Assembly: GCA_902384935.1 (NCBI GenBank) | Contig: CABMDO010000009.1 | Location: 74,983-138,982 of the forward strand | Length of the DNA: 64,000 nt | Origin: Candidatus Norongarragalina meridionalis | GTDB taxonomy: Archaea; Micrarchaeota; Micrarchaeia; Norongarragalinales; Norongarragalinaceae | Direction: 5' to 3' | Shown here: piece by piece, positions 1 through 64,000 of the stretch | Numbering within the stretch: the first letter of the stretch is position 1 | Layout of the letters: the number at the start of each line of letters is the position of its first letter | Program-made: the position numbers and the translations under genes | Notes under the pieces: model-generated | The model's database searches: none | What the model saw: the letters and a program-made list of their open reading frames with translations, nothing else | Told to the model about the DNA's origin: nothing

Positions 1-529
1 GTTACAGAATAGTGAAAATCGGTGTCAGGTAGGATTGTTAGAATTCCCGACGGAGAGTTTTGGAAAGTAAATAGTAGATTTATCGTCGTGAAAAAAAGAA
101 AAACAACAAAAATAAGCCATGGTTTAAAGGAGAAAAGAGAATGATAGTTAAACGACCTATTATGAAACAATAGAAACGCAACAAACAATAAAATCAACGA
201 GGAGCAAATCACGTTCAGGGCAGAAACACCCAGAATGAAAGCCAAAACAAAGGAAACCCAACTGGAAAAGAAAACGCCCAGTACTATGCCATAAAATAGC
301 TTATTTTCGGCAAAAAAAATGTTCGAGAGTGAAACTCCTAAAATAACTGCAGAAGCTAGAAACAAAAGTGCTAAGAACACTAGGGAAAGTAGATTTTTAA
401 GTTTAAATTAGCTAGTATTTTACATTGAAATGCGTTTTTAGACATACGAAGCACAAAAGCATACTGATTAAAAGGCGTATGCGACGAGAAACAATCCTAA
501 TGCAAAATGTGGCTAGCCAAAGACTGTTT

Positions 530-1657
530 TTAACTTCGGGACGCCCATTCGAGCGCAGAATGCCATGCCCTTCGGGCAGCAACGAATGAGGATGCGAGTG
601 AAACCGCTTCATCTTCCGAAGGCGTTATTTTCTCCGGTTTAATTGAAATAATTGCGTTGAACTCGTCTGCGAACCCCAGTTCCGCCGCAGTTTTCGAAAG
701 CGAGTGCTGCTCGTTTTTCTGCGCCAGGTAGGGAAGGAGGTATTCCTCATAAGCGACGGAAGCAGCTGTCTGGACATCGACGGGTTTTCCATCGAGCTTC
801 GCCACGACGCAGTACGCGAGCGCGGCGCCCTTGATTTCGTTTCTGAGGTTGTTCACAAGCGCGTTTTTCACGGGCGTCTTTTCGTGGAATACCAATGGCA
901 AGCGGGCGGCCGCTTCAGTTTTGTCGAGAGGGCTATAAACTGCGCCTTCGCCGAGATAGCGGGTGGCGAGAGAGCCAAACAGACCGTCTTCCAACCGGTA
1001 AGGGGAAGGAAGAAAGCAGTAGCGGCGAAGCGAATCTAACGAAACCCCGAGGTTTCCTCCGCTCGCTCTCGTGCTGGTTAGAACCTCGTTTATCTCCTTC
1101 GGCACGCCTGCAAAGAGCAATGAAAGGCGGCGCTTGCAATCCTCCGCGTCCGCGCCTTTCTGCCTTTCCCTCAGAACCGAAATCACCTGAAGCACGAGAT
1201 GCGCGGTTCCGCTCGCATGCTTCAGATATTTTCCGCAGACGATTTTCTTGCCTTCGGAGAAAAGGGTTTCGTATCTGGCGACGCAATCATTGGCAGGCAA
1301 GGTATCGTCATCAAAGAAAGCGGCGTCCGAACCGTCCTTCGCGCAAAGCAGCAGGCAAATGTTGCGGAATCCGCCGTAGCCGCCTGAAAAGAGGGAGGCA
1401 TAGGAGGAGGATGAAAGGGATGTCTCGGTTGCATGAAGCGCGTCAAGTTTGAGACGCGCAATGGTTGCTTCATTCTCCTCGTGTGTTTTTTCCGTGTCCA
1501 CGACTACGAAGCGCTTCGTCTGCGCCGAATAAGCAGTAAGGCACTTCTCCAGCTTCTCGGAGTCGTTGGAAATCACGCAAGCCCTGAGCACGAAGGGATT
1601 ATGCCCCCTTTTGTTTTTAAGAGGACATTTTTGCACTTTTCCGGAGCGCGAAGCCAA
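530..1657 (-). CDS. hypothetical protein, possible GT-A fold (family 2-like) glycosyltransferase
   Basis: 375-aa ORF. Motif GGFRNICLLLCAKDGSDAAFFDDDTLP resembles the GT2 ARN-G...A-G...fLDaDD block. An upstream VVVDTEKTHEEN segment is present. No other recognisable domain. Confidence 0.35.
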   Translation of the reverse strand: MASRSGKVQKCPLKNKRGHNPFVLRACVISNDSEKLEKCLTAYSAQTKRFVVVDTEKTHEENEATIARLKLDALHATETSLSSSSYASLFSGGYGGFRNICLLLCAKDGSDAAFFDDDTLPANDCVARYETLFSEGKKIVCGKYLKHASGTAHLVLQVISVLRERQKGADAEDCKRRLSLLFAGVPKEINEVLTSTRASGGNLGVSLDSLRRYCFLPSPYRLEDGLFGSLATRYLGEGAVYSPLDKTEAAARLPLVFHEKTPVKNALVNNLRNEIKGAALAYCVVAKLDGKPVDVQTAASVAYEEYLLPYLAQKNEQHSLSKTAAELGFADEFNAIISIKPEKITPSEDEAVSLASSFVAARRAWHSALEWASRS

Positions 1658-1705
1658 GGCGTCTTGATTGCCGATTATTAAAAACCGAAGAAGACAAAAC
1701 GGGTT

Positions 1706-2371
1706 ATGGGAACTGTTTCGGGTTTGCGCGCCTATTTCCGGAAGGCTGGCGCGACGAAGGCGGTCATCGGGCTCAGCGGAGGCATCGATTCGGCGCTCGC
1801 ATGCTTCCTCACCGCAAGGGCACTTGGCGCAAAAAACGTGACGGCGTACTATCTTCCCTATTTCGGGAACGGCGAGGAAAATTACGCGAAGACGGCGGCG
1901 AAATGGGCGGGCGTGCGACTGAAGAAAGCGAGCATTAGGAAGGCGGTTGACGCGGTTTGCGATGCGACGGGAACTAATGACAGAGTAGGTAGGGGAAACG
2001 TGATGGCTCGCGTCCGCATGGCATTGCTCTACGCATTTGCCAGGAAAAACAGGGCGCTGGTCGTCGGAACTGGAAACAAGAGCGAACTCCTTACGGGATA
2101 TTTCACCAAATACGGCGACGGCGGATGCGACGTCCTTCCATTGGGCGCGTTGTATAAAACGGAAGTAATGGCGCTGGCTAAGCGACTTGGAGCGCCAACT
2201 GCCATTTTGAAACGCAAACCTACTGCAGGACTTTGGAAAGGGCAGACGGACGAGGGCGAACTGGGAATGAGTTACGCGGAGTTGGACGCGCTACTTAGGA
2301 AGGGAGGACTGCGCAAACGCGTTTCTGCGACCGAACACAAAAGAAAACCGCCAGTTGTGATTAAATGCTGA
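1706..2371 (+). CDS. nadE: NH3-dependent NAD+ synthetase
   Basis: PP-loop motif GLSGGIDS and the conserved NadE core (VVGTGNKSEL, GYFTKYGDGG); 221 aa. Confidence 0.85.
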   Translation: MGTVSGLRAYFRKAGATKAVIGLSGGIDSALACFLTARALGAKNVTAYYLPYFGNGEENYAKTAAKWAGVRLKKASIRKAVDAVCDATGTNDRVGRGNVMARVRMALLYAFARKNRALVVGTGNKSELLTGYFTKYGDGGCDVLPLGALYKTEVMALAKRLGAPTAILKRKPTAGLWKGQTDEGELGMSYAELDALLRKGGLRKRVSATEHKRKPPVVIKC

Positions 2372-3174
2372 CCGACGACATGAAAAGGCGGCTGGAATCG
2401 TTCGTCGCGGACGATGTCGAGAAAGGCGACGTGACGGGCGCGCTTGTTCCGCTCCGCGAAATCAAGGCGAAAATCGTCACACGGGAAAAATGCACTCTCG
2501 CTGGAATTGAAGAGGTGGCGTTTATTTTTGAAAAGCACGGGCTTACTGTGAAGACGCTGAAGCGCGACGGCGAAAAGGCGAGGAAAAGCGATGCGATCAT
2601 GCGCATCTCAGGGCTAAATCGTTCTCTTTACGAAACCGAAAGAGTCGCGCTCAACATCATGTCGCGCATGTCGGGGATTGCCACCGCGTGCGCGGAAGCG
2701 GCGAGGCTCGCGGCGCCCGTGAAGGTGGCGGTGACAAGGAAAACCACTCCCGGCTTTTCGGTATTCGAAAAGAAAGCCGCGGTTTTGGGCGAGGCGCTGC
2801 CGCACCGCGCGGATTTGTCGGAGATGATTTTGCTAAAGAGGCAGCATCTGCGCGAAATGGGCGGAATAAGGAAGGCGGCGGTTGCCGTGCGGGAAAAGCA
2901 CGGCGTGTTCGAGGCGGAGGTTTCTTCGGTTGCGGAGGCGGTTGCCGCCGCGGAAGCGGGCGTGCCGATCATCATGCTCGACAACATGCCGATTAAGGAA
3001 GCTAAAAGGGCGGTAGCGGAAATAAGGAAGAAAGGAAACGCGGCAATTGAAATTTCAGGCGGCATCACTCCCGCGAATCTGAAAAAATACGCGGCACTGA
3101 AACCCGACTTCGTCTCCATGGGCTCGCTTACGAGGGACGCGCGCGGCGTAGATTTCTCGATGGTGACGGAATGA
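2365..3174 (+). CDS. nadC: nicotinate-nucleotide (quinolinate) pyrophosphorylase
   Basis: 269 aa with typical NadC/QPRTase blocks (DVTG, VAVTRKTTPG, IIMLDNM, EISGGIT). Overlaps the nadE stop by a few nt, so operon-coupled. Confidence 0.85.
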   Translation: MLTDDMKRRLESFVADDVEKGDVTGALVPLREIKAKIVTREKCTLAGIEEVAFIFEKHGLTVKTLKRDGEKARKSDAIMRISGLNRSLYETERVALNIMSRMSGIATACAEAARLAAPVKVAVTRKTTPGFSVFEKKAAVLGEALPHRADLSEMILLKRQHLREMGGIRKAAVAVREKHGVFEAEVSSVAEAVAAAEAGVPIIMLDNMPIKEAKRAVAEIRKKGNAAIEISGGITPANLKKYAALKPDFVSMGSLTRDARGVDFSMVTE

Positions 3175-3743
3175 GAATCGGGATACTCGGCGGTTCGTTC
3201 AACCCTCCGCACGACGGGCACGTCGCCGCTGCTAAGGCAGTTCTGCGAGCACGTCTTGTGGACGAGGTGTGGGTGATGCCGTGCTGGAGGCAGGCTGGAA
3301 AGAAGCTCGCTCCGTTCAGAACGAGGATGGAGATGGCGCGCATCGCGTTCGGCGGCATAAGAGGCGTCCGAGTCAGCGATTTCGAAGAGAAATACAACAG
3401 AACCGGAAAAACCATCGAGACGATTCGGGCATTAAAACGCAGTTATCCGCGCACTGCTTTCTCGTGGATTATCGGCTCGGATTTGCTGAATTCGCTGAAT
3501 TCCTGGGACGAGGCTGCGGCGCTGAAGAAAAGCCTGGATTTCGTCGTCGTGAAGCGCGGAAAGATGCCCGCGAAAAAACTGGCTGCGAATTTTGTCGTGT
3601 TGGATGCGAAAACTCCCGATGTGTCGAGCACCGAGATAAGGAGAAAACTCGCTAAGGCAGGTCGCGGGGCTCGCGTCCGGGGCGTATCGGCAGGTGTTTT
3701 ATCCCGCTGGTTAGGCTTCGCGAACGGGAAACGCGCCTCATGA
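3171..3743 (+). CDS. nadD: nicotinate-nucleotide adenylyltransferase, bacterial NadD type
   Basis: GGSFNPPHDGH nucleotidyltransferase motif and the SSTEIR motif near the C-terminus. The 3' end overlaps the convergent HD-GYP gene by ~90 nt. Confidence 0.75.
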   Translation: MRIGILGGSFNPPHDGHVAAAKAVLRARLVDEVWVMPCWRQAGKKLAPFRTRMEMARIAFGGIRGVRVSDFEEKYNRTGKTIETIRALKRSYPRTAFSWIIGSDLLNSLNSWDEAAALKKSLDFVVVKRGKMPAKKLAANFVVLDAKTPDVSSTEIRRKLAKAGRGARVRGVSAGVLSRWLGFANGKRAS

Positions 3744-4509
3744 AAAGATTGTTTTCTTCGCGCACGAGTTTTAAGAGCGCCTCGGTTACGCGCGGGTCGT
3801 AGCCGTGCGCGCCGTTTTTGGAAAGCAAATCGTCCATCTGTTCGCGGAGAGAGCGCCTTTTGATGTATCCGCCAGCCTTGCCTACCTGCCGCGTCCACAT
3901 CGCATGAAGAGAATCGGCGACCGCGAGAATTCGCGCGCCGAGCGGCGGGTGCTCGATTTCGTCGAAACCATGCGGATAGCCTTTCGGATAATGGTGGAAC
4001 AGAACTCCGTCGATGATTTGGGGTGGAAGCCCGGAATGGTACAGTTCCTTTGCAGACAGCGCCGCGTGCTTCTCCTTGGCGCGAATCAATTGCTCCTTGT
4101 CTTCCCGGTCTTCCCAATTTCCGGCATTATTGAGGAAAAGTTCCCGCATCTCCTCGGTGGAAACCTTGCCTATGTCGTGGATCCTGCCCATCGCGTACGC
4201 CCACGCGCCGCTATCGGCGGACAACAGCATAAGTTCCTCCGCGTCCTTTCCCTTGAAAAGCGATGGATTGTCGCGCTGCATCTCCGCAAGCTTGCAGGCG
4301 ATGCGCGCGGAAAGCGCCGCGACTCCCGTGGAGTGCCCATACTCGAGATGGTCGGGCGGGATACGGCGAAGTTGTTCCTGAATGCGTTCGGGAACGGACA
4401 GCTCGAATATGTCCTCCAAACCAGCCATGCCCTTGGCGCTGAAAACGCGAGTCAGAAGCGCGTGATCCCTGCGAGGGGAACCGCTCCTGCGCTCCCTGCG
4501 GAACTGCAT
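3652..4509 (-). CDS. HD-GYP domain phosphohydrolase
   Basis: HD motif RIHDIGK plus FHHYPKGYPHGF (HH...GYP.G), matching the HD-GYP signature. An alternative start MAGLEDIF lies near 4428. Confidence 0.6.
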   Translation of the reverse strand: MQFRRERRSGSPRRDHALLTRVFSAKGMAGLEDIFELSVPERIQEQLRRIPPDHLEYGHSTGVAALSARIACKLAEMQRDNPSLFKGKDAEELMLLSADSGAWAYAMGRIHDIGKVSTEEMRELFLNNAGNWEDREDKEQLIRAKEKHAALSAKELYHSGLPPQIIDGVLFHHYPKGYPHGFDEIEHPPLGARILAVADSLHAMWTRQVGKAGGYIKRRSLREQMDDLLSKNGAHGYDPRVTEALLKLVREENNLFMRRVSRSRSLTSGIKHLPIRPGREPRDLP

Positions 4510-4510
4510 C

Positions 4511-4729
4511 CTAGCGCCCCCTCCGTTTTATGCGCAGCCAGAACCAGCCGAAGAACGCGACGAACAATAACACGAAAGAAAGCAGCGCCCACGCGCCGTC
4601 GGTTTTCGAGAAGCCGCAGAGGCAGCCCTTCCAGAAATACATCCCTATCGCGGTTATGACGAGCGCGCCGAGCCCCGCCTTGAAGGACGCCTTCACCAGC
4701 GCGGGTGCGTCCCAATCCTCTAGCACCAT
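4511..4729 (-). CDS. small membrane protein
   Basis: Likely true start MVLEDWD (ATGGTGCTAG overlaps the stop of the upstream ORF). Two predicted TM helices. Confidence 0.4.
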   Translation of the reverse strand: MVLEDWDAPALVKASFKAGLGALVITAIGMYFWKGCLCGFSKTDGAWALLSFVLLFVAFFGWFWLRIKRRGR

Positions 4730-4908
4730 GACATCACCTTGTCGCGGCGGAAGTAGCGCACGAGAAGCGCGAGCCCCACCGCGATGAGCAGGAGCGCGAA
4801 CCACGGGAAATCGATGCGCGGAATCCAACCCATCTGCTTCCCTATTTCAAGCACGCCCCACGCGATGAAAAGTATCGCGACGAACAGCATGAACGTTCCG
4901 CGTGCCAT
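4720..4908 (-). CDS. small membrane protein
   Basis: 62 aa with two hydrophobic helices. Stop/start coupled to the neighbouring membrane ORFs. Confidence 0.4.
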   Translation of the reverse strand: MARGTFMLFVAILFIAWGVLEIGKQMGWIPRIDFPWFALLLIAVGLALLVRYFRRDKVMSWC

Positions 4909-4909
4909 T

Positions 4910-5356
4910 TTACCGCCTCCTCTTTGCTTTCGACGGACGCGCCGCGGCGAAACCCGCCACGCCGCACGCCGCAGCTACGCCTACAAAGGCAATCATGAGC
5001 TGGAAAATCGCGTATTCCGCGGATGCGCCGGGAAGCGCGAGCGCGTTGAAGCGCGAGTATCCTATTTTCCCCAGAACCGCCGAGGAAATCGGGTGCGCAA
5101 TCACGCAGGCGAGCCCGCCGAACACCAGCGTCATTCCCGCCGAAAACAGCCCGAAGGTTATCGCGTCCCCGGAACGCTTCGCCTCGACGTAAGCGAGCGC
5201 GGCGAGAATCGCGACGACAACGGCGCCCTCCGCCGCGAGGAAATAAAGCGCGGTGCGTCCGTATCCCTCGGTATAAACCACGTAGAGCATGAGCAGCGAC
5301 GCGAACCAGCCCGCAGCCTGAACCATCGCCGAAGCGGCGAGAAGCTTGTTGTCCAT
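4910..5356 (-). CDS. membrane protein (4 TM), hypothetical
   Basis: 148 aa, strongly hydrophobic. First gene of a three-ORF membrane operon. Confidence 0.45.
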   Translation of the reverse strand: MDNKLLAASAMVQAAGWFASLLMLYVVYTEGYGRTALYFLAAEGAVVVAILAALAYVEAKRSGDAITFGLFSAGMTLVFGGLACVIAHPISSAVLGKIGYSRFNALALPGASAEYAIFQLMIAFVGVAAACGVAGFAAARPSKAKRRR

Positions 5357-5405
5357 GAAAGTGTTTGGGTGAAAGAATTTTTAAACGCCGCGCACTAGGC
5401 TTTGC

Positions 5406-5849
5406 ATGGAAAAAAGGCTATACCGTTCGAAGAAGGACAGGATTCTTGGCGGGGTGTGCGGCGGAATCGCGGAGTATTTCGAAGTGGACCCAACGCTCGT
5501 GCGGCTGCTCTGGGTGCTGTTCGTGCTCGCAGGCGGCGCGGGAGTAATCGCGTACATAATCGCGTGGATAATAATGCCGCCGAATCCGAAGCAGAAAGGA
5601 GTCGACGAGGACTTCTCGCGCGCCGCGGAACGCCTCGGAAAAAGGATGGAACGCAGGAAAGAACGCGAAGAAGACGGCAAACACGGCCTGCTGATAGGCG
5701 GAATCATAGTTCTCGGCATCGGGCTCGTGTTTCTCGCGTCTAACTACGGCTGGTTCCCGGGATGGTGGAGCTGGGACAAGATGTGGCCGGTTATGCTGAT
5801 ACTCGTGGGCGTCGGGCTGCTTGCCGGATGGGTGGCGAAGCGTGACTAA
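5406..5849 (+). CDS. PspC domain protein
   Basis: N-terminal RSKKDRILGGVCGGIAEYFEVDPTLVRL is the canonical PspC domain. Followed by TM segments. Confidence 0.75.
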   Translation: MEKRLYRSKKDRILGGVCGGIAEYFEVDPTLVRLLWVLFVLAGGAGVIAYIIAWIIMPPNPKQKGVDEDFSRAAERLGKRMERRKEREEDGKHGLLIGGIIVLGIGLVFLASNYGWFPGWWSWDKMWPVMLILVGVGLLAGWVAKRD

Positions 5850-5862
5850 AATTACCAAAAGC

Positions 5863-6048
5863 ATGACGCTCGGCGACGTGGTGTCGCGCTATCCGAACGC
5901 CACGGGAGTTATGCTCAAACACGGCCTGCACTGCGCGGGCTGCCCCGGCGCAATGATGGAAACAGTCGAGATGGGCGCGGTTGCGCACGGCATGACCGCG
6001 GCGCAGCTGGCGAAGATGCTCAGGGAAATGAACGACGCCGAGAAGTGA
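5863..6048 (+). CDS. DUF1858 / hybrid-cluster-protein-associated redox disulfide domain protein
   Basis: MTLGDVVSRYPNATGVMLKHGLHCAGCPG matches the small CxxC DUF1858 family. Confidence 0.55.
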   Translation: MTLGDVVSRYPNATGVMLKHGLHCAGCPGAMMETVEMGAVAHGMTAAQLAKMLREMNDAEK

Positions 6049-6087
6049 AGGCGCTGTTTTTTAAGAGGAAACGCGCAGGATAAGTGT

Positions 6088-7803
6088 ATGGCAGCGCGCA
6101 TCAAATACGGCGGAAGCAGCCAGCGTGATCGCAGACTTATACGATACGGCGTTGATCTCGGCAGAAAGATAGCCGTGCGAAGGTTAATCGAACCGTCGCC
6201 AGCGCACATACTTTCGCTGGACTCGCAGGGAAGGATAATCGCCGCTTCCAAAAAGGCGGCGGAGCTTTTCGGCAGGGACTCCGCCAAACAACTCGAGGGT
6301 TTGCATTACACCGAACTTTTCCCGCACAGCCGCGACGAGCTTCTCACCGAGAGACACATCGGCGACAAGGACGGCTCCTCCACGAACTCGCTTCTCGTGA
6401 AGCGCAATTCCCCAGAAGGGCTCGTCGAATCGTACGTCCGAGTGAAACGGAACGGAAACGTTTTCAATTTGGCGTTAACCGACGTGGCGGACATGGTGAA
6501 GAGGAACCAGCTAATCACGGACATTTTCGGAATAAACAGGAAGATTAACACGGAAACGGATCTCGGCAAGGTCTTCGACGCCATAGCCCAGCATGCGGCG
6601 ACACACTTCGGGGTGCGCGCGGTTGTTACGAGATTCGACGGGGAAAAACTTGTCCCGTACGCCACGGCGGGGCCTGAGGAAACCGGAACCGGACCGATTC
6701 GGCTTTCCGACTTGGTGAAGAAGGGGCCGATACCGCTCGGCGAGGGAGTGATGGGCAGGGCTGCCGCGGAAGGAAAAACCGCCCGCGTCGAAGACGCCGA
6801 CGGCTACACCGGCGCCATCTTCCCGGGGATAGAAGACGAATACAATCTCGGCAATTCCGTCGGGGTGCCCCTGTTCGCCTATAACGGCGGCGGAAAGCGC
6901 ATACTCGTAGGTGTCATAGGGCTGTTCAAGGAAGTCGGCCAGGAAAAATTCCACGATTACCAGCTCGACCTCATGGACCACATAGCGGACAACGCGGCGA
7001 TAAAGATACGCAACGCCCAGCTGAACAAGAAGCTCGAGGAGATGGCTTACACCAACCCCGTCACGGGACTTTCCAACAGGAGGCGCTTCTTCGAGGAGCT
7101 GTCCAAGCATCTGGGCGTGGAGAGCATGGATACTGACGCGGCGAAACTGACGGAAAGAATCGGCACGGCGGGCATTCAACCGTTCACCGTCGTAAAGTTC
7201 GACGTGACGAACCTGCACGGCGCAAACGAGATAATCGGACACGACGCGGCGGACGTCCTGCTGAGGGACGTAATGGGCAAAACGCTGAGCAGCGTTTTCG
7301 GGCGGATGGGGCTCGGCAGGAAGGACGCGGTTTTGGCGCACGTCTACGGGGATGAATTCAACCTTTTGTTAAGAAATGCCGACGCGCACGTTGCCGAGGA
7401 ATTCGGAAAAACCGTGCGTGACGAGGTGGAAAGGCGCATATCCGAACAGTATCCAAAACTGAAGGATGCAGGAGTGGGAATCGACTACGCTCAAACAACT
7501 TACAATTACGCTGGCGCGAAGAACACCCCGAATGCGGTCAATCTCCTGCGATTCAAGCAACTGATAAGCGCGTACTCCAGAAAGGGCAGGCTGAAAACCA
7601 TCGGGCTCAGCGCGGGAGACGTCGTCGACATCTTGCTCAGGTATCCGGAGATACCGCTCGGAAAGGGAAAAGCGGAACGGAAAACCGCAGGCGGATGGTG
7701 GCCGCCGGGGGCTGCCCAGGAACTCGTCCGGCTCATCACGGAAGGCAAGTCTTCCAAGAACGCCATAGAAGAAATCGTAAAAAAATACCACATCAGGCGC
7801 TAG
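6088..7803 (+). CDS. PAS-GAF-GGDEF domain signalling protein with degenerate YGDEF motif
   Basis: The C-terminal ~170 aa match GGDEF: NPVTGLSNRRRFFEEL, FDVTNLHGANEIIGHDAADVLLRDV, VYGDEFNLLL, GVGIDYA. N-terminal PAS-like and GAF-like regions. Confidence 0.65.
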   Translation: MAARIKYGGSSQRDRRLIRYGVDLGRKIAVRRLIEPSPAHILSLDSQGRIIAASKKAAELFGRDSAKQLEGLHYTELFPHSRDELLTERHIGDKDGSSTNSLLVKRNSPEGLVESYVRVKRNGNVFNLALTDVADMVKRNQLITDIFGINRKINTETDLGKVFDAIAQHAATHFGVRAVVTRFDGEKLVPYATAGPEETGTGPIRLSDLVKKGPIPLGEGVMGRAAAEGKTARVEDADGYTGAIFPGIEDEYNLGNSVGVPLFAYNGGGKRILVGVIGLFKEVGQEKFHDYQLDLMDHIADNAAIKIRNAQLNKKLEEMAYTNPVTGLSNRRRFFEELSKHLGVESMDTDAAKLTERIGTAGIQPFTVVKFDVTNLHGANEIIGHDAADVLLRDVMGKTLSSVFGRMGLGRKDAVLAHVYGDEFNLLLRNADAHVAEEFGKTVRDEVERRISEQYPKLKDAGVGIDYAQTTYNYAGAKNTPNAVNLLRFKQLISAYSRKGRLKTIGLSAGDVVDILLRYPEIPLGKGKAERKTAGGWWPPGAAQELVRLITEGKSSKNAIEEIVKKYHIRR

Positions 7804-8270
7804 TGCACCGCCCTGTCGGCACTGACTTTTCGTTTGACTTTCCACGTCTCAACGAGTGAAACCCATTCCGCGCCTATATGCTTGAACGCCTCGCCGAATT
7901 TCGTAGAAAGCGTCAGCCGCATGCCGTGGCGCTTGTCCTTGTCGTCCTGTCCAGTCGGGTTTTCCCTCTCGCGGGAAAGCAATCCGACGCGCACGAGCTT
8001 CGGAATAACGAGGTTACGGAGCGTGGAATTCGGAATCTTGTGCTCCGCCTGCCACGCCGCAATTGCGTCGCCGTCCGCCTCCCCTTTCTCGGAAAGGAAG
8101 CGGATGAATTTGCATGCTATCTCGTACTGCGCAGCTTGCGCCTGTGGCGGGAATATCAGCTTCAGGACGTCTTCGGCTTCCCAGCGGGCGCTAACCGGCA
8201 TCGGGAGCGCCGAATACTCGAACCACAGCGACTTTTTCGACGGAATTCCACGAGAGGCGGGTTCAGGCAT
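7800..8270 (-). CDS. hypothetical protein, probable winged-helix
   Basis: Protein-like C-terminal 156 aa starting at MPEPASRG. The upstream part of the listed 264-aa ORF runs through a repeat-rich non-coding region and is probably not translated. Confidence 0.4.
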   Translation of the reverse strand: MPEPASRGIPSKKSLWFEYSALPMPVSARWEAEDVLKLIFPPQAQAAQYEIACKFIRFLSEKGEADGDAIAAWQAEHKIPNSTLRNLVIPKLVRVGLLSRERENPTGQDDKDKRHGMRLTLSTKFGEAFKHIGAEWVSLVETWKVKRKVSADRAVH

Positions 8271-9900
8271 GAACACATCATTATGGTGTAATATAAAAAG
8301 TTTGATGGGCGCGCCTTCCAGTGCTGGGTTGCGGTATAACGCAGGAAAGGAGGCGGCGCTTCTGGGAGATAATAAGTTCATACTTGTAAGAACCAAAATA
8401 GCCGAATAGGCAGGAAAACGGGCGAAAAACGGGAATACTGCCTCGTTCAGAAGGCTCCGGATGCCAAGGAATCGTACTTTTTTGAAAGAATAGGCAGGTT
8501 CTAGGTATTTTCGCAGGAAATAGGCATGTTTTTTGCAGGGCGTTCTGGAAAGCCCTGCTGAAACCGAGCGGAAAAGCACACTTCCGTTATTCATATCATA
8601 ATGGTGTGCGGTAACTAAAAATATGGCAAAAAAGCATGGTTGAAAGCGGTGCCGCTAAACGCGCACTCATAAAAAACGCGCTAAATAGCATTACGGTGTG
8701 TTGTGTTTTCGCTGAAAACGCCTTCAAAACAGCGCAGCGGTGTCACGCGATGCCGAAAATGCCTCTAAAGCGATACTTTCGGCACAAAGCAGGGCTTACC
8801 CCGGCTCAAGTGGCGCATTTTAGTGGCTGAATAACGCTACAATGTAACATAGGCATGTTGAGGCACTTGAGGACACCCCATTACGTTACACCATAAGGGA
8901 ATTTTGAAAAAGAGGTTTTATCATAATGGTATTTTTGGTTTGGAGTGATTTCGCAGCGTAAAAAAGGGGCGGTTTTCTCGAGGGTAATGGCCGCCTTGGA
9001 TCGACGTCGTTTCTTACGGGAATAACGGTGGCGCCAGGGCCTGCTTTTTCTGCTTTTTTCTGCTCAGCCGGCAGTTCATACCTGTAAGAACTTATAGCCG
9101 CCTTTGGCGCAAATCCTTCCAGTACGCAGGAAGCCGACGGTCGTTTTTGGCTATCAGGAAGCGCACGGCATCATCCACGCTCACGAAACGCTTCATTTTC
9201 ATCTGGAGCTCCCCAGCCAGGAGCGCCAAACGCTCGTACGTATCCTTTTTCACTCTTATAACGTTCGTCATGCGATTTACCTCGGTAACTTTGTTACTTT
9301 AGTATTCCAAAAATACTATGTTACACGCTATTTTTAACCTTTTCGGCTGGTGGGAATAGCGGAAGCGGGCTGGGTTCCTGCTCGGTGGTTGAAAACCTGG
9401 CTACAGCCGACGGAGCTGGCTGTAGAGGGGGCTAAAAATTGCTAAAAATCCTGCAGGAAACCCAGAAAGCTGCCTATTCCGGCCAAAAACAAGGAAACCG
9501 CACGCATAGGGAAGGGATGCCGGAAAGTACGCGGAGGATCGCCTGCGAGACAAAAACCACTCCGTGCCTAAAAAACCGCACTTTTTCTCAAAAAATGCCT
9601 ATTCTGAGCCAAAAACATTGCATTTTCGTGAAAAACATGGCAGAACAGGACACCCAGACGAAAACCTGCCTATAACGGCTATGGAAACGCGAGTGAAACC
9701 GCCAAAATCACTGCGGAAACGCCAAAAACTGCCCAATCTCTCGCAAAAAACGCGATTTTCGGCGATTTTCTGCGTTTTATGGAAAAACCGCGTGCTTCCA
9801 GGCTCAGGGCTAGAGTTTCCGCCCGTTCGAGAGAGGCCGCTATAAAAGCGGAAACGAGTTTCAAGCCAAAAAGATGCCCCTTGGCTGAAACCTGCCTAGT
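8270..9900. repeat. repeat-dense, largely non-coding island with iteron-like motifs
   Basis: AATAGGCAG at least 3 times on + (8.40-8.53 kb) and its complement CTGCCTAT/CTGCCTAG 4 times (9.47-9.89 kb). (C)ATAATGGTGT 4 times in both orientations. Periodic (G/C)AAAAAC and GGAAACG motifs in 9.44-9.86 kb. Confidence 0.5.
9093..9272 (-). CDS. small ribbon-helix-helix (CopG/antitoxin-like) DNA-binding protein
   Basis: 59-aa ORF MTNVIRVKKDTYERLALLAGELQMKMKRFVSVDDAVRFLIAKN. An AT-rich upstream region carries palindromes GTAACTTTGTTAC and TAGTATT..AATACTA. Confidence 0.45.
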
Positions 9901-10383
9901 CCTTGCGTCAAAAGCCTGTTTTGTCTCGGTAAAATCGTAATCGAGAAGTGGTATCAAACGCAGCGCCATAGAGGTAACGAAGGCGATTTGAGAGGGCACG
10001 CGAGCTGCGCGCATGGAGTGTGCGATGTCGGACGGCATCGTCGTAAGAAGAACGATCTTGGAGGCGTATAAAAGCGCGAGCAGCCGCAAAACGATTATGC
10101 AGCCGTTGGCAAAACCTGCCCACATGCCGTACGGCCAGAACAAAACCTGGAGCGTTACGAGAAAAACCGCGAGCAGGAAAAACCATTTTCCGGGACGCAG
10201 CGCCCTCGTAAGAGGCTCGTAAGAGGCTGAAAATGCGAGTATCTCCGCCAGAATCACAAGCGCAAGCACAAACAGGTTGGTCGTGGCGAAGGCAGCCAGG
10301 GAAACGAGCAGCGCGGCGGCAAGTTTCGCCAGCGCGTTCACCCCGTGCATCGGGCTTTTCCTTTGGGAATACCTGAAAATCAA
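9679..10383 (-). CDS. ecfT: ECF transporter transmembrane T component (CbiQ family)
   Basis: 234-aa polytopic membrane protein with the EcfT/CbiQ profile. Sits in an operon with two ABC ATPases. Confidence 0.7.
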   Translation of the reverse strand: MIFRYSQRKSPMHGVNALAKLAAALLVSLAAFATTNLFVLALVILAEILAFSASYEPLTRALRPGKWFFLLAVFLVTLQVLFWPYGMWAGFANGCIIVLRLLALLYASKIVLLTTMPSDIAHSMRAARVPSQIAFVTSMALRLIPLLDYDFTETKQAFDARTRQVSAKGHLFGLKLVSAFIAASLERAETLALSLEARGFSIKRRKSPKIAFFARDWAVFGVSAVILAVSLAFP

Positions 10384-10973
10384 GTCCGTTCACTTTTTCG
10401 CGCTATACCGCAACCGCCGATTATTTTACCTCTATGGAGCCGCATGTTTTTTGCCGCAAAAGAAACCGGGTTGTGCGTCAGGAGGATAACCGAGGGAACG
10501 CGGCGCAACGCCTTTGCAATCGCCTGCCTGCCGAACAAGTCCTGGGAAGCGAACGGTTCGTCGGCTATCAAAAGCGCCGGCTCGGAAGCAAGCGCGCAGC
10601 AGAACGCCAGCCTTTTGCGTTCGCCGTAGGACAACGTTGCACAATCGCGCCGCGGGTCCAGAAGCATGCTTTCAAGCGCCCGCTTCGCCGCGGCGGTTGA
10701 AACGGCGCCCAACCCCACCTCCTCGCGGACTGTTTCCTCGAAAAGCTGATGATTGGGGTTCTGGAAGACGTAGGTGGTGCTGCTCGGAACGCGGACTGCT
10801 CCCGCGGTGGGTTTGAGGATGCCCGCCATTATTTTGCCAAGCGTGGTTTTGCCGCAGCCGTTGTCTCCGTAGACGGCGGCTATGCCTCTGCCCAGCCTGA
10901 ATGAAGCACCAGACAGCACCTCGCGATCGTCGTAGGAGAAGCGCACATCGTCAATGGAAATCTCATAATTCAT
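10380..10973 (-). CDS. ecfA: ECF transporter ATPase component
   Basis: Walker A GDNGCGKTT, ABC signature LSYGERKRL, Walker B LLIADEP. Confidence 0.8.
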   Translation of the reverse strand: MNYEISIDDVRFSYDDREVLSGASFRLGRGIAAVYGDNGCGKTTLGKIMAGILKPTAGAVRVPSSTTYVFQNPNHQLFEETVREEVGLGAVSTAAAKRALESMLLDPRRDCATLSYGERKRLAFCCALASEPALLIADEPFASQDLFGRQAIAKALRRVPSVILLTHNPVSFAAKNMRLHRGKIIGGCGIARKSERT

Positions 10974-11676
10974 TAGGGGAAATCACGCCCAAGGAATGAA
11001 GCATGCTATGGTTGCTGAGGATGCGCTTTCCTTCCGTCGCAATTCTCCCGTTTTTCAGAAAGACGACGTCGTCAGCCAACTCCTCCAGCAACTTCGTATT
11101 CTGCTCCGCGCAGACAACGGTTTTCCCGCGCTTTTTCAGCCGCGCCAAAGCCCCATACAAGTCCCTTACGCCTCTTGAATCCAGGAAAGCCGAGGGTTCG
11201 TCGAGGATGAGAATCGGAGGCTCGGCTGCAAGAATCGAGGAAAGAAGCAGGCGCTGTATTTCCCCGCCCGACAGTTCGTTGGTTAGGCGGTCGCGAAGAG
11301 GAAGCACGCCCATCATTCTCATGGCGCGAACGGCGTTGCGCTTGGGCATTCCCAGATTGTCGGTGACGAACGCCGCCTCCTCTTCGGCGGTTACGGAAAC
11401 TATCTGCGCTTCCGCATCCTGAAAAAGAACGCCGACGGAACGGGCGAGTTCGTTCAGCGGCGGCAGGGGCTTGCCGTCAAGCAGAACCGCGCCGCCAACC
11501 TGCGCATCGATCGCTTGCGGGATTACTCCCGACAACGCAAGAGCCAGCGTGCTTTTGCCGGAACCGTTGGCGCCGCATAAGCCGAGAAACGAGCCGGAAG
11601 GGATACGCAGAGTAATGCCGCGCAGGGCGCGCCTGCCGTCGGCGTAGGTTACCGAAAGTCCTTCGCATTCGAGCAT
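10963..11676 (-). CDS. ecfA: ECF transporter ATPase component
   Basis: Walker A GANGSGKST, signature LSGGEIQRL, Walker B ILILDEPSAFLD. Confidence 0.8.
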   Translation of the reverse strand: MLECEGLSVTYADGRRALRGITLRIPSGSFLGLCGANGSGKSTLALALSGVIPQAIDAQVGGAVLLDGKPLPPLNELARSVGVLFQDAEAQIVSVTAEEEAAFVTDNLGMPKRNAVRAMRMMGVLPLRDRLTNELSGGEIQRLLLSSILAAEPPILILDEPSAFLDSRGVRDLYGALARLKKRGKTVVCAEQNTKLLEELADDVVFLKNGRIATEGKRILSNHSMLHSLGVISPNEL

Positions 11677-12204
11677 TTACTTCTCCCTGAAGCGCTTGAG
11701 CCGCGAAAACAGGAGCCACGCCGCGCCGATTTCGACGACTCCGAGCACCGCGTTCAGCAGGATTATCTGCGGCACGAGCGGCGTTATCATCGACGCGGGC
11801 CAGCCCGTGAACAGCGGAATCACGTAAAGGTTCAGGCTCGCCATCGCGACGGAACGGAAAATAATCGCGGGAATGGAAATAGCGGAAACAAAGGCGACGT
11901 CGTCCGGTTTTTTACGAAGCAGGGTGAGCCCCGCGAATACGATCAGCAGCATCGGGTACGTCGCCGCGAATTTCATGAACCCTCCGAGCCATCCCGAAGA
12001 GGAGAAGAACGCGAGGAGCAGCGAAGAGGATACGGAAACGAGCGTGGCGCACCGCAAGCCGTAAAGGAACAGCGCGAGCACCCAGAGCGCTCCCATGAAA
12101 TCCAGCTGCATTCCCCACGGAACCCGGAAGAAGGGCAGGAAGTTCGCGAGGAACGAAAGCGCCGTCAGCACCGCGGAGACAGCGAGGAGTTTTGATTCGC
12201 GCAT
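11677..12204 (-). CDS. ECF transporter substrate-specific S component (possibly riboflavin, RibU-like)
   Basis: 175-aa, ~6-TM small membrane protein at the head of the ecfAA'T operon and next to the riboflavin regulator RbkR. Confidence 0.5.
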   Translation of the reverse strand: MRESKLLAVSAVLTALSFLANFLPFFRVPWGMQLDFMGALWVLALFLYGLRCATLVSVSSSLLLAFFSSSGWLGGFMKFAATYPMLLIVFAGLTLLRKKPDDVAFVSAISIPAIIFRSVAMASLNLYVIPLFTGWPASMITPLVPQIILLNAVLGVVEIGAAWLLFSRLKRFREK

Positions 12205-12256
12205 AGCGAAGAAAATGGGCGCAACTGTTTAAAAGGGGATTTCCGCTGCCGCAGGG

Positions 12257-12868
12257 CTACTTATTTTCGAGTAACTGTACGGAAACGTCGCTTCCGTTCC
12301 TGAGGCGGAGCGAGCGGCGGAGGCGAACTGGAGCGATAATCTCGAGCACGTTGTTGCCGTAGTGCGTCCGTTCGGGAAGAACGATTGCGCCGCGGGACTT
12401 GCCTCCCACCAGGCACGGCAGGAGCGCGACGCCGCCGCACTGCACTCCGCGCGTTTCGAACGGAGGAATGCGTATCCCGCCCGAAAGCGAGTGCGGAACC
12501 TCGAGCTTGATGTTGAGCGTGCCCAGATACGGCTCGTATCCGAGCAAAGAGCGTATGCGCGGCGCGTAAAGCGGCATGAACCGCGCGCCGTCGCGGAATC
12601 CCGAGAAAACGACGCCGCGGAACTCCCTGCGCGACGACGGCTTCACCGCGTAGCGCGTAAGGGTCCGCAATCCGGAAGCGGTGATGGACAGTCCCTGGCG
12701 CCCGCGCTTCAGCTGCCCGTCCTTCTCGAGCTCGCGCACCCAGCGGGACACTGTTTGTTGCGACGCGCGCACGCGCTCCGCTATCGCGGTTGTGCTCGCG
12801 CGGACAGGCGCGGCTGCCGCGCCGTTCTCCGCGAGAAATAGAAGCACGTCGAGCGGCGAGGGCTTCAC
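12257..12868 (-). CDS. RbkR: winged-helix regulator fused to archaeal CTP-dependent riboflavin kinase
   Basis: HTH part (AERVRASQQTVSRWVRELEKDGQLKR) then MJ0056-type riboflavin kinase (GTLNIKLE, GIRIPPFETRG, PERTHYGNNVLEIIAP). Probable GTG start at 12868. The remaining 5' part of the listed 420-aa ORF is an Arg-rich run-on. Confidence 0.7.
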   Translation of the reverse strand: MKPSPLDVLLFLAENGAAAAPVRASTTAIAERVRASQQTVSRWVRELEKDGQLKRGRQGLSITASGLRTLTRYAVKPSSRREFRGVVFSGFRDGARFMPLYAPRIRSLLGYEPYLGTLNIKLEVPHSLSGGIRIPPFETRGVQCGGVALLPCLVGGKSRGAIVLPERTHYGNNVLEIIAPVRLRRSLRLRNGSDVSVQLLENK

Positions 12869-12895
12869 GAGGGAATTAGGAATAGGGTTAATAAG

Positions 12896-13288
12896 TTGTT
12901 TCGCCGCCGTATTCTCATGGACGCTTTTGCCGAAAAAATGAGCAAAATAGCATCGGTGCCGACCTACAACGCGATATTCGTGAGGGAACTCGCGAGAACC
13001 ATGCCCGCGGATCTGCGCGGGCCCGCGGAGAAATATTTCCAAAAGATGATTGCCAACACGAACAGCTATCTGCGGGTCGAACACATAACCGGCGCGCTTA
13101 GGAAAAACATCACATCGGAGCCGAATTACCTGAAGCGCAGGGCGCACTCCATGATGCTCGAACATATCGAAGGCATGCCAGGCTTCCAAAGGAATGTCGA
13201 ACTCGTTGTCAGGGGCAGCGTCGCGCGCGTTCGCGCGGGGTCGGAAAAGCCGGTGCGCAGGGTCCTGGGGCTCCGCGGAAGGGCATAA
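12896..13288 (+). CDS. hypothetical protein
   Basis: 130-aa ORF with balanced, protein-like composition. Probable start MDAFAEK at 12917. No recognised domain. Confidence 0.35.
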   Translation: MFRRRILMDAFAEKMSKIASVPTYNAIFVRELARTMPADLRGPAEKYFQKMIANTNSYLRVEHITGALRKNITSEPNYLKRRAHSMMLEHIEGMPGFQRNVELVVRGSVARVRAGSEKPVRRVLGLRGRA

Positions 13289-13303
13289 TCTTATTTTCCC
13301 GCT

Positions 13304-15979
13304 TTGCGTATTCTTCGCATGCCGCAGCTGCGCCCGGAAATAGCGCGCCTCGCGAAGGCGAAGGGCATTTCCGAGGAAACGGAGATTCAGAAGAAGGCGA
13401 TTCCGCTCATACTGGAGGGCAGGGACGTGCTCTGCGTCGCGCCGACTGGTTTCGGCAAGACGGAAGCCGCGGTGCTGCCCATTCTTTCGAAACTTCTTGA
13501 CGAACACGATGCCGGACACAAGGAGGGCATCCAGGCGCTTTACATCACGCCGCTGAAGGCGCTCAACCGCGACATGATAGAGCGGCTAACGTTCTTCTGC
13601 CACATGCTGGGCGTGCGCATCGCGGTGAGGCACGGCGACACGCCCTCTTCCGAACGCGCGAAGCAACGGGACAATCCGCCGCAGTTCCTCGTCACGACGC
13701 CCGAGACGCTGCAATCGTTGCTAGTGGCGCCGAAGCTTTGCGAGTCGCTCGTCAACGTCCGTTTCGTCGTTGTCGATGAAGTGCATGAGCTCGTGGAAAG
13801 CGAGCGCGGTTTGCAGCTCTCAATCGGGATGGAGAGATTGCGCGTCAAGGCGCCTTCGTTGCAGGTCATCGGATTAAGCGCTACGGTCGGGAGCAAGGAG
13901 GAAGTCGCGCGCTTTTTGTCGCCGAAATGCGTCGTCGTCGAAAGCGGGCTCGGGCGCGAACTGCACGTAACAGTTGAGAGCCCAGTGAAAGCGAAGGGTT
14001 TCGAGGAACTCGCGTTGAGTGTCGAGAGCAGGGCGCGACTTGAACGCGTCAAGGAACTGATAGAGACGCACCGCAGGACGCTGGTTTTCGTCAACACGCG
14101 GTACCACGCGGAATCGCTCGGCTCGCTGCTCGTGGACGCGCTCGCTGAAGGCGAAGCAGCGGTTCACCATTCGTCGCTCTCGAAGGAAGCGCGCGTCGAG
14201 ACGGAGAAGGAATTCAAGGATTCCGCGGGAAAGATACGCGGCGTGGTGTGCACGAGTTCGCTCGAATTGGGAATCGACATCGGCGAAATCGATTTGGTGG
14301 TGCAGTTCGTTTCGCCGCGGCAGGCTACCCGGCTGCTGCAGCGCGTCGGGCGCAGCGGGCATCGGAAGCACCTGATACCGAAGGGCATCGTAATCGCGGG
14401 TGACGCGCTCGACTGCATCGAAGCGGGCGTCGTCGCGCGCCGAGCGAAGAAGGGATTGCTCGAACGCGAGGGAATACGCAGGAACGCGCTCGACGTCGTC
14501 GGGCACCAAATCGCGGGCTTATGCCTCGATTTCGGGAAGATGCAGGCGGCGAAGGCATACGAAATAATCACGAAGGCGATGCCGTTCAGCTCGCTCGACT
14601 ACGATGCGTTTCTGGACGTGGTGCGCAGGACTTCGGAAGCAGGCATCATTCTTTTCGACGGACACGAGATTGCTGCTTCTCGGCGCACGCGGCTTTACTA
14701 CTACGAAAACGTTTCCACAATCCGCGACAAGAAACGGTACTTCGTCAAGGACGCGAACACGCGCAAGAACGTCGGCGTGCTCGACGAGGAATTCGTGAGC
14801 GAGTATCTTCGCGAGGGCGTCTCCTTCATCGCGCGCGGCAGGGCGTGGCGGGTTATGGCGGTAGGCGAGAAAGAGCTGGTGGTTGAGCCCACCCGCGATA
14901 TAGCGGCGGCGATTCCCGAATGGGCGGGCGAGGAAATACCCGTCGCTCCGGAGGTCGCGCAGGACGTTTCGAAGGTTTTCTCAGGCGCGGAGTTGCCGGA
15001 TTTGGACGCGGACGCGCGCAAGAAAGTAACGGCGTACGTCGAGGAGCAGAAGAAATTCTTCGTTCCCGCACCGGACGCCATTCACGTCGAAATGCGCGGC
15101 GAACTGTGCGTGATACACTGCTTCGCCGGCAACAAGGCGAACGAGGCGCTCGGGCGGCTGCTGGCAGCGGTTCTTTCGCACGGTGGAGGAAGCGCGCGCG
15201 TGAAGGCAAGCGCCTACGGCGTCGAGTTGGAGTTCGGGAAGCGCCCGGAACCGTCCCGTATAAAGGCGGCGCTCGATGATCTGAAGACGAAGGACCTTGC
15301 GAAGATTCTGGAAAAAATCATTCCGAACACGCAGCTTTTCCGTTTCAAGTTCGGCGGGGTTGCGAAGGCGTTCGGCATAATCTCGAAAAAGGCGGAGTGG
15401 AGGGATTTCTCGTTAAAGCGGCTGGCTGAAACAGAAAAGGGTTCCCCTGTTTGGAGGGAAGCGCTCGAAGAAGTGCTGTGGGACAACGCATCCGCATCCG
15501 ACGCGCAGGAAGTTTTGCGTAAATCGTCAATCGTGCTGCTCAACGAAAGGGATGCCTGGTCCCCTCTTGCTAAGGAGTTCTTCGAGCTGGGTTCGTTCGG
15601 GGATTTGATTACGCCCGCGGACGCGGCGGGCTCGAAGGTTCTGGAAGGGTTCAAGGAAACGCTGATGGCGAAACGCGCGCATCTGGAATGCGGGTTCTGC
15701 AAGCGCACGTTCTGGCGCTCGCTGAAGGACGCCGAGGAGAAAATAGTGTGCCCGTACTGCGGCTCCAACCAGGTGATGATTGAGGGGCAAAAGAAGACGA
15801 TGGCAGTAGTCGCTCACTACGGACGCCGCGGGTTGCTCGCGCTGAGCACGTTCGGCGTCGGGCCGGATACGGCGGCGCGCGTGCTTCGGAAGCAGCACGA
15901 GAGCGAGGAGGCGTTGCTGCTCGATCTTCTCGAAGCGCAGCGGAACTTCATCAGGACAAGGCAATACTGGCGGATTTAA
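13304..15979 (+). CDS. lhr: Lhr-family DEAD/DEAH-box ATP-dependent helicase with C-terminal zinc ribbon
   Basis: Walker A APTGFGKTE and DEAH box VVVDEVHEL, helicase C motifs, then a long Lhr-type C-terminal extension ending in CGFCKRTF...CPYCGS. Confidence 0.8.
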   Translation: MRILRMPQLRPEIARLAKAKGISEETEIQKKAIPLILEGRDVLCVAPTGFGKTEAAVLPILSKLLDEHDAGHKEGIQALYITPLKALNRDMIERLTFFCHMLGVRIAVRHGDTPSSERAKQRDNPPQFLVTTPETLQSLLVAPKLCESLVNVRFVVVDEVHELVESERGLQLSIGMERLRVKAPSLQVIGLSATVGSKEEVARFLSPKCVVVESGLGRELHVTVESPVKAKGFEELALSVESRARLERVKELIETHRRTLVFVNTRYHAESLGSLLVDALAEGEAAVHHSSLSKEARVETEKEFKDSAGKIRGVVCTSSLELGIDIGEIDLVVQFVSPRQATRLLQRVGRSGHRKHLIPKGIVIAGDALDCIEAGVVARRAKKGLLEREGIRRNALDVVGHQIAGLCLDFGKMQAAKAYEIITKAMPFSSLDYDAFLDVVRRTSEAGIILFDGHEIAASRRTRLYYYENVSTIRDKKRYFVKDANTRKNVGVLDEEFVSEYLREGVSFIARGRAWRVMAVGEKELVVEPTRDIAAAIPEWAGEEIPVAPEVAQDVSKVFSGAELPDLDADARKKVTAYVEEQKKFFVPAPDAIHVEMRGELCVIHCFAGNKANEALGRLLAAVLSHGGGSARVKASAYGVELEFGKRPEPSRIKAALDDLKTKDLAKILEKIIPNTQLFRFKFGGVAKAFGIISKKAEWRDFSLKRLAETEKGSPVWREALEEVLWDNASASDAQEVLRKSSIVLLNERDAWSPLAKEFFELGSFGDLITPADAAGSKVLEGFKETLMAKRAHLECGFCKRTFWRSLKDAEEKIVCPYCGSNQVMIEGQKKTMAVVAHYGRRGLLALSTFGVGPDTAARVLRKQHESEEALLLDLLEAQRNFIRTRQYWRI

Positions 15980-16004
15980 ATTTTCGGACGTTCCTGATTT
16001 TTCC

Positions 16005-17012
16005 ATGGAAGCGAGGCGGCCGTTCGGCAAAATGGAAAAAATGCTGAACAGCCCCCAGAACGCGGTAACGAATAGGGTTGCCGAGCTCATTCTTCAAAAA
16101 AGGGGCAAACCGCTTACTGAAAACCAGTCCGCGGCGCTGAAGAAAGCAATAGCCGGGATTTTCTCCGGAGCCGCGGTGCAGGCCGAGGAATTCCACAGGA
16201 AAAGCCCCGACGATTACGCCACGTTCAACCGGCACAGGAAATTCGTAATCGAGGGGGTGCGCGGCTACCTGCGCAAGAACAGCATCGCCAGTTTAGACCG
16301 CGTGCCCGCCAAGTGGGAGCTGCCGTATGCATCGCCATGGAAGCAGCCGAAGAAAAGCGGTGACGCCGCCGTCGATAAAACCGAACCCGAGGAACCCGCC
16401 AAGCACGAACTTGAGACGCTTCCGAAACCGCCCGAACGGGACGAGTCCGTTTTCCTCGAAAAGGTGCAGGAAGCCGCCGCGAAGAGGAACCCGAAACGCG
16501 TCGGAAGAACCGCGGTTACGATGGCTGCGATCGCAGCGACTGCCATCATGGGCGGAACGAAACCGGCAACCGGACACGCGACGTCGGAGAAAATCGCAAT
16601 CGCTGCCGAACTGCCGAACGCACCCGCAGAACTTCCGAAAACCGCCGTGCCTGAAAAACTTTCGATGGAAGCGCTGGCGTTCGAAGCCAAACTTTCGGGG
16701 GCGGAAACCAAAAATCTCGTGAAAACCCAGAATCCGAACATCGCACTGGCGATTTCGAAGTACAACGCCGCAACCGAGGCGCAGGACAGGGGAGACGGGG
16801 AAACCGCCAGGGCGCTCCTGATAGAAGCCCAGATACAGGCGGAAGCTGCGGCGATGGGTAGCGGTGAAGTGGCAATGAGCGAAAAGCAGGACAGGGAGTA
16901 CAGGAAAGCGCTGAACGCCGGCAAAACCGCCGAACGCCTCGGAAGGCATTATGCCATAACCGCGGCGGACCAGATGAAATCCCTGATAGCGAAAAGGCTG
17001 TCGCGGCTATAG
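16005..17012 (+). CDS. hypothetical protein with single TM segment
   Basis: 335 aa, charged with low-complexity stretches and one hydrophobic helix (TAVTMAAIAATAIMGG). No known domain. Confidence 0.4.
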   Translation: MEARRPFGKMEKMLNSPQNAVTNRVAELILQKRGKPLTENQSAALKKAIAGIFSGAAVQAEEFHRKSPDDYATFNRHRKFVIEGVRGYLRKNSIASLDRVPAKWELPYASPWKQPKKSGDAAVDKTEPEEPAKHELETLPKPPERDESVFLEKVQEAAAKRNPKRVGRTAVTMAAIAATAIMGGTKPATGHATSEKIAIAAELPNAPAELPKTAVPEKLSMEALAFEAKLSGAETKNLVKTQNPNIALAISKYNAATEAQDRGDGETARALLIEAQIQAEAAAMGSGEVAMSEKQDREYRKALNAGKTAERLGRHYAITAADQMKSLIAKRLSRL

Positions 17013-17053
17013 CGCCGCCCGCGTTGCGTGGAATTTAATAACCAGAAGTCCCC

Positions 17054-18190
17054 ATGTTTTTCTTGATGAAAGTGAAACCGGGACTTCGGAAGAGTATGGA
17101 AAGGGAGTTCCGCAACGAGGACCGGAAGCTCGAACGGGCTCAAAGCTTCATGGACGAGCCGCTGACGCGCAAAAGGATCGGAGAGCTCTTGGGAAAACCC
17201 CGGGGCGCCATCGGGAACGCCGAACTTTCCCAGAAGGAGCAGGACAGGGTGCTAGACGAAATACTCACCCAAAAGAGAACCGACGCGTTCATGGAAAAGC
17301 TCGGGAGGATTGCGGGGCAGAGCCTGACGACTTCGCGCGCGTTCTACGTCAGAAGGTTCTATTACAACAAAATCAAGCCCGCGGTATACAACGCGCAGAA
17401 GGAACACGGACTCAGCCTCGAAGAAACCGAGAAACTTCTCGATGCCATTGAAAACAGGGCCGCGGAATCGCACGCCAGGCAGTGGAAAGCCGGAAGAATC
17501 CAAAGCATGGGGTGGGCGCTGCGCAACAAATTCCGCAGGAAAACTCCCGAAGAGAAGCGCGACCGCACGTACCAAAAGCTGATGGCGAAAGCGGAAAGGA
17601 AAAACAAGGGTATGATCCGCGACAGCGCTGCCGCCGACATCACCAAGGTTATTCCTAGCCAGAAAAAAGCGCCTGAACCGAAAAAGGGAAAGACGCCGGG
17701 AAGATTCCGGAGATGGGTTACCGCACTTGCCGCAGTGGCGACGCTCGGGCTGGCTTCGCCTTCGGCGCCGGTTGAACAACAGCGCGAAACGCCAAAAACC
17801 GCGATGACGACGCAGGCGAAGCCCGCCGCAGAGAAGGTTCCGGACCGGAATTTGGAAAAGGGAAAAGGCGTTGTGCGCAGGTACGAGGACCTGGACTATC
17901 AGGCGCGACGCACGAACAACCAGACGCTCAGGGACGCGATAAGAGCGTACCAGTACGGCAACTATTCGAACGCGCGGACGCTTGCGCAGCACGTCACCAA
18001 AACCGGGCACATGCAGCTGAGCGATAAGGAAAAAGCGACGCTGAGTTCGGAGGCGGCGACGGGAAGGATACTGGGCGGCGGGGCGCGCGGCTCGAACGCG
18101 GAAATATCCGAAACCGCTTCCGACGAGGACATGGCGGTTGCGGCGATGCTCGTCCAGAAAAGCACGAACGCGATGGCGGAAAAGCGCTAG
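17054..18190 (+). CDS. hypothetical protein with single TM segment
   Basis: 378 aa, highly charged (K/R/E rich) with one hydrophobic helix (WVTALAAVATLGLA). No known domain. Confidence 0.4.
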   Translation: MFFLMKVKPGLRKSMEREFRNEDRKLERAQSFMDEPLTRKRIGELLGKPRGAIGNAELSQKEQDRVLDEILTQKRTDAFMEKLGRIAGQSLTTSRAFYVRRFYYNKIKPAVYNAQKEHGLSLEETEKLLDAIENRAAESHARQWKAGRIQSMGWALRNKFRRKTPEEKRDRTYQKLMAKAERKNKGMIRDSAAADITKVIPSQKKAPEPKKGKTPGRFRRWVTALAAVATLGLASPSAPVEQQRETPKTAMTTQAKPAAEKVPDRNLEKGKGVVRRYEDLDYQARRTNNQTLRDAIRAYQYGNYSNARTLAQHVTKTGHMQLSDKEKATLSSEAATGRILGGGARGSNAEISETASDEDMAVAAMLVQKSTNAMAEKR

Positions 18191-19662
18191 TGCCTGAAGT
18201 GCCTTATTCCCGTAAATACCATGGCGAGCTTGCGCCTGTCGCACGCGGCGATTGAGTCCGCGTCGCGCAACGAACCTCCGGGTTGGATTATCGCGGTTGC
18301 GCCCACCTTCGCCGCCAACTCAACGCAGTCTGGGAACGGGAAGAAGGCGTCAGACGCCATCACGCTGCCCTTCAGCTTCATGCCGGCGCGCTTCGCTTTT
18401 TCAACCGCTATATTCGCCGCATCGATGCGGCTCGTCTGCCCCGCGCCGACACCCAGCGCCTGGTGGTCGGAAGCGAAGACTATCGAGTTTGATTTCGCGT
18501 GCTTGGCGATTGCGAACGCGAATCTCATCGCGGACATCTCCTTCGCCGTGGGCTTGCGCTTCGTCGGATAGGCGAGCTTCTTCTCGTCCAGCACGATTCC
18601 GTCGGGCTCCTGCACAAGCAGGGCGTCGGAGAACACCGAACGCAACTGCCTGCACTGCTTCTGCTTCGCGAGCGACGTCGTGTCGATGACGCGCAGGTTC
18701 TTCTTTTTCGCGAAAAGTTCAAGCGCCTTCTTGTCGAATCCGGGCGCCATCACCACTTCGACGAACTGCGGCTCCATCGCCTTTGCTACCGAGGAATCGA
18801 TTCTGCGGTTGAAGGCGACGATTCCGCCGAACGCCGACAAGGCGTCGGTTTTGAGCGCGAGCTCATATGCGCGCTTGGGCGTTGGCGCAATGGCGACGCC
18901 GCACGGGTTCGTGTGCTTGACGATTACGCAGCACGGTTCGGAGAATTCGCGCGCAAGCGCGAGCGCCGCGCTCGCGTCGAGCAGGTTGTTGTAACTCAGT
19001 TGTTTGCCCGCGAGCGATTTGACGCACGCGCCGTACAACGCCGCTTTCTGGTGCGGGTTCTCGCCGTAGCGCAAATCCTGCGACTTAACCGTCGAGATGA
19101 GAAGCTGGTCCGCGCCGAAGTACGACGCGATGGCGGCGTCGTATGCGCTGGTAACCGCGAACGCCTGCTGCGCGAGTTTCAGGCGCGTGGAATTGTTCAG
19201 CGCGCCCCTGTTCGCCTTCAGCTCGTCAATCACCGCGGCGTACTGTTCGGGCCTGACGATTACCGCGACTCCCGCCCAGTTCTTGGCGGCTGCGCGGATA
19301 AGCGCAACTCCGCCGATGTCGATGTTTTCAAGCGAAGGCTCGTGCAGAAACGGGTAAAGATTTACTGCGACGATGTCGATTGGTTTGATGCCGTGCTTCC
19401 TTATCGTCGATTCGTCCTCGGCATTCCCGCGCCTGTGAAGTATGCCCGCGTGTATGTTCGGATGCAGCGTCTTGACGCGTCCGCCGAGCATCTCGGGAAA
19501 TCCCGTTACCTGGGAAACGTCCGTCACGGGAACGTTGTGTTCGCGGAGAAGCGATGCCGTGCCGCCTGTCGAGATTATTTCCACGCCGAGACCGCGAAGC
19601 GACTTCGCGAATTCTACCACTCCAGTCTTGTCATGGACGCTGATAAGAGCGCGACGAATCAT
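18187..19662 (-). CDS. purH: bifunctional AICAR transformylase / IMP cyclohydrolase
   Basis: MGS-like N-terminus ALISVHDKTGVVEFAKSL...ISTGGTA...GFPEMLGGRVKTLHPNIHAGIL plus the AICARFT domain. Start taken at MIRRALISV. Confidence 0.85.
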   Translation of the reverse strand: MIRRALISVHDKTGVVEFAKSLRGLGVEIISTGGTASLLREHNVPVTDVSQVTGFPEMLGGRVKTLHPNIHAGILHRRGNAEDESTIRKHGIKPIDIVAVNLYPFLHEPSLENIDIGGVALIRAAAKNWAGVAVIVRPEQYAAVIDELKANRGALNNSTRLKLAQQAFAVTSAYDAAIASYFGADQLLISTVKSQDLRYGENPHQKAALYGACVKSLAGKQLSYNNLLDASAALALAREFSEPCCVIVKHTNPCGVAIAPTPKRAYELALKTDALSAFGGIVAFNRRIDSSVAKAMEPQFVEVVMAPGFDKKALELFAKKKNLRVIDTTSLAKQKQCRQLRSVFSDALLVQEPDGIVLDEKKLAYPTKRKPTAKEMSAMRFAFAIAKHAKSNSIVFASDHQALGVGAGQTSRIDAANIAVEKAKRAGMKLKGSVMASDAFFPFPDCVELAAKVGATAIIQPGGSLRDADSIAACDRRKLAMVFTGIRHFRH

Positions 19663-19806
19663 TTTTTGCGCCTCCTCGGATTGTAGGTTTCGACGAAATC
19701 GTATTCCTTCTCGTCGGGCGGCTTGGATTCGCACGCCTCGGGCTCCTTCTTGCACACGATTCGAGGTTTCCCCGCCATATAGGCGATTAGAATAACGGCG
19801 GATAAT

Positions 19807-20286
19807 TTAAACGTTAACAATCCGCGGCCCGCTCTTCACTGGAAGCGCTCCGCCGTTCAATGCGTCGGGATGCGCGTCGAAGTAAACGGCCGCCTCCTTA
19901 TTCAGCGGGTCCTTCGTGTTCGGGTGCTCGAGAAGTTGTTTCAGCGCCTTCACGACGCTGAGAATCGTCTGCCCTTCCGCCCAGTTGTTGATAAGCTGGA
20001 TGCACACCTTGCCGTCCTTTTCGTGGATGTTCGGATGGAAAATGGGGGTGAGCCACGTGACGTCGATTCCGCCGGCATAGGGATATTCGCGCAGCAAGTC
20101 GATTTGGACGGAATGGGCGTCCCTGCGCATGACTGATTCTCCGTTCCGGTAAAGCCCCACTCCGCGCACACTGACCAGATAACGCGTACGCTCGGCGTTT
20201 ACTTCAAAGCGCTCGCCGCTTTTCTCCATCTCGGCGTACTCGCTGTCAAGCCGACGGCGCCATATCTGCTCGGGAAGCATCGGCAT
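19807..20286 (-). CDS. ubiquitin-conjugating enzyme E2-like protein (UBC fold)
   Basis: HPNIHEKDGKVCIQLI matches the UBC active-site motif HPN(I/V)xxxGx(I/V)C(L/I)xxL with a catalytic Cys. ~159 aa. Confidence 0.7.
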   Translation of the reverse strand: MPMLPEQIWRRRLDSEYAEMEKSGERFEVNAERTRYLVSVRGVGLYRNGESVMRRDAHSVQIDLLREYPYAGGIDVTWLTPIFHPNIHEKDGKVCIQLINNWAEGQTILSVVKALKQLLEHPNTKDPLNKEAAVYFDAHPDALNGGALPVKSGPRIVNV

Positions 20287-20295
20287 TGGAAACCC

Positions 20296-20538
20296 TCAGC
20301 CGCCAGTCGGATCCGGAATCAGGAGGAGTGAATCCCCTTCCTTTATGCCGGCGTCGGAAATCGTCAGTTCGGGGTTAAGGATTTTGTTGTCCTTCGTCGC
20401 AAGAACGAACCTGTCCTTGAGCTGCAGGCTCTCGGTAAGAACTTCGAGCACCGACGAGATGGTGAACGTCGGTTCGACGGCCACCACGATTTCCTTTCCA
20501 GACGTGGAATGAGTTACTGTAACGTTGAATTCTGCCAT
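20296..20538 (-). CDS. ubiquitin-like beta-grasp modifier ending in Gly-Gly
   Basis: 80-aa protein MAEFNVTVTH...SLLLIPDPTGG with a stop immediately after the C-terminal diglycine. Confidence 0.7.
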   Translation of the reverse strand: MAEFNVTVTHSTSGKEIVVAVEPTFTISSVLEVLTESLQLKDRFVLATKDNKILNPELTISDAGIKEGDSLLLIPDPTGG

Positions 20539-20587
20539 GTGGCACCACCAAAACGGTTTAAAGAGCACGGGCAATATAACCTTTTTC

Positions 20588-20995
20588 ATGGCATCCGGAC
20601 CGCGCATCGTGAAAAAGGACAGCGACGGCTTTGTCGAGATATCGATGGGCGGACACGAGGAGCAGAAGCCGCCTGCCGCCGAGGAGAAGAAGAACGCGAT
20701 GGAGGTTGCTCCCGAAGAAGTAGGGGAACGATTCGTCCGCGGCGAACTTCAAGAGATGCACAAACCGAAGATTGTTTCCGCCCGCGACGCATCGCCGCAG
20801 GACGCCGCCAGGGCGCAGAGAGCGGCTGCGTCCCGGGACATTACTCCCGTCACGGCAGGACCGCAGAATCCGATTGTCATGACTCAGGACGAGCGCGAGA
20901 AAGCCTCGGATCTCGCGCGCAAGATTTACCAGGAAAGGGAAGCGGAGAAGGAGAAGCGCCCGGCTCACCGCTTCAGGAAACTGCTCGGACTGTGA
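20588..20995 (+). CDS. hypothetical low-complexity/disordered protein
   Basis: 135 aa rich in A/E/K/R, no domains. Divergent from the Ub-like gene and directly upstream of the JAMM gene. Confidence 0.3.
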   Translation: MASGPRIVKKDSDGFVEISMGGHEEQKPPAAEEKKNAMEVAPEEVGERFVRGELQEMHKPKIVSARDASPQDAARAQRAAASRDITPVTAGPQNPIVMTQDEREKASDLARKIYQEREAEKEKRPAHRFRKLLGL

Positions 20996-21003
20996 TATAG
21001 GAT

Positions 21004-21468
21004 ATGGCGCAGTACGACGTCTACATCGACGAAGCGGCGGTGCGCAAAGCCGAAAAGCAGTTCCGCGACGCCGCCCGCAACGGAAAAGAGGCGATGGGGC
21101 TCCTTCTGGGAAACGTGTTTCATTCGGACGGAAGCGAATTCGTTCACGCAACCGACTATGTCACCGCGCCGAACGATTCAACCGCCGTCTCCGTGCGCTT
21201 CACTAGGCAGGCGTTCTCCGAACTGAGCGGAAAAATACGCGGCAAGGGGCTGATAGTTGCCTGGGCGCACTCGCACCCGGGATACGGCTGCTTCCTTTCC
21301 TCCACGGATATGGCGACGCAACATAGGTATTTCTCCGAAAAATTTCACTTCGCGCTCGTGATGGACCCTACGCGGCGCGAAGGAAGCGCAATGCTTAAGA
21401 GGGCGTTCCGCCTGAAGGACGGGGGCTACGAAGAGGTTTCGTTCGCGGTTGTGAGGAAACGTGGCTGA
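21004..21468 (+). CDS. JAMM/MPN+ metalloprotease (Rpn11-like deubiquitinase/isopeptidase)
   Basis: JAMM motif AHSHPGYGCFLSSTD (HxHx7Sx2D) with an upstream Glu. 154 aa. Confidence 0.75.
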   Translation: MAQYDVYIDEAAVRKAEKQFRDAARNGKEAMGLLLGNVFHSDGSEFVHATDYVTAPNDSTAVSVRFTRQAFSELSGKIRGKGLIVAWAHSHPGYGCFLSSTDMATQHRYFSEKFHFALVMDPTRREGSAMLKRAFRLKDGGYEEVSFAVVRKRG

Positions 21469-22219
21469 ATCCGAGACGCAGGCAACTGCGCCTGAAAAAA
21501 AACGCAAGGCACGCAAAAAAAACCTAGAGATAACGCTGTTCGACCGCTCGGTTGCGAAGGAGGTCATGAACGGCGTTTCGAGCGTCGCCTCCCTCAAAGA
21601 AAAATTCAAGTCCGTGGACGAAACGGAGTTCGACGCACGGCTCCGCGAGCTCTCCGCCGAAGGTTATTTCGCGCTCAACGGCGACGTGGTGAAGTTCGGA
21701 ATAAAGGGATTCAACGCGTTCGCTCCCAAACCGAAGAAGGAAAAGGCGAAAGCGGTTGCGCCCGCCGTGCAGGCAAAAACAAAGGAAGAAACGCAGGTTT
21801 CCCCTGCGGCGTCCATTGCTCCCGAATCTCCCGCGCAGAAGACCGATGAGCGCATGGATCTGGACGAGGCGTTCCGCAAGGGCGCGCCGTCGGGAACAGG
21901 CGACTCTTTCTTCGCCAAGCGAAGGAAGCAGCGCGAAGGCGCCGCCGCCGAAGCAGCGGCAGCCGCACCGATACAGCCGCTGAAGAACGGCGAGGAAGGC
22001 GCGTGCGAGCTGTGCAAGGCGCCTTTCAAGATATCAACAGGCGCCGAAAACAACCCGCGCTACGGGCACTGCTTCTGCGGCGCGGCGTACCACCAGGACT
22101 GCTACGAAACTTTGGCGGCTACTGGCGCGAACTGCGTCCGATGCGGAAAGAAAATCAAGCTCACTGTTGACAGGCGCACCGAGGAAGCGATGAAGGGCGT
22201 CAAGGACGCGTTCGACTAG
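21461..22219 (+). CDS. RING-type zinc-finger protein (candidate E3 ligase) with Lys-rich disordered N-terminus
   Basis: C-terminal CELC-x15-HCFC-x4-H-x2-C-x11-CVRC cross-brace Cys/His pattern. Start overlaps the JAMM stop. Confidence 0.55.
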   Translation: MAESETQATAPEKKRKARKKNLEITLFDRSVAKEVMNGVSSVASLKEKFKSVDETEFDARLRELSAEGYFALNGDVVKFGIKGFNAFAPKPKKEKAKAVAPAVQAKTKEETQVSPAASIAPESPAQKTDERMDLDEAFRKGAPSGTGDSFFAKRRKQREGAAAEAAAAAPIQPLKNGEEGACELCKAPFKISTGAENNPRYGHCFCGAAYHQDCYETLAATGANCVRCGKKIKLTVDRRTEEAMKGVKDAFD

Positions 22220-22974
22220 GAAGGGTGTACTGGGCAACCAGCGCGTTTTGGAATGCCGTACGTTTTTGCCTCGCCTTTTAATCCGTCGTAGAAAAGGAAC
22301 CTGTTTTCCAGCGTTTCCCCCTGATTGAACAGCATCTTCAGGAATTCGTTCGCCTGAATCGCCGCGACGATTGACGTCGTCGTGGGCAGCGCGGGCATCT
22401 TCGGATCCAGGAAGTCCAGGATTTCCCCGACGCACGAATACTTCTTCCACATGAGCTTGTAGTCGCGCGTGCTGATACCGCATTCTATGCAGGCAGACGG
22501 CGCGCGAACCGTTTGCACCCTGCCGTTGAACGCCGCGGTTCCTCCGTCAATGAGCGGAACCTTGCCATAGCATTGGGCGTTCAGGTGCAGCCTTGCGCCG
22601 AGGTTGTCGAGGCAGCCGAAGGCACAGTCGAAGGAAGAGAAAACGCCCTCGTCGACGTGCTCAATATGTTTGTCAATTACCGCGATTTCTGCTGCGGGCT
22701 CCAGACGCTTCGCCTCGCGCGCTACGACATCGGCTTTCTTCTTCCCGACGTCCGCCTCGGAGAAAAAAACGCATCGGTTAAGATTCGCGGGAACGATTTC
22801 GTCGTAATCAACGAGAGTGATTTTGCGGACGCCCAACTGCAGCAGGTTCTTTACGACTTCGTTGCCGAGGGCGCCTGCGCCGACGACTAGAACCCGCGCG
22901 CCGGCGACGCTCTCCTGCTTCCATCCCGCGACGCGTTTCTGCCTGTCGTGCCTGTCGGCGTCGATTGCTTCCAC
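22216..22974 (-). CDS. E1-like ubiquitin-activating enzyme (ThiF/MoeB/UBA fold)
   Basis: DRQKRVAGWKQES, nucleotide-binding loop VLVVGAGALGNEV, ITLVDYDEIVPANLNR, and CxxC pairs (CIECG). Confidence 0.75.
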   Translation of the reverse strand: MEAIDADRHDRQKRVAGWKQESVAGARVLVVGAGALGNEVVKNLLQLGVRKITLVDYDEIVPANLNRCVFFSEADVGKKKADVVAREAKRLEPAAEIAVIDKHIEHVDEGVFSSFDCAFGCLDNLGARLHLNAQCYGKVPLIDGGTAAFNGRVQTVRAPSACIECGISTRDYKLMWKKYSCVGEILDFLDPKMPALPTTTSIVAAIQANEFLKMLFNQGETLENRFLFYDGLKGEAKTYGIPKRAGCPVHPS

Positions 22975-23008
22975 GATGGGTTTAAGGAGCGTGCGGATAA
23001 AAGCATTT

Positions 23009-23734
23009 ATGCCGATTGTGTTTTACGGAAAGGACGATGCGGCGGGAAGGAATATCGTCTCCAAAATAAGGGGCGCGGAAATAAGGGAGCTGCCCGTGCA
23101 TCCGATACGCGCGGATTTGTCTGCATTTACTTCCGACCTCTTTGTTTTCGCCTCGACTCACCGCAGCGAAAGCGGGAAGCCCTGCCTCACCGTGCATCCT
23201 CCCGGAAACTGGGGAACCGCGGAAATGGGCGGAAACGAAAGGGAGGTGCAGCCCACGAGCGCGTTCGCCATCAAGGCGGCGTTCCTTTATTTGAAAGCGC
23301 ACCCCGTTCCTGGTTTCGACGTGTTCATGGAAGCAACTCATCACGGCCCCGGCAACCTCAATGCGCCCTGTTTTTTCATCGAAATAGGAAGCAGCGAGAA
23401 GGAATGGGGCAACGAAGAAGCGGGCGTTGCGGTTGCGGGAGCGATCGAAGCGGTGCTGGCGGGATGGAAAAAACCCGCGGGAAAGGTCGCGCTCGGTTTC
23501 GGCGGCACGCATTACTGCCCGTCGTTTTCGAAGATGGAAGCCGAAGGCTACGCGTTCTCGCACATCTGCCCGAAGTATGCGCTTGACAAGCTCGACGCGG
23601 ACATGCTGGCGCAGGCGGTTGCGAAAACAGCGGAAAAAGTGGAATGCGGGGTAATGGATGATTGCAGGGGCGAACAAAAAAGGAAGGTAGCGTTACTCCT
23701 GGAACAGGCGGGCATCCCGCTTGAAAAGCTTTAA
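23009..23734 (+). CDS. dtdA: D-aminoacyl-tRNA deacylase, archaeal type (DtdA)
   Basis: MPIVFYGKDDAAGRNI start, conserved archaeal DTD blocks (HPPGNWG, EATHHGP). 241 aa. Confidence 0.6.
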   Translation: MPIVFYGKDDAAGRNIVSKIRGAEIRELPVHPIRADLSAFTSDLFVFASTHRSESGKPCLTVHPPGNWGTAEMGGNEREVQPTSAFAIKAAFLYLKAHPVPGFDVFMEATHHGPGNLNAPCFFIEIGSSEKEWGNEEAGVAVAGAIEAVLAGWKKPAGKVALGFGGTHYCPSFSKMEAEGYAFSHICPKYALDKLDADMLAQAVAKTAEKVECGVMDDCRGEQKRKVALLLEQAGIPLEKL

Positions 23735-24079
23735 ATGCCGTTGCCCTCCGAGTTTACTCATATGCTCGCTGAACTTTCGGTCGCGATATTCGTACTCTGC
23801 TTCGACGCCTACGCTTACCAGCAGTACCGCAAGAGCCAGGAAACCGCCGAGCCGAAGCGCGACGTGGCGGAAGTGGCCAAGGTGCTTCGGGAAGAGGCGG
23901 ACAACGGCGGCGCATACGAGGAGACGATTGTCGGCGGCAGCGTGGAGATGCTCCGCGGCGAATTCGACGCCCTGCGCGAGGACTACGAGCGCAGGTTCGA
24001 CGATTTCGAGAGGAAGCTCGCCGGTGCGTCGGCGAAGGAACTGCCCAAGAACTACGACGGCGTCATTCTCAACGATTAG
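23735..24079 (+). CDS. hypothetical small protein with N-terminal TM helix
   Basis: 114 aa, N-terminal hydrophobic segment then an acidic coiled region. Confidence 0.35.
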   Translation: MPLPSEFTHMLAELSVAIFVLCFDAYAYQQYRKSQETAEPKRDVAEVAKVLREEADNGGAYEETIVGGSVEMLRGEFDALREDYERRFDDFERKLAGASAKELPKNYDGVILND

Positions 24080-25260
24080 AAGTCGCTCAGACGCCTCTGC
24101 CGCAAAACAGTGCTTTTCTTTTCGTACTCGATTATCGGGATGCGCAGCCGGCTCTTTATGTCCGCCAGCGCCTCCGCGAGCGTCGCGAACTTTCTCGGCG
24201 GGTTCTTGAACGCGTGCCTCACGTTCTCGCGCAGTTCCCACACGCCGACGGGCAGCTGGTATCCTTCGTAAATCTCGCGGAAAATGATGGCGCGGGCTTG
24301 GCGGTGCATGTCACGAAGGCCTTCTGCGACTCCGAACCTTCCGGCATAATAGCCGCCCCCCTCGCTCTCCGCATAGTCGCTCCTTCCCTGGTAAGGCTCG
24401 TATTCCTGCGCTATTCCGGCGCCGTCGGGCGTCCATACCGTTCCGGCCTGCCAAGCCTCGAACTGCTCGAATTCCCACGCGCCCGGAAGCAGGAGAATCT
24501 CGAAATGGTTGTACAGGTATTCGTTGGAGAAAACCGTGAATTCGGAAACCGACGGGAATTCCTTGATGTTCTTGATGTACAAATCGGCAATCATGCGATC
24601 CGCCGCAGTAATCGCCCAGCGCGTCGGCACGAGCTTCTTCTTCTCGCCGAGCAAGCCCGCGGAGAGTATTTTTTGGACATAGTAGTAGTCGAGTCCGGAG
24701 GAAAGCAACTCTGGAAGCGCGTCCCTTACTTTTATGCGTTCATTCGCGAACTCATCGACTCTCTTCGGAACAGTCGGGTTCCCAGCGAGCCGCAAGTCCT
24801 GCAGCGGCGCGGTCGGGCCCATCGGCTGCGACACGGGCGAGAAGGACATCTTGAAAGAGAGCGGCTTCGAAAAGCGCGCTTCGATGTCCACCGGCTTGGT
24901 TGACATTACCGCAGATTGTATCTCGCCGAGCATCGCGGATTGCTCGGAAACGCGCTGGCGGTGCATGCCCCGCGCGAGCGACGAACGGAAGCGGATTATA
25001 TCTTCGTAGGGAAGCCCGTACCACTCGGCAGGAGAATCGTAAAGCCGAGCGTCCATCCCCTCTTCCACGGCGATGAGCGGGCCTACCTGCACCGCAGGAT
25101 AGCCCTGCCAACCGACGAAAGCGTTTGGGGGCGAGGGTCCGAAAACCGAAGTCAGCGCCCTTCGCGCGATGGGAGCCTCGACGCGCAGCTTTTCAAGCAA
25201 GGGGCACGATGGAAGCCCGCACCAGAGGCGCCCTTTGCATGAGAGGCATTGACGCGACAT
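24076..25260 (-). CDS. nreA: archaeal DNA repair protein NreA (Nre family, DUF650/651)
   Basis: N-terminal CLSCKGRLWCGLPSCP zinc-ribbon signature of the Nre family. 394 aa. Confidence 0.65.
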   Translation of the reverse strand: MSRQCLSCKGRLWCGLPSCPLLEKLRVEAPIARRALTSVFGPSPPNAFVGWQGYPAVQVGPLIAVEEGMDARLYDSPAEWYGLPYEDIIRFRSSLARGMHRQRVSEQSAMLGEIQSAVMSTKPVDIEARFSKPLSFKMSFSPVSQPMGPTAPLQDLRLAGNPTVPKRVDEFANERIKVRDALPELLSSGLDYYYVQKILSAGLLGEKKKLVPTRWAITAADRMIADLYIKNIKEFPSVSEFTVFSNEYLYNHFEILLLPGAWEFEQFEAWQAGTVWTPDGAGIAQEYEPYQGRSDYAESEGGGYYAGRFGVAEGLRDMHRQARAIIFREIYEGYQLPVGVWELRENVRHAFKNPPRKFATLAEALADIKSRLRIPIIEYEKKSTVLRQRRLSDF

Positions 25261-25405
25261 CGCAAGGCAGAAGGAAGCGCAAGAATAAATAAATGATGCC
25301 TCTTACAACCCTCCGATGCTCCCCCTTACGACGTCTCCGACGTTCCATAGAAGGCGCTTACCGCCCTTCCGATATTTCGAAACCCTTTTAAATGCCCCTT
25401 AAGTA

Positions 25406-26563
25406 ATGAACCGCGAGATGGCAGACGCGTTCGAAGCAAAGGAGAAGCTCCTGAAGGAGCTCGGCTGGAGCGAAAACCCGTTCGTCAAGGACCTCCGCAC
25501 CAGCGATCCGGAGGGCTTCCGCAAGTATTACTGCCCCTTCGAGGCGCAGGGAATTCTCGAGCGTTTGGCGTTCGACGCAAAAGCGTGCCTGCTTTACGGC
25601 CCCAAGGGAGTCGGAAAAACCAGCGCGCTATACTACGTAATGTTTTCCCTGCCCGAAAACGAGTTTGAAACCTACTTCTTCAAGGAACCGCCGAAGAGCA
25701 TGACCGCTCTCGCGCTCGAAACCGGATTCGTTACCGAGGGCGGTTTCGTCGATTCGTTATTCGAACTTCTGGGAAAGAAGCGCGAACGCAAGGTTTCCCG
25801 CGCCGACGTGGTGCGCATGCTGAAGAAGCGCAACAAGAAAGTCGTGTTCTTCGTGGACGAGGCGCACTTGAACGAGGAAATGCAGATGGAGTGGAAGTAC
25901 CTCCTCGACGACGTGCCGAACCTGCGCATCGTGCTTAGCTCGCTGGGAAGCGACTTTCCGGATTCGCTCATGCATCTCATAGGGGAGGGCAACGTGCTCC
26001 AGCGCAGGGGATTCAACGACGAGGAGATGAAACGCATCATATCGCACCGTATTTCCGCGGTAGGCGGAAGCGGAATGCGTCCGTTCTCCGACTCTTATCT
26101 GAAGGGAATGCTTACTGAAAAGAATCTTCTGTCGCCGCGTTACGTGTTCGACGAACTGAATCTGCATCTGGCGTCAATAGCCGGCGGAAAGAACAGGCAG
26201 GCTATGTACGTCGGCGACTCCATCGTGGAAGCGGTGATGGCGGAAGGAAGCGAGGAAAAACTTTCGAAAAGCAACGCGGAATGGTGGGTGCAGTTGAGCC
26301 CGTCACAGCGCTCCATACTCGAACTTCTCATCAAGAACAGGGAAGGCATGACGCTCGCGGAAATAATGGACTCGACGAAACTGCAGGAGAACACGTCCTT
26401 CAACGCGCTCTACCAGCTGCGCGGCGAGGACGAGGCGGAGAAGAAGCGCAAACCTGAGGTTCCTTTCCCGCTGGTGGAAGTGGAAACGAAGCTCGTCGGA
26501 GGAAGGAAGCGCAATATTTATAGAGTAGAACCGAAGGTGCGCAGCATCTTCACCATGACGTGA
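25406..26563 (+). CDS. AAA+ ATPase with C-terminal winged helix (Orc1/Cdc6-like or Arch_ATPase family)
   Basis: Walker A LLYGPKGVGKTS, Walker B VVFFVDEAH, C-terminal wHTH (SQRSILELLIKNREGMTLAEI). Confidence 0.5.
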   Translation: MNREMADAFEAKEKLLKELGWSENPFVKDLRTSDPEGFRKYYCPFEAQGILERLAFDAKACLLYGPKGVGKTSALYYVMFSLPENEFETYFFKEPPKSMTALALETGFVTEGGFVDSLFELLGKKRERKVSRADVVRMLKKRNKKVVFFVDEAHLNEEMQMEWKYLLDDVPNLRIVLSSLGSDFPDSLMHLIGEGNVLQRRGFNDEEMKRIISHRISAVGGSGMRPFSDSYLKGMLTEKNLLSPRYVFDELNLHLASIAGGKNRQAMYVGDSIVEAVMAEGSEEKLSKSNAEWWVQLSPSQRSILELLIKNREGMTLAEIMDSTKLQENTSFNALYQLRGEDEAEKKRKPEVPFPLVEVETKLVGGRKRNIYRVEPKVRSIFTMT

Positions 26564-26764
26564 TGATATGGAAAAAACAGTATCTCAGGTTTTTGCGGAG
26601 CTCGCGGAAAGCGGTGCTTCGTTCAAGTTCAGCGGGCGCAACGGCCGCGTGTTGGTGCAGATTGACGGCCTGATGCACTCGTTCAGGAACTTGTAAGAAA
26701 GAAAAAAACAAACGGGAACGTTGGTGGGGACCTTCTGTTCCGTTTTACCGAGAGGTGGGTCGGC

Positions 26765-26968
26765 ATGAGAATGCTGTCATTGTTCGACATGGACGTGCTT
26801 CTTAGGAACGCGGGCGCGGAGCGCGTAGGAGAGGACGCGAGCCGCAAGCTCGGGGACATACTTGAGGACAGGGCGAAGGACGTGGTTTTCCGCGCGAAAA
26901 TATACGCGAGGCACGCGGGAAGGAACACCGTCACGCGCGAGGACATCATGCTCGCAGCGCAGACTTGA
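26765..26968 (+). CDS. archaeal histone (HMfB family)
   Basis: Histone-fold: LLRNAGAERVGEDASRKLGDILEDRAKDVVFRAKIYARHAGRNTVTREDIMLA aligns with HMfB. 67 aa. Confidence 0.8.
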   Translation: MRMLSLFDMDVLLRNAGAERVGEDASRKLGDILEDRAKDVVFRAKIYARHAGRNTVTREDIMLAAQT

Positions 26969-26992
26969 GCGATGTCGGCGTCCGAAAAAACG

Positions 26993-27451
26993 TCAATATT
27001 CAGCCGGCTGGTAGGCGTGGGCGGGCCGCAGCCTCCTGCCGAGAAGACTCGACAAGGAACGCCTGACTCTTGCTACGCCGGTCCGCTGTACGACGTTAAA
27101 CACCGAAACGGGCAGCAGCAGGTCTTGACCCGAAGGCGGGCCTATCACGACGAGGTGGTTTCCCGTGAGCATTTTCACTGGGTATTCTGGCTCGTTTCCT
27201 TCCAAACCACTGACGAAGGAATTTCGAACCTTGATTTTGCCGAGCACGCTTTCCAGATTGAGATCTCCGGAGTTTACCAGGAATTTCGTCCACATCAGCT
27301 TGTGCGTCCCGTTTGAAACCTGCTTCCGCATATGGGGCGGGAAATCCTCGATGTCCCGGGGTATGGAATTCAGGGCACCCAATTCAACGTTCCCGACGAC
27401 GTGCTTGCCGAAAGCTTCTACGACTTTTCTCATGAAAATACCTCCGCGCAC
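26993..27451 (-). CDS. hypothetical protein
   Basis: 152-aa ORF downstream of the DHH nuclease gene with protein-like composition. Probable start MRKVVEAF. No domain recognised. Confidence 0.3.
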   Translation of the reverse strand: MRGGIFMRKVVEAFGKHVVGNVELGALNSIPRDIEDFPPHMRKQVSNGTHKLMWTKFLVNSGDLNLESVLGKIKVRNSFVSGLEGNEPEYPVKMLTGNHLVVIGPPSGQDLLLPVSVFNVVQRTGVARVRRSLSSLLGRRLRPAHAYQPAEY

Positions 27452-27463
27452 CCGAATAAAACG

Positions 27464-28861
27464 CTATCGTAACTGAAGCTGCACCTCGATTACTTCCTTC
27501 GCCTTTTTCAGGAACAGCCGCTCGTTCTCCGCCGACGGCTTGAAGGAGCAGCCCGCCGCCACGTTGTGCCCGCCGCCGACGCCGCCGACTTCCGCGCCTG
27601 CCTTGCGCATCACTTCCCCCAAATCCAGCCCTTTTTCGATGAGCGCCTTGCATCCGCGGGAAGAAACCTTCGTGTTTCCCTCCTCATCGTTGCTGAAGGC
27701 TAGGATGGGTTTGTTGCGTTCGACCAAACCCGAATTGAAGTAGGCGCCTGCGACGGTTCCGATAACCGTATCGGGAATCTCTCCGCGTCCGTCTAAAAAG
27801 TAAAAGGCGCCTGCGTCGAAGGCGTGTTTGCGGGCGAAGAAAATGCCAGAGCGTATGGCGCGCCGGTGCTCGAGAAGAACTTCGTGGGCTGATTCGTACG
27901 CACCAGCTTCGCCCAGGCAGACGCTTATGCCCAACTCGGGCTTTCCGTGCCGTCCGCATGCGTTCAGAAGAGTGGAGAACTCGTATGCGTCGCGCAGTTC
28001 CGTCCCGTCCGGCTCCTTCAGGAATATGTAAACGTCTCCTATCATCGAGGCAGTTGCCTCGGCGCTTACGCCGTGCTCGTTGCAGTAGTTTATGAGCGCG
28101 GTTTGCAGTTCCTTTCTCCGCGCGGGAGGCAAATCGTAGTAGCGCACCCATTTCCCATCCTCCTTCAGTGAGATGCCGTGCTTGTGCAGGAAAAGCGCGC
28201 ACGCCTTGTCGTTGTTGGTCAAACCGGGAAGAAACGGTTCATCGCAATAAGCAAGGAACCACACCAGCGGTCGGGAAACGCGTCCGAACATCCTCAAATC
28301 GCGGGTACGCAACACTACTCCCGACTCGACCGAATCGCCGAGCATTATCGCATTCAAGCCGCGCAACCCCTCCTGATCCTGCATGTCACCTACCGCTCCG
28401 ACGATTCCCAGTTCCACGATTCGCGGGTTGTCGAGATGCTTGAAGCAGAAATACGCCGTTGACGCGGCTGACGCTTCAGTTGCGCCGTCGTATCCGAAGG
28501 CGTGCGGGTTCGCCTGAAGCAGGCCCGTCTGCGCGGACGGAGGGTGATGGTCGATTATGATTGCTTTGGGGAAATATTTCTCTACTAAATCCGCTTGCCC
28601 GGAGCCCAAATCGACGAATACGACGTTGCGCTCGGCGGGTATGGAGGAAAGCAGCTTATCGTCGACTCTTTTGATCGTTCTTACCTCGAACGCCCTGCCT
28701 TTTAGTTTCAGCGCGTTGGCTACGAGCGCGGTTGCGCTCAAACCGTCGGCGTCGTAATGCCCCATTACCAGCGGATTGTCGAGCGAAAGTATGGTGTCGC
28801 CCACTTCGCGGCAACGCTCGAAAAAGTCAGGTTCCCCGGCACCAAGCAGTTTCTGCATCAC
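27464..28861 (-). CDS. RecJ-like DHH/DHHA1 phosphoesterase (GAN/Cdc45-like nuclease)
   Basis: DHH motifs MGHYDADGLSA and IIIDHH. C-terminal DHHA1 GGGH (VGGVGGGHNVAAG). 465 aa. Confidence 0.75.
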   Translation of the reverse strand: MMQKLLGAGEPDFFERCREVGDTILSLDNPLVMGHYDADGLSATALVANALKLKGRAFEVRTIKRVDDKLLSSIPAERNVVFVDLGSGQADLVEKYFPKAIIIDHHPPSAQTGLLQANPHAFGYDGATEASAASTAYFCFKHLDNPRIVELGIVGAVGDMQDQEGLRGLNAIMLGDSVESGVVLRTRDLRMFGRVSRPLVWFLAYCDEPFLPGLTNNDKACALFLHKHGISLKEDGKWVRYYDLPPARRKELQTALINYCNEHGVSAEATASMIGDVYIFLKEPDGTELRDAYEFSTLLNACGRHGKPELGISVCLGEAGAYESAHEVLLEHRRAIRSGIFFARKHAFDAGAFYFLDGRGEIPDTVIGTVAGAYFNSGLVERNKPILAFSNDEEGNTKVSSRGCKALIEKGLDLGEVMRKAGAEVGGVGGGHNVAAGCSFKPSAENERLFLKKAKEVIEVQLQLR

Positions 28862-28908
28862 GGAAATTAGGCGCAGGGCTTTTATTTCGGTTGTGATTAA
28901 TCGCTTGG

Positions 28909-29172
28909 ATGTCCAGAATCTCCGAAAAGAATTTCCTTCGCGTAGCGGAGCAGGCGCTCCACGCGCTCTACGAGCGCTTCCCCGAACCCTTGAGCACCGC
29001 GGCGCTTGCGCAGGAAATAGCCCGCGACAACGAGTTCTGCCTGCGCGTGCTGGAATTCCTGGAAAAAAAGGGAATGGCGAAGAGGACGGGCAACCTCGCG
29101 CACCTTAAGCTCTGGACAATCACGCCCGCCGCCCGCAAGAAATACGATTCGGCATTACAGCAGCGCGGCTAA
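28909..29172 (+). CDS. hypothetical winged-helix protein
   Basis: 87 aa. LSTAALAQEIARDNEFCLRVLEFLEKKGMAKR resembles a wHTH. Confidence 0.35.
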   Translation: MSRISEKNFLRVAEQALHALYERFPEPLSTAALAQEIARDNEFCLRVLEFLEKKGMAKRTGNLAHLKLWTITPAARKKYDSALQQRG

Positions 29173-29535
29173 CTCCATGCCGGTATCGTAATCCGACTCC
29201 AGCAGCGAGAAGCCGCGCGGATTCTCGCGGAAAATCGTGAGCGGAAAGAAGCGCCATTCCCTGCGAGGTTTGCGCCACGCCACGTAAACGGGCATATTCG
29301 TCGCTGCCTGCCACTCCTGCATTATCTTGAACTTCGTCGTTTCGAGATGCGGCGCCTTGCGCCACGCCTTGCATTCGAGGGCGAACTTTTTAGTTGCGCC
29401 GAGGACGACCAAGTCGGGTGACACGCCGTCCACGCCGCTTCCGGACGCACGGACGACTCGGTAGCCATGCCCTTTTAATTCCGCGGACAGCAGTCGCTCC
29501 TGGTGCGCGCCCTTGTTGTACCGTCCGTTGCCCAT
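29155..29535 (-). CDS. hjc: Holliday junction resolvase Hjc
   Basis: GAHQERLLSAELKGHGYRVVRASGSG...DLVV...ECKA matches Hjc catalytic motifs. Start taken at MGNGRYNKG. Confidence 0.75.
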   Translation of the reverse strand: MGNGRYNKGAHQERLLSAELKGHGYRVVRASGSGVDGVSPDLVVLGATKKFALECKAWRKAPHLETTKFKIMQEWQAATNMPVYVAWRKPRREWRFFPLTIFRENPRGFSLLESDYDTGMELAALL

Positions 29536-30049
29536 GGAGGAAAAAAAGGCGCGGTTATTTAAAGCGCCTTTCCTCAGGGGTAATTGGTGATTGAGGATGG
29601 CTCCTGCGAGATTGCGCGTACGCTCTGTTCGTGGCCATGTAGTTATCATACCGCACCCGTTTAGAAAAGGAAGCCACATACTAGTGAGATTTCAACGAAA
29701 AACGTCTAATAGCGGAATGCTTCTTGCGTGGTCCCCCCGCGAAATTTATGGCGAATCACGCGGTAGCGCGTTTGGTAATGTTACAAAAGAAATTCCAAGG
29801 GGGCATGCGGCCGTTATTAGCGAAGGTAAGACTAGTGTCTACAAGCCGTTCAAACCCGCAGAAGAAGCTAAAATCCGACGTGCTTTGTATCGAAACCGCC
29901 CTGCAGGGTGGTCATTTCTGAAAGCGGGCGTCTCGCGTCGAAAAAACGAACTGAAAAAACGAAAATTGTTGGATGAACCGCTGAAAGGGCGTTATCCGGG
30001 TCCCAAAGCAATGAAACCGATAATTGCCTAAGGAAACGCTTATCGTCCA

Positions 30050-30517
30050 TTGTCGTTCTCGGCAACGCTTTTAAAAGCGGGCTGCGTAGTTATGCCAATG
30101 GAAACAGGAGTTAAGGCGGGGGACTGCATGAGACGGTCTCTTGTCACCATCAGCGAGGACGCCAGCATGTACGAGGCTGCCAGGGTCATGACCGAAGCGA
30201 AGGTCGGCGGTTTGCTCGTCACTGACTCCAAAAAGAAGATTTACGCGATAATGACGGACGATGACATCGTCCGGAAAGCCGTCGCTACGAAGAAGATGGA
30301 CTTGAAGGTCAAGGACATCGCAAGCAAGCCGCTCGTCGGGGTATCCGCAAGCGCGGACATAAACGAGGCGGCGAAGCTGATGGGACAAAAGAACATAAAG
30401 AGACTCGCGGTTTTCGATGCAGGAAAGATAGTCGGCATAATGTCCGAAAGGGACATAGTCCGAATCTCTCCCTCCTTATACGACCTGATAGCGGAGAAGG
30501 AGCACCTGAAGCAGTAA
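30050..30517 (+). CDS. CBS domain pair protein
   Basis: Two CBS repeats (VGGLLVTD, IKRLAVFDAGKIVGIMSERDI). Confidence 0.7.
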   Translation: MSFSATLLKAGCVVMPMETGVKAGDCMRRSLVTISEDASMYEAARVMTEAKVGGLLVTDSKKKIYAIMTDDDIVRKAVATKKMDLKVKDIASKPLVGVSASADINEAAKLMGQKNIKRLAVFDAGKIVGIMSERDIVRISPSLYDLIAEKEHLKQ

Positions 30518-30704
30518 CGGCGGTAATTTATTATTCGCCGCCGAAAGAAATCTGCGCCGGGCGCCGGATGACCCTCTGAGCCCCTGTTGGCTGCATTCCT
30601 TCGGGAATGCAGCGAGCAAGGGTTTTGAAGAAGGGAACAACAGGCGCGCGGCGCATTTCGCTGCACACGCCGCATTCCGCGGGAATGCGGCAAACAACTG
30701 CAAA

Positions 30705-31136
30705 ATGGACCCTCTTCGTAAGAAACAGGAAATCGGCAAGGTTTTCCATGCCTTGGATTCCACCGCGATACTAGTGGAAGGAAAGCGCGACGAAGCCGCG
30801 CTGCGTGCGGCGGGCGTAACTGCGCCCATAGTGCTCGCAGCCGGACGGAAAGCCGAACGTGTCGCCGAGGAAGCGCAGGCATTCGGGCTTCCTCTCGCGC
30901 TGCTCTTCGACTGGGATGTGGAAGGAGAAAGAAAAACAAGGGAATATGAGGAGTTGATGAAGGCGGACATCCGCCTCAGGAAAAAGATGAAGGTGTTGTT
31001 GGGTTTGAGGACGGTTGAGGAACTGGGTTTCCGGCTGTCCGAGCTTGAGAGAAAGGTGAATGAAAATGGGAAAGACTTACATAGATACGGTAAAGTACCT
31101 GGTAAAGGCGAACTTCGAGATAGACGGCATCGTTGA
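30705..31136 (+). CDS. small Toprim-domain protein (tentative)
   Basis: ILVEGKRDEAALRAAG...LLFDWDVEG resembles a minimal Toprim fold. The 3' end overlaps the dnaG start in another frame. Confidence 0.35.
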   Translation: MDPLRKKQEIGKVFHALDSTAILVEGKRDEAALRAAGVTAPIVLAAGRKAERVAEEAQAFGLPLALLFDWDVEGERKTREYEELMKADIRLRKKMKVLLGLRTVEELGFRLSELERKVNENGKDLHRYGKVPGKGELRDRRHR

Positions 31137-32367
31137 GAAGCCGGACATAGTCGGAGCGGTTTTCGGCCAGACGGAAGGTTTGCTCGGCGACGAGCTGGAT
31201 TTGCGCGAGTTGCAGAAGAACGGACGCATAGGGAGAATAGAAGTCGACGCGCAGGTGCGCAGCGGCAGGAGCTTCGGCACTATTCTCGTGCCGTCGAGCC
31301 TGGACATGGTGGAAACCAGCATCCTCGCGGCGGCTCTCGAGATTGTGGACCGCGTAGGTCCGTGCGAGGCGCGCATAACCGTCGAGAAAATAGAGGACAC
31401 GCGCAATCTTAAGAGAAAGCAGGTGCTGGACCGCGCGAAGGTTCTGCTCCGCTCGATGCTTACGAACGAGATTCCCGAAAGCAAGGAACTCAGCGATCTG
31501 GTGCGCGACGACGCGAAGGTGGCGGACGTAGGGACGTACGGCGTGGACAAGCTGCCCGCAGGCCCCGCTGTTGCCACGAGTGAAGCGATCATAGTCGTCG
31601 AAGGCAGGGCCGACGTAATCAACCTGCTGAAGAACGGCATCAAGAACGTCGTGGCAATCGGCGGAGCGAAAGTCGGGAAAACGGTCGCCGAACTCGGCAA
31701 GGAGAAGGAACTCACCGTGTTCCTCGACGGGGATCGCGGCGGGGACATCATCCTGAAGGAACTGGTTGAAGCCACCGACGTGGATTACGTGTGCCGCGCG
31801 CCTCCCGGAAAGGAAGTGGAGGAGCTTGCACGCAAGGAACTCATAAAATGCCTGCGCCGCAGGACGCCCATAGAGCAGGTCGTGGGATACGAGCACCTCG
31901 CGAAGGAGCGCGCGTCCCAGCCTGTTGAAAAATATCCCGAGAAGAGCGAGCGTCAGGATCGCGCAGATCGCGGAGTCCGCGAGGAACCGCGTCCGCAACC
32001 GCAGCAGCGCTTCGAAAGGGACGAATCTACCATCGAGCTGAGCGCGCCGGTCCCTCCCGTAAAGGAGGAAACTCCCGAGGAACGCGAGAAAAGCGAGACG
32101 CTTCGGAAGAGCCTTAAGGATTTGGAGGGCTCGTTGAAAGCTAGGTTGCTCGACAAAAGCGGGAACACCATGAGCGAGGTAATGATCCGCGAAATCATGA
32201 AGACGCTCGGGGAAACCGACGGCGTATGGGCGGTCGTGCTCGACGGAATCGTCACGCAGCGGCTCGTCGACTTGGCGGAGCAGAAGGGCGCGGAGTACGT
32301 CGTGGGAATACGCTCGGGCAACGTGACGCGCCGTCCCGCGGCGCTACGCATAGTGCTCGCGGAGTGA
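31060..32367 (+). CDS. dnaG: archaeal DNA primase DnaG (Toprim)
   Basis: N-terminus KYLVKANFEIDGIVEKPDIVGAVFGQTEGLLGDELDLRELQKNGRIGRIEV is archaeal DnaG. Toprim block IIVVEGRADVINL...FLDGDRGG. Confidence 0.85.
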   Translation: MKMGKTYIDTVKYLVKANFEIDGIVEKPDIVGAVFGQTEGLLGDELDLRELQKNGRIGRIEVDAQVRSGRSFGTILVPSSLDMVETSILAAALEIVDRVGPCEARITVEKIEDTRNLKRKQVLDRAKVLLRSMLTNEIPESKELSDLVRDDAKVADVGTYGVDKLPAGPAVATSEAIIVVEGRADVINLLKNGIKNVVAIGGAKVGKTVAELGKEKELTVFLDGDRGGDIILKELVEATDVDYVCRAPPGKEVEELARKELIKCLRRRTPIEQVVGYEHLAKERASQPVEKYPEKSERQDRADRGVREEPRPQPQQRFERDESTIELSAPVPPVKEETPEEREKSETLRKSLKDLEGSLKARLLDKSGNTMSEVMIREIMKTLGETDGVWAVVLDGIVTQRLVDLAEQKGAEYVVGIRSGNVTRRPAALRIVLAE

Positions 32368-32423
32368 AAAGGTATTTAAGCGAAAAAAGGCGCGTTAATA
32401 GAAGGAAGGGGGTTTGAGCAGGA

Positions 32424-33188
32424 ATGGGCACGTCGCTAGTATTCGCATCTGGCAAGGGCGGGGTAGGCAAGACGCAGACCGTGATCAACCTCGGAACCGC
32501 GCTTGCACAGCACGGGCACAACGTCACCATAGTCGAGGGCAACCTCATCACGCCCAACCTCGCGATTTATTTCGGCATTCCGCTCCACGCGAAGACGCTC
32601 AACGACATCATCCGCGGCGACGCGAGCATAGACGAGGCGACGTACGTCCACGAGGAAACCGGACTGCTCCTCATACCCGCGAACATACAGCTGCATGCGC
32701 ACAACGACATCTCGTCGCGCGCCCTGCGCAATACAATCCGCGACATCAAGAAGCACACGGATACCGTAATCGTCGATTGCGTTTCGAGCCTCGGCGACGA
32801 GGTAAGCGAAATCATAAAGTCCGCGGACAAGGCGGTAATAGTCACGAATCCCGAGCTTCCCGCAATGGCGGACGCCTACAAGACGATCCGCCTTACAAGG
32901 CACCTCGGAACGCAGGTCGCGGGCGTCGTCGTGACGCGCACCGGGCGCTTCAAGGGCGAACTGTCGGACGACGAAATCAACACGCTTCTCGAAGGCACGC
33001 AGGTTATCGGGAAAATCCCCGAGGACCATCGCGTGCCCATGGCGTCGTCGCGTTCGGAACCCGTCGTGCTCGCATACCCGCACTCCCGCGCGTCGCGCGC
33101 CTACAAGAGGCTCGCGTCGTCGATGCTCGGAAAAGAATACAGCGAGTTCGGGTTCGCGGAAGACGTGCTCAATAGCCTGCAGCCCTGA
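32424..33188 (+). CDS. minD: MinD/ParA-family P-loop ATPase
   Basis: Deviant Walker A SGKGGVGKT. 254 aa, MinD-like throughout. Confidence 0.75.
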   Translation: MGTSLVFASGKGGVGKTQTVINLGTALAQHGHNVTIVEGNLITPNLAIYFGIPLHAKTLNDIIRGDASIDEATYVHEETGLLLIPANIQLHAHNDISSRALRNTIRDIKKHTDTVIVDCVSSLGDEVSEIIKSADKAVIVTNPELPAMADAYKTIRLTRHLGTQVAGVVVTRTGRFKGELSDDEINTLLEGTQVIGKIPEDHRVPMASSRSEPVVLAYPHSRASRAYKRLASSMLGKEYSEFGFAEDVLNSLQP

Positions 33189-34752
33189 ATGCGCGCCGCA
33201 TTTTCGCAAGCACTTCTCCCGGGCTAGCGCCTAACACGAATATGGTCGCCTCTTTCCCGAACGCGCCCTTGTCGTATATAACGTCGGAAACGCCGCCGTG
33301 TTTTTTCACCGCCTGCAAGGCAAGCCAGGGCATCGACGCGCCTTCCGCAGACGCGACGGACTCGGGCTCCTCCTCGCTCCGCGATACTTCGGCGACGCTC
33401 ATGTTCGAACGCACGAACGCATCGAGCAACTGAGGAGAATATGCCACGTCAAGAGCCGAGCGCACGCCTTGCTTGGAAAGCGCTATGACTACGCCCGCGA
33501 CGTGGTGCGACGCTCCGTAAGCGGCGGCTCCGCGGAGCACGCGATTGATCCCGCGCCTCATCCGTCCCTCTATTGCGGCGACTTCCTTCGGTGACTTCGC
33601 TCCGGGTTTCGCGAAAACGAGATTCGACCCGATTTCGGGTATGCTTTCAAGAAAGCCGGCAGTGGCGCAAAGCGCAGCCGCAACATCTTCCACTTCGGTA
33701 AGCAGCGCATCGTTCCCTCCGGCCTGCTTCTTCAGATACTCCTCGAACGCTATCCAGAACGGGTCCGTGCCGGGATGCAGCGTCCTTTTTCCGTCAACGA
33801 ACAGGCCGCGCTTCTTCATTACTCGGCCTACGACGCTCGCCGGAATGTCCGCTTTTTTCAGCGCCTTTACGGTTGCCTCGCCTTCTCCCTTCCGCACGGT
33901 CGCAAGAAGCGTTCCTTCGCTGATGGCGATGAACGGATCGATTCCGAAGCATTCGCACGTTTTCGCAACCGCGTCCTGGACTATTACTTCTTCCTTTTCG
34001 ACGTCCATTCCGTATTTCAGGCACAGCTCGGACAATCCGCCCCATACTCCGCACTCCGTAGCGTCGTGCATCGCGGTTGCGGCGCCTGTTTTCGCCACCA
34101 CGGCTGCATCCTTCACGACGCTCATCTGGTAGAAAACCGACTGCGCCTTTTTCACGAGCTGTTTTCCGCAGCTGGCTTCGAGGAATTCGGGAAACTGGAC
34201 GGACATCAATCCGGTCGTCTCTATCGCCGGGCCTTTCGTCACTATTACTTCGTCGCCGGGGCGCATCGCCGAACGATCTACGAGTTTTTTCCGCGAACCG
34301 ACGCCGAACATCACGCCTCCGCCGACCATCGGATAGTTGCACCCCGCGTATCGTGCGGTATGCCCCGTAACAACGTTTACGCCCAGCTTCTTGCACTCGG
34401 AATCAACCGTTCGCCAGATGCGCTTCAGCACGTCGGCGGTTGTTTCGGGCGGAAGATTCAGGTCAACCGCGAAATAGCGCGGCGGGATTCCGCTTACTGC
34501 GACGTCGGAAGCGAGTATATGCACCGCGAACCACGCCGCCCGCTCCCAGCCAAGCGACGGGGAGATGAAGAACGGATCCGCGGAAAGCACAACCGCGTTG
34601 TTCCCGCATTCGAACGCCCCGAAATCCACGCCGTTTGTGGGCGGAACTATCACCGACTTGTCCTTGGCGCCGAGATGCGGATAAATCACCTTTCGGAAGA
34701 ATTCCGGCGGGATTTTCCCCAAAGAAGGAAGCTCGTCCATGCTAAACACCAA
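33169..34752 (-). CDS. AIR-synthase-related (PurM-like) protein fused to ThiN-like thiamine-phosphate synthase domain
   Basis: N-terminal PurM/HypE-like fold and a C-terminal ~180 aa resembling ThiN. Adjacent to thiL and thiC. Confidence 0.45.
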   Translation of the reverse strand: MVFSMDELPSLGKIPPEFFRKVIYPHLGAKDKSVIVPPTNGVDFGAFECGNNAVVLSADPFFISPSLGWERAAWFAVHILASDVAVSGIPPRYFAVDLNLPPETTADVLKRIWRTVDSECKKLGVNVVTGHTARYAGCNYPMVGGGVMFGVGSRKKLVDRSAMRPGDEVIVTKGPAIETTGLMSVQFPEFLEASCGKQLVKKAQSVFYQMSVVKDAAVVAKTGAATAMHDATECGVWGGLSELCLKYGMDVEKEEVIVQDAVAKTCECFGIDPFIAISEGTLLATVRKGEGEATVKALKKADIPASVVGRVMKKRGLFVDGKRTLHPGTDPFWIAFEEYLKKQAGGNDALLTEVEDVAAALCATAGFLESIPEIGSNLVFAKPGAKSPKEVAAIEGRMRRGINRVLRGAAAYGASHHVAGVVIALSKQGVRSALDVAYSPQLLDAFVRSNMSVAEVSRSEEEPESVASAEGASMPWLALQAVKKHGGVSDVIYDKGAFGKEATIFVLGASPGEVLAKMRRAFRAAGY

Positions 34753-34823
34753 CGCATTAATAACCGCTTTCAGTAATTCTGTAGGAACGCATTTATAGGT
34801 TTGCGACTTCGGCAGGCAGCGAT

Positions 34824-35711
34824 ATGCTCTCTGAACGCGACATCATTGACGTCATAAAGCGCAGCCTCGGCGCGCCTTCTTCGTTCGAGGACGCGGAGGA
34901 GCTGAAAGGCGGCGCCGTCTGCACGACCGACATGGTACTGGACTTCGACGACTTTCCGAAGGGCACGAAACCCTACTACAAAGGATGGACTGCTGTTTGC
35001 TCCTCGGTAAGCGACCTTGCGGCGGCAGGAGCGAAACCGCTTGGCGTCGTAGCGTCGTGGGCGATACCTAGAAGGATGGGGAGGCGCGAAATCGCCGAAA
35101 TAGCGAGAGGAATGCGCGACTGCGCGAAGGCGGCGAAAACCCGCGTCATCGGCGGGGACGTGAACGAAAGCGAACGCCTGATCTTATGCACCGCGGCGGC
35201 GGGGGATAAAAGGCGCGCATCAAGGAGCGGAGCAAAACCGGGCGACATTATTGCGGTAACTGGCAGGCTGGGAGCGAGCGCGGCTGGCTGGCTGGCTTTG
35301 AAAAAGGGACTGCGCGGGCATACGGCGGTAAAAAACAAATTCATGAAACCTCCAGTGCGCATAAACGAAATGCAGAAGATAGTCGGGTACGTCGATGCGG
35401 CTACGGACTTGAGCGACGGATTGCTAATCGGAATTTATAACATATGCGAGGAAAGCAGATGCGGAGCCGAAATAACGGGCGTGCCGATTGACAACGGCGT
35501 CGAAGCGGTTGCCCGCGCGCTCAGAAAAACTCCGTTCGATTTGGCGTGCATCGGTTCGGACTACGAACTGCTGCTGGCGATACCGAAGCAGAAGATAGCG
35601 GAAGCGAAAAAAAGGACGCGGCTGTACGAAATAGGCGTTTTTACCAAAGGAAAAGGCGTGCGCATGAACGGGAAGGTTCTGCAGCGCAGGGGATTCCAGC
35701 ATTTCCAGTGA
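34824..35711 (+). CDS. thiL: thiamine-monophosphate kinase
   Basis: PurM-superfamily ThiL pattern (CTTDMVLD, GWTAVCSSVSDLAAAGAKPLG, ATDLSDGL). Confidence 0.7.
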   Translation: MLSERDIIDVIKRSLGAPSSFEDAEELKGGAVCTTDMVLDFDDFPKGTKPYYKGWTAVCSSVSDLAAAGAKPLGVVASWAIPRRMGRREIAEIARGMRDCAKAAKTRVIGGDVNESERLILCTAAAGDKRRASRSGAKPGDIIAVTGRLGASAAGWLALKKGLRGHTAVKNKFMKPPVRINEMQKIVGYVDAATDLSDGLLIGIYNICEESRCGAEITGVPIDNGVEAVARALRKTPFDLACIGSDYELLLAIPKQKIAEAKKRTRLYEIGVFTKGKGVRMNGKVLQRRGFQHFQ

Positions 35712-35721
35712 GAGTGAAGAA

Positions 35722-36909
35722 ATGGAAACCAAACCGCTAGCAAGGAAGGAAGGAGTTAGCGAAAGCTTTTTGCGGAACGGCATTGCTTCCGGCAGCATCG
35801 TTGCGCTCGGAAACTGCGCAGTAGGTGCGGGCTTGCGCACTAAGACGAACGCCAACCTCGGATGCTCCGAAGGATTCTCCTCGTTGAAAACCGAGATGGA
35901 GAAGGCGGAAATCGCGGTGAAATACGGCGCCGACGCGCTGATGGATTTGAGTGTGGTCGACGTCGGGTTGCGCGCCAGATTGAAAAAATTCGGCGTGCCC
36001 GTAGGAACCGTTCCCGTTTACGACACGTTCGCGAAGAAGAATCCCGACGCCGACGACTTCTTCGGCGCGGTTGAGCGCCACTGCAAGGACGTGGACTTCG
36101 TAACGGTGCACTGCGGCGTCACAAGGAGCACGAGCGCGCTTGCAATGAAACGCCTAATCGGCATCGTCAGCAGGGGAGGGGCGCTCACTTCCCTTTGGAT
36201 GGCTAAGACCAAGCAGGAAAACCCGTTTTACGCGGAGTTCGACTATTTGCTGGAGATTCTAAAGGACAGCGGCGTCGCGCTCAGCCTCGGCGACGCTCTG
36301 CGGCCGGGTGCGCAGGCGGATGCCGACGACGCCGCGCAGGAGGCGGAACTTCGCATCAACGGCGCGCTTGTCAAGAGAGCGAGGAGAGCGGGGGTTGCCA
36401 TTTTCGTGGAAGGGCCGGGGCACATGCCGCTCGACAAAATCGCGCCGCACGTGAAGCACATGAAAAAGGTGTGCGGAAACGCGCCCTACTACGTGTTGGG
36501 GCCGCTTGTCACCGATTTGGGCGCGGGGCACGACCACATAACCGCCGCAATAGGCGGGGCGGTTGCGGGCGCCGCAGGCGCGGACTTCCTCTGTTATGTG
36601 ACGCCTTCGGAGCATCTTTCTTTCCCCGACAAGGAGGACGTGCGCGAGGGAGTCATTGCGGCGAGAATTGCGGCGCATGCGGCGGACATAGCGAAAGGCG
36701 TTCCGAACGCCCGCACACAGGACGACAGATTGTCGAAAGCGAGGGCGAATCTTGACTGGAAGACACAGTTCGCGCTCTCCTTCGACACGGACGCGTGCGT
36801 GCGCTATCGCAGGTCGCGACCTCCCGCGTGCGGGAACGTCTGCAGCATGTGCGGCGAGTTTTGCGCCGTGAAGGCTTTTCGGGAATCGAAGAAGGAGGCG
36901 GGAAAATGA
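35722..36909 (+). CDS. thiC: phosphomethylpyrimidine synthase
   Basis: Short archaeal ThiC with conserved blocks and the C-terminal CSMCGEFCA Fe-S cluster motif. Confidence 0.8.
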   Translation: METKPLARKEGVSESFLRNGIASGSIVALGNCAVGAGLRTKTNANLGCSEGFSSLKTEMEKAEIAVKYGADALMDLSVVDVGLRARLKKFGVPVGTVPVYDTFAKKNPDADDFFGAVERHCKDVDFVTVHCGVTRSTSALAMKRLIGIVSRGGALTSLWMAKTKQENPFYAEFDYLLEILKDSGVALSLGDALRPGAQADADDAAQEAELRINGALVKRARRAGVAIFVEGPGHMPLDKIAPHVKHMKKVCGNAPYYVLGPLVTDLGAGHDHITAAIGGAVAGAAGADFLCYVTPSEHLSFPDKEDVREGVIAARIAAHAADIAKGVPNARTQDDRLSKARANLDWKTQFALSFDTDACVRYRRSRPPACGNVCSMCGEFCAVKAFRESKKEAGK

Positions 36910-37217
36910 AAGGATACATGAAAATGGTGCACAGGCACAACCACGTCGCCTATGCCGGCATTCTGCCGCAGGGACTTGCGGTGGTGCATCTCAACCGCAA
37001 GCTTGCGCCTTCGGACATCACGTCCGCGGCGAAGTCGCTCGGACTGAAGGTTTCACAGCATCCGCCGAAGCGCAGCAGGCGGGTTGACGTGCGCGACTCG
37101 CGGGGCAACCTCGTTGCAACCGTTGTCGGCAACGACCTCGCGCTCCTGCCCGGCCATCCGAAGAACATGGAGCTTACCAAGGATTTCGTGAACGCGCTGC
37201 TCAAGGGGAAGCGTTAA
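36906..37217 (+). CDS. hypothetical protein
   Basis: 103-aa ORF whose ATG overlaps the thiC stop (ATGA). Confidence 0.3.
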   Translation: MKGYMKMVHRHNHVAYAGILPQGLAVVHLNRKLAPSDITSAAKSLGLKVSQHPPKRSRRVDVRDSRGNLVATVVGNDLALLPGHPKNMELTKDFVNALLKGKR

Positions 37218-37241
37218 TAATTTCCGAGAGGTAATTTAGTC

Positions 37242-38669
37242 GTGAAATTCAAGACAACCGCCGACATCCCCGTGCCTTCGGACCCGCTCGAGCAGGTAAT
37301 AGGGCAGGACGAGGCGGTTCGGGTTGCCAAGACGGCGTGCAGCCAGCGCCGGCATCTTCTCCTGGTAGGACCGCCGGGAATCGGCAAGAGCATGATAGCG
37401 CAGGCCATTGCGTACCGTTTGCCGAAACCCACGGAAGAGATAAGCGTCCTGCACAACCCCGAAAACCCCGAACGCCCCACGATCGAGGTGCGGAGTTCCA
37501 CGGAAATAGAGAAGGAGCGCAAACTCGTGAAAGCGGCGGAAGCTGCGAAACTCATCGACCCTTCGGAAGCGCCCGCCATGGTTGCGGAGCGCCTCGGCTT
37601 CAGGTGCAGGTTCTGCGGTTCGCCTTCGAAACACTCCGAACGCGCCTGCCCGAGCTGCGGACGCGAGAAAACCGACATGTTCTCGCCATATCCGAACATA
37701 TTCATCGGTGCGCGCCCCCAGGCATCGCCCGAACGCGTGCACACTACGCGAATCACCGACGGCGAGCGCGAGGAGGTGGTCATATACGAACGCACGGGCG
37801 AGAAAATCCGCGTGCTCGACCAGTCGGTTCTCGAGAAAATCGACGCGATAAAGCGCAAACTCCCGCGCCGCGTGATCGTCCCGCTTGAAAGGAAGACTTT
37901 CGTGACCGCATCTGGAGCGAGCGAGACGGAATTGCTGGGCGACGTGCGGCACGATCCGTACGGGGGGCACGCGCAGGTCGGAACTCTTCCGTACATGCGC
38001 GTCGTTCCGGGCGCGATACACGAAGCGCACCAGGGCGTCCTGTTCATAGACGAGTTGAGCGCGCTCGCTTACGTCCAGCGCTTCCTGCTGACTGCCATGC
38101 AGGAGAAGAAATTTCCGATTGTAGGGAGGAACCCGCAGAGCGCGGGCGCGTCGGTGCGCGTCGAGGAAGTGCCCTGCGACTTCGTGCTTGCGGCGGCATC
38201 GAACATAAACGACCTGAAGATGATCCTTCCGCCCTTGCGCTCGCGCATAGTCGGCAACGGCTACGAACTGCTTCTTGAAACGACTATGCCGGACACTCCT
38301 GCGAACCAGGAAAAGGTTGCCCGTTTCGTTGCGCAGGAAATCCGCAAGGACGGCAAGATTCCGCACGCTTCCGCCGCGGCTGTCGAACGCTTGATCGACG
38401 AGGCGCGCAAAAAAGCGAAGGAATTCGACAACACGGACAACGCGCTTTCATTGCGCTTCCGCGAACTCAGCGGCATAGTGCGGCTCGCTGGGGACAACGC
38501 CATAGGGAACGGCGAGAAAACAATCGAGGAAGGCAACGTGGAGGACGCGGCGCGCCGCGGACGCTCCATCGAACAGCAGTTGCGCGACAAATACGGCTCG
38601 CTCTGGAAAGCAGGGGAAAGCGAGAACGTCAGCGCGCCGAAGGACGCGAAGCGCAGCGAAATCAGCTAA
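37242..38669 (+). CDS. LonB-like AAA+ ATPase lacking protease domain, with Zn-ribbon insert
   Basis: LonB N-terminus (VIGQDEAVRV, LLLVGPPGIGKSM), Walker B VLFIDELS, GDVRHDPYGG. CRFCGSPS...CPSCGRE replaces the LonB TM hairpin. The ORF ends without a Ser-Lys protease domain. Confidence 0.6.
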   Translation: MKFKTTADIPVPSDPLEQVIGQDEAVRVAKTACSQRRHLLLVGPPGIGKSMIAQAIAYRLPKPTEEISVLHNPENPERPTIEVRSSTEIEKERKLVKAAEAAKLIDPSEAPAMVAERLGFRCRFCGSPSKHSERACPSCGREKTDMFSPYPNIFIGARPQASPERVHTTRITDGEREEVVIYERTGEKIRVLDQSVLEKIDAIKRKLPRRVIVPLERKTFVTASGASETELLGDVRHDPYGGHAQVGTLPYMRVVPGAIHEAHQGVLFIDELSALAYVQRFLLTAMQEKKFPIVGRNPQSAGASVRVEEVPCDFVLAAASNINDLKMILPPLRSRIVGNGYELLLETTMPDTPANQEKVARFVAQEIRKDGKIPHASAAAVERLIDEARKKAKEFDNTDNALSLRFRELSGIVRLAGDNAIGNGEKTIEEGNVEDAARRGRSIEQQLRDKYGSLWKAGESENVSAPKDAKRSEIS

Positions 38670-39184
38670 TCCTTGCTAGACAGATAGGTAGTTCTTTTTG
38701 TATCGTATATTGCAGAATTATCTTTAAACTTATGTCCGGATACGCCCACGGGCTTGGACCTAATTTGGGGGCGACAGTCATGATTATCTGAATGAAAATG
38801 CAAATGACATAAAATCTTGTGGCATAGAGGACATGCGGTTTTTTCAAATGCGTTAAGTTTCTTTTTACAAACGGAACATACGCCGTAGGTTTTCTGACGT
38901 TTCCTTGGTTTAGAGATAAGTTCCGGAGCAGAATGCACTTCGTGGAGGCGGTGCTCCGTACAGAAAAGTCCGTGACAGAATGAACATTTGAAGCCGCAGG
39001 TACCTCCAGCAGACGCGCCACAATATTCACAAATAGGCGCGCTATATTTTGCGGAGAAAACAGCAGATTTTGCAGGGGCTATGAAGTATTTTTCTAAAAA
39101 GCCCCGGTGATCTATAGAAACGACTCGATTATTCGACTGATGTTCTAACCCCAATCTGAGCTTAAGCCATCTCCAAAAGCCCAT
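38666..39184 (-). CDS. tandem AN1-type zinc-finger protein
   Basis: Two AN1 fingers: CEYCGASAGGTCGFKCSFCHGLFCTEHRLHEVH and CSVCKKKLNAFEKTACPLCHKILCHLHFHSDNHDC. Lies in an AT-rich (~42% GC) segment. Confidence 0.6.
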   Translation of the reverse strand: MGFWRWLKLRLGLEHQSNNRVVSIDHRGFLEKYFIAPAKSAVFSAKYSAPICEYCGASAGGTCGFKCSFCHGLFCTEHRLHEVHSAPELISKPRKRQKTYGVCSVCKKKLNAFEKTACPLCHKILCHLHFHSDNHDCRPQIRSKPVGVSGHKFKDNSAIYDTKRTTYLSSKD

Positions 39185-39188
39185 AAAA

Positions 39189-39704
39189 TCAATTTTCGCT
39201 TAGCACGTACGCGAACAGGCTTCCGACCTTCTGCGCGTTCCTGAGCATGAAATCCGTTCCGCCGCTTACGTATATCCTGTCGGAAACGCGCACGCAATCG
39301 CAGTTCGATATCTCGACAACCACCTGCGCGCCGGTGCAATTCGTCGTGTTTGCGTTGCAGTTGATGGTGGGCACTCCGTCCACTACGCCATAGACATAAA
39401 CCGTCTTGTTCGAAACGTAAAGCGAATGCGCCGCCTCCGCAGCCATTACCGCAACTGCGGAATTGCGCGGATCCGAAGCGTTGACGAGCCGCTCCTCCAC
39501 CACTATGGTATGCGAAGCGAGCGCCCCGGCGAGCTCCTCCTTCGCATTGCCGGCGAAAATGATGCGCAAACCGTCGATGGTGGTCTCCTTCTGCCCCGCG
39601 CCCTTGGACAGGAAGAACATTGCCGCGAAAACAACGGCGAATACGACGACGAGCAGGACTGTTTCGGTCCAGTTTTTCCCTTCTTTTTTCTTCTCCTCGC
39701 TCAT
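39189..39704 (-). CDS. membrane-anchored/secreted hypothetical protein
   Basis: Start MSEEKKKEGKNW then a TM helix and a Cys/Asn-rich domain. The 5' remainder of the listed 328-aa ORF is an Arg/Gly-rich run-on. Confidence 0.4.
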   Translation of the reverse strand: MSEEKKKEGKNWTETVLLVVVFAVVFAAMFFLSKGAGQKETTIDGLRIIFAGNAKEELAGALASHTIVVEERLVNASDPRNSAVAVMAAEAAHSLYVSNKTVYVYGVVDGVPTINCNANTTNCTGAQVVVEISNCDCVRVSDRIYVSGGTDFMLRNAQKVGSLFAYVLSEN

Positions 39705-40588
39705 ACCAGAACCTCCAAACCCTCTTCCGCCATAAGCGTATCCTTGAAAACCAGCCTCGCCTCCTTCAGGAGCGGGGAACGGTCCTCGTAGCGGTTGCTC
39801 GCGTGCGTGAGCAGGAGCTTCTTCGCCCCGGCTTTTTTCGCGCACTCCGCCGCTTCTTTCGCAGTGGAATGGAACTTCTCCTTCGCCATCTTTCCGTCCG
39901 CTTCCGCGAAACAGGCGTCGTGAATCAGCAGATCCGCGTCCTTCGCGGCGGCCTGCAACTCGGAACACGGCGCGGTGTCGCCGCTGTACGTGATTTTCTT
40001 GCCTGCCTGCTTGTAGGTGATGTCCTCGAGCCGCACGGTCTTTCCGTTGACGACGAGCTTGCCCTTTTTCTGAATTTCCGTGAACATCGGGCCCCTCAAA
40101 CCTTTGGATTTCGCCTTCGCCTCGTCGAAACGGATTTTTTCGCCTTCCTCGAGAACGTAGCCGAGCGCCTTGCACCCGTGCTTGACGGGAAAGGCGCGCA
40201 CGGAGAACAGCCGCTCGTCGAGAACCGTACCTTCGCGGGCTTCCTTGACGGAAATTGGAAAAGCGGGTGCGAGCTCCTTCAGCGAAAAAATCGTCTCCAT
40301 CATTTTCTTCGTCCCTGCGGGCCCCGTGATGAGCAGCTCATCCCTCCTGCCTATCATTCCGAGCGTCTGCACCAAGCCGAAAACGCCTAGAAAGTGGTCC
40401 GCGTGCAGATGCGAGATGAAAATCGCCCTTATCTGGCCGTAGTTCGCGCCGAATTTCATCATCTGCCGCTGCGCTCCTTCGCAGCAGTCGAACAGATAGG
40501 TCGCCCCGTATTTCACCGCGAACGAGCTGGGGACATGCCTGGGGCTGGGAAGGGAACCGCCGCTGCCCAACGCTACGAGGCGAATCAT
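39701..40588 (-). CDS. rnz: ribonuclease Z (tRNA 3' endonuclease)
   Basis: Metallo-beta-lactamase motif HLHADH. 295-aa short-form RNase Z. Confidence 0.75.
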   Translation of the reverse strand: MIRLVALGSGGSLPSPRHVPSSFAVKYGATYLFDCCEGAQRQMMKFGANYGQIRAIFISHLHADHFLGVFGLVQTLGMIGRRDELLITGPAGTKKMMETIFSLKELAPAFPISVKEAREGTVLDERLFSVRAFPVKHGCKALGYVLEEGEKIRFDEAKAKSKGLRGPMFTEIQKKGKLVVNGKTVRLEDITYKQAGKKITYSGDTAPCSELQAAAKDADLLIHDACFAEADGKMAKEKFHSTAKEAAECAKKAGAKKLLLTHASNRYEDRSPLLKEARLVFKDTLMAEEGLEVLV

Positions 40589-40623
40589 AAACCTTTTAAC
40601 GACGCCGAGCTTTTTAATGTATT

Positions 40624-41607
40624 ATGGCGAAGCGCAGGGCTGCGAAGCCGACGTTAAAAGCAAGAACCACCGCGGACCTAGCGGTGCCTACGCGGCTCGT
40701 CGACCAGGTGATCGGGCAGGAGAAGAGCGTCGACATCATAAAGAAAGCCGCGAAGCAGAAGCGCCACGTAATGCTCGTGGGCACGCCCGGCACTGGAAAG
40801 AGCATGCTCGCGCAGGCGATGGCGGAGCTACTGCCCGCGGAGAAGCTCGAGGACATACTTATCGAGGAGAATCCGGAAAACGAGAACATCCCGCGCGCGA
40901 AAACCGTGAAAGCGGGCGAGGGAAGGAAAATCGTCGACGAAATGCGCATGAAAACGCAGCTCGGCGGCAAGGACATGAACATCGTCTACGTGTTCTTCAT
41001 TTTCATCGCGTCGTTTTTCCTGCTCGCATACGGCAGGCAGCAGCTCGGCGACGTCATAACCGCCGCGATGCTCATCGGCCTGTTTCTCGTAGGCGGGGTG
41101 ATGATGCTCGGCTCGCAGCTGTCGCGCGGAAGGGCTGGCGCGGGTTACGAGTCGGTGAAGCTGCTAGTTGACAATTCCGGAAAAACAATAGCGCCGTTCA
41201 TCGACGCTACGGGCGCGCGCGCAGGAGCGCTGCTCGGCGACGTGAAGCACGACCCCTTCCAATCGTTCGACGGCGGAACTGTTGTTGACGGCGCGGACGA
41301 AAGCATGGAGAACCTCTGGAAGAAGATGGCTAGGAAACACGCCGCATTGATTGAGCGGAACGAGGAGGGGTACGAGGCAATAGTCCTGCCGAAGAACGAG
41401 CGCGTTTACGCGTACGGTTTGAAGGCGGGGCGCATAGTGCGCAGCAGAATCCGCATAATCAACCGCCGCCCGTACCGCGGAAAAGTAGTGCGCGTGAAAG
41501 CGGGCAGGCGCGCCATCACCACCACGCCGGAGCACGGATTCTATTCGAAACCTAAGAAAACCGCGAATTCCCTGCGCAAGGGGACGCCGCTCGTCGTAAG
41601 GAGGTAA
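40624..41607 (+). CDS. LonB N-terminal fragment (Walker A + TM hairpin) fused to intein N-fragment-like Hint module
   Basis: Aligns to LonB through LLGDVKHDPFQ, then diverges into ~114 aa: SFDGGTVVDG (intein block A-like with Ser1) ... AITTTPEHGFY (block B TxxH). Ends with no Walker B or protease domain. Confidence 0.5.
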   Translation: MAKRRAAKPTLKARTTADLAVPTRLVDQVIGQEKSVDIIKKAAKQKRHVMLVGTPGTGKSMLAQAMAELLPAEKLEDILIEENPENENIPRAKTVKAGEGRKIVDEMRMKTQLGGKDMNIVYVFFIFIASFFLLAYGRQQLGDVITAAMLIGLFLVGGVMMLGSQLSRGRAGAGYESVKLLVDNSGKTIAPFIDATGARAGALLGDVKHDPFQSFDGGTVVDGADESMENLWKKMARKHAALIERNEEGYEAIVLPKNERVYAYGLKAGRIVRSRIRIINRRPYRGKVVRVKAGRRAITTTPEHGFYSKPKKTANSLRKGTPLVVRR

Positions 41608-41611
41608 TTCT

Positions 41612-42073
41612 ATGGAGAAAACATTCGTGATGCTAAAACCGGATGCGGTTCAACGCGGCTTGGTCGGCGATATTACGTCGCGCTTCGAGCGCAAGGGATT
41701 GAGGCTCATCGCCACGAAGATGATATGGCTTAAGGACTCGCAACTGGACGAGCACTATTCGCAGTACCTCGGAAAGGACTTCTTCCCGAGATTGAAGGAG
41801 TTCATGGGCGCCTGCCCCGCGGTTGCGATGGTTTGGGAAGGGAAGGATGCGGTGAAGGTTGTGCGCGCCCTCTGCGGATTGACGAACGGGCGCGAGGCTG
41901 CGCCCGGCACAATACGCGGCGACTTCGGCATGAGCCTGCAGTGCAACCTCGTGCACGCGTCGGACGGCGTGGAAACCGCAAGCAAGGAGATAGCGCGCTT
42001 CTTCAACGGGAACGAGATATTCACGTACGGGGATTCCCTTTCGGAATTCCGCTACGCGAAGGACGAGCGTTAG
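41612..42073 (+). CDS. ndk: nucleoside diphosphate kinase
   Basis: ERTFVMLKPD, NLVHASD active-site His region. 153 aa. Confidence 0.85.
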   Translation: MEKTFVMLKPDAVQRGLVGDITSRFERKGLRLIATKMIWLKDSQLDEHYSQYLGKDFFPRLKEFMGACPAVAMVWEGKDAVKVVRALCGLTNGREAAPGTIRGDFGMSLQCNLVHASDGVETASKEIARFFNGNEIFTYGDSLSEFRYAKDER

Positions 42074-42645
42074 AAGTCGCCCAAGCCGAGCATTATGTTC
42101 TGGATTCCGCGCGTGAGCAGCAGCAGTCCCATTATTTTGGCAACGACGCCTATCAGGCGCTGCCCGAGCGCCTTCGTCAGGTATGAGGAATAGCGTATTA
42201 CCAGCCAGCTCGCGATTACCACGCCGAGTATGGCGAAGAATAGCGGAAGAAGCGGCGTATCCGCCGCTTGAAGAATTATCGCGGTGATGACTCCGGGGCC
42301 CGTGAGCATCGGCGTGCCTATGAGCACGGCGATTGCATCCTCGTCCGACGCTTCCACCTTCGTCAGCGATATGCCGAGGGACGTCTGGATTCCGAGTATG
42401 GAAAGGATTACTCCTCCAGCTATCCTGAACGCGGAAATCTTCAAGCCCATCACGTCGAGCAGGGGCTCTCCGATGAAGAGAAACGCCAGGGCGAGCCCGC
42501 CCGCGACAAGAGCGGCCTTGTCCGCGGCGTGCCTTCGCTGCGCCTCGGAAAAGTCCTTCGTGAGCGTAAGGAACGGCATCACGCTGGACAGGGGGTTCAT
42601 GATTACGAATAGGACTGCGAATGCGGTGAGAAACTGCTCGAACAT
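42070..42645 (-). CDS. MarC family (UPF0056) membrane protein
   Basis: 191-aa 6-TM protein with the MarC profile (MNPLSSVMPFLTL...). Confidence 0.6.
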   Translation of the reverse strand: MFEQFLTAFAVLFVIMNPLSSVMPFLTLTKDFSEAQRRHAADKAALVAGGLALAFLFIGEPLLDVMGLKISAFRIAGGVILSILGIQTSLGISLTKVEASDEDAIAVLIGTPMLTGPGVITAIILQAADTPLLPLFFAILGVVIASWLVIRYSSYLTKALGQRLIGVVAKIMGLLLLTRGIQNIMLGLGDF

Positions 42646-42674
42646 AAGCGGAGCAATATAGGGCGCAAAGGCTT

Positions 42675-43577
42675 TTATTCCAATATCTCGACGGCATCGA
42701 CTATGCCGTCGCCGTCCTCGTCGAAGCCCTGGACTACGTGCGCAAGAGACTCGTTATCGAACAGGTTTCCTTCGTCCATCGCCGCGGCTTTTTTGAGCAG
42801 GGCGAGCACGGCGACGCGCGTCGCATTATGCGTCGCACCGGCGAGCACGAGCATTTTCTTTCCGGCATGGAACGGGCTTTCCACAAGCTCGACCACGCCC
42901 ACTTCCTCGCCGTACGTCTTTCTGGACAGCGACGACTTAACCGCGAACGTTTTCTCGTCGAAGCGTATCGGAAGCGATTCGTTCGCCTCGGAAACGAGCA
43001 TGTTCACCTTGGGCCCGCCCACGAGCAGAAGATTGCCGTGTTTTTGGGCGTCGCGCACCTCGGTATCGAGCAGATAAAGGGGCGGCGCGAACGAAGCGAA
43101 GGAACCGAGAAGCATCGCCAGTTCTATTGCGGCATAATCCGAACCCCCCGCCCGGTATTTTCCGTGCGCGTCGGGCGAACCTACCACTATTTTCCCGTCG
43201 AGAAAGCCCGCGCCTACGAACGGCTTTAGCAAAGAGGGCGGCTTTTTCTTCTGCAGGGGCATCGGCTTCCAATCGTCGTTGAGCAGAACCACGAGCGCCT
43301 GCGCGGAAACCGAATATTTCTTCGCGAGTGCGCCGCCTTTCTCCGCGTACTCCGTTACCTTGACGAGCCCCGCGTCCTGAAGAACGCGGAAATGGTAGTA
43401 CGCGGTTTGCGCCTGCATGTGCAGTTGCTTCGCCACCTCGGCGGGGTATTTCGGCGCTTTCGCCAGCGAACGGAGAATTAGCAGCCGCTCCGGGGACAGC
43501 ACGGAAATCTCCGAATCGCCGACTATTTCCGCGTCCAACGCCTTTTCCTTCTCGAACACCTGCGCCATGCGAATCAC
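42675..43577 (-). CDS. winged-HTH (ArsR-like) transcriptional regulator with C-terminal domain
   Basis: N-terminal wHTH (RLLILRSLAKAPKYPAEVAKQLHMQAQTAYYHFRVLQDAGLV). C-terminal ~200 aa of unknown function. Confidence 0.45.
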   Translation of the reverse strand: MIRMAQVFEKEKALDAEIVGDSEISVLSPERLLILRSLAKAPKYPAEVAKQLHMQAQTAYYHFRVLQDAGLVKVTEYAEKGGALAKKYSVSAQALVVLLNDDWKPMPLQKKKPPSLLKPFVGAGFLDGKIVVGSPDAHGKYRAGGSDYAAIELAMLLGSFASFAPPLYLLDTEVRDAQKHGNLLLVGGPKVNMLVSEANESLPIRFDEKTFAVKSSLSRKTYGEEVGVVELVESPFHAGKKMLVLAGATHNATRVAVLALLKKAAAMDEGNLFDNESLAHVVQGFDEDGDGIVDAVEILE

Positions 43578-43736
43578 CGTTTTTAGCTGTTTTAATACTA
43601 GTATGGTAAATTTAATAATACCAACACCATTTTTATATGAAAAATGCTGAATCGGCGGCTCGGAGTCAGCCGGGTTTTGAACGGCGTTTATAATGGCGTT
43701 CCGCCCACAATCCTTCCTCGCCTTAGGGTGAAAAAT

Positions 43737-45512
43737 ATGTGCGGAATAATCGGGTACGTCGGCGTCAAAAGCGCCGGACCCATATTGCTGGACGGCTTGC
43801 GGAAGCTCGAATACCGGGGCTACGATTCAATAGGAATGGCCACGTTTGAGGGAAGCGGAATCACGCTGAAAAAGGACGCGGGAAGAATCGACGACGTCGC
43901 GAAACGCGAAAAATTCGGGGAAATGACCGGAAATGCGGGCATAGGGCACACGCGCTGGGCTACGCACGGAGGAGTTACGAAGGAAAACGCGCACCCGCAC
44001 GCGTCGTGCAACGGCGACATCGTCGTGGTGCACAACGGAATCATCGAAAACTATTCCGAACTCCGCACCGAGCTCGTAGAAAGGGGGCACTCCTTCCGCT
44101 CGCAGACCGACACCGAGGTAATCCCGCACATGCTCGAGGAGGAGATGCGGCGCGGCAACGGCGCGGAGCAGGCGGTACGCAATGTCGTCAAGCAATTGCA
44201 CGGCTCGTTCGCGCTTCTCGTGTTATGCTCGAAAGAACCCGATAAAATCGTCGCCGCCCGCCGTGAAAGCCCGCTCATCATAGGGCTCGGGAAACACGGA
44301 ACCTACGCCGCGAGCGACGCCACGCCTTTCCTCGGGCAGACGAAGCACGTCGCCTACCTCAACGACAACGAGATGGCGGTGCTCACAAGAGGCGGCGCCA
44401 CGTACTTCGACTTCAACGGCAATCCCATTCGCAAAGAAATCGCGGAAATAGCCTGGAAGGCGGAACAGGCGGACAAGGGGGAGCACGACTTCTTCATGAT
44501 AAAGGAAATCCTCGAGGAGCCTGCTGCGATGCGCAGCGCGCTCCTTCAGGACAAGAAGGCATTCACCGAGTTCGCGCAGGAAATCGCTTCCGCGAAGAAG
44601 GTGATGATAATCGCGTGCGGAACCGCCAGGCATTCCGCGATAATCGGGAAGCATCTGCTCGACCGCCTTGCGGGAAAGCAGGTGGAGGTGATGATCGCCT
44701 CCGAATTCTCGTATTTCGCGGACAACCTCACGCCGGAAACGCTCGTCGTATGCGTCTCGCAGAGCGGCGAAACCGCGGACGTGCTCGACGGAGTGCGCAA
44801 GGCGAAGGCGAAGGGGTGCCGCGTGCTTTCAATAGTGAACGTCGTCGGCTCGACGCTCGCACGGCTGAGCGACAGGGCAATCTACCTCAACTGCGGCCCC
44901 GAGGTGTGCGTCGCCGCTACGAAATCGTTCATCAACCAGGTTACCATTTTCTACCAGCTCGCCTACGCAATGAGGGGCGCGTTCGACGAGGGCGTCACGG
45001 AACTTACCAAGATAAGCGAACTGATGCTCGAGGCGTTCAAGCGCAACAACGAGAGGGCGAAGCAAATCGCGGAGCGTTTCGTCAAGAACGGCAACACATA
45101 CTACCTCGGCCGCGGCGTGAACTTCGCCATGGCACTGGAAGGCGCGCTGAAGATGAAGGAAATTTCCTATGTCCACGCAGAAGGAATGCCCGCAGGGGAA
45201 CTGAAGCACGGCACGCTCGCGCTCATCGAGCAGGGCACGCCGGTATTCCTGCTCAACCCGACGGATTACACGTATTACGACACGCTTTCCAACGGCTTGG
45301 AGACGAAGGCGCGCGGCGCGGTTCTCATAGGCGTGGGAAACAAGAACAACAAGGCGTACGACGAGTTCGTCGAGCTTCCGGAGGTGCCGGAGATTTTCTA
45401 TCCACTTCTCGAAGCGGTGCCGCTGCAGCTGATCGCATACTACGCCGCAGTTGCGCGCGGACGCGATCCGGACAAGCCGCGCAACCTCGCGAAATCGGTG
45501 ACGGTAAAATGA
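43737..45512 (+). CDS. glmS: glutamine--fructose-6-phosphate aminotransferase
   Basis: MCGIIGY N-terminal nucleophile, two SIS domains, C-terminal KPRNLAKSVTV. Confidence 0.9.
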   Translation: MCGIIGYVGVKSAGPILLDGLRKLEYRGYDSIGMATFEGSGITLKKDAGRIDDVAKREKFGEMTGNAGIGHTRWATHGGVTKENAHPHASCNGDIVVVHNGIIENYSELRTELVERGHSFRSQTDTEVIPHMLEEEMRRGNGAEQAVRNVVKQLHGSFALLVLCSKEPDKIVAARRESPLIIGLGKHGTYAASDATPFLGQTKHVAYLNDNEMAVLTRGGATYFDFNGNPIRKEIAEIAWKAEQADKGEHDFFMIKEILEEPAAMRSALLQDKKAFTEFAQEIASAKKVMIIACGTARHSAIIGKHLLDRLAGKQVEVMIASEFSYFADNLTPETLVVCVSQSGETADVLDGVRKAKAKGCRVLSIVNVVGSTLARLSDRAIYLNCGPEVCVAATKSFINQVTIFYQLAYAMRGAFDEGVTELTKISELMLEAFKRNNERAKQIAERFVKNGNTYYLGRGVNFAMALEGALKMKEISYVHAEGMPAGELKHGTLALIEQGTPVFLLNPTDYTYYDTLSNGLETKARGAVLIGVGNKNNKAYDEFVELPEVPEIFYPLLEAVPLQLIAYYAAVARGRDPDKPRNLAKSVTVK

Positions 45513-46126
45513 AATACTTCCTGTTCGACCTCGACGGAACAGTCCTGCATTCCAACGAGGCGCTCATACGCCTTTACAAGGACTGCTTCGCGCATTTCGG
45601 ATTGCCCGAACCCGCTGGCGAAGACGTGCTCAGATACAACGGCAATACCGCCGAAGATTGGGTGCCGCTGCTCGAACCGTCGGTGCGCAGGGAAAAAATA
45701 CCCGAAATCGTCGCATGGCTCCGCAATGCCTACGCGAATGAGTACATGCCGAAATACGGGAAGGCCGAGCCCGGCGCGGTTGAAATGCTTGAGGAATTGC
45801 GCGGAAGGGGAGCGAAACTGTGCGTCGTTACCAATCAGATGCGCACTGAGGCTACTTCTTCGTTGCGCGTCATGGGATTCAAATTCGACGAAGAGGTTTG
45901 CATGAAAGAAGGGCTAACCCCCAAGCCCGCGCCCGACTTGGTTTTTGAGGGAATGAAACGCTTGGACGCGAAAAAAGAGGAAACGCTTTTTGTGGGCGAC
46001 TCGTTTGCCGACGCCGGCGCCGGAAAAGCCGCAGGTGTTCGCACGGTACTCGTGCGCAGATTCTGGAACGCGGACATCGACGCGGAAAAAATCGACTCGC
46101 TGAAGGAGGTGCTGAAATTCCTATGA
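45509..46126 (+). CDS. HAD-superfamily phosphatase
   Basis: FDLDGTV motif I. Embedded in the glmS-glmU-glmM cluster. Confidence 0.6.
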   Translation: MKYFLFDLDGTVLHSNEALIRLYKDCFAHFGLPEPAGEDVLRYNGNTAEDWVPLLEPSVRREKIPEIVAWLRNAYANEYMPKYGKAEPGAVEMLEELRGRGAKLCVVTNQMRTEATSSLRVMGFKFDEEVCMKEGLTPKPAPDLVFEGMKRLDAKKEETLFVGDSFADAGAGKAAGVRTVLVRRFWNADIDAEKIDSLKEVLKFL

Positions 46127-47337
46127 ACACTTACGTGGTTCTCGCAGCCGGCAACGGGGTGCGGCTCTGGCCCATCACCGAGCACATACCGAAGGTCATG
46201 GTTCGCGTGCTCGGCAAGCCCATGCTCGAGTGGATTTGCGGGGGCATAGACAAGGACGCGGGAAAGATAATACTCGTCGTAGGCGCCAAGAAGGAAACCG
46301 TGGAGGAATGGGCGCATAACTCGCGGTTCCGCGACAAAATAATCCTCGTCGAGCAGACCGAGAGGCTCGGAACCGGGCACGCGCTCCTGCAGGCGGAGAA
46401 GCACATCGACGGCGACTTCGTCGTGATGAACGGCGACAACTTCTTCGGCATGGACGCGTTCAAGCGCATCGCCTCCGAAAAAGGATACTGGTGCTTCTCG
46501 AAAAAGGTGGAGGACAAGCGCCACTACGGCGTTTTCGAAACCGACAGCGGGCGCCTGAAATGGTTCGAGGAGAAACCCGCCGAAGGGGGGCCGGGACTGG
46601 CGAACCTGAACCTGATGCGGCTGCCTACGCAGTTTTTCGACTACCTGCGCAATCTCGAAAAGTCGCCGCGCGGCGAATTCGAGCTTCCCGACGCACTCTT
46701 TGCGTTCGCGAAGAAGAACGACGTCGCTGTGCACGAGCTCGAAACCTACTGGAACGACGTCGGCTTCTTCTGGAACCTGCTCGACGCCAACGCATACGCC
46801 GCGGAAAACCTCATGGACGAGAAGCGCGACGGCGAAATCGAGAAAGGCGCCATTGTTAAGGGCAAAATTCATCTCGGAATAGGCTCGATCATAAAGGCGG
46901 GCACGGTTGTGCAGGGCCCGTGCTACATCGGCGACAACTGCGTCGTCGGCCCCGAAGCGGTTCTCAGACCCGCAACTGTTCTAGAAGGCGACAACCACGT
47001 CGGCGTGCACGCCGACTTGAAGAACAGCCTGTTCATGCGCGGAGCGGACGCGCATTCCGCGTACGTGGGAGATTCCGTGGTATGTGGCGGCGTCAACCTC
47101 GGCGCAGGCACCCGCACCGCGAACCTCCGCTTCGACGAGGAGCCGGTTGACGTTTACTTCCGCGACAAGAAGGTTAATTCCGGAAAACGCAAGCTGGGCT
47201 GCGTCGTCGGCGCAGGAACGAAGACAGGAGTCAACACGTCGATAAACTGCGGCGTGCTCATAGGCGAGAACTGCCGCATATTCCCAGGCACCGTGGTAAA
47301 CAAGACGCTCGACAACGGCACCGTATGGAAGGGTTGA
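46123..47337 (+). CDS. glmU: bifunctional sugar-1-phosphate nucleotidyltransferase / acetyltransferase (archaeal GlmU-like)
   Basis: N-terminal NTP-transferase (LAAGNGVRLWP) and C-terminal left-handed beta-helix hexapeptide repeats. Confidence 0.7.
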   Translation: MNTYVVLAAGNGVRLWPITEHIPKVMVRVLGKPMLEWICGGIDKDAGKIILVVGAKKETVEEWAHNSRFRDKIILVEQTERLGTGHALLQAEKHIDGDFVVMNGDNFFGMDAFKRIASEKGYWCFSKKVEDKRHYGVFETDSGRLKWFEEKPAEGGPGLANLNLMRLPTQFFDYLRNLEKSPRGEFELPDALFAFAKKNDVAVHELETYWNDVGFFWNLLDANAYAAENLMDEKRDGEIEKGAIVKGKIHLGIGSIIKAGTVVQGPCYIGDNCVVGPEAVLRPATVLEGDNHVGVHADLKNSLFMRGADAHSAYVGDSVVCGGVNLGAGTRTANLRFDEEPVDVYFRDKKVNSGKRKLGCVVGAGTKTGVNTSINCGVLIGENCRIFPGTVVNKTLDNGTVWKG

Positions 47338-47338
47338 G

Positions 47339-48559
47339 ATGTTCAGAACCTACGACGTGCGCGGAATTTACGGGAAGGACATAACCGGGGAGAAATTCTG
47401 CAGCCTCGGAAAGGCGATGTCCGGCTATGCTAACGAGATAGTCGTAGGCATGGACTACCGCAGGCATAACGAGGAACTGGCTGCGGCTTTTCGGGCGGGT
47501 TTTGAGGGGGAAGTGCGCTACCTCGGAAGGGCGCCCACTCCCGCAATCGCGTTCCACTCCGAAAAACTGGGCGCCGCCCTTACCGCGTCCCACAATCCCG
47601 CGGAATACAACGGCTTGAAGCCGTTCCGCGAGCGCCGCTGTTTCTGGCCCGAGGAACTGAAGGAACTGGAAGGAAAAACTGAACCGTGCGGCTTGAAACC
47701 GCCGAAACCGCTTGAAGCGGACTCGGAACTGCATGACGGCTATGTTTCCGCGCTTCCCGAAGCAGGAGACGCGCTTTTCGACTTGTGCGGCGGCGCGGCG
47801 TGCGCGCTTAAGGACGTTTTTCCGCATCGAATCTTTGACGAACCAGATCCCGCTTATCAAAGGCACTCCGCCGAACCCAAGGACGAGACTCTTTCCGTGT
47901 TGAAGGAAAAATCGCACGAAAAGCTCGGCTTCGCGTTCGACGGCGACGGGGATCGCGTCGCGGTGTGCGACCGCGGCAAAGTCATCGATGGCGGAACCGT
48001 GATAGCGTTCATAGCCGAACGTTTTATGAAGAAGAACGACACGCTCGCGGTCACTCTCGATGTGTCCGACGAAGTCGTGCAATACCTGACGGACGCGGGA
48101 TTCGGCGTGGAAGTTTCCGCGGTTGGCGACGTTTTCGTCCTGCAGAAAGCGCTCCGGGAGGGTGCTGCGTTCGCGGGGGAGCGTTCGGGTCACTATTCCA
48201 TGATGAAGCACATGCCTTACTCGGACGGGATATACTTCGGGCTGCTTCTTTCGCAGGCGAAGGCGGGGGAAATCGCCGATTACGCTTCGCGGTTCAAGGC
48301 GGTTACGGAAATCGACGCGGTTTACGCCAAGGTGGACTTTGCGAAGCTCGAGGAAAAACTCCGCACGAAGGAACCTGAATGGATTTCGACGATAGACGGC
48401 ATCAAGGTGCGCTTCCCCGATTACTGCCTGCTTATCCGCGCTTCTAACACCGAACCGAAGGTGCGCGTTAACTCCGAAGCGAAGACGCACGAACTCGCGC
48501 TGCGCGGAATGCGGGAAGCGAAGGAATTAATTAACGCCTGCATCGTCAAGCAATCATGA
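47339..48559 (+). CDS. glmM: phosphoglucosamine/phosphohexose mutase
   Basis: Active site TASHNPAEYNG and metal-binding FDGDGDR of alpha-D-phosphohexomutases. Confidence 0.75.
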   Translation: MFRTYDVRGIYGKDITGEKFCSLGKAMSGYANEIVVGMDYRRHNEELAAAFRAGFEGEVRYLGRAPTPAIAFHSEKLGAALTASHNPAEYNGLKPFRERRCFWPEELKELEGKTEPCGLKPPKPLEADSELHDGYVSALPEAGDALFDLCGGAACALKDVFPHRIFDEPDPAYQRHSAEPKDETLSVLKEKSHEKLGFAFDGDGDRVAVCDRGKVIDGGTVIAFIAERFMKKNDTLAVTLDVSDEVVQYLTDAGFGVEVSAVGDVFVLQKALREGAAFAGERSGHYSMMKHMPYSDGIYFGLLLSQAKAGEIADYASRFKAVTEIDAVYAKVDFAKLEEKLRTKEPEWISTIDGIKVRFPDYCLLIRASNTEPKVRVNSEAKTHELALRGMREAKELINACIVKQS

Positions 48560-49329
48560 GGGAACCCGCGGTTGCCGGCTCGTTTTATCCTGGAGATTCC
48601 GAAGACGTAGAGGAGATGCTGGCGGCGTTCAGGGAGCGGGCGAAAGCGCCGAAGAAGAAAACCGATGCCGTTGTTGCGCCTCACGCGGGCTGGATTTACT
48701 CCGGAGCGACGGCGATGCACTCCTTCCTCGCGCTGGAAAAGAAGAAGACGTACGTAGTTCTCTCGCCGAACCACACGGGCGCGGGCGCGCCGATTGCGAT
48801 GAGCGCCGAAGACTGGGAAACGCCGTTGGGCACGGTGAAGAACGACAAGGCGCTTGCGAAGGAACTCGGCTTGCCGATAAGCGAAGCGGCGCACCAACGC
48901 GAGCATTCAGTCGAAGTGCAGCTTCCGTTCCTCCAGTTCCTGTTCGGCGATTTTTCCTTCGTTCCTATAACCATGATGGACCAGTCGTTGGAAGCGGCGA
49001 CAATGGTAGCGGAAAAACTCGCCGCGTCCAAAAAAGACTTTGCCGTAGTTGCCTCTTCGGATTTCACCCATTACGAGCCCGCAAAACAGGCGAAAGAAAA
49101 AGACGACAAGGTGATTGACGCTATCCTCAAGATGGACGCCGACTTGTTTTACCAGCGGCTGCAAGAAACGCACGCAACCGCCTGCGGTTTCGGCCCTATT
49201 GCCGCCGCCATGCTGTGGGCGAAGAAAAAGGGAAGGAAAAAAGGGGAATTGCTCGCGTTCTCGAACTCGGGCGACGTGTCGGGCGACTATGCAGCCGTGG
49301 TGGACTACGCCGCGATTGCGTTCCGTTAG
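48556..49329 (+). CDS. MEMO1-family protein (AmmeMemoRadiSam system protein B)
   Basis: AGSFYP, VAPHAGWIYSG, EHSVEVQLPFLQ motifs. Confidence 0.7.
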   Translation: MREPAVAGSFYPGDSEDVEEMLAAFRERAKAPKKKTDAVVAPHAGWIYSGATAMHSFLALEKKKTYVVLSPNHTGAGAPIAMSAEDWETPLGTVKNDKALAKELGLPISEAAHQREHSVEVQLPFLQFLFGDFSFVPITMMDQSLEAATMVAEKLAASKKDFAVVASSDFTHYEPAKQAKEKDDKVIDAILKMDADLFYQRLQETHATACGFGPIAAAMLWAKKKGRKKGELLAFSNSGDVSGDYAAVVDYAAIAFR

Positions 49330-49359
49330 GGAGTTAAATGGCGAAAATCTGGAGATACT

Positions 49360-49674
49360 ATGCGCGCTTCGAAGGAAGAAATCGAAACAACGAAAAGGAT
49401 CATCAAGAGCGCCCGCCTCCCGACGCCAGACTCCGGCGTGTTCGAACGCCCGCCGACACAGGCGGATATTCGGAATGCCCACCGCATAAACCACGTATAC
49501 GACTATGCTCTTGGGAAGAACAAGGTTCTAGGCGACGACATCCGAAGCCTGCTCCGCCACAGTGAAAAGGACGCCATAGAGCAATACCGACTGACAATCG
49601 CCGTTGCTAGGGGAACTAGAAAAAAACGGATAATAAAAACGATGCTGGAATACCTCGGCGGTCTGCGCCTCTGA
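49360..49674 (+). CDS. hypothetical protein
   Basis: 104-aa ORF with protein-like composition. No domain recognised. Confidence 0.3.
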   Translation: MRASKEEIETTKRIIKSARLPTPDSGVFERPPTQADIRNAHRINHVYDYALGKNKVLGDDIRSLLRHSEKDAIEQYRLTIAVARGTRKKRIIKTMLEYLGGLRL

Positions 49675-49688
49675 AGGAGAGCGAAAAC

Positions 49689-50672
49689 CTAGTCCGCCAA
49701 TCCGTCGGGGGTTACGCGGAACACGCATTCCCCGTCGGGAAGGTTCGGGGAATCAACGAGCTTCGCGATTCTCCTATCCTCCTTGCTTCTCCGCAAGTAA
49801 AGGCGATACGTCGAGGTGTGCGCTAGGACATGTCCGCCGATAGGCGTCGTCGGATCCCCGAACATCATGCCGGGATTGTCCATCACCTGGTTCGTGACGT
49901 AAATCGCGAGGTTGTTGTTGCGCGCGTATTTCAGCAGCAAATGGATATGCTTGTTCAGCTTGTGCTGCCTCTCGTTGAGCATCTCCCTTCCCAGGTAATC
50001 GCTCCTGAAAGTCGCGGTAAGCGAATCCACTATTATCAGGCGGATTTTTTTCTCGCGGATAAGGTTTTCCGCCTTCTCGGTGAGGAACATCTGGTGGTCG
50101 GAATTCATCGCCTGCGCGACGTGTATGTTGCTGAGGATCTTAGCGGGATCGAGGTCGCGCGCCTCCGCCATCTGCGAAATTCTCTCGGGACGGAACGTGC
50201 CTTCGGTGTCTATGAAAAGCACCGCTCCTTCGAGCCCGCCCTGCTCGCGGGGCAACTGCGCCGTGACGCAAAGCTGGAATCCGAGCTGCGACTTGCCGGA
50301 ACCGAATTTCCCGAAAGCCTCCGTAATCGCCTGCGTCTCGATTCCGCCGCCGATGAGCTTGTCCAGCTCTTCGGAGCCGGTAGTGATTTTTTCTATCTTC
50401 AGGCGCTGCTCCATTATCGCATTTCCCGTTTCGAAGCTCGCCTCGACCTGCTTGCGCGCCGCGGTTATCACCTTAAGCGCGGTGTCCTCGCTCATCTCTA
50501 TGGCAATCGCGAGCTCCTGCGGCATGCACGTCGCAAGGGTCTCCAGATTGTCATAATGGGTTTCCCGCAGCTTTTCCGCGGTTGCCCGCGATACGCCCAG
50601 CTGCGCCTCCAAATCGTCCGCTTCCGAAGCGGCAGAAGCCTCCTGTTTGGAGGCATTTTCGCCTTTTGCCAT
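49689..50672 (-). CDS. radA: DNA repair and recombination protein RadA
   Basis: HhH N-domain, Walker A GKFGSGKSQ, Walker B LIIVDS. 327 aa. Confidence 0.9.
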   Translation of the reverse strand: MAKGENASKQEASAASEADDLEAQLGVSRATAEKLRETHYDNLETLATCMPQELAIAIEMSEDTALKVITAARKQVEASFETGNAIMEQRLKIEKITTGSEELDKLIGGGIETQAITEAFGKFGSGKSQLGFQLCVTAQLPREQGGLEGAVLFIDTEGTFRPERISQMAEARDLDPAKILSNIHVAQAMNSDHQMFLTEKAENLIREKKIRLIIVDSLTATFRSDYLGREMLNERQHKLNKHIHLLLKYARNNNLAIYVTNQVMDNPGMMFGDPTTPIGGHVLAHTSTYRLYLRRSKEDRRIAKLVDSPNLPDGECVFRVTPDGLAD

Positions 50673-50790
50673 GCTATCTCCTCCGACGCGTTGATATTTC
50701 CGTTAAGGAAATTCCCACCAACGCCGATTATTCAGATGAAGGGATTACGGAGTCGGAATTAATAAGGAAACTGGGCGTGCTTGCCAGTGC

Positions 50791-51564
50791 TCACTTCTTC
50801 TTTTCCGGCTTGCGGATTAGCAGGAAAACTATGACCGCGGCGCCCACCATCAGGAGCATCACAGTAGGCAGCATGTCGGGCGGGCTCTGTTCGACTGCGG
50901 CAGGCGGCGAAGGCGAAACGCGGACGATTATCGGTTGATTCGGCCTCGACGAAGGAGTCGGAGTTGCGGTTGGTTTGGGCGAAGGCGATGGTTTGGTTGT
51001 CGGCGAAGGCGACGGCGCAACCGACGGGCAGGGCGCGAACTCGCAATTCGGTCCCGTTCTTCCCACGGACGAACCGTCGGGGCATATTTTCGCTTCCGCC
51101 GTGCATGCTACGGGCGAAGGAGACGGCAGCGTCGAGGGTGACGGCGTGAAAGGAGGGGCGAACGCTATCTGAGTCGCGACGTTCGCGGTCCAGCAGTCAC
51201 TGGAGTTCGTTACGTTGACGCCCGTAACGGTATGATTCTTCCATAGGCAGCAGTCCTGACCCTCGGTAGGCGCGACGAACTCGGTCTGCACCACGCCAAC
51301 GTAGCCGTCGCCGGGTATTGTGTCGGCTAAATTCCCGTCAATTGAAATCGCCATGTCGCCTGCCAAGGGGTTCTGAACGGCTATGTAAATCACTCCCATC
51401 TGCCCCCACGTGAGATTGTAGTAGCAGGACGTTACGTTCGAGCAGCTGCAGGGCGCGGGCGCGTCGGACTGGTTCCCGCACAGGATGTAGGGAACCGTAA
51501 GCGAGCCGCATGCGAAAACAAAAGGAACCGCCAGAAGCGCGAGCCAGAGCCAGCGGATTGCCAT
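50791..51564 (-). CDS. secreted surface (glyco)protein with Pro/Thr/Ser linker and C-terminal TM anchor
   Basis: Signal peptide, many N-glycosylation sequons, PSPSPTTKPSPSPKPTATPTPSS linker, C-terminal hydrophobic helix + KPEKKK. Confidence 0.55.
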   Translation of the reverse strand: MAIRWLWLALLAVPFVFACGSLTVPYILCGNQSDAPAPCSCSNVTSCYYNLTWGQMGVIYIAVQNPLAGDMAISIDGNLADTIPGDGYVGVVQTEFVAPTEGQDCCLWKNHTVTGVNVTNSSDCWTANVATQIAFAPPFTPSPSTLPSPSPVACTAEAKICPDGSSVGRTGPNCEFAPCPSVAPSPSPTTKPSPSPKPTATPTPSSRPNQPIIVRVSPSPPAAVEQSPPDMLPTVMLLMVGAAVIVFLLIRKPEKKK

Positions 51565-51643
51565 GAAGACAGTAGCGCCGCGATATTTAATAACACTAGG
51601 CGGAAAGGGGATTTTTAATCAGTGAATTCATATTACTGGGCAA

Positions 51644-51718
51644 GGGCCTATAGCTCAGCCTGGATAGAGCGGTTGGCTTCTAACCAAAAGGTCGAGGGTC
51701 CGAATCCCTCTAGGCCCG
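51644..51718 (+). tRNA. tRNA-Arg (anticodon TCT)
   Basis: Hand-folded cloverleaf: 7-bp acceptor stem, 4-bp D stem, anticodon loop CTTCTAA, 5-bp T stem with TCCGAAT loop. No encoded CCA. Upstream AT-rich TATA-like box. Confidence 0.75.
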
Positions 51719-51720
51719 TC

Positions 51721-52083
51721 TCACTTCTCGAAGCCGTAGGTTTCGCCGAAGGACTTGCCCCCGCGCTGCTTGCGGTCGCCGTATTTTATTTCCGCGAGAC
51801 GTCCCACGACGCGCGGCGACGCATCGATGTCGTCAATGTCCAGTTCCTTGTGTTTGGAAGGCGGCTTTTCGGAAATCATCTTCCGCACGAAGTAGAAGTC
51901 GGCGAAGAGCGTCACGATGAGCGCCAGCAGCGCCGCTAACGTGTTCGCGGAGATTCCGATTGCGTTGAACAGCGCGCCTCCGGCGCCTTCAAGCGCGCGC
52001 GTGCAAGCGTAATAGACGCCGAGCATGACGGCGAGCGTGATTACGAGGAACTGCGCGCCCTTCCAGAATGAATAGTCGACCAT
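51721..52083 (-). CDS. hypothetical membrane protein
   Basis: 120 aa with two hydrophobic helices. Confidence 0.35.
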   Translation of the reverse strand: MVDYSFWKGAQFLVITLAVMLGVYYACTRALEGAGGALFNAIGISANTLAALLALIVTLFADFYFVRKMISEKPPSKHKELDIDDIDASPRVVGRLAEIKYGDRKQRGGKSFGETYGFEK

Positions 52084-52090
52084 AAAAGCG

Positions 52091-52393
52091 TTAATCGTCG
52101 ATTCTGCTTTTAAGCCCGTGGATGCGGCTGAATTCGCGGAGCAACTTCGTCACCATCTTCTCGGCTGCCCGCTCGTTCGAGGCGATTACCGCGATGCGCT
52201 CGGGCTGTTTTTCCTTCTGGAAGAACTCTTTTAGAAGGTTTTCCCGGAAATAATGGATTACGACCGCAAGATACGTGCGCTTGCGGCGCGCTTTGATGAG
52301 GACGAACTGGAATTTCGGATACTTCTCGACGGAGACTGTGAACTTCTTCTCCTTCAGCTGCTTCGCGAGCCATTCCGTTACGAGATATTTCAC
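52091..52393 (-). CDS. hypothetical protein
   Basis: 100-aa basic protein. No domain recognised. Confidence 0.3.
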   Translation of the reverse strand: MKYLVTEWLAKQLKEKKFTVSVEKYPKFQFVLIKARRKRTYLAVVIHYFRENLLKEFFQKEKQPERIAVIASNERAAEKMVTKLLREFSRIHGLKSRIDD

Positions 52394-52397
52394 GAAA

Positions 52398-53636
52398 TCA
52401 CCTATAGAATTGGAAATCCTTGCAGAGGTCTATTACTTCCGCCTTGACGTTCGCGAGCATCGCTTCGTCGTTCCACTTTCCAACCGCTTTGACGATTAGA
52501 CGCCCCACTTCCTTCATCTCGGATTCTTTCATGCCGCGCGTCGTAAGAACGGGGGTTCCCAAGCGTATGCCCGACGGATCGAAGGGCTTGCGCTTGTCGA
52601 ACGGAATCATGTTTTTGTTTACCGTGATGTTCGCCTTGTCCAGCGCTATTTCAGCCTCCTTTCCGGAAACTCCCTTGTCGGAAAGGTCCACGAGAAGCAG
52701 ATGGTTGTCCGTTCCGCCCGTAACGAGGCGCAACCCGCCTGCCTGAAGCGCGTCGGCGAGCGCCTTCGCATTTTTCACGATCTGCTTTCCGTACGTCTTG
52801 AATTCGGGCTTGAGCGCCTCGCCGAAGCAAACCGCTTTCGCCGCGATGGTATGCTCGTGCGGCCCGCCCTGCAAACCGGGGAAAACCGCCTTGTCTATTG
52901 CCTGCCCGTACTGCTCCTTGCACATTATCATGCCGCCGCGCGGTCCGCGCAGCGTCTTGTGCGTAGTCGTGGTAACTACCTCGGTGAAGGGGAACGGCGA
53001 CTGGTGCACGCCCGCGACTATCAAGCCCGCGATGTGCGCGATGTCCGTCATAGAGATTGCTCCGCACTCCTGCGCGATTTCATGAATCTGTTTGAAATCG
53101 ATCTCGCGGGAATACGCGGTTGCGCCGGAAACGATGATTTTCGGTTTTTCCGCGAGCGCGGTTTTGCGCATGGCGTCGTAGTCTATTCTTTCGTCCTCTC
53201 TGGAAACGCCGTACTGGACGAACTTGTAAGCGCGGCCCGAAAAATTCACCGCGTGCCCGTGCGTCAGGTGCCCTCCTTCGGCGAGGGACATGCCCATAAC
53301 CTTGTCCCCGAACTGGAGAAGGGCGAAGTAAACCGCGATATTCGCGGGGCTGCCGGAATACGGCTGGACGTTGACGTGCTCCGCGCCGAACAGCTGTTTC
53401 GCGCGATTAATCGCGATTTCCTCGACTATGTCCGTGAACTCGTTCCCGCCGTAATAGCGCTTGTGCGGATATCCTTCGGAATATTTGTTCGTGAACACGG
53501 AGCCCATCGCCTCGAGCACGGGTTCGCTCACGAGATTTTCGGAGGGAATCATCTCGAGGACGTTCATCTGGCGATGAAGTTCCTGCTGTATGACGGAGTA
53601 AACCTCGGGATCGGCTTCTTTCAGCAAATCAATCAC
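52398..53636 (-). CDS. glyA: serine hydroxymethyltransferase
   Basis: PLP site [11 protein letters not shown]. Full-length SHMT similarity. Confidence 0.9.
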
Positions 53637-54333
53637 CCTTCAAGATGCAACCGGGAATGTTCTTCCAGCGCCCGCAGGACATTTTTCCTTCTAGGCAAAC
53701 GCCTTTCGAGACGCAGGACGGCCCCGCGTTTTCGAACATAATCGGCGCCCGCTCCTTGGAGAGGCGCATCATCTCCTCGGCGAGGCTGCGGATTTCCCAC
53801 TGTGCGCGCGCGCACGTCCTCGCCTCGAAGAAGTGCAGAAGCTCGCGGCCGTTCATCGTTATCACTATCTTCGTCTCGCACGCGTTCGGAAGCACGAAGC
53901 GGGCGTCTTCCTTATCGACGCCTGAATCGCAGAGCGAGGAATAAAGGGCTGCGGAAGCTGCCATGAAGTCGGCGAACTCGCGCTCCTTTCCTTTTGCTTT
54001 GATGCTGGCGGGCATTATGAAATCGAAATCTTTTGCTTTTACATAGCGCTGGCTCTGCTGGGAAAAGGAAGCGATGCGGTGGCGAACGAGCTGGTGCGTG
54101 CATGCGCGGGACAGTCCCTCCGCCGCGAACGTGAACGACGCATGCTCTAGAACCGAGTGGTGCCCGCTTTTCACGACCTGCCTGACGAGTTTCGCTACCT
54201 CGTCGTGGGAAAGCGACTCCATGAGTTCGGAAGCGCCCTTGGCGCTGTAGCATTGGCGCGCCGCAGCGGCAGCCGCGGAATCGGGATTCGGCGTATTGTA
54301 CAGAAGTTTCACGCTAAGGTGAGTTTCAGTCAT
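53629..54333 (-). CDS. thyX: FAD-dependent thymidylate synthase
   Basis: ThyX signature [14 protein letters not shown]. Start taken at MTETHLSV. Confidence 0.8.
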
Positions 54334-54385
54334 CCTAATCCCCGCAGTAAGAAGGTTTAACCTGCGAACGCATATAATAGTTGCC

Positions 54386-55630
54386 ATGGACTACGCAACT
54401 GCAGTGCGCTGGCTCGGCAAACTGCCCACTCCGAAGCAGTGGACTCTTGAGCGAATGAGGATACTTTGCGCGGCTGCGGGCGTGGTACCGCCGAAGAACG
54501 TCGTGCATATAACGGGAACGAACGGCAAGGGCTCCGTTGCGGCGTTGATCGCGGCGTCGCTTCCTGAAAAGGTCGGGTTGTACACGTCGCCGCACCTTGT
54601 GGCGGTGAGGGAACGCATAAGGATAAACGGGAACGACGTCGGCGAGAAGGTTTTCGCGAAGGCGGTTTCCGAAATCGCCGATGCGACGAAAAAAATGCGC
54701 GAGAAACCGTCTTATTTCGAGGTTCTCACCGCCGTTGCGTTCAAGATTTTCCAGGACGAGAAGGTGGACTGGGCGGTTCTCGAAGTCGGGCTGGGCGGAA
54801 GGCTGGACGCCACCAACGTGGCGGACGCCCGCGTCGCCGTGATAACGAACGTCGGCTTGGAACACACGGAGCTTCTCGGTAAAACCGTCCAGGAAATCGC
54901 GCACGAAAAATCCGGAATAATCAAAAGCGGCTGCGTAGTCGTCACCGCCTGCGACGGACGGGCGCTGCGCGAGATAGATACCAAAGCAAGAAGGGAGCAC
55001 GCGCGCATAATCGCTCTCGGAAAGCAGTTCGAAATCGCGAACGTGAAGGTGAAGGAGGACGGAACTTCCTTCGAGGTGCTCACGCGCGGAGGAAGAATCC
55101 CGCTGAAAACTCGGCTCATAGGCAGTTTCCAGGCGAGGAACGCCGCGCTCGCAGCGGTAGTGCTCCGCGAACTCGGTTTTGAATGGCCCATGATAAGGAA
55201 CGGGCTGCTGAAGGCGCGCTGGGAAGGAAGGATGGATTTGCGCGACGGCGTGCTTCTCGACGGCAGCCACAACTACGACGGCGCGGTTGCCATGAGGGAA
55301 GCCTTGGCGGAGTTGTGGCCCGGCGCCCGCTATGCGATAGTGTTCGGGGTGATGAAGGACAAGAACTGGCGCGCGATGATAGCGACGCTCGCGCCCATCG
55401 CCGACGTTTTCGTTGCTACGCAACCGAAACTGGAGCGTTCGCTCGGCGCTAACATAATCGCGAAGGAAGCCAAGAATTACTGCGGAAACGTATTTGCCGT
55501 GCGCGACGTGCGCGCTGCTATTGAATTCGCGAAAAAGAAGTCAAAAGGAAAAAAAGTGGTCGCGTGCGGTTCGCTTTTCCTTATCGGAGAAGCGCTTTCC
55601 GCACGCGTCGAACTCGAGGAAAAGCGTTAA
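54386..55630 (+). CDS. folC: folylpolyglutamate synthase / dihydrofolate synthase (Mur ligase family)
   Basis: P-loop ITGTNGKGS and FolC-type Mur ligase domains. Confidence 0.75.
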   Translation: MDYATAVRWLGKLPTPKQWTLERMRILCAAAGVVPPKNVVHITGTNGKGSVAALIAASLPEKVGLYTSPHLVAVRERIRINGNDVGEKVFAKAVSEIADATKKMREKPSYFEVLTAVAFKIFQDEKVDWAVLEVGLGGRLDATNVADARVAVITNVGLEHTELLGKTVQEIAHEKSGIIKSGCVVVTACDGRALREIDTKARREHARIIALGKQFEIANVKVKEDGTSFEVLTRGGRIPLKTRLIGSFQARNAALAAVVLRELGFEWPMIRNGLLKARWEGRMDLRDGVLLDGSHNYDGAVAMREALAELWPGARYAIVFGVMKDKNWRAMIATLAPIADVFVATQPKLERSLGANIIAKEAKNYCGNVFAVRDVRAAIEFAKKKSKGKKVVACGSLFLIGEALSARVELEEKR

Positions 55631-55974
55631 CCCTGTTCGGGCGTCTCTTCCGCTCCGCCTTCTTCCGGAGTCGCGGCTGCCGCACCTGCGGAACCTACTT
55701 TCTCCCCTATAGCGAAGCGCCTGCGGACATCCTTGATGCGGATTCTGCAGCTCTCGCCCTTGGACGCGCCCGCGATGAAGATTATGAAACCTTCAACCTT
55801 CGCGATTCCGTCGCCCTTCTGCGCGACGTCGGTTATCTGGACGTCGTACTCTTCGCCCGGGCGCACGGGGGCTTCCCTCTGCTCGAAACCGCCGCCGTAT
55901 CCGCCGCGGTCTCCTCCGCCTCTGTCTCCGCCGCGGTCTCCTCCGCCTCTGTCTCTATATCCCATTTCATTCAC
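55627..55974 (-). CDS. TRAM-domain nucleic-acid-binding protein with N-terminal RGG/DRGG repeats
   Basis: N-terminal RDRGGGDRGGDRGGGDRGGYGGG then a TRAM OB-fold (YDVQITDVAQKGDGIAKVEGFIIFIAGASKGESCRIRI). Confidence 0.6.
   Translation of the reverse strand: MNEMGYRDRGGGDRGGDRGGGDRGGYGGGFEQREAPVRPGEEYDVQITDVAQKGDGIAKVEGFIIFIAGASKGESCRIRIKDVRRRFAIGEKVGSAGAAAATPEEGGAEETPEQG
55901..55954. repeat. perfect 27-bp tandem duplication (2 copies) encoding the DRGGGDRGG repeat
   Basis: CCGCCGCGGTCTCCTCCGCCTCTGTCT occurs twice back-to-back. Confidence 0.8.
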
Positions 55975-56080
55975 CTATGCGGGATGCTGAAGCGTGATGC
56001 AGAAGAATACGCCCTAAGCACATCTTCAAACAGTCGCCCTGCAACCCTGCAATTATTTTGGCGCGCAACTTTATAAACGT

Positions 56081-56482
56081 TCAGACTACTTCGAGCGCTA
56101 CCTGCTTGCCCTTCGAATCGAATGCGTTGGCGCTTTCAAAAGGAGGGCACGCTATCAGATGGAAGGGAAGCGAGCGCGAAAAGAACTGCAAATCGCCGGC
56201 AGATGGCGACGCGGGCGGATAGGGATGCGAGTGAAAGGAGGCGAAGGCGCCGACGTTCGCGGGGATGTGGAAATCCGAATACGAGGAGAATCCGTTGCCG
56301 TACGTGCTGAAAGGCGCGATCAGCAGTTCGGTAAGAAGCGCGCCGTCCTTCTCCTTTTTCCCGCGCAGTATTCCGATGAACTCGTCGGGATACGTGTGCT
56401 TCGCCGCCTCGAGGGCGCTTTCCAGCGCGGCGCGTTTTATGCGGACGGTTACCACAGGACTACCTCCGCCTCGTGCATCCAT
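56081..56482 (-). CDS. second JAMM/MPN+ domain metalloprotease
   Basis: FHSHPYPPASPSAGD JAMM motif (HxHx7Sx2D) with an upstream Glu (YPDEFIGIL). N-terminal limit uncertain. Overlaps the upstream membrane ORF by ~30 nt. Confidence 0.55.
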   Translation of the reverse strand: MDARGGGSPVVTVRIKRAALESALEAAKHTYPDEFIGILRGKKEKDGALLTELLIAPFSTYGNGFSSYSDFHIPANVGAFASFHSHPYPPASPSAGDLQFFSRSLPFHLIACPPFESANAFDSKGKQVALEVV

Positions 56483-56934
56483 ATCAGAATCACCACTCCC
56501 GCGTCGACGAACCAGAGAACCACGTGCGCGACGTCCATCAGCGACGGCGCAGAGAAACCGACGTAAAGCGTGACGAACATGCGCAGGAGGTTGAACCCGA
56601 GAAGGAACGGAGTCCATATCAAGAACGCCCGCACGCGGCGTTTTTCCTCGACAGGCGTCGCCCACAGCAGCGCGAGCAGCAGGAACACCATCATCAGGCC
56701 CGTGCAGTCGGCGACTATCTCGAAGGGAAAGCCCTCGACGAAAAGAAGGGCTGCGTTCTGCGAAACCGCGAACCCGCCGGTTCGGAACATGGCGGCTTCG
56801 ACCGAAGCGACCGCATTCGTCGCTAATCCGATGTCGACGACGTGAATCAGGATATACGGGATTCCGAAGAGTAGCGCGAACTTAAGGACGAACTCGATTG
56901 GCGACGGTTTTTTCACGCGTGTTACCACGGGACT
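56449..56934 (-). CDS. polytopic membrane protein, possibly short archaeosortase/exosortase-family
   Basis: ~160 aa, 4-5 TM. IVADCTGLMMV ... NLLRMF resembles the exosortase Cys...NxxR catalytic region. Probable GTG start overlapping the carS stop. Confidence 0.3.
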   Translation of the reverse strand, partial: SPVVTRVKKPSPIEFVLKFALLFGIPYILIHVVDIGLATNAVASVEAAMFRTGGFAVSQNAALLFVEGFPFEIVADCTGLMMVFLLLALLWATPVEEKRRVRAFLIWTPFLLGFNLLRMFVTLYVGFSAPSLMDVAHVVLWFVDAGVVILIWMHEAEVVLW

Positions 56935-57449
56935 TTTTTCAGGCGCAGGCGATGCGCTATCACGTTGAAAAGATAGTGGAGCAGTATCGTCAGCACGAGT
57001 ATGAGCGCGAGCCCGTCCCATCCGAGCGCTTCGAACAGCGGCGGATAGACGAGCCACGCGAGGAACAGCCCGACGAGGATGAACGGCATCTGGTCTATGA
57101 CGAAGGACGACTCGCCGTCCTTTATGCCGAGCCTGCGCTTCAGGAAGCTGCCGAGCAAATCCCCGGCCATCGCACCGAACGCCATCGCGCCCACGAGCCA
57201 CATCTTCGTCGCGAACGACGCGTCGGGAAGATAGAGCCCGCTGAATAGGAGAACTGTCACCGCGCCCGCGGCTATTCCGAATGCGACGCCGCTGAGGAAC
57301 CCCTGAATCGTCTTTCCGTCGCCGAACAGCCGTCTTCCGTCGATGAACTTCCTGCCTCCGTCGATGCGCGGCCCGCCTCCGAACACCACGGGAACGCTGT
57401 TGGCGACGTAGGCGGGAAAAACAAGCAGGAGCAGGCCGAGAAGGTCCAT
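56922..57449 (-). CDS. carS: CDP-archaeol synthase
   Basis: PAYVANSVPVVFGGGPRIDGGRKFIDGRRLFGDGKTIQGF matches the CarS (DUF46) signature. 175 aa. Confidence 0.75.
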   Translation of the reverse strand: MDLLGLLLLVFPAYVANSVPVVFGGGPRIDGGRKFIDGRRLFGDGKTIQGFLSGVAFGIAAGAVTVLLFSGLYLPDASFATKMWLVGAMAFGAMAGDLLGSFLKRRLGIKDGESSFVIDQMPFILVGLFLAWLVYPPLFEALGWDGLALILVLTILLHYLFNVIAHRLRLKKVPW

Positions 57450-57483
57450 TGAGTTAATAAATCACCGGCGAGATATAAAAAGC

Positions 57484-58371
57484 ATGAAGCTTTCCCGTCC
57501 TCTCGTTTCGCTGATAGGTGTTTTCGCGCTTGCGCTGCTGCTGATAATCATCGTCGCGAATTCGGGGCTCGGAATGGGCGGCGGATGCGTCGGCGTGGTG
57601 CGCGTCGTCGGGGACATGACGTACGAAAAGGCGGGCATGTTCGGCGGAGGCGGCGTAACCGCGCAGGGGATTTCCGACGAAATCGCGAAGGCGGACGGCG
57701 ACGAGAACGTGAAGGCGATTTTCGTCGAGATAAACAGCGGCGGGGGAAGCGCCGCCGCGGCGAAGGAGATTTACGACGCGATCGCCGCTTCGAAGAAGCC
57801 TACGGTTGCATACCTCGAGGAAATGGCGGCGTCCGGGGGATACTACGCGGCGAGCGCGACGGATTACATAATAGCGAATCCGAACGCGATCACGGGGAAC
57901 ATCGGCGCGCGCATGGAAATCACGAATTATGAGGGGCTTTTCGAAAAGCTCGGCATAAGCACGGAAACGATAAAACGCGGGGAAATGAAGGACATCGGCA
58001 GCCCCACCAGGAATATGACGCCCGAGGAACGCGCCCTGCTGCAGCAGATAATCGACGAATCCTACATGAACTTCAGGCAGGATTTGGAAGCGGGACGGAA
58101 GGGGAGGCTCACCGCCGAATACGAAAAATCCAAGGACGCGAGGATTCTCTCGCCGCGCATGGCGCTGGGCATGGGGCTGATAGACGGAATAGGGAACCGC
58201 GAATTCGCCCTGAACAAGACGCGCGAGCTCGGCGCAATCGAGGGAACGGAAATATGCGACATGGCGCCGCCGAAGACGCTCGCCGACGTTTTCAGCGAAC
58301 TGAGCGCGTCGATAGGAAACGGAATCGCGTCTTCCGCGACGAACGGCGGCACCAGTTTGGACTACAAATAG
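57484..58371 (+). CDS. sppA: signal peptide peptidase SppA (S49 family)
   Basis: N-terminal TM, ClpP/crotonase fold blocks (INSGGGSAAAA, MAASGGYY). Confidence 0.75.
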   Translation: MKLSRPLVSLIGVFALALLLIIIVANSGLGMGGGCVGVVRVVGDMTYEKAGMFGGGGVTAQGISDEIAKADGDENVKAIFVEINSGGGSAAAAKEIYDAIAASKKPTVAYLEEMAASGGYYAASATDYIIANPNAITGNIGARMEITNYEGLFEKLGISTETIKRGEMKDIGSPTRNMTPEERALLQQIIDESYMNFRQDLEAGRKGRLTAEYEKSKDARILSPRMALGMGLIDGIGNREFALNKTRELGAIEGTEICDMAPPKTLADVFSELSASIGNGIASSATNGGTSLDYK

Positions 58372-58427
58372 GTTTAAATTGCGCGGCGCAGAACTTTCCC
58401 CAACGCAAAAAAAGAGGCGAGACCCAC

Positions 58428-58595
58428 ATGACCGTTGTCGGCGACGATTTCATACTGAATTGCAGGAACTGCTTCTCGAAGCACGGCTACGGCGTGAGGC
58501 TGAAGGCGAACGGCGGCACGATGATGTGCCCGCAGTGCCGCGAGGAATACGTAGTCAAGAGAGGATTCCTCGAGAATGTGACAGCCAGGCGTTAG
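58428..58595 (+). CDS. small zinc-ribbon protein
   Basis: 55 aa with CRNC...CPQC. Confidence 0.35.
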   Translation: MTVVGDDFILNCRNCFSKHGYGVRLKANGGTMMCPQCREEYVVKRGFLENVTARR

Positions 58596-59283
58596 CGGCG
58601 GAATAATAGCGGAACTTTTTCTCGTCATCCTTGAATTCGCCCGAGTGAACTGTTCGTCGCATGCTTTTTCCCCTCTGATAGAGGACGCGGTGCTTGCAGT
58701 GCAGCAATTCGTGATAGACCACGTACTCGACGACGAATTCCGGAACGCGCGGATTGTCTAGAGTCTTATTGATTACGATTTGCGAGAACGCGGAATCGTG
58801 GAAACCGAGAACGCGCGAACCGCGATGCGAAGACCAGACAACCGAGGGGGAAGGAATACCCGTGAAAATCTCGGCGTATTCGGTTCTGACGCGCGCCATT
58901 ATTTCCATCAGGTCGTACGCAGTTCCTCTCGCGTTTTCCTCCCGTTTTCTGCCCCGCCCCCTGCGCAGCGCATCGTGCAGATGCGAAACGCTTTCGCGCG
59001 AAACGAATTCGCGGTATTCGTCGACGTAAGGCGAGGAGATTTTCCTGCGGTAGATTTTCGACAGCAGCGAGAGCGCGAGCCCGACGAGAACGTCCCTCGA
59101 AGCCACGGCATAGCCGTCGCTCACCGACGCAAAAACATTTCCACTGCGCAGGCGCACGCTCGCGCCGAGCCCGGCGCGCCTGCGGAATCGCGCGTCGACG
59201 TGCGCATTTTCGCCGAGAATCGCCATTGCGGAGCAAAAAGCTTCCTGCAGCGCGGAGTTTTCCACGGAAAAAAAACCGCGCAA
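58555..59283 (-). CDS. DUF45/YgjP-like metal-dependent hydrolase (HExxH)
   Basis: WSSHRGSRVLGFH...INKTLDNPRVPEFVVEYVVYHELLH parallels the DUF45 WGSC...YVVvHELaHL block. TATA-like box ~25 nt upstream of the start. Confidence 0.45.
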   Translation of the reverse strand: MRGFFSVENSALQEAFCSAMAILGENAHVDARFRRRAGLGASVRLRSGNVFASVSDGYAVASRDVLVGLALSLLSKIYRRKISSPYVDEYREFVSRESVSHLHDALRRGRGRKREENARGTAYDLMEIMARVRTEYAEIFTGIPSPSVVWSSHRGSRVLGFHDSAFSQIVINKTLDNPRVPEFVVEYVVYHELLHCKHRVLYQRGKSMRRTVHSGEFKDDEKKFRYYSAANAWLSHSRGILS

Positions 59284-59299
59284 ACAAATATATACTCCG

Positions 59300-59640
59300 C
59301 TTGAATCATGAATTCATCACTTAACGGGGTGAAAACACATGGCAAAGAAAAAGAAGAAGAAGAAGAAATAATTCCGTTAAAGCGGAACGGAAATCGTAGT
59401 CTTGATTTTTCCCTCCCCTGTTTTTAGAAATTTTTGGAAAAGCTTAAATACTTCTTTTGTTTGATGAATTCGCCCTCACAAGGGCGGTGAAAACAATAAT
59501 GATGAAGAAGAAGAAGAAGAAATAAAGCAGATTTGTCCGCTGACGAATTCTGAAACTGTTGCCTTGATTCTCTTTCTTCTTTTTTATTTTTCGTCTCCCG
59601 CATGACGCATCCCCGAGATGCGTCGAACGGGGGTTCTTTC
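59300..59640. repeat. duplicated ~70-bp element with poly-lysine micro-ORFs and flanking hairpins
   Basis: Two copies of ATGAATTC-N10-13-GG(G/C)GGTGAAAACA-ATG-(AAG)n-AAATAA, encoding MAKKKKKKKK* (59339..59371) and MMKKKKKK* (59499..59525). Hairpins CGCCCTcacaaGGGCG and GACGCATCcccgaGATGCGTC. Confidence 0.5.
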
Positions 59641-59687
59641 TCCGTTTTCTGCAAGGTTTATATCGCGGAAGTTCCCGATATTATCTT

Positions 59688-61925
59688 ATGCCCGAATTCG
59701 CGGAACTACCGGAAACTATGCGGAAAATCCGCGTGCCCAGGGACCTCCACGAGTATCTTGACAGGATAGAGGATGCGGCAGGCGGGAACAGCACCGAGGC
59801 AATAGTAAACACGTCACTGCTTAGCGAATACGGCCCCGCGTCGACGCTGCATTTCCTCAGGCTCATCAAAAGCGCCAGAACCGTGCAGGGCGTGGAAGCC
59901 GCCGCCTCGCAGGCTACCATCATGCTCAAGCAGCTGAAGGAACTAAAGGAAATGGGCTTCAAAGACAAAACGCTCAGGGAACTTTATGCTCCGGTTTACA
60001 GGGAATACTTCGGAAGGGAGTCCACTTCCAAGGACAGGATCGAGAAATACATCGACAGGACGTTCGGCTTCATCGAGAGCAGGGACCCGCAGGTGCTATC
60101 GCTCACCGTGGACCAGTTGTACAGCAGGGCGTTCGGCGGAATCGCGGACGCTTTCGGGAGGGAAAACACGCGCGACGAAGCGCGCGCGCGGCTCGCAATA
60201 ACCCTGTCCGAGGCGGGGCTGCTGCCCGAAATGATTCAGAGCGGAATCGCGACAAACGGAATAGTCCGCGCCATGGAGCTCGCCGCAAAGAAAACTGGAA
60301 TCGGCATGACCGAAACCGTGCGCAACGAGGAGGGCGAAATCGAGGACAGACATCTTACCGGAAGGAAAATCGCTTCGATCCTGCTGAAGACGTCGCAGGC
60401 GCTGCCTGACCCGAGGAAACGCCTGATAATCGCCCTCAGGGTTTTCGAGAGCGGAGAAGAAGCGGCGAGAGCATTGGGCGAAACCGCCCTGAACGAGACG
60501 CTCGAAGACGAAAACAGCGTCATGGACGCGATCGGTTTGCTTAGGCAGACGGAAACTGAAGACAGCAGTAACCTTCTGTCGAACAGGATACGCAGCTCAT
60601 TCTCGAAACTCGAGGGGGAAGGGCGCGGCGAAACGCTGCGCAGGGCGATGGATGCGCTCGGCGAACTGGCGACTTCGGAAGTAAGCGGAGCGGTTCCGAA
60701 CGCAACGGCAGCCGCGGACACTATACGGAGCATAGTTCTCAAGGACGGGAAATACGTCTGGACCCACGACGAGGTACCACCAAAACGCAGGAAATTTCTG
60801 GGTTTGAAGTTAGGAAAGCATAAAACGCCGCCTAAGGCGATAGATTACCTTTTCAGCGCAATGGGAATACACGGAAACAACGAGACTTTCGCGAAAACCG
60901 CGTCGAACATATTGCGCGAGATGCCGGTCGAGGAGCTCATGCGCAGGGAAAGGTTCGAAGAATACGTTTATCCGATGCTCTCGACAATCGAAAGCAGGGC
61001 GAACTCCGATGAGCGAAAGGAACTCCTCAGGAAGTTCGGCAGGATACTCGCGCACGGGGACTTCCACAAGGGAATCGGGCGCTTCCTCACGAGCAGGCGC
61101 GGCGCGGAAACGACCAAGAGCATAGTGCACACGCTCAGCGATGTCGCCACGAAACCCAACGAAACGCCGACAAATGTGATGTGGTCGGTCGGGCTCATTC
61201 GCAGGGTAATGCTGAAGGCGCCGCGCATGCCCATGGACCCGACGACGAAGAAGAAGATAACGGACGCCATCACCGCGGGCATGACGAACAAGTCCGGCCC
61301 CGTGCACGTGCTCTCTTACAAGACCACCTACGACCTGGAATCCAAGATTCCGAAACTTAAATGGCTGAGCCACGACGTCGTGCCGAACTACAACAAGTTC
61401 GTGGAGATAACCCGGATAAATCCCCTGAGGCAGAAGATAGACGATCTGGAAGCCGAGATGCTGCTCAAGAAAAGGCGCATGGAAGAATTGGGCCCGGAGG
61501 CGGACGAAGCGAAGCTGCTGCGCGCCGAAAAGGAAACTCTCACCAAAAGGCTGCAGGAGACGCGCCAGATGCTGGCGGAGGAACACCAGGGGCATGCCGT
61601 CCTGCTGCAGATACTCGCGGGATTGAAGAAGCGCAAACTGTTTTCGCACACGGAAACGCCGACACTGAGCGAGGAAGGGAAAAAGCTCATCGACGACGAA
61701 CTGAGAATGCACGTGGAAGAGCTCGGAAGCGACATAATAAGGCAGGCGCACGAATACGTGAGAACCCAGCAGGGCAGGGAACTGAAGCTCAAGGAAATTC
61801 AGGAAGAACTCAGGGCGATGCAAGCGGTGCTCGCCGCCGCGCCGAAACCGTCGCGGAGGATTCCGCGCGGGGAAATCGCAGGTCTTAGGAAAGAACTGGA
61901 AGACCTTCTGAAAATCATCGGCTGA
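59688..61925 (+). CDS. large hypothetical protein with C-terminal coiled coil
   Basis: 745-aa ORF with balanced composition and no recognisable catalytic motif. The C-terminal ~150 aa are heptad-like and charged (KIDDLEAEMLLKKRRMEELG...). Confidence 0.5.
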   Translation: MPEFAELPETMRKIRVPRDLHEYLDRIEDAAGGNSTEAIVNTSLLSEYGPASTLHFLRLIKSARTVQGVEAAASQATIMLKQLKELKEMGFKDKTLRELYAPVYREYFGRESTSKDRIEKYIDRTFGFIESRDPQVLSLTVDQLYSRAFGGIADAFGRENTRDEARARLAITLSEAGLLPEMIQSGIATNGIVRAMELAAKKTGIGMTETVRNEEGEIEDRHLTGRKIASILLKTSQALPDPRKRLIIALRVFESGEEAARALGETALNETLEDENSVMDAIGLLRQTETEDSSNLLSNRIRSSFSKLEGEGRGETLRRAMDALGELATSEVSGAVPNATAAADTIRSIVLKDGKYVWTHDEVPPKRRKFLGLKLGKHKTPPKAIDYLFSAMGIHGNNETFAKTASNILREMPVEELMRRERFEEYVYPMLSTIESRANSDERKELLRKFGRILAHGDFHKGIGRFLTSRRGAETTKSIVHTLSDVATKPNETPTNVMWSVGLIRRVMLKAPRMPMDPTTKKKITDAITAGMTNKSGPVHVLSYKTTYDLESKIPKLKWLSHDVVPNYNKFVEITRINPLRQKIDDLEAEMLLKKRRMEELGPEADEAKLLRAEKETLTKRLQETRQMLAEEHQGHAVLLQILAGLKKRKLFSHTETPTLSEEGKKLIDDELRMHVEELGSDIIRQAHEYVRTQQGRELKLKEIQEELRAMQAVLAAAPKPSRRIPRGEIAGLRKELEDLLKIIG

Positions 61926-61962
61926 GCGGAACGGATTAATAAGCGGTTTGCGTAATACTTAC

Positions 61963-62240
61963 GGGGACGGCGGGTTGCACGGCTGTCGGTATCCTCCCGT
62001 CAAACGGAGGAGGCTGAGGAAGTTCCGCCCACCATTTGCGAGAGCAAAGTGTTAGATGCGCAAGCATCCCCGTCTAAGACGGGAGCGTGGAACAGAAACG
62101 AACCGCGCCGAGAGCAGGATGACGAACAGGACGTTTCTCGGAATGCGGATGAAACGCGCCGCGCTTGGTGCAAGTGCTTTACGCACGCTAAGTCGAATGC
62201 CGTGGACAACAGAAGGCGGGCTACGGACTCGCCGTCCCAC
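61963..62240 (+). ncRNA. rnpB: probable RNase P RNA (archaeal type A)
   Basis: ~278 nt between CDSs. Ends pair (GGGGACGGCG/CGCCGTCCC, P1), P3-like hairpin CCUCCCgucaaaCGGAGG. AGGAAGUUCCGCCCACC resembles the CR-I/P4 5' strand AGGAAAGUCCGGGCUCC. ACAGAAGGCGGGCUACGG resembles the P4 3' strand ACAGAAnnCGGCUUA. CCGCCC/GGCGGG can form P4. Confidence 0.55.
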
Positions 62241-62270
62241 TCATATTTTAATAGCGGAAGCGTTCTTTCT

Positions 62271-64000
62271 GCATGGCGCCCGACTCGATGCTCGCCGGGC
62301 GAGCATCCAACAAGGACGAGCTGCGTAAGGAATTCTCGAAGGAGTACAGGCAGCACTACGAGGTTCCGCTCTTCAAAAAGGAGGGTTTTTCGCGCTTCGT
62401 CTGCAAGAAATGCGGCAAGGGCTATTGGGCGCTTGAGGAAGGAGCGGACTGCGGCGATTCGTCGCACCGCGAATACTCGTTCTTCCGCGAGAAGCCGCGG
62501 CAGATGGGCTACGCCGAGTTCTGGAAGAAATTTGCCGACTTCTGGAAGAAGAATGGACACGAAGTCATACCGCGTTACCCCGTGCTGAGCAGGTGGCGCG
62601 ACGATTTGTATTTCACGATCGCGAGCATCGTCGACTTCCAGAGGCTTGAAGCGGGGCGAATCGTCTTCGAATATCCGACGAGCCCGCTGATGGTGCCGCA
62701 AATCTGCCTGCGCTTCCCCGACATCGCCAACATCGGCGTCACCGGAAGGCACATGTCGTGCTTCATGATGGCGGGGCAGCATTCTTTCGGAAAGGAGGGA
62801 TACTGGCGCGACAGGTGCTTGGAGCTTAACTACGGCTGCCTGAAGGACGTGCTCGGAATAGACAAGAAGAAGCTGACGTACACCGAGGACGTTTGGAACA
62901 TGCCGGACTTCAGCGCGTTCGGGCCGTGCATCGAGTCCTTCGCCGACGGCTCGGAGCTTGTGAACAGCGTATTCATGCAGTTCTATCTCGACGGAACGCA
63001 GAAGAAAGAGCTGCCGACGCGGGTAATCGACGTGGGCTGGGGTTTCGAACGGTTGCTGTGGTATTACACCGGCGCGCGGACGATATACGATGCGTCGTTC
63101 CCGAGGGAAATCGAATTCATGAAGAAGGGAGCGGGAGTGCACGACACCCCGCTTTTCTCCCGCTATGCCGCGCTCAGCGCCGGGCTTGACGTGGAATCGG
63201 TGCACGACCTGCGCGAGGAGCGCGAAAAAATCGCGAAGAAGCTCGGAATAACGCTGAAGGAGATGGAGGACACGATTGCGCCGACGCAGGGCATTTACGC
63301 TATCGCCGATCACTCGCGCACGCTGCTGTTCGCGCTTACCGACGGCGCGCTTCCTTCGAACACCGCGGGCGGCTATAATTTGCGCGTCCTCGCTCGCCGA
63401 GCGTTCTCGTTCATGGACGAGTACGGTTTTGATTTCGATCTGATGCGCATCATGGAGATGCACGCCGAGGATTTGGCGCCGCTTTTCCCGGAACTTTCCG
63501 AGGGCTTGGATTCGGCGCAGAGGATAATGGACGAGGAAAGGCGGAAATACGCGGAAAGCATGGTGAAGGCGAGGCGCATCGCGGGCGAAATAGTGGCGAA
63601 AGGCGGCGAGATAAACGCCGAAAAGATGGCGACGCTCTACGAGAGCAACGGCGTCACTCCGGAGATTCTCGAGAAAGCCGCGCTGCAGGCCGGAAAGCCC
63701 ATCCGCGTCTCGACGGATTTCTACGGGAAGCTGACGAACAAACACATCATGGAAAAGCAGGAGAAGGAAAAGGTGGAAATCGACGCACCGGCGACGGAAT
63801 TGCGCTACTACGAAACCGACAAGCTCGAAGGAGACGCCAAGATCGTCGCCGTCGGCAAGGACTGGGTTGCTCTTGACGGAACGCTCTTCTATCCGGAAGG
63901 CGGCGGGCAAACCGCGGATCACGGCTGGATAAACGACGCGGGCGTCAAAGACGCGCAGAAAAAAGGGGGAGTCGTCCTACATTATGTCGGGCAGCATTCG
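62271..64000 (+). CDS. alaS: alanine--tRNA ligase (archaeal type), 3' partial at window end
   Basis: Hand translation: MAPDSMLAGRASNKDELRKEF...RWRDDLYFTIASIVDFQ...GVTGRHMSCFMMAGQHSFG...WGFERLLWYY matches the archaeal AlaRS N-terminal catalytic domain. Open to the window end, hence absent from the ORF track. Confidence 0.75.

What the first reader, a model, noticed from the sequence alone, without database searches (positions are those of the whole stretch)
3652..4509. HD-GYP-type phosphohydrolase, convergently overlapping a bacterial-type nadD
RIHDIGK plus HH-YPK-GYP-HG fits the HD-GYP signature. With the GGDEF protein 2 kb away, this hints at a cyclic-(di)nucleotide signalling module that is unusual for archaea. 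Its 3' end overlaps by ~90 nt the 3' end of a bacterial NadD-type NaMN adenylyltransferase, where archaea normally use NadM. In Firmicutes, nadD pairs with the HD protein YqeK, so the pair may have been co-acquired.
Basis: partly seen in the sequence, partly recalled or inferred. Interest (0 to 1): 0.5.

Follow-up and report, generated by a model that had tools for sequence, protein, structure and literature searches.

The report
Divergent HD-GYP-like phosphodiesterase in a DPANN archaeon
A tiny groundwater archaeon (Ca. Norongarragalina, Micrarchaeota) carries a real but very divergent relative of the bacterial HD-GYP cyclic-di-GMP phosphodiesterases, kept next to a GGDEF-type cyclase in related genomes. 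This makes it a concrete candidate for cyclic-dinucleotide signalling in archaea, while its overlap with nadD looks like genome compaction rather than a functional link.

Summary
ORF 3652-4509(-) encodes a 285-aa HD protein with RIHDIGK and HHYPKGYPHG. Its 3' end overlaps the 3' end of a NadD-type gene (3171-3743,+) by 92 nt. The contig is archaeal (archaeal RNase P RNA, RadA, Hjc, Nre) and matches the Ca. Norongarragalina meridionalis MAG.

HD-GYP is the closest family by sequence hits, profile comparison and fold. All seven dinuclear metal ligands and GYP are kept. It is atypical, though:
- it scores below the Pfam HD_5 cut-off;
- the HHExxDGxGYP loop is three residues shorter;
- the KPG and RxY[K/R] substrate motifs are altered.

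So it is probably an active phosphodiesterase, but its substrate is not established.

A syntenic ortholog (36% identity; neighbours 67-82%) sits in a related species within the same block: nadC-nadD> <HD-TM-TM | PspC-DUF1858-GAF-GGDEF>. The two divergent operons share a conserved TATA-like element. This argues against contamination and for an HD/GGDEF functional pair.

The YqeK co-acquisition idea is not supported. NadD is bacterial-type, with an unresolved donor. Convergent 3' overlaps are common in this window (8 of 15 convergent pairs), and this is the longest.

The parts
3652..4509 (-). Stand-alone HD-GYP-like phosphohydrolase gene (285 aa). It is the last gene of a minus-strand operon.
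   Evidence: The start abuts the stop of the upstream TM gene (4511). The N-terminal residues are conserved in the ortholog.
4165..4185 (-). RIHDIGK (H111-D112 metal ligands, K115)
   Evidence: Invariant in alignments A1/A4 and in the ortholog alignment A6.
3967..3996 (-). HHYPKGYPHG: H172-H173 metal ligands plus GYP, with a loop 3 residues shorter than HHExh(D/N)GxGYP
   Evidence: The ortholog has HHRLQGYP, of the same length.
3652..3743 (.). 92-nt convergent 3' overlap of the HD and nadD coding regions. It encodes the poorly conserved C-terminal tails of both proteins.
   Evidence: The HD stop codon (CTA on the + strand, 3652-3654) is homologous in relatives. The window has a 24-nt insertion that is in frame on both strands.
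3171..3743 (+). nadD, a bacterial-type nicotinate-nucleotide adenylyltransferase. It is the last gene of nadE-nadC-nadD.
   Evidence: TIGR00482 above cut-off.
1706..3174 (+). nadE (1706-2371) and nadC (2365-3174), overlapping head to tail with nadD
4511..4729 (-). Small membrane protein (about 72 aa from the internal Met; the mechanical ORF runs to 4828), immediately upstream of HD
   Evidence: 82% identical to the ortholog. Called as a 72-aa gene in L008.
4720..4908 (-). 62-aa LiaF-TM-like membrane protein
   Evidence: PF22570, 25.3 bits, just under the cut-off of 27. Present in L008.
4910..5356 (-). 148-aa membrane protein, first gene of the minus-strand operon. It is absent from L008.
5375..5386 (.). 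GAATTTTTAAAC, a TATA-like element about 25 nt from both divergent start codons (5356 and 5406)
   Evidence: The identical 12-mer in the same geometry occurs at L008 2458-2469. Promoter function is inferred.
5406..6048 (+). PspC-domain/LiaF-TM protein (5406-5849) and DUF1858 protein (5821-6048)
   Evidence: Syntenic in L008.
6088..7803 (+). PAS-GAF-GGDEF protein (571 aa) whose signature motif reads YGDEF
   Evidence: The ortholog P0222 (45% identity) reads HGDEF.

Best explanation
The gene encodes a stand-alone, lineage-restricted and fast-evolving member of the HD-GYP branch of HD phosphohydrolases. It keeps a complete dinuclear metal site (H59, H111, D112, H148, H172, H173, D199) and the GYP tyrosine. 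It lacks the Glu that builds a third metal site. It is therefore most likely an active metal-dependent phosphodiesterase.

It is the last gene of a small operon of membrane proteins, one of them LiaF-TM-like. That operon is transcribed divergently, from a shared TATA-like element, from a PspC-DUF1858-PAS/GAF-GGDEF operon. The most likely role (inferred) is degradation of the cyclic (di)nucleotide made by that neighbouring GGDEF-type cyclase. Together they would form a signalling pair tied to the membrane or envelope state of a DPANN archaeon.

The substrate-reading motifs of both enzymes are altered, so the messenger may be c-di-GMP or a different nucleotide.

The 92-nt overlap with nadD is a by-product of genome compaction. 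It affects only the weakly conserved C-terminal tails, and there is no sign of a functional tie to NAD synthesis. NadD itself is a bacterial-type enzyme, probably acquired horizontally.
For: HD-GYP affinity:
- All 99 non-self hits are PF13487 proteins, and the exhaustive search found 712 proteins at E<1e-3.
- hhalign of the archaeal pair against bacterial HD-GYPs gives 99.7% probability, E 4e-26 over 193 columns.

Catalytic residues:
- The seven ligands, K115 and GYP are identical in an ortholog that is only 36% identical overall.
- They map onto the PmGH ligands listed by Galperin & Chou (bioRxiv 10.1101/2021.11.05.467447).

Module:
- L008 (9 kb) and L005-L007 show the same order: nadC-nadD> <HD-TM72-TM62 | PspC-DUF1858-GAF-GGDEF>.
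- The 12-nt TATA-like element is identical and equidistant from both start codons in both species.
- The GGDEF domain is above the Pfam cut-off and keeps the metal Asp, the Asn and the xGDEF acidic pair.

Authentic archaeal DNA:
- Archaeal RNase P RNA and archaeal replication and repair genes lie on the same contig.
- Independent assemblies from other samples share the block.

Compaction:
- 8 of 15 convergent pairs in the window overlap at their 3' ends: 4, 4, 4, 4, 4, 18, 20 and 92 nt.
- The overlapped tails are the least conserved parts of both proteins.
Against: - Pfam HD_5 is below its gathering score in both orthologs: 24.4 and 18.4 bits against 27.2.
- phmmer against PDB finds nothing.
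- The HHExh(D/N)GxGYP loop is shortened by 3 residues and the Glu is lost.
- KPG reads NAG in the window and APG in the ortholog.
- RxY[K/R] is interrupted by a 5-residue insert, with Q and I (G in the ortholog) at the two base-reading positions.
- The GGDEF motif is YGDEF/HGDEF. Histidines replace the residues that, from my memory of PleD, contact the phosphates (K332, R366). The ortholog has N at the position I recall as the guanine-reading Asp.
- No PilZ, EAL or other c-di-GMP receptor was found among the window ORFs scanned.
- c-di-GMP has never been detected in an archaeon (PMC10249747).
- The AlphaFold model used an alignment of HD-GYP proteins, so the fold ranking is not fully independent.
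- No expression or activity data exist.
Confidence: 0.55

Rival explanations
1. It is an active HD hydrolase that has left cyclic-dinucleotide signalling. It would act on another phosphoester, such as a linear dinucleotide, 2',3'-cyclic NMP, an alarmone or nucleic acid. Its position near the GGDEF gene would be conserved only because the two genomes are closely related.
For: All three substrate-reading motifs of HD-GYP are altered. There are weak Cas3-HD matches at 24 bits. The protein has diverged much further than its neighbours (36% against 67-82% identity). Synteny is documented in only two or three closely related species.
Against: GYP and the HD-GYP-specific C-terminal helices are retained, and HD-GYP structures outrank every other HD family. 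The lineage-specific loop RQxGKxxGYxKxR is itself conserved, which suggests a defined ligand pocket. A shared promoter region with the GGDEF operon is conserved.
Confidence: 0.28
2. It is a catalytically silent HD-GYP-like protein that acts as a receptor or protein-interaction module, as some degenerate bacterial HD-GYPs do.
For: Non-canonical motifs and a sub-threshold HD_5 score. Galperin & Chou describe inactive HD-GYPs that work through protein-protein interactions.
Against: All seven metal ligands, K115 and the GYP Tyr survive at 36% overall identity. That pattern is what selection on catalysis would produce.
Confidence: 0.1
3. It is a YqeK-like HD partner of NadD (an Ap4A/NAD-related hydrolase) acquired together with nadD from Firmicutes.
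For: Physical adjacency to nadD. There is one weak match (15.9 bits, E 0.005) to the HD half of the NadD-HD fusion model NF005519.
Confidence: 0.03
4. The HD-GYP and GGDEF genes are bacterial contamination or a chimeric join in a metagenome-assembled genome, as suspected for most archaeal HD-GYP entries.
For: Galperin & Chou found that 69 of 70 archaeal HD-GYP ORFs come from MAGs and warned of contamination.
Against: The genes lie inside a 187-kb contig that also carries archaeal RNase P RNA, RadA, Hjc, Nre and ThiN. GC content shows no step at the locus. The same gene block was assembled independently from several other samples. No bacterial protein is more than about 35% identical over the full local alignment, or 45% over the matched stretches in the exhaustive search.
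Confidence: 0.02

Closest known systems
Bacterial HD-GYP c-di-GMP phosphodiesterases with a binuclear centre (PA4781, PDB 4R8Z; DvhD, 9RBZ)
   Different: It is stand-alone, with no REC, GAF or PAS sensor. It has a 20-residue insert between the first His and HD. The HH-to-GYP loop is three residues shorter. KPG and RxY[K/R] are not conserved. Identity is only 21-23%, and it scores below the Pfam HD_5 cut-off.
PmGH (PDB 4MCW/4MDZ), the trinuclear HD-GYP that hydrolyses c-di-GMP to GMP
   Same: Ligands H189, H221, D222, H250, H276, H277 and D305 all have counterparts.
   Different: The E185 position is Leu55 here, so no third metal is expected. R314 and K317, which read guanine, align with Q208 and I216.
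cGAMP-specific HD-GYPs (V-cGAP3, PDB 5Z7C; RxxQ/RxxN variants)
   Same: These show that changes in the RxxK motif shift HD-GYP specificity to another cyclic dinucleotide. That is a precedent for an altered substrate here.
PgpH-type HD domain (c-di-AMP phosphodiesterase, PDB 4S1B)
   Different: PgpH lacks the GYP motif, which is present here. From my own knowledge, PgpH sits in a 7TM receptor protein.
YqeK (Ap4A hydrolase encoded next to nadD in Firmicutes; PDB 8WMY, 2O08)
   Same: It belongs to the HD superfamily and its gene neighbours nadD.
   Different: There is no family-model hit. The structural score is much lower. The gene orientation is opposite. YqeK structures score far below the HD-GYPs.
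Methanocella arvoryzae RCIX2274 (REC-PAS-PocR-GGDEF-HD-GYP), which Galperin & Chou reported as the only archaeal HD-GYP from a complete genome
   Same: It is an archaeal protein set combining GGDEF and HD-GYP functions.
   Different: There it is one fused multidomain protein of bacterial appearance. Here the functions are in two separate, divergent genes in neighbouring operons of a DPANN archaeon.

Membership tests
HD-GYP domain (PROSITE PS51832 / Pfam HD_5 / Galperin & Chou 2022 definition) | HD-superfamily metal ligands H...HD...H...HH...D | tested here: met
   H59, H111-D112, H148, H172-H173 and D199 are aligned and invariant or nearly so in A1/A4, and identical in the ortholog.
HD-GYP domain (PROSITE PS51832 / Pfam HD_5 / Galperin & Chou 2022 definition) | GYP motif (the Tyr contacts the ribose-phosphate ring) | tested here: met
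   G177-Y178-P179. GYP is also present in the ortholog.
HD-GYP domain (PROSITE PS51832 / Pfam HD_5 / Galperin & Chou 2022 definition) | Full HHExh(D/N)GxGYP motif | tested here: not met
   The window reads HHYPKGYP and the ortholog HHRLQGYP. Both have a 3-residue deletion, and the Glu and the D/N-G pair are lost.
HD-GYP domain (PROSITE PS51832 / Pfam HD_5 / Galperin & Chou 2022 definition) | KPG motif (main-chain contacts to the second base) | tested here: not met
   The window has N128-A129-G130. The ortholog has APG.
HD-GYP domain (PROSITE PS51832 / Pfam HD_5 / Galperin & Chou 2022 definition) | RxY[K/R] motif that gives guanine specificity | tested here: not met
   The window reads R207-Q208-V-GKAGG-Y215-I216-K217. 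There is a 5-residue insert, and in register the Arg and Lys positions are Q208 and I216 (G in the ortholog). R207 and K217 lie one position away, so a shifted equivalent cannot be excluded.
HD-GYP domain (PROSITE PS51832 / Pfam HD_5 / Galperin & Chou 2022 definition) | Score above the curated family threshold | tested here: not met
   PF13487 scores 24.4 bits (window) and 18.4 bits (ortholog) against a gathering score of 27.2, and only the C-terminal part matches.
HD-GYP domain (PROSITE PS51832 / Pfam HD_5 / Galperin & Chou 2022 definition) | Closest family by profile and by fold | tested here: met
HD-GYP domain (PROSITE PS51832 / Pfam HD_5 / Galperin & Chou 2022 definition) | Hydrolysis of c-di-GMP (or cGAMP) | not testable with these tools
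   This needs an enzyme assay.
YqeK (TIGR00488; Ap4A hydrolase of the nadD-yqeK operon) | Match to the family model | tested here: not met
   There is no TIGR00488 hit at E<=10 for the window protein or the ortholog.
YqeK (TIGR00488; Ap4A hydrolase of the nadD-yqeK operon) | Co-directional operon with nadD | tested here: not met
   The gene is convergent to nadD and co-directional with the TM genes in both species. That the Firmicutes nadD-yqeK pair is co-directional rests on my own knowledge.
NadD (bacterial nicotinate-nucleotide adenylyltransferase, TIGR00482) | Score above the equivalog cut-off, with the N-terminal GxFxPxHxGH and the ISSTxIR motifs | tested here: met
   113.9 bits against a cut-off of 112.45. 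GGSFNPPHDGH and SSTEIR are invariant in A2.
NadD (bacterial nicotinate-nucleotide adenylyltransferase, TIGR00482) | Not the archaeal NadM type | tested here: met
   No archaeal NMN adenylyltransferase model is listed at E<=0.01. Only NadD models appear, plus weak CoaD and NadR matches.
NadD (bacterial nicotinate-nucleotide adenylyltransferase, TIGR00482) | Bacterial phylogenetic origin of this copy | tested here: inconclusive
   Outside the genus the best hits are <=43% identical. Those with names or gene context are bacterial. No rooted tree with an archaeal sample was made, and the closest outgroup (P0107) has unknown taxonomy.
GGDEF diguanylate cyclase (neighbour 6088-7803) | GGDEF domain above threshold, with the metal-binding Asp and acidic pair | tested here: met
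   PF00990 scores 37.9 bits against a cut-off of 23.8. The D of 'KFDV' and the DE of YGDEF are conserved in the ortholog.
GGDEF diguanylate cyclase (neighbour 6088-7803) | Canonical GG(D/E)EF, guanine-reading N/D pair and RxxD I-site | tested here: not met
   The motif reads YGDEF or HGDEF. The Arg before the motif is His. The ortholog has GHEETN (D to N). No RxxD is in register. The PleD residue roles rest on my own knowledge.

The most novel reading that the evidence does not exclude
Norongarragalina-type Micrarchaeota run a genuine archaeal cyclic-(di)nucleotide second-messenger circuit. It would consist of a non-canonical xGDEF cyclase and a re-tooled HD-GYP-like phosphodiesterase, co-regulated from one bidirectional promoter and wired to PspC/LiaF-like membrane proteins. 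The messenger could be c-di-GMP, which would be its first occurrence in Archaea, or a different nucleotide, which the altered base-reading motifs of both enzymes would allow.
Probability: 0.2. Interest if true: 0.75.

Novelty: new variant of a known kind. Interest (0 to 1): 0.5.

Why it matters
c-di-GMP signalling is regarded as bacterial. The messenger has not been detected in any archaeon (PMC10249747). The few dozen archaeal HD-GYP entries have been suspected to be contamination (Galperin & Chou).

In this locus, an HD-GYP-like hydrolase and a GGDEF-type cyclase are demonstrably on archaeal DNA. They are conserved as neighbours in two species and keep their catalytic residues despite strong divergence. 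That gives two small, expressible proteins with which to test directly whether any archaeon makes and degrades a cyclic dinucleotide.

The nadD overlap matters less. It illustrates how far gene packing goes in DPANN genomes, and it adds a bacterial-type NadD to the list of cofactor genes this lineage seems to have imported.

Tried and rejected
- phmmer of the protein against PDB sequences found no hit at E<=1. Only a profile dominated by bacterial HD-GYPs finds them, which by itself is not a membership test.
- Scanning GTDB genomes with peptide patterns from the HD protein found nothing. The patterns were too specific for a 36%-identical ortholog, and the source MAG seems not to be in that collection.
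- The exhaustive representative search returned only the protein itself below 1e-30 and did not list the CG08 ortholog found by other routes. That library evidently lacks it, so 'orphan' would have been a wrong conclusion.
- The second-best hit there (P0224, 7077 aa, 19 stretches against residues 128-184) looks like a compositional match to the Glu/Lys/Arg-rich insert. It was not pursued.
- PADLOC gave only weak generic Cas3-HD matches and nothing for the neighbours, so there is no support for a defence system.
- The supplementary tables of the HD-GYP census were not available. I could not check whether this ORF is among the 70 listed archaeal entries.
- Cluster look-up of NCBI-sourced NadD homologs gave almost no organism names.
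- I considered a frameshift or assembly error as the cause of the overlap. I rejected it because the HD stop codon is at the homologous position in three sequence variants, and both reading frames stay open across a 24-nt indel.
- dN/dS was not attempted because synonymous sites are saturated at 36% identity.
Full report
**What is there**

ORF 3652-4509 on the minus strand encodes 285 aa.
- RIHDIGK is residues 109-115, encoded at 4165-4185.
- HHYPKGYPHG is residues 172-181, encoded at 3967-3996.
- Pfam HD matches at E 9e-10.

On the plus strand, nadE (1706-2371), nadC (2365-3174) and nadD (3171-3743) overlap head to tail. The nadD product passes the NadD equivalog model TIGR00482, with 113.9 bits against a cut-off of 112.45. 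nadD and the HD gene converge and share 3652-3743, which is 92 nt. A PAS-GAF-GGDEF gene lies at 6088-7803.

**Provenance**

The HD, NadD and GGDEF proteins are each 100% identical to entries of 'Candidatus Norongarragalina meridionalis' on a 187-kb contig. This is a 0.93-Mb Micrarchaeota (DPANN) MAG from Australian groundwater (PMC8561730).

The window itself carries archaeal markers:
- archaeal RNase P RNA (121 bits);
- archaeal Nre, a DHH-CID protein, a Toprim-domain protein (probably the primase DnaG), ThiN and CTP-dependent riboflavin kinase;
- Hjc and the archaeal-type D-aminoacyl-tRNA deacylase;
- RadA.

GC content shows no step at the locus. This matters because Galperin & Chou found 70 archaeal HD-GYP ORFs, all but one from MAGs, and suspected contamination.

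**Which HD family**

Among 5.8e9 proteins, every non-self hit (E 7e-9 or weaker, about 25-43% identity over the best local alignments) carries PF13487/HD_5, and the named ones are called HD-GYP. An exhaustive HMMER pass over 1.84e9 representatives found nothing closer: 712 proteins at E<1e-3 and only the protein itself below 1e-30.

In alignments with these bacterial proteins, the window protein keeps H59, H111-D112, H148, H172-H173 and D199. These are the counterparts of PmGH ligands H189, H221, D222, H250, H276, H277 and D305. It also keeps K115 and G177-Y178-P179.

Further tests point the same way:
- A profile of the archaeal orthologs aligned to a bacterial-only HD-GYP profile gives 99.7% probability, E 4e-26, over 193 columns.
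- An AlphaFold model (pLDDT 78, pTM 0.80) is most similar to HD-GYP structures. Foldseek ranks PA4781, PmGH and DvhD first.
- A caveat applies: the model's input alignment consisted of HD-GYP proteins.

**Where it departs from HD-GYP**

- Pfam HD_5 scores 24.4 bits, below its gathering score of 27.2, and matches only the C-terminal part. The ortholog scores 18.4 bits.
- phmmer against PDB sequences finds nothing.
- The defining HHExh(D/N)GxGYP motif is HHYPKGYP, three residues shorter and without the Glu.
- KPG is NAG.
- The RxY[K/R] motif that reads guanine is split by a five-residue insert (R207-Q-V-GKAGG-Y215-I-K217). Q208 and I216 sit in the register of PmGH R314 and K317 (motif roles).
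- The position of the third-metal Glu (E185 in PmGH) is Leu55, so a binuclear site is expected.
- A 20-residue insert lies between the first His and HD.

My conclusion is that it belongs to the HD-GYP lineage and very probably has a working metal centre. It is not a canonical member, and its substrate cannot be read from the sequence.

**Orthologs and synteny**

Close NadD homologs (68-78% identity) on short metagenome contigs always have a convergent downstream ORF. The product of that ORF aligns with the C-terminus of the window HD protein.

A pattern scan of metagenome contigs built from that alignment recovered full-length orthologs (L005-L007). The GGDEF ortholog P0222 comes from 'Micrarchaeota archaeon CG08_land_8_20_14_0_20_59_11' and led to a 9-kb contig, L008. 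L008 has the whole block:
- nadC-nadD(+);
- HD(-), TM72(-), TM62(-);
- PspC(+), DUF1858(+), GAF-GGDEF(+).

The ortholog shares the unusual features: the 20-residue insert, HHRLQGYP with the same short loop, and RQKGKPSGYGK. The lineage signature is therefore H..HD[IV]GK..H..HHxxxGYP..D..RQxGKxxGYxKxR.

The HD proteins are only 36% identical. The flanking NadE, NadC, NadD, TM72 and PspC proteins are 67-82% identical, and the GGDEF proteins are 45% identical. All catalytic residues survive this divergence, which argues for selection on catalysis.

**Operon context (inferred from geometry)**

- The HD start codon (4509) abuts the stop of the upstream small membrane-protein gene (4511). In L008 the corresponding coordinates are 2041 and 2042.
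- Upstream lie a 62-aa LiaF-TM-like protein (25.3 bits) and, in the window only, a 148-aa membrane protein.
- This minus-strand operon starts at 5356. The PspC-DUF1858-GGDEF operon starts at 5406.
- In the 49-nt spacer, the 12-mer GAATTTTTAAAC (5375-5386) lies about 25 nt from both start codons. The identical 12-mer occupies the same position in L008.
- That spacing fits an archaeal TATA box serving leaderless transcripts in both directions. This reading rests on my knowledge of archaeal promoters and was not tested.
- It ties the HD gene to the GGDEF gene more firmly than the 1.6-kb distance alone.

**The GGDEF partner**

The domain is above the Pfam threshold (37.9 bits against 23.8). It aligns with solved diguanylate cyclases at E 3e-6. 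The metal Asp, the Asn and the GDEF acidic pair are kept.

It is not canonical, however:
- the signature reads YGDEF in the window and HGDEF in the ortholog;
- the Arg before the motif is His;
- no RxxD I-site is in register;
- the ortholog has Asn where the guanine-reading Asp is expected (the PleD residue roles are from my own knowledge).

No PilZ, EAL or other c-di-GMP component was found in the window ORFs scanned. The rest of the genome was not available.

**The overlap with nadD**

- The HD stop codon (CTA on the plus strand, 3652-3654) lies a few codons after NadD's conserved SSTEIRR. It is at the homologous position in three sequence variants.
- The overlap is 59 nt in the relatives and 92 nt here. 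The window has a 24-nt insertion, in frame on both strands, and a later nadD stop.
- The shared segment encodes only the variable C-terminal tail of NadD and the low-confidence tail of the HD protein. pLDDT is about 59 on average over the last 30 residues, falling below 50 at 283-285.
- In a mechanical gene list of the window, 8 of 15 convergent pairs overlap at their 3' ends: five by 4 nt, then 18, 20 and 92 nt.
- The overlap is thus real and conserved, but it is best read as extreme gene packing. Whether the transcripts overlap was not testable.

**NadD origin and the YqeK idea**

NadD carries the GGSFNPPHDGH and SSTEIR motifs and matches only NadD-type models. Outside the genus, the best homologs are <=43% identical.
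- All 80 best loci from a scan of GTDB genomes are bacterial, at 29-39% identity. That scan depended on a few peptide patterns.
- Two close metagenomic homologs sit next to NamZ, which I take to be a bacterial cell-wall recycling enzyme from my own knowledge.
- The closest outgroup (P0107) has unknown taxonomy.
- A 2025 study concluded that genes of the free-living-associated set, which includes cofactor biosynthesis, were acquired mainly by HGT in several Micrarchaeota orders, Norongarragalinales especially (PMC12892359).

So NadD is bacterial-type and probably imported, but the donor is unresolved.

The YqeK hypothesis fails on four counts:
- there is no TIGR00488 match even at E<=10;
- the only link is a 15.9-bit match to a NadD-HD fusion model;
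- the gene orientation is opposite to nadD;
- YqeK structures rank low.

**Verdict**

This is a genuine archaeal, lineage-restricted, fast-evolving variant of the HD-GYP phosphodiesterase family. It is paired by conserved synteny and a shared promoter region with a non-canonical GGDEF-type cyclase and with PspC/LiaF-like membrane proteins. It is a credible and directly testable candidate for cyclic-dinucleotide signalling in Archaea, but neither the messenger nor any activity is shown. The nadD overlap is real and of minor significance.

Noticed in passing
window 19807-22974: A eukaryote-like ubiquitin-type cluster in a DPANN contig. It has a UQ_con E2 (19807-20286, 65 bits), an adjacent small ORF with a sub-threshold Rad60-SLD/ubiquitin-like match (20296-20607, 22.6 bits against 23.8) and a ThiF-type E1 (22216-22974, 167 bits). 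Two ORFs between them are unannotated.
   Followed up: no
window 3652-4509 and 6088-7803 versus L007/L008: The HD protein (36% identity) and the GGDEF protein (45%) have diverged far more between the two species than their syntenic neighbours NadE, NadC, NadD, TM72 and PspC (67-82%). The catalytic residues are nevertheless retained.
   Followed up: partly
window 5375-5386; L008 2458-2469: An identical 12-mer, GAATTTTTAAAC, lies about 25 nt from both divergent start codons in both species. It may be a shared bidirectional archaeal TATA element giving leaderless transcripts.
   Followed up: partly
window 3655-3678: A 24-nt insertion relative to two related sequences lies directly next to the HD stop codon. 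It keeps both overlapping reading frames open, adding KAGRGARV to NadD and GREPRDLP to the HD tail.
   Followed up: partly
window, all convergent gene pairs: Five convergent pairs overlap by exactly 4 nt at their stop codons (for example 7800-7803, 18187-18190, 22216-22219, 24076-24079 and 38666-38669). Two more overlap by 18 and 20 nt. This is very tight packing (using mechanical ORF calls).
   Followed up: partly
window 61967-62235 and 62000-63922: A 640-aa minus-strand ORF with no Pfam match overlaps the archaeal RNase P RNA gene by about 236 nt. Its true start is probably further downstream, or the ORF is partly spurious.
   Followed up: no
window 4910-5356: A 148-aa membrane-protein gene heads the HD operon in the window but is absent from the otherwise syntenic L008.
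   Followed up: no
window 52398-55630: SHMT, ThyX and a Mur-ligase-family protein (54386-55630) lie together. In this folate context the Mur ligase is probably FolC-like. An exosortase/archaeosortase-like protein lies at 56449-57201.
   Followed up: no
P0009 (334 aa, metagenomic): A bacterial-type HD-GYP that passes HD_5 (87 bits) has the same 3-residue-shorter loop (HHYT-KSYP) and lacks RxYK. The short-loop variant may therefore exist outside the archaeal lineage.
   Followed up: partly

What the first reader, a model, noticed from the sequence alone, without database searches (positions are those of the whole stretch)
6088..7803. PAS-GAF-GGDEF protein with degenerate YGDEF motif in an archaeal genome
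The C-terminus matches the diguanylate-cyclase fold block by block (D-x-LTGL-x-NRR-x-F, the Mg/GTP-binding region, VYGDEF in place of RYGGEEF, and the terminal GxGIDYA). GGDEF domains are very rare in archaea. The altered A-site suggests a receptor, a non-canonical cyclase, or a horizontally acquired bacterial sensor.
Basis: partly seen in the sequence, partly recalled or inferred. Interest (0 to 1): 0.6.

Follow-up and report, generated by a model that had tools for sequence, protein, structure and literature searches.

The report
Archaeal PAS-GAF-GGDEF protein with YGDEF motif
A tiny symbiotic-type archaeon (Micrarchaeota) really does carry its own, vertically inherited version of the bacterial "GGDEF" enzyme that makes the signalling molecule c-di-GMP, which makes testable the open question of whether any archaeon uses this kind of signalling.

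Summary
ORF 6088-7803 (+) encodes a 571-aa PAS-GAF-GGDEF protein whose signature reads AHVYGDEF. The contig is archaeal: it carries archaeal RNase P RNA, Nre and ThiN. The protein is identical to one annotated "Diguanylate cyclase" in Candidatus Norongarragalina meridionalis.

- **Not a recent bacterial import:** GC and codon usage are native. An exhaustive search of 1.84 billion representatives finds only five clusters sharing its architecture, two lineage-specific insertions and a C-terminal tail. Three are named Micrarchaeota or lie on clearly archaeal contigs.
- **Active site:** two relatives keep canonical ARxGGDEF, so Y/H-for-G, coupled with R-to-H, is derived. Metal, general-base, guanine and phosphate residues are kept. 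The RxxD I-site is absent.
- **Neighbourhood:** an HD-GYP-like hydrolase gene lies 1.6 kb upstream. Both genes evolve 3-8 times faster than their neighbours.

Most likely it is a signal-gated dinucleotide cyclase with altered or weakened activity (about 0.45). A GTP-binding pseudoenzyme is nearly as likely (about 0.35). It is a new variant of a known kind, of moderate interest.

The parts
6088..7803 (+). Complete gene for the 571-aa PAS-GAF-GGDEF protein (stop codon at 7801-7803)
   Evidence: ORF list. 100% identical to VVB67141.1 of Ca. Norongarragalina meridionalis.
6175..6465 (+). PAS domain (residues 30-126)
   Evidence: Pfam PAS 28.7 bits and PAS_9 27.0 bits. TIGR00229 25.6 bits against a cut-off of 22.9.
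6559..7008 (+). GAF domain (residues 158-307)
   Evidence: Pfam GAF 40.1 bits, E=6.4e-10, covering profile positions 1-133 of 133. It is one of the better-conserved parts compared with the CG08 ortholog (52% identity, second to the 127-157 linker at 65%).
7009..7050 (+). Linker (signalling) helix joining GAF to GGDEF (residues 308-321)
   Evidence: AlphaFold model 2 shows a helix at segment residues 2-11 that leads into the NPVTGLSNRR turn. It aligns with the stalk helices of WspR-GCN4 and DgcB in the PDB matches.
7051..7494 (+). GGDEF core (residues 322-469), from alpha1 to the strand GVGIDYA. It includes a lineage-specific extra helix at about residues 351-359. Key residues are D372 (Mg), N380 and D389 (guanine), H418 (in place of Arg) and Y420-G-D422-E423-F424.
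7345..7359 (+). YGDEF motif (residues 420-424)
   Evidence: Translation. Among 270 non-family GGDEF domains this position is Gly in 249 and never Tyr.
7495..7641 (+). Family-specific insertion (residues 470-518) between the S-x-G strand and helix alpha4
   Evidence: The insertion is absent from 23 bacterial GGDEF domains in alignment A5. It is modelled confidently as a short strand plus two helices. A profile of the C-terminal region alone finds only family members.
7642..7695 (+). Canonical GGDEF helix alpha4 (residues 519-536). E521, K528 and K532 correspond to the 'AD..MY.AK..GR' motif (PleD K442 and R446).
   Evidence: MAFFT aligns these columns, and K528 is at least 90% conserved across 28 sequences. 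E521, K528 and K532 are invariant in the five family members. The model has a helix at segment residues 212-225.
7696..7800 (+). C-terminal two-helix tail (residues 537-571), starting with the family motif G-[WY]-x-P-P
   Evidence: The tail is shared by all five family clusters only. The model has helices at segment residues 231-242 and 248-257, with pLDDT of about 93-96.
5821..6048 (+). DUF1858 (CxxC redox-disulfide-type) small protein gene, 39 nt upstream on the same strand
   Evidence: Pfam DUF1858, 61 bits. Same position in the CG08 Micrarchaeota contig. 82% aa identity.
5406..5849 (+). PspC / LiaI-LiaF-like membrane protein gene, first gene of the same-strand run
   Evidence: Pfam PspC, 98.8 bits. 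Syntenic in CG08. A TATA-like TTTTTAAA lies 22-29 nt upstream of its ATG (inference).
3652..4509 (-). HD-GYP-like metal-dependent phosphohydrolase gene (motifs HDIGK, HH, GYP). Candidate partner hydrolase.
   Evidence: Pfam HD 39.3 bits; HD_5 24.4 bits, below its cut-off of 27.2. The best NCBIfam hit is an HD-GYP c-di-GMP phosphodiesterase family, E=6e-8. hhalign to the HD-GYP domain of bacterial P0158 gives 96.7% probability, E=3.7e-10. Syntenic in CG08.

Best explanation
The gene encodes a soluble cytoplasmic sensor enzyme. PAS and GAF input domains feed through a continuous linker helix into a structurally complete GGDEF nucleotide-cyclase domain. It belongs to a very small family native to Micrarchaeota-type archaea. 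This family descends from a canonical diguanylate cyclase and has acquired two insertions and a helical C-terminal tail.

I think it most likely still works as a signal-gated, dimer-dependent purine-nucleotide cyclase. Two protomers would each bind GTP-Mg, and the two GGDEF domains would be brought antiparallel by the linker helices to make c-di-GMP. In this model:
- D372 and D422 hold the metal.
- N380 and D389 read the guanine.
- K528, K532 and the backbone after D372 hold the phosphates.
- E423 acts as general base across the dimer.

Because of the coupled Arg-to-His (418) and Gly-to-Tyr (420) changes, I expect lowered or differently regulated activity. Because the I-site is missing, I expect no product feedback. 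The HD-GYP-like protein encoded 1.6 kb upstream is the candidate degrading enzyme.

Shown here: the domain architecture, the fold, the residue inventory, the family distribution, the native composition and the fast evolution. Inferred: substrate binding, dimerisation, catalysis, the product and the partnership with the HD protein.
For: - **Catalytic side chains are kept:** D372, N380, H385, D389, G421, D422, E423, F424, E521, K528 and K532 are present. Their roles are as described for PleD in PMC7288161 and for the general base in PMC6456294.
- **Selection on the active site:** against the CG08 ortholog, 11 of 14 active-site positions are identical while the background identity is 44% (P=0.009).
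- **Canonical relatives:** two family members keep ARxGGDEF and the Lys equivalent to PleD K332, so the family descends from a canonical-looking cyclase.
- **First position tolerates change:** natural AGDEF and SGDEF enzymes are active, and an engineered HGDEF variant of VCA0965 still raised c-di-GMP (PMC3974145).
- **No other output:** there is no I-site (RKDA) and no other output domain, so the GGDEF domain is the only plausible output.
- **Recurrent pairing:** His at the Arg position goes with a non-Gly residue at the first motif position in 6 of 7 other GGDEF domains carrying that His. Only 15 of the other 263 domains have a non-Gly residue there. This suggests an alternative hairpin configuration rather than random decay.
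- **Possible partner:** the HD-GYP-like neighbour is conserved in synteny.
Against: - In the only saturation test of the first motif position (VCA0965), only A, G, H and M kept activity, so Tyr did not (PMC3974145).
- The Arg replaced by His418 is conserved in 262 of 270 domains. The Lys replaced by His377 is conserved in 253 of 270.
- TIGR00254 scores below its trusted cut-off.
- The gene evolves about 3-8 times faster at non-synonymous sites than its syntenic neighbours: dN 0.48 against 0.06-0.24. This could reflect relaxed constraint.
- c-di-GMP has never been detected in an archaeon, and no archaeal effector is known (PMC10249747).
- No c-di-GMP riboswitch is present in the window at Rfam gathering thresholds. 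Effector proteins such as PilZ were not searched for.
- The HD-GYP-like gene is not linked to the family members on the other three loci.
Confidence: 0.45

Rival explanations
1. Pseudoenzyme. The GGDEF domain still binds GTP (or another nucleotide) at the former active site but no longer catalyses cyclisation. The protein would act as a nucleotide- and ligand-sensing scaffold that signals through protein-protein contacts, for example through the family-specific insertion and C-terminal tail.
For: - Tyr is never seen at the first motif position in 270 GGDEF domains. Arg-to-His and Lys-to-His changes are also present.
- Tyr was not among the active first-position substitutions in VCA0965.
- Non-synonymous change is fast.
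- The conserved, confidently folded extra elements (insertion 470-518 and tail 537-571) could be interaction surfaces.
- Degenerate GGDEF domains that bind GTP or act as scaffolds are known in bacteria (PMC7288161, PMC3974145).
- No c-di-GMP has been found in archaea.
Against: Every side chain needed for chemistry, not only for binding, is retained across 44-46% sequence divergence. This includes the general base E423 and both metal ligands. The insertion and tail are also present in family members with a canonical RxGGDEF motif, so they do not go with loss of catalysis. No partner or second output domain has been identified.
Confidence: 0.35
2. Cyclase with a different product. The family makes a cyclic dinucleotide other than c-di-GMP (3',3'-cGAMP, c-di-AMP or another purine dinucleotide), by analogy with Hypr GGDEF enzymes.
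For: Four of the five family clusters have Asn at the Watson-Crick-face specificity position (PleD D344), and all have GDEF rather than GEEF. In 270 other domains that position is Asp in 265, Asn in 4 and Ser in 1. In Hypr enzymes a Ser or Thr at this position, always together with GGDEF, gives cGAMP (PMC6456294). The positions that differ between the window protein and its ortholog are exactly the equivalents of K332, D344 and G368.
Against: The window protein itself has the canonical Asp (D389) and Asn380, which predicts GTP specificity. No data exist on Asn at this position. For this protein the idea applies to its relatives rather than to it.
Confidence: 0.1
3. Artefact or recent import. 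The gene is bacterial contamination of the metagenome-assembled genome, or a recently transferred bacterial gene with no role in the archaeon.
For: GGDEF and HD-GYP genes in archaeal MAGs have been suspected of being contamination (PMC5847659 and preprint 10.1101/2021.11.05.467447). The domain family is overwhelmingly bacterial.
Against: - The gene sits inside a 64-kb window with archaeal RNase P RNA, Nre, ThiN, GAN-like and DnaG-like genes, on a 187-kb contig.
- GC, GC3 and codon usage are indistinguishable from neighbouring genes.
- A positional ortholog lies in the same gene order in an independent Micrarchaeota MAG.
- More distant relatives sit next to archaeal Nre, histone and mevalonate-pathway genes, or in another Micrarchaeota MAG.
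- No bacterial protein shares the insertion or the tail.
Confidence: 0.03

Closest known systems
Bacterial sensor diguanylate cyclases with a coiled-coil-linked GGDEF domain (PleD, WspR, GcbC, DgcB, PadC and GAF-GGDEF proteins)
   Different: The window protein has Tyr for the first Gly, His for the conserved Arg two residues upstream, and His for the PleD K332 Lys. It has no RxxD inhibitory site. It has an extra helix after alpha1, a roughly 45-residue insertion before alpha4 and a 35-residue helical tail. Core identity is at most about 30%. The host is archaeal.
Active non-canonical first-position diguanylate cyclases: VCA0965 (AGDEF) and ECA3270 (SGDEF)
   Same: The first motif position is not Gly while G-D-E-F is intact. 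In VCA0965 an engineered HGDEF variant, the motif of relatives P0002 and P0010, still raised c-di-GMP (PMC3974145).
   Different: Tyr was not among the tolerated residues there. Nothing in what was read suggests that those enzymes also carry the coupled Arg-to-His change seen here.
Hypr GGDEF cGAMP synthases (GacA)
   Same: They are GGDEF-fold enzymes whose product is set by the residue at the PleD D344 position, always with GGDEF rather than GGEEF (PMC6456294). Most of the archaeal family is non-Asp (Asn) at this position and has GDEF.
Previously noted archaeal GGDEF proteins: Methanocella arvoryzae CAJ37382 (REC-PAS-PocR-GGDEF-HD-GYP) and REC plus inactivated GGDEF in Ca. Micrarchaeum acidiphilum
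   Same: They are GGDEF domains in archaeal genomes, and the second case is also in Micrarchaeota (PMC5847659 and preprint 10.1101/2021.11.05.467447).
   Different: Their architectures differ (REC-based, or fused to HD-GYP). Their authenticity outside the one complete genome was left open. Their sequences could not be retrieved here, so their relationship to this family was not tested.
HD-GYP c-di-GMP phosphodiesterases (for the neighbouring gene 3652-4509)
   Same: The HDIGK, HH and GYP motifs and the C-terminal 'ARI.AVAD...AM ... DPR' region align to a bacterial HD-GYP domain at 96.7% hhalign probability.
   Different: The HHE..DG.GYP loop is shortened to HHYPKGYP, without the Glu and Asp. 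Pfam HD_5 is below threshold. No significant PDB sequence match was found.

Membership tests
GGDEF domain (Pfam PF00990 / diguanylate-cyclase fold) | Profile score above the curated threshold | tested here: met
   Pfam scores 37.9 bits against a cut-off of 23.8, E=2e-9, although only profile positions 2-109 of 161 are matched. The five-member family profile scores E=6e-19 against PDB diguanylate cyclases. The stricter TIGR00254 model scores 32.2, below its cut-off of 37.4.
GGDEF domain (Pfam PF00990 / diguanylate-cyclase fold) | Palm-like GGDEF fold including C-terminal helix alpha4 | tested here: met
Catalytically competent diguanylate cyclase | Signature (G/A/S)G(D/E)EF on the beta2-beta3 hairpin | tested here: not met
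   The motif is Y-G-D-E-F. Tyr occurs in 0 of 270 comparison domains. In VCA0965 only A, G, H and M were tolerated at this position (PMC3974145).
Catalytically competent diguanylate cyclase | Two acidic metal ligands and the general-base Glu (PleD D327, E370, E371) | tested here: met
   D372, D422 and E423 are present and invariant in all five family clusters.
Catalytically competent diguanylate cyclase | Guanine-binding Asn and Asp (PleD N335, D344) | tested here: met
   N380 and D389 are present in the window protein. The Asp is Asn in the other four clusters.
Catalytically competent diguanylate cyclase | Phosphate-binding basic residues on alpha4 (PleD K442, R446) | tested here: met
   K528 and K532 are present. 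K528 is at least 90% conserved in A5. At the R446-equivalent position, Lys occurs in 78 and Arg in 102 of 270 domains.
Catalytically competent diguanylate cyclase | Conserved Arg two residues before the motif (PleD R366) and Lys after beta1 (PleD K332) | tested here: not met
   The window protein has H418 and H377. In the comparison set, Arg occurs in 262 of 270 domains and Lys in 253 of 270.
Catalytically competent diguanylate cyclase | Makes c-di-GMP from GTP as a homodimer | not testable with these tools
   This needs an enzyme assay or LC-MS.
I-site c-di-GMP-binding degenerate GGDEF receptors (PelD / PopA type) | RxxD motif five residues upstream of the GGDEF motif | tested here: not met
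   The sequence is R411-K-D-A414. The Asp position is Ala here, and the motif is also absent in the ortholog (IIDG).
Hypr GGDEF (cGAMP synthase) | Ser or Thr at the PleD D344 position | tested here: not met
   The window protein has D389. Its relatives have Asn, not Ser or Thr.
HD-GYP phosphodiesterase (neighbour gene 3652-4509) | HD_5 (PF13487) profile above threshold, and HD / HHE..DG.GYP motifs | tested here: inconclusive
   HD_5 scores 24.4, below its cut-off of 27.2. HD, HH and GYP are conserved in both orthologs, but the loop is shortened. hhalign to an HD-GYP domain gives 96.7% probability. No significant PDB sequence hit was found.

The most novel reading that the evidence does not exclude
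Micrarchaeota (DPANN archaea) possess a native, vertically inherited cyclic-dinucleotide signalling module. It would consist of a lineage-specific PAS-GAF-GGDEF cyclase family and, in at least two genomes, an adjacent HD-GYP-like hydrolase. Both genes evolve unusually fast. This would be the first GGDEF-type second-messenger pathway shown to belong to an archaeal lineage. Because most members carry Asn at the base-specificity position, the product may not be c-di-GMP.
Probability: 0.3. Interest if true: 0.8.

Novelty: new variant of a known kind. Interest (0 to 1): 0.55.

Why it matters
Reviews state that GGDEF, EAL and HD-GYP signalling is essentially confined to bacteria. They also state that c-di-GMP has never been detected in an archaeon, and that GGDEF and HD-GYP genes in archaeal MAGs may be contamination (PMC10249747, PMC5847659, PMC10086821 and preprint 10.1101/2021.11.05.467447).

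This locus gives contig-level evidence that one such gene is genuinely archaeal. The gene belongs to a small family with its own structural additions, and that family still contains canonical-motif members. This provides concrete constructs (the window protein, P0002, P0010, P0013 and P0025) with which to test directly whether any archaeal lineage makes a GGDEF-derived dinucleotide.

The recurrent Arg-to-His plus Gly-to-X pairing also offers a natural experiment on how much variation the GGDEF hairpin tolerates.

If the protein proves inactive, the result is still useful. It would be a documented case of a bacterial-type signalling enzyme retained as a pseudoenzyme in a reduced archaeal genome.

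Tried and rejected
- **Word-indexed homology searches** found only P0002 as a close relative and missed P0010, P0013 and P0025. Those appeared only in the exhaustive representative search.
- **The search for related loci with the five-member alignment** failed because no stretch was conserved enough. With A1 on genome contigs it recovered only the CG08 Micrarchaeota MAG and a weak GAF hit in an Asgard MAG. With A7 on metagenome contigs (pattern AH[VI][HY]GDEF) it found only CG08-type contigs.
- **The afdb50 fold library** was unavailable.
- **The first AlphaFold model** (8-sequence alignment) was poor in the C-terminal 100 residues, with pLDDT 33-55. It was superseded by model 2.
- **My first manual guess for alpha4** ('LLRFKQLISAYSRKGR' as the 'LL..AD.ALY.AK..GR' helix) was rejected. 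Residues 519-536 were adopted after the family alignment and model 2.
- **PDB sequence searches for the HD protein** gave nothing significant.
- **The sigma-70 promoter and terminator scan** was uninformative for an archaeon.
- **PHROGs** gave only generic GGDEF-type families of unknown function.
- **Rfam** found no riboswitch or other RNA near the gene.
- **The two papers on Ca. Norongarragalina** do not mention GGDEF or c-di-GMP.
- **No bacterial donor lineage** could be identified. The closest non-family domains are about 28-30% identical in the core and taxonomically mixed or unnamed.
Full report
**1. The observation**

The window contains an ATG-initiated ORF at 6088-7803 (+) encoding 571 residues.

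Pfam assigns three domains:
- PAS at residues 30-94 (28.7 bits; PAS_9 extends to residue 126).
- GAF at residues 158-307 (40.1 bits).
- GGDEF at residues 321-449 (37.9 bits, E=2e-9, gathering score 23.8).

The GGDEF match stops at profile position 109 of 161. The stricter NCBIfam GGDEF model scores below its cut-off (32.2 against 37.4). The best PDB sequence match is the Thermotoga GGDEF domain 4urs.

Translation of 7336-7365 gives AHVYGDEFNL. All alignments place Tyr420 at the first Gly of GG(D/E)EF. They place His418 at the conserved Arg two residues upstream.

The window is archaeal:
- It holds an archaeal RNase P RNA at 61967-62235 (121 bits).
- It encodes archaeal Nre, a DnaG-like Toprim protein, a DHH-CID (GAN/RecJ-like) protein, ThiN and a CTP-dependent riboflavin kinase.

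The protein is identical to NCBI VVB67141.1, annotated 'Diguanylate cyclase, GGDEF domain', from Candidatus Norongarragalina meridionalis. That organism is a Micrarchaeota (DPANN) MAG, and the gene is on a 187-kb contig.

**2. Is it a real and complete GGDEF domain?**

A first AlphaFold model from eight sequences was confident only for the N-terminal 165 residues of the segment. Its Foldseek hits were all GGDEF domains.

The Pfam match is truncated because the domain is interrupted. After the strand GVGIDYA there is a roughly 45-residue insertion (470-518), modelled as a short strand and two helices. The canonical helix alpha4 follows at residues 519-536.

MAFFT aligns 'PEIPLGKGKAERK' with the canonical 'AD..MY.AK..GR'. 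The spacing E521-K528-K532 (7 residues, then 4) equals the canonical D-K-R spacing. These three residues are invariant in the family.

A second, smaller insertion (a helix at about 351-359) follows alpha1. A two-helix tail (537-571) follows alpha4.

**3. The family and its distribution**

I made a profile of residues 310-571 and its ortholog and ran an exhaustive HMMER search against 1.84 billion cluster representatives. It gave 3449 GGDEF hits at E of 0.001 or better, but only five proteins matched the whole profile, including the insertion and tail:

| Protein | Length | E-value | Source |
|---|---|---|---|
| Window protein | 571 aa | 6.3e-144 (built into the query profile) | Ca. Norongarragalina meridionalis |
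| P0002 | 561 aa, 45% identical | 1.4e-147 (also built into the query profile) | Micrarchaeota archaeon CG08_land |
| P0010 | 587 aa | 5e-19 | NCBI MEW5955674, 'Candidatus Micrarchaeota archaeon' |
| P0013 | 553 aa | 1e-13 | Unnamed metagenome contigs |
| P0025 | 548 aa | 5e-10 | Unnamed JGI metagenome contig (19 kb) |

Supporting evidence:
- P0025 lies on a 19-kb contig with archaeal Nre, a histone-fold protein and the archaeal thiolase/HMG-CoA synthase/DUF35 trio plus HMG-CoA reductase. Its Nre is 52% identical to the window's Nre.
- The P0010 contig carries an SHMT that is 60% identical to the window's.
- A profile of the C-terminal 117 residues alone, with E-values scaled to the whole library, picks out only family members. 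P0010 scores E=5e-4 with two seed sequences. With three seeds, P0013 scores E=8e-3 and P0025 scores 23 bits. The best unrelated protein scores 7.7 bits.
- On 166 canonical core columns (insertions and tail excluded), the five sequences form a clade in a neighbour-joining tree of 270 GGDEF domains. Bootstrap support is only 45% for the clade, and 99% for the window protein plus P0002.
- Scans of 185,579 species-representative genomes and of JGI metagenomes recovered only the CG08 lineage.

The family is therefore real, very rare, and so far seen only on archaeal contigs.

**4. Recent transfer or native gene?**

- Gene GC is 0.569 against a window GC of 0.573. GC3 is 0.715 against 0.707 ± 0.051 for reference genes. 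Codon-usage correlation with 20 Pfam-supported genes is 0.88, inside their own range.
- In the CG08 contig the gene occupies the same position, in the same gene order: NMNAT, HD (minus strand), two small membrane genes (minus strand), PspC, DUF1858, GGDEF, a 157-aa gene (minus strand), then CbiQ and ABC genes.
- No bacterial GGDEF domain exceeds about 30% core identity to the family, and within-family identity is 23-45%.

Contamination and recent horizontal transfer are therefore rejected. An ancient acquisition from bacteria remains likely in principle, because the superfamily is overwhelmingly bacterial. No donor can be named.

**5. Active-site inventory**

I used the residue roles described for PleD (PMC7288161; PMC7186502) and the general-base assignment from the Hypr structure paper (PMC6456294).

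| PleD residue | Role | Window protein | Rest of family | Comparison set |
|---|---|---|---|---|
| D327 | Metal ligand | D372 | Invariant | Asp in 262 |
| K332 | Follows beta1; backbone contacts phosphate | H377 | Asn in P0002, Lys in the other three | Lys in 253 |
| N335 | Guanine binding | N380 | Invariant | Asn in 269 |
| D344 | Guanine binding, specificity | D389 | Asn in all four relatives | Asp 265, Asn 4, Ser 1 |
| R366 | Substrate contact | H418 | His in P0002 and P0010, Arg in P0013 and P0025 | Arg in 262 |
| G368 | First motif position | Y420 | His in P0002 and P0010, Gly in P0013 and P0025 | Gly 249, Tyr 0 |
| G369, E370, E371, F372 | Motif; metal ligand and general base | G421, D422, E423, F424 | Invariant | Not applicable |
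| K442 | Phosphate binding | K528 | Invariant | Lys in 264 |
| R446 | Phosphate binding | K532 | Invariant | Arg 102, Lys 78 |

The inhibitory RxxD site is absent (RKDA).

Two points follow.
- The Y/H substitution is a derived state inside a family whose other members look like canonical cyclases.
- It is coupled. Every family member with a non-Gly residue has His in place of the Arg. In the comparison set, 6 of the 7 domains with His at that position also lack the first Gly, including 'VHSHGDEF' in a Candidatus Woesebacteria protein. Only 15 of the other 263 domains lack it.

This looks like a recurrent alternative hairpin configuration rather than random decay.

**6. What experiments on other proteins say**

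- Natural AGDEF (VCA0965) and SGDEF (ECA3270) enzymes are active.
- In a 19-residue scan of the first position of VCA0965, only Ala, Gly, His and Met kept activity. HGDEF and MGDEF raised c-di-GMP about 3-fold (PMC3974145).
- The His-bearing relatives therefore have a precedent for activity. Tyr does not.
- In Hypr GGDEF enzymes, the residue at the D344 position sets the product, and Ser or Thr at that position occurs only with GGDEF (PMC6456294).
- The family's Asn, always with GDEF, is suggestive of altered specificity. The window protein itself has the canonical Asp.

**7. Neighbourhood**

*Upstream, same strand.* A PspC/LiaF-like membrane protein gene (5406-5849) and a DUF1858 CxxC protein gene (5821-6048) precede the gene. 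TATA-like T/A runs lie about 22-31 nt upstream of the PspC and GGDEF start codons. This is an inference from reading the sequence only.

*Upstream, opposite strand (3652-4509).* This gene encodes an HD protein.
- It carries the motifs HDIGK, HH and GYP, all conserved in the CG08 ortholog.
- Its best NCBIfam match is an HD-GYP c-di-GMP phosphodiesterase family (E=6e-8).
- hhalign to the HD-GYP domain of bacterial P0158 gives 96.7% probability (E=3.7e-10, 33% identity over 125 columns).
- Pfam HD_5 is below threshold, and there is no significant PDB sequence match.

I call it HD-GYP-like, with membership unproven. It is not linked to the family members on the other three loci. Flanking housekeeping genes are also syntenic between the two genomes. 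Synteny alone therefore does not prove a functional link.

**8. Evolutionary rate (unexpected)**

The window and the CG08 contig are 74-82% identical in DNA across the flanks. The GGDEF gene gives only short 65-67% matches, and the HD gene gives none.

| Genes compared with CG08 | Protein identity | NG86 dN |
|---|---|---|
| Nine neighbouring genes | 67-90% | 0.06-0.24 |
| GGDEF gene | 46% | 0.48 |
| HD gene | 37% | 0.63 |

dN/dS is about 0.26-0.31 for the two fast genes, but dS is near saturation, so the ratio is unreliable.
- Divergence is spread over all domains, at 40-52% identity in the named domains (31% in the C-terminal tail, 21% in the N-terminal 29 residues, 65% in the 127-157 linker).
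- Even so, 11 of 14 active-site positions are identical (P=0.009 against the 44% background).
- The three positions that differ are the equivalents of K332, D344 and G368.
- More distant family members show the same pattern: 24-28% identity for the GGDEF protein against 52-60% for Nre and SHMT.

The two candidate turnover genes are thus the fastest-evolving genes of the block, while the catalytic core is preserved. This fits either relaxed constraint on a still-functional enzyme or diversifying selection on specificity. It does not fit simple pseudogenisation.

**9. Mechanism, committed**

*Shown:* the architecture, the fold, the residue inventory, the family distribution, the native composition and the evolutionary rates.

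*Inferred:* ligand or redox sensing by PAS/GAF; transmission through the continuous GAF-to-GGDEF helix in a parallel dimer; binding of GTP-Mg; and cyclisation across the dimer with E423 as base.

I put about 0.45 on a still-active, probably weak or specially regulated cyclase. Its product would most likely be c-di-GMP, given D389 and N380. It would lack product inhibition, and the HD-GYP-like protein would be the candidate hydrolase.

| Alternative | Probability |
|---|---|
| GTP-binding pseudoenzyme or scaffold that uses the insertion and tail as interaction surfaces | about 0.35 |
| Different dinucleotide product | about 0.10 |
| Contamination or recent transfer | about 0.03 |

**10. Comparison with what is known, and novelty**

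As a domain it is a member of the GGDEF superfamily, since the profile and fold tests are met. It fails the strict signature of active diguanylate cyclases (first Gly, R366, K332). It also fails the I-site test for classical degenerate receptors and the Ser/Thr test for Hypr enzymes.

The literature reports:
- Only one GGDEF protein in a complete archaeal genome, Methanocella arvoryzae CAJ37382.
- A REC plus inactivated GGDEF protein in Ca. Micrarchaeum acidiphilum.
- An explicit caveat that MAG-borne GGDEF and HD-GYP genes may be contamination (PMC5847659; preprint 10.1101/2021.11.05.467447).
- Römling's note that GGDEF genes 'need to be confirmed in archaeal contigs' (PMC10086821).
- No detection of c-di-GMP in any archaeon (PMC10249747).

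Neither paper on Ca. Norongarragalina mentions this gene. The only paper in the library that mentions both Micrarchaeota and diguanylate cyclases treats the enzymes generically for ultra-small prokaryotes (PMC9938205).

The automated annotation already labels the protein a diguanylate cyclase, so the domain call itself is not new. The new points are:
- The gene is demonstrably archaeal.
- It belongs to a lineage-specific family with structural additions.
- The family contains canonical-motif members.
- The His/Tyr hairpin change is coupled.
- The gene co-occurs with an HD-GYP-like gene, and both evolve fast.

I rate it a new variant of a known kind, with interest 0.55.

**11. Limits**

- Only 64 kb of the genome was available, so the presence of effectors or further turnover genes is unknown.
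- The structural model is a monomer, and its coordinates could not be inspected residue by residue.
- The comparison set of 270 domains is biased towards the nearest relatives of the query profile.
- The neighbour-joining support for the clade is weak on core columns alone.
- dS is saturated.
- P0013 lies on short contigs without taxonomic markers.

Noticed in passing
window 19807-22974: There is a cluster of ubiquitin-system-like genes. It contains a UQ_con (E2) protein at 19807-20286 (-), a JAB/MPN deubiquitinase-like protein at 21004-21468 (+) and a ThiF-family E1-like protein at 22216-22974 (-). Two unassigned ORFs lie between them (20509-21000 and 21461-22219). This looks like a eukaryote-like ubiquitylation operon in a DPANN archaeon.
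   Followed up: partly
window 3652-4509 (-): This HD-family protein has HD-GYP-like motifs (HDIGK, HHYPKGYP). hhalign to a bacterial HD-GYP domain gives 96.7% probability, but Pfam HD_5 is below threshold. It is the fastest-evolving gene of the syntenic block (37% aa identity to the CG08 ortholog, against 67-90% for neighbours).
   Followed up: partly
window 7800-8273 (-) (ORF listed as 7800-8594): This convergent downstream gene overlaps the GGDEF stop codon by 4 nt. Its last 156 residues are 90% identical to a 157-aa protein at the same position in the CG08 contig, so the real start is probably Met108 of the listed ORF. It has no Pfam, NCBIfam or PHROG match. Its C-terminal half reads like a winged helix-turn-helix by eye.
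   Followed up: partly
window 8274-9678: This is a gene-poor stretch with lower GC (0.495 for 8001-10000). It lies inside the block (window 7798-11987) that averages 77.5% DNA identity to the CG08 contig, and it contains only short ORFs. Rfam finds nothing significant even at E up to 1. It could hold small proteins or an undescribed RNA.
   Followed up: partly
window 4910-5356 (-): This 148-aa multi-pass membrane ORF is an insertion relative to the CG08 contig. The blastn alignments skip window 4909-5352, and CG08 has only about 50 nt there. It has no Pfam family.
   Followed up: partly
GGDEF domains in P0141 (Ca. Woesebacteria), P0058, P0018 (Euhalothece) and P0086: Across 270 unrelated GGDEF domains, His in place of the conserved Arg (PleD R366) is almost always accompanied by loss of the first Gly of the motif (6 of 7 cases, for example VHSHGDEF and AHWHGDKF). 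This is the same coupling as in the archaeal family, which suggests a recurrent alternative hairpin.
   Followed up: partly
window 12257-13519 (-): This gene fuses an N-terminal winged-HTH (MarR/Crp-like) domain to a CTP-dependent riboflavin kinase. It lies next to an ECF-type transporter operon (S component, two ABC ATPases and CbiQ at 9679-12204).
   Followed up: no
window 61967-62235 (+) and 62000-63922 (-): The archaeal RNase P RNA overlaps the 3' end of a 640-aa ORF on the opposite strand that has no Pfam match. That ORF, or its extent, may be spurious.
   Followed up: no
window 54386-55630 (+): A Mur-ligase-family protein (Mur_ligase_M and Mur_ligase_C domains) is encoded in this archaeal window. 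Its function was not examined.
   Followed up: no

What the first reader, a model, noticed from the sequence alone, without database searches (positions are those of the whole stretch)
8270..9900. Repeat-dense non-coding island with iteron-like motifs and a small RHH gene
About 1.6 kb with little convincing coding capacity. It contains:
- AATAGGCAG at least 3 times, and its reverse complement 4 times ~1 kb away.
- (C)ATAATGGTGT 4 times in both orientations.
- A run of (G/C)AAAAAC and GGAAACG motifs every 20-30 bp, some resembling archaeal mini-ORB cores (e.g. CTATGGAAACG, CACTGCGGAAACG).
- A 59-aa ribbon-helix-helix ORF with palindromic operator-like sites upstream.
This could be a replication origin or iteron region, a partitioning or regulatory site, or the decayed remnant of an integrated plasmid or virus.
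Basis: seen in the sequence. Interest (0 to 1): 0.55.

Follow-up and report, generated by a model that had tools for sequence, protein, structure and literature searches.

The report
Candidate replication origin of a Micrarchaeota chromosome
This mostly gene-free stretch carries real repeated DNA motifs, is conserved across many Micrarchaeota (tiny DPANN archaea), and in relatives sits exactly where strand composition flips, so it is most likely their so-far undescribed chromosomal replication origin.

Summary
The repeats are real and non-random, but the finding needs correcting. Positions 9679-9900 are coding (the EcfT C-terminus). The GGAAACG "mini-ORB" motif is a genome-wide heptamer, not specific to the island. 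No canonical ORB is present.

The window comes from Ca. Norongarragalina meridionalis. The same architecture recurs in at least 10 Micrarchaeota lineages:
- 4-8 copies of AATAGGCAGG on A-tract DNA with 10.25-bp phasing, in the sense orientation upstream of a small ribbon-helix-helix (RHH) gene.
- An AT-rich segment.
- The palindrome GTTCATACNNGTATGAAC at the 3' end of the RHH gene.
- A gene-free part holding ACACCATWATG boxes and antisense AATAGGCAGG copies.
- Usually a phylum-conserved winged-helix gene, whose promoter carries the same ACACCATWATG box.

In relatives with measurable strand skew, third-codon-position GC skew flips from negative to positive exactly at this locus, whatever the gene strand. 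That marks a replication origin, or less likely a terminus. The window's own genome has almost no skew, so the test is uninformative there.

No relatives of the two proteins turned up in viral contigs, and the island DNA has no match in the plasmid collection, so a decayed mobile element is unlikely.

Best reading: a non-canonical archaeal oriC with embedded regulators (confidence about 0.5). Rivals are a pure regulatory hub, a centromere-like site, and a terminus.

The parts
7800..8270 (-). Winged-helix (wHTH) gene, 156 aa, Micrarchaeota-specific and highly conserved
   Evidence: 64 homologue clusters at 56-92% identity, with no Pfam family. The AF2 model (pLDDT 84) has a wHTH plus a long C-terminal helix. 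Weak, sub-threshold Foldseek matches (best E 6e-3) are to PadR/LmrR, Lrs14/AbfR2 and MarR.
8275..8300 (-). wHTH promoter: TATA (TTTTTATATT) followed by BOX ACACCATAATGATGT just before the start codon
   Evidence: Sequence. A BOX (GTTACACCRTAAC) abuts the TATA box of the orthologous gene in L001, L007, L010, L019, L021, L025 and L035, including loci that lack the island.
8376..8393 (.). Palindrome PAL-1, GTTCATACTTGTAAGAAC
   Evidence: One of only 2 hits in the window, against 0 expected. The same palindrome is present in L005, L007, L015, L020, L022, L025, L029 and L034.
8405..8528 (+). Three AATAGGCA(G/T)G boxes (8405, 8489, 8519), antisense to the RHH gene; 84- and 30-bp spacing
   Evidence: Conserved in L007. 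Antisense copies downstream of RHH also occur in L005, L014, L032, L040 and L043.
8593..8699 (-). Two BOX copies, each followed by a TATA-like sequence: ACACCATTATGATAT at 8593-8607 and ACACCGTAATGCTAT at 8685-8699
   Evidence: Analogous BOX clusters lie downstream of RHH in L014, L032 and L040.
8729..8960 (.). Core block, 80-100% identical among three congeneric lineages. It holds one antisense box (8848-8857), BOX copies (8888-8902 on +, 8918-8932 on -), GTAAC/GTTAC half-sites and a 72% AT segment (8882-8941).
   Evidence: No ORF is conserved: a stop codon interrupts it in L007 (reading). RNAalifold z-scores reach only about -2.
9074..9091 (.). Palindrome PAL-2, GTTCATACCTGTAAGAAC, directly after the RHH stop codon
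   Evidence: The position at the 3' end of RHH is conserved in L005, L007, L010, L025 and L034.
9092..9271 (-). Ribbon-helix-helix gene, 59 aa
9272..9345 (-). RHH leader and promoter, 72% AT and about 85-93% conserved. Elements: SD GAGG, GTAAC-TTT-GTTAC (9285-9297), AGTATTCCAAAAATACT (9301-9317), TATA-like GGTTAAAAATAG (9328-9339).
   Evidence: In most island loci examined, one of the AT-richest 60-nt windows lies 40-190 nt upstream of the RHH start.
9346..9468 (.). Spacer with poor sequence conservation. The distance from the innermost box to the RHH ATG is held at about 205-240 nt across lineages.
9469..9900 (-). Array of boxes in the sense orientation to RHH (9469-9478, 9594-9603, 9665-9674, 9891-9900, plus variants at about 9565 and 9730) on phased A-tract DNA. 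The outer part overlaps the EcfT coding sequence.
   Evidence: The periodicity is the highest in the window (0/300 shuffles reach it). Box spacings are multiples of 10.25 bp (Rayleigh R = 0.61, n = 28).
9679..10383 (-). EcfT/CbiQ gene, a neighbour rather than part of the element. Its last ~220 nt carry part of the array.
   Evidence: Pfam CbiQ, E = 3.7e-21. The C-terminus ...LAFP* is conserved in L007 and L039.

Best explanation
The island is the Ca. Norongarragalina copy of a cis-acting chromosomal locus conserved in Micrarchaeota, most likely the replication origin (oriC).

Proposed mechanism:
1. Two opposed sets of a 10-bp box, AATAGGCAGG, flank a core. One set (9469-9900) is in the sense orientation to the RHH gene. 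The other (8405-8528 and 8848) is antisense.
2. The boxes sit on intrinsically curved, helically phased A-tract DNA, so they all face one side of the helix.
3. An initiator binds them and wraps the DNA. Its identity is unknown: an Orc1/Cdc6 encoded elsewhere or a lineage-specific protein.
4. The stored strain opens the AT-rich segments of the core (9282-9341 and 8882-8941).
5. The embedded RHH gene and the neighbouring wHTH gene act as local auto-regulated DNA-binding proteins. Their operators would be GTAAC-N3-GTTAC, the PAL palindrome and the ACACCATWATG BOX.

Shown here: motif enrichment, conservation of the architecture, helical phasing, the folds of both proteins, and the skew flip in relatives.
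Inferred: who binds what, the wrapping, the melting, and origin activity in this particular genome.
For: - Conserved architecture. The same order recurs in the window, L005, L007/L039, L010, L014, L020, L025, L032, L034, L040, L043, and in L021 without RHH: Lhr helicase, (ribK-ECF), sense box array, AT-rich segment, RHH, PAL, gene-free BOX part with antisense boxes, wHTH.
- Size of the gene-poor stretch. These compact genomes keep 1.2-2.7 kb of gene-poor DNA here.
- Skew flip at third codon positions, independent of gene strand. In L040 all 7 genes on the left have top-strand skew of -0.21 to -0.49, and 7 of 8 on the right have +0.06 to +0.46. In L043 it is 9/9 on the left and 8/9 on the right. 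L005 behaves likewise.
- Position of the flip. The cumulative G-C minimum lies 0.9-1.3 kb after the RHH start in L040, L043, L014, L005 and L034.
- Association with the island. 9 of 12 island loci go from negative to positive (mean change +0.136). Only 4 of 16 loci where wHTH has no RHH-bearing island do so (mean +0.017), and at least one of those four, L021, has the array architecture without RHH.
- Helical phasing. AA/TT periodicity of 10.25 bp is present in every lineage and is the top outlier of the window. Box spacings are in helical register.
- AT-rich segments. The AT-richest segments (72-85% AT) lie next to the innermost box.
- Uniqueness in the window. The boxes and PAL occur almost only here in 64 kb.
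- Literature definition. Archaeal origins are long intergenic regions with a DUE and repeated initiator sites in inverted orientation, and repeat clusters can extend into neighbouring genes (PMC1868953, PMC1904270).
Against: - No orc1/cdc6 gene lies beside the island in any locus. The nearby AAA+ protein at 25406-26563 shows no Orc1 signature.
- No canonical ORB or mini-ORB is present.
- In the window's own genome the all-site skew follows gene strand and does not flip at the island. Third-position skew is near zero genome-wide. Only a short local shift is seen: -0.166 versus +0.073 (p = 3e-8), but it reverts to +0.11 left of 4.6 kb.
- L044 shows no flip either.
- Skew polarity is not universal in archaea; haloarchaea are inverted (PMC1868953). 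A flip alone therefore cannot separate origin from terminus.
- The region between the opposed box sets is long (about 0.9-1.5 kb) and contains a gene.
- The most AT-rich parts are also promoters.
- No replication data exist for any Micrarchaeota.
Confidence: 0.5

Rival explanations
1. A regulatory hub only. The RHH and wHTH proteins auto-regulate and cross-regulate from PAL, GTAAC and BOX operators. The phased box array acts as an architectural upstream element for RHH transcription. The BOX+TATA units drive small non-coding RNAs. Any co-location with a skew flip is coincidental, or reflects an origin that is merely nearby.
For: - A BOX sits at the wHTH promoter even in loci without the island.
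- Four BOX copies in the island are followed by TATA-like sequences in the same orientation as wHTH.
- The innermost box lies at a fixed ~205-240 nt from the RHH start.
- The wHTH fold is weakly PadR/MarR/Lrs14-like, typical of dimeric regulators.
- The RHH fold is typical of repressors.
- The core block 8729-8960 is conserved without an ORF, and a weak terminator-like site lies at 8748-8732 on the minus strand.
Against: - A 0.5-1 kb phased array with opposed box sets is far more than archaeal promoters use.
- The array architecture persists in L021, where another ORF replaces RHH.
- RNA structure support is weak (z about -2, no Rfam hit).
- This reading does not explain why the skew flips exactly here in several lineages.
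Confidence: 0.2
2. A centromere-like, origin-proximal segregation site. The RHH protein acts as a centromere-binding protein, as ParG, ParR and omega do. It coats the phased box array into a wrapped partition complex.
For: - The RHH fold is supported.
- Arrays of short repeats lie upstream of the RHH gene on curved DNA, all on one helical face.
- RHH centromere-binding proteins bind repeat arrays upstream of their own operon (own knowledge of R1 parC/ParR, TP228 ParG and pSM19035 omega).
- Chromosomal partition sites cluster near origins in bacteria, which would fit the skew flip.
Against: - No ParA/ParM/TubZ-type NTPase gene is adjacent in any locus.
- Boxes are 30-360 bp apart, not contiguous iterons.
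- L021 keeps the array without RHH.
- The RHH family was detected in only 31 clusters, far fewer than wHTH.
Confidence: 0.12
3. A replication terminus or fork-trap region. The two opposed sets of polar sites would stop forks, and the adjacent winged-helix gene would play the role that RTP or Tus plays in bacteria.
For: - A skew flip marks an origin or a terminus, and the skew polarity rule is not universal in archaea (PMC1868953).
- The box sets are opposed.
- The wHTH model weakly resembles RTP among many other winged-helix proteins (rank 33-34, E = 0.086).
- In B. subtilis the rtp gene adjoins its Ter inverted repeat (own knowledge).
Against: - The sign of the flip (negative to positive) is the origin sign under the usual rule that the leading strand is G-rich (PMC1868953).
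- Known termini are not long conserved AT-rich repeat regions on curved DNA.
- In several genomes (L001, L019) the wHTH gene is not next to the island.
- No Xer recombinase gene appears among the called genes of the five gene-annotated flanks, and the PAL palindrome does not fit the dif layout as I recall it.
Confidence: 0.08
4. A decayed integrated plasmid or virus, with an iteron origin plus a CopG-like RHH gene.
For: - Small RHH genes next to repeat arrays are typical of plasmid replication and copy-control modules (own knowledge).
- GC content is lower here than in the flanks (49% versus 57-60%).
Against: - The chromosomal position and flanking synteny (Lhr, ribK, wHTH) are conserved across lineages whose proteins are only 30-65% identical.
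- No integrase, Rep protein or att-like flank was seen.
- RHH and wHTH have no relatives in 2.9 million viral contigs.
- The DNA has no plasmid match.
Confidence: 0.03

Closest known systems
Archaeal oriC of the ORB/Orc1-Cdc6 type (Pyrococcus, Sulfolobus, Haloferax)
   Same: - A long conserved intergenic region in a compact genome.
- Repeated short elements in two opposed orientations around an AT-rich part.
- A repeat cluster that reaches into a neighbouring gene, as the Pyrococcus ORB cluster does in dp1 (PMC1904270).
- A position at a strand-skew switch, seen in relatives.
   Different: - The repeat is AATAGGCAGG, with no TTCC...GGAA dyad and no G-string.
- No orc1/cdc6 gene is adjacent.
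- An RHH gene lies between the opposed sets.
- The array shows strong 10.25-bp A-tract phasing.
- The binding protein is unknown.
Bacterial oriC with DnaA boxes
   Same: - Multiple 9-10-bp boxes in both orientations and in helical register.
- An adjacent AT-rich unwinding region.
- Neighbouring auto-regulated DNA-binding genes.
   Different: This is an archaeal genome, there is no DnaA, and the box sequence is unrelated. The similarity is one of working principle only.
Plasmid centromeres bound by RHH proteins (R1 parC/ParR, TP228 ParG, pSM19035 omega)
   Same: An RHH gene preceded by an array of short repeats on bent DNA. The predicted outcome is a one-sided wrapped nucleoprotein complex.
   Different: The boxes are tens to hundreds of bp apart rather than contiguous. 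There is no partner NTPase gene. The locus is chromosomal and vertically conserved.
B. subtilis terminus (RTP with the TerI/TerII inverted repeat beside rtp)
   Same: A winged-helix dimer gene lies beside opposed polar sites at a skew switch.
   Different: The sign of the skew flip fits an origin. The locus is large, AT-rich and curved. The structural match of wHTH to RTP is no better than to generic PadR/MarR proteins.

Membership tests
Archaeal ORB/Orc1-type replication origin | ORB or mini-ORB repeats with the conserved TTCC...GGAA core (PMC1904270) | tested here: not met
   TTCCANTGGAAA with up to 2 mismatches gives 27 hits in the window and none in 8270-9900. GGAAACG occurs throughout the window.
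Archaeal ORB/Orc1-type replication origin | Location next to an orc1/cdc6 gene (PMC1868953) | tested here: not met
   No Orc1/Cdc6 domain was found in the flanking genes of the window or of relatives. The AAA+ protein 16 kb away has no Orc1 support. Not every ORF in the window was scanned.
Archaeal replication origin (generic) | Long intergenic region with an A/T-rich element flanked by repeats in inverted orientation | tested here: met
   820 + 407 nt are non-coding. Opposed box sets are present. Segments of 72% AT lie at 8882-8941 and 9282-9341 in a genome of about 57% GC.
Archaeal replication origin (generic) | Strand-composition (GC skew) switch at the locus | tested here: inconclusive
   Met in relatives L040, L043, L014, L032, L005, L034 and L010. 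Not resolvable in the window's own weak-skew genome. The polarity rule is unverified for this phylum (PMC1868953).
Archaeal replication origin (generic) | Replication actually initiates there (marker frequency, 2D gels, ARS activity) | not testable with these tools
   Read-depth profiles and cultures are not available here.
Iteron-type plasmid origin or mobile-element remnant | Rep or integrase gene, att flanks, patchy distribution, relatives on plasmids or viruses | tested here: not met
   Chromosomal synteny is conserved. There are no viral relatives and no plasmid DNA match.
RHH-type partition centromere (types Ib/II) | Adjacent partition NTPase gene (ParA, ParF or ParM) | tested here: not met
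   None appears in any gene list.
Ribbon-helix-helix superfamily (the 59-aa protein) | N-terminal beta-strand followed by two helices, with the fold matching solved RHH proteins | tested here: met
PadR/MarR/Lrs14-like winged-helix regulators (the 156-aa protein) | wHTH core plus a C-terminal dimerisation helix; membership of a sequence family | tested here: inconclusive
   The fold resembles LmrR/PadR, AbfR2 and MarR, but only at E = 6e-3 to 5e-2 and TM 0.35-0.6. No Pfam or NCBIfam hit. It behaves as a separate Micrarchaeota family.
Known RNA families (Rfam) | Covariance-model match in the gene-free parts | tested here: not met
   No match at gathering thresholds. At E up to 5 only chance-level hits appear.

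The most novel reading that the evidence does not exclude
Micrarchaeota define their chromosomal origin with a lineage-specific system instead of ORB/Orc1. Helically phased AATAGGCAGG boxes on curved DNA would be recognised by a phylum-specific small DNA-binding protein, which would nucleate unwinding. Candidates are the universally conserved wHTH family or the RHH. If so, this would be the first non-Orc1 origin-recognition module in cellular archaea.
Probability: 0.12. Interest if true: 0.85.

Novelty: new variant of a known kind. Interest (0 to 1): 0.62.

Why it matters
I found no description of a replication origin for Micrarchaeota: full-text searches on Micrarchaeota with origin, Cdc6 or GC-skew terms returned nothing relevant. 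To my knowledge the same holds for other DPANN archaea.

These are uncultured or co-cultured organisms with tiny genomes, so sequence-level markers are the only handle on their replication. A conserved, recognisable origin locus would:
- Let growth rates be read from metagenomes (peak-to-trough ratios).
- Help close and orient MAGs.
- Give concrete DNA motifs (AATAGGCAGG box, BOX, PAL) and two small proteins to test biochemically.

The lack of canonical ORB elements and of an adjacent orc1 gene also raises the question of how the origin is recognised in this phylum.

Tried and rejected
- Rfam scans, at gathering thresholds on the whole window and at E up to 5 on the island, found nothing in the island.
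- The sigma-70 promoter and terminator scan is not meaningful for archaea and gave chance-level counts.
- Exact-protein look-ups of RHH and wHTH found nothing on record.
- RNAalifold on the core block 8729-8960, with three lineages and both strands, gave z-scores of only -0.7 to -2.5. One apparent compensatory pair in a CTCAAGTG/CACTTGAG stem is not sustained in L039. This is not enough to claim an RNA.
- The ORF 8636-8830 (+) was considered as a gene and rejected. It has a frameshift and a stop in L007.
- The AAA+ protein at 25406-26563 was tested as a possible Orc1/Cdc6 by Pfam, NCBIfam, PDB sequence and profile searches, and a homologue search. No support was found.
- A strand-polarity index from skewed 6-mers turned out to be confounded by gene strand and was dropped.
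- All-site GC skew in the window tracks gene orientation and is uninformative.
- The viral-contig scan with the larger RHH alignment failed for lack of a conserved stretch. It was repeated with the smaller alignment.
- The PAL palindrome was considered as a Xer/dif site and rejected from its layout and copy number: its arms are too short and there are 2-6 copies per locus. No Xer or dif search was run.
Full report
**What is at the coordinates**

The window is archaeal: it carries an archaeal RNase P RNA at 61967. One protein (P0096) is identical to a protein of Candidatus Norongarragalina meridionalis. This is a 57.5% GC Micrarchaeota MAG, LFW-144_1, described in PMC8561730.

Gene layout around the finding:

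| Coordinates | Strand | Feature | Evidence |
|---|---|---|---|
| 7800-8270 | - | 156-aa winged-helix (wHTH) gene | |
| 8271-9091 | | no conserved ORF | |
| 9092-9271 | - | 59-aa RHH ORF | |
| 9272-9678 | | non-coding | |
| 9679-10383 | - | EcfT/CbiQ, last gene of an ECF transporter operon | |

The EcfT C-terminus (...LAFP*) is conserved as an open frame in two congeneric relatives. The last 220 nt of the flagged interval are therefore coding.

**The repeats are real**

- AATAGGCAG with up to 1 mismatch occurs 3 times on the + strand (8405, 8489, 8519) and 4 times on the - strand (9470, 9595, 9666, 9892). The window total is 20 against 8 expected.
- ATAGGCAKG has 5 of its 6 window hits in the island, against 0.32 expected.
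- The ATAATGGTGT motif is the near-palindromic 15-mer ACACCATWATGRTRT (BOX). It lies at 8275-8289, 8593-8607, 8685-8699 and 8918-8932 in one orientation, and at 8888-8902 in the other.
- An 18-bp palindrome, GTTCATACNNGTAAGAAC (PAL), occurs at 8376 and 9074 and nowhere else in 64 kb.
- The A-runs are helically phased. AA/TT periodicity of 10.25-10.5 bp exceeds all 300 dinucleotide-preserving shuffles in both non-coding parts. The island holds the 9 highest-scoring (12 of the top 15) 400-nt windows of the whole sequence: power 4.95 at 9501-9900 against a median of 0.34.

The "mini-ORB" resemblance fails. GGAAACG occurs 41 times across the window, and the 3 copies in the region are all inside EcfT. 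The ORB core TTCCANTGGAAA (PMC1904270) has no hit in the island even with 2 mismatches.

**The two proteins**

The wHTH protein has no Pfam or NCBIfam family. It has 64 homologue clusters at 56-92% identity; every cluster with a source name is annotated Micrarchaeota/Micrarchaeia. Its AF2 model (pLDDT 84) is a winged helix with a long C-terminal helix. Its nearest PDB matches, all weak (E 6e-3 or worse), are PadR/LmrR, Lrs14-type AbfR2 and MarR.

**The locus is conserved, not a remnant**

The closest relatives are L007 (CG08_land_8_20_14_0_20_59_11), L037-L039. They align over the entire island at 73-80% identity, with a mosaic of conserved and diverged blocks. The block 8729-8960 is 80-100% identical. 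That is more than the neighbouring genes, yet it has no shared ORF and only weak RNA-structure signal.

Far more distant lineages (RHH 30-50% identical) keep the same order of parts:

1. Lhr helicase, sometimes followed by ribK and an ECF transporter.
2. 4-8 boxes (A)ATAGGCAG(G), each followed by an A- or T-tract, all in the sense orientation to RHH. The innermost box lies 205-240 nt before the RHH start.
3. The AT-richest 60-180 nt of the locus.
4. The RHH gene.
5. PAL at or in its 3' end.
6. A 0.3-1.3 kb gene-free part with BOX copies and 1-4 antisense boxes. In L005 and L025 this part also holds a small membrane-protein gene.
7. The wHTH gene.

Four further points bear on the interpretation:

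- L021 keeps the array, the BOX part and the antisense box next to Lhr, but has a different small ORF where RHH would be. The cis elements are therefore the constant part.
- The 10.25-bp periodicity is significant in every lineage.
- Spacings between successive boxes across eight lineages cluster at integer multiples of 10.25 bp (Rayleigh R = 0.61, n = 28). The boxes thus face one side of curved DNA.
- A BOX (GTTACACCRTAAC) abuts the TATA box of the wHTH gene even in genomes where that gene is not next to the island: L001 and L019. The BOX is therefore probably the wHTH auto-operator.

Neither protein has relatives in the viral contig collection, and the DNA has no plasmid match.

**Strand composition in relatives**

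All loci were oriented with RHH on the top strand.

- L040: all 7 genes on the left have third-position top-strand GC skew between -0.21 and -0.49. Seven of 8 genes on the right have +0.06 to +0.46. Genes lie on both strands on both sides.
- L043: 9/9 on the left are negative and 8/9 on the right are positive.
- L005, L014, L032, L034 and L010 behave the same way. L042 does so weakly.
- The cumulative G-C minimum of the 12-20 kb loci falls 0.9-1.3 kb after the RHH start in L040, L043, L014, L005 and L034. That is inside the gene-free BOX/antisense-box part, which corresponds to window 8271-9091.
- Nine of 12 island loci flip from negative to positive (mean change +0.136). Only 4 of 16 loci where wHTH has no RHH-bearing island do so (mean +0.017), and at least one of those four, L021, has the array architecture without RHH.

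An abrupt, gene-strand-independent skew switch marks an origin or a terminus. The sign is the origin sign under the usual rule that the leading strand is G-rich, although haloarchaea are known to be inverted (PMC1868953).

**The window's own genome**

Here the test is uninformative rather than negative.

- Third-position skew is close to zero for nearly all 46 genes.
- All-site skew simply follows gene orientation and stays positive on both sides.
- Locally, genes in 4784-9271 have pos3 skew of -0.166 against +0.073 for 9679-20286 (Fisher p = 3e-8). Genes left of 4.6 kb are again positive.
- Synteny beyond wHTH is broken in this genus compared with other lineages. This is my comparison of the window's genes with the gene lists.
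- L044 is another weak-skew genome, with the same ribK-ECF neighbourhood, and it also shows no flip.

**Interpretation**

The observed features are:
- a long conserved gene-poor region in a compact genome;
- opposed sets of short boxes;
- an AT-rich core;
- strong intrinsic curvature with the boxes in helical register;
- a skew switch at the homologous site in relatives.

This combination fits a chromosomal replication origin best (confidence about 0.5). It differs from described archaeal origins in box sequence, in lacking an adjacent orc1/cdc6 gene, and in carrying an RHH gene between the box sets. No canonical Orc1 was found in the ORFs I scanned. The conserved AAA+/winged-helix protein at 25406-26563 shows no Orc1 signature.

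Which protein binds the boxes is unknown. The wrapping and melting steps are inference.

Rivals that remain open:
- a purely regulatory hub with BOX-driven small RNAs (0.2);
- an origin-proximal centromere-like site bound by the RHH protein (0.12);
- a terminus or fork trap (0.08);
- a decayed mobile element (0.03).

**Novelty**

Full-text searches found no description of an origin, GC-skew analysis or Orc1/Cdc6 for Micrarchaeota. If confirmed, this would be a new variant of the archaeal origin, and to my knowledge the first for a DPANN lineage.

Noticed in passing
window, whole 64 kb (e.g. 1994, 10300, 24946, 53127): The heptamers GGAAACG and GAAACCG (each 37:4 in favour of the + strand) and CAGGAAA (28:2) are extremely strand-biased across the whole window. 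GGAAACG keeps the bias inside minus-strand genes (11:3). This could be a polar, architecture-imparting type of oligomer, or a strong mutational asymmetry.
   Followed up: partly
window 1-530: A low-GC (44%), A-rich stretch with no assigned ORF. It has the second-highest A/T-tract density and 10-11-bp periodicity in the window. It carries none of the island's motifs.
   Followed up: no
window 25406-26563 (+), divergent from Nre at 24076-25260 (-): An AAA+ ATPase with a C-terminal winged-helix-like region, 50-60% identical across more than 120 Micrarchaeota clusters. Its domain layout resembles Orc1/Cdc6, but no family or PDB match supports that. In L001 it lies near histone, RecJ-like and OB-fold genes.
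   Followed up: partly
window 43578-43643: A divergent promoter between an ArsR-HTH/S-layer-like gene (42675-43577, -) and a glmS-like gene (43644-45512, +). It contains ACACCATTTTTATAT, a BOX-like site fused to a TATA box, so it may be another target of the wHTH protein.
   Followed up: no
L005:6853, L020:3381 and RHH homologues P0071, P0092, P0095: In other lineages the PAL palindrome lies inside the RHH coding sequence and is translated as VHT(S)MN in a C-terminal tail that ends in RREI(S/F/G). In the window the protein stops just before PAL. The DNA element is therefore kept whether or not it is translated.
   Followed up: partly
L005:6959-7225, L025:5404-5676: A conserved gene for a ~90-aa membrane protein sits between RHH and wHTH in some lineages, flanked by PAL copies in L025. 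It is absent from the window, where the conserved non-coding block 8729-8960 occupies that place.
   Followed up: partly
L005, L040, L042-L044 left flanks: A ubiquitin-like modifier gene set (ThiF/E1-like, JAB, UQ_con/E2-like, Rad60-SLD-like) is syntenic with the Lhr helicase next to the array in several Micrarchaeota.
   Followed up: no
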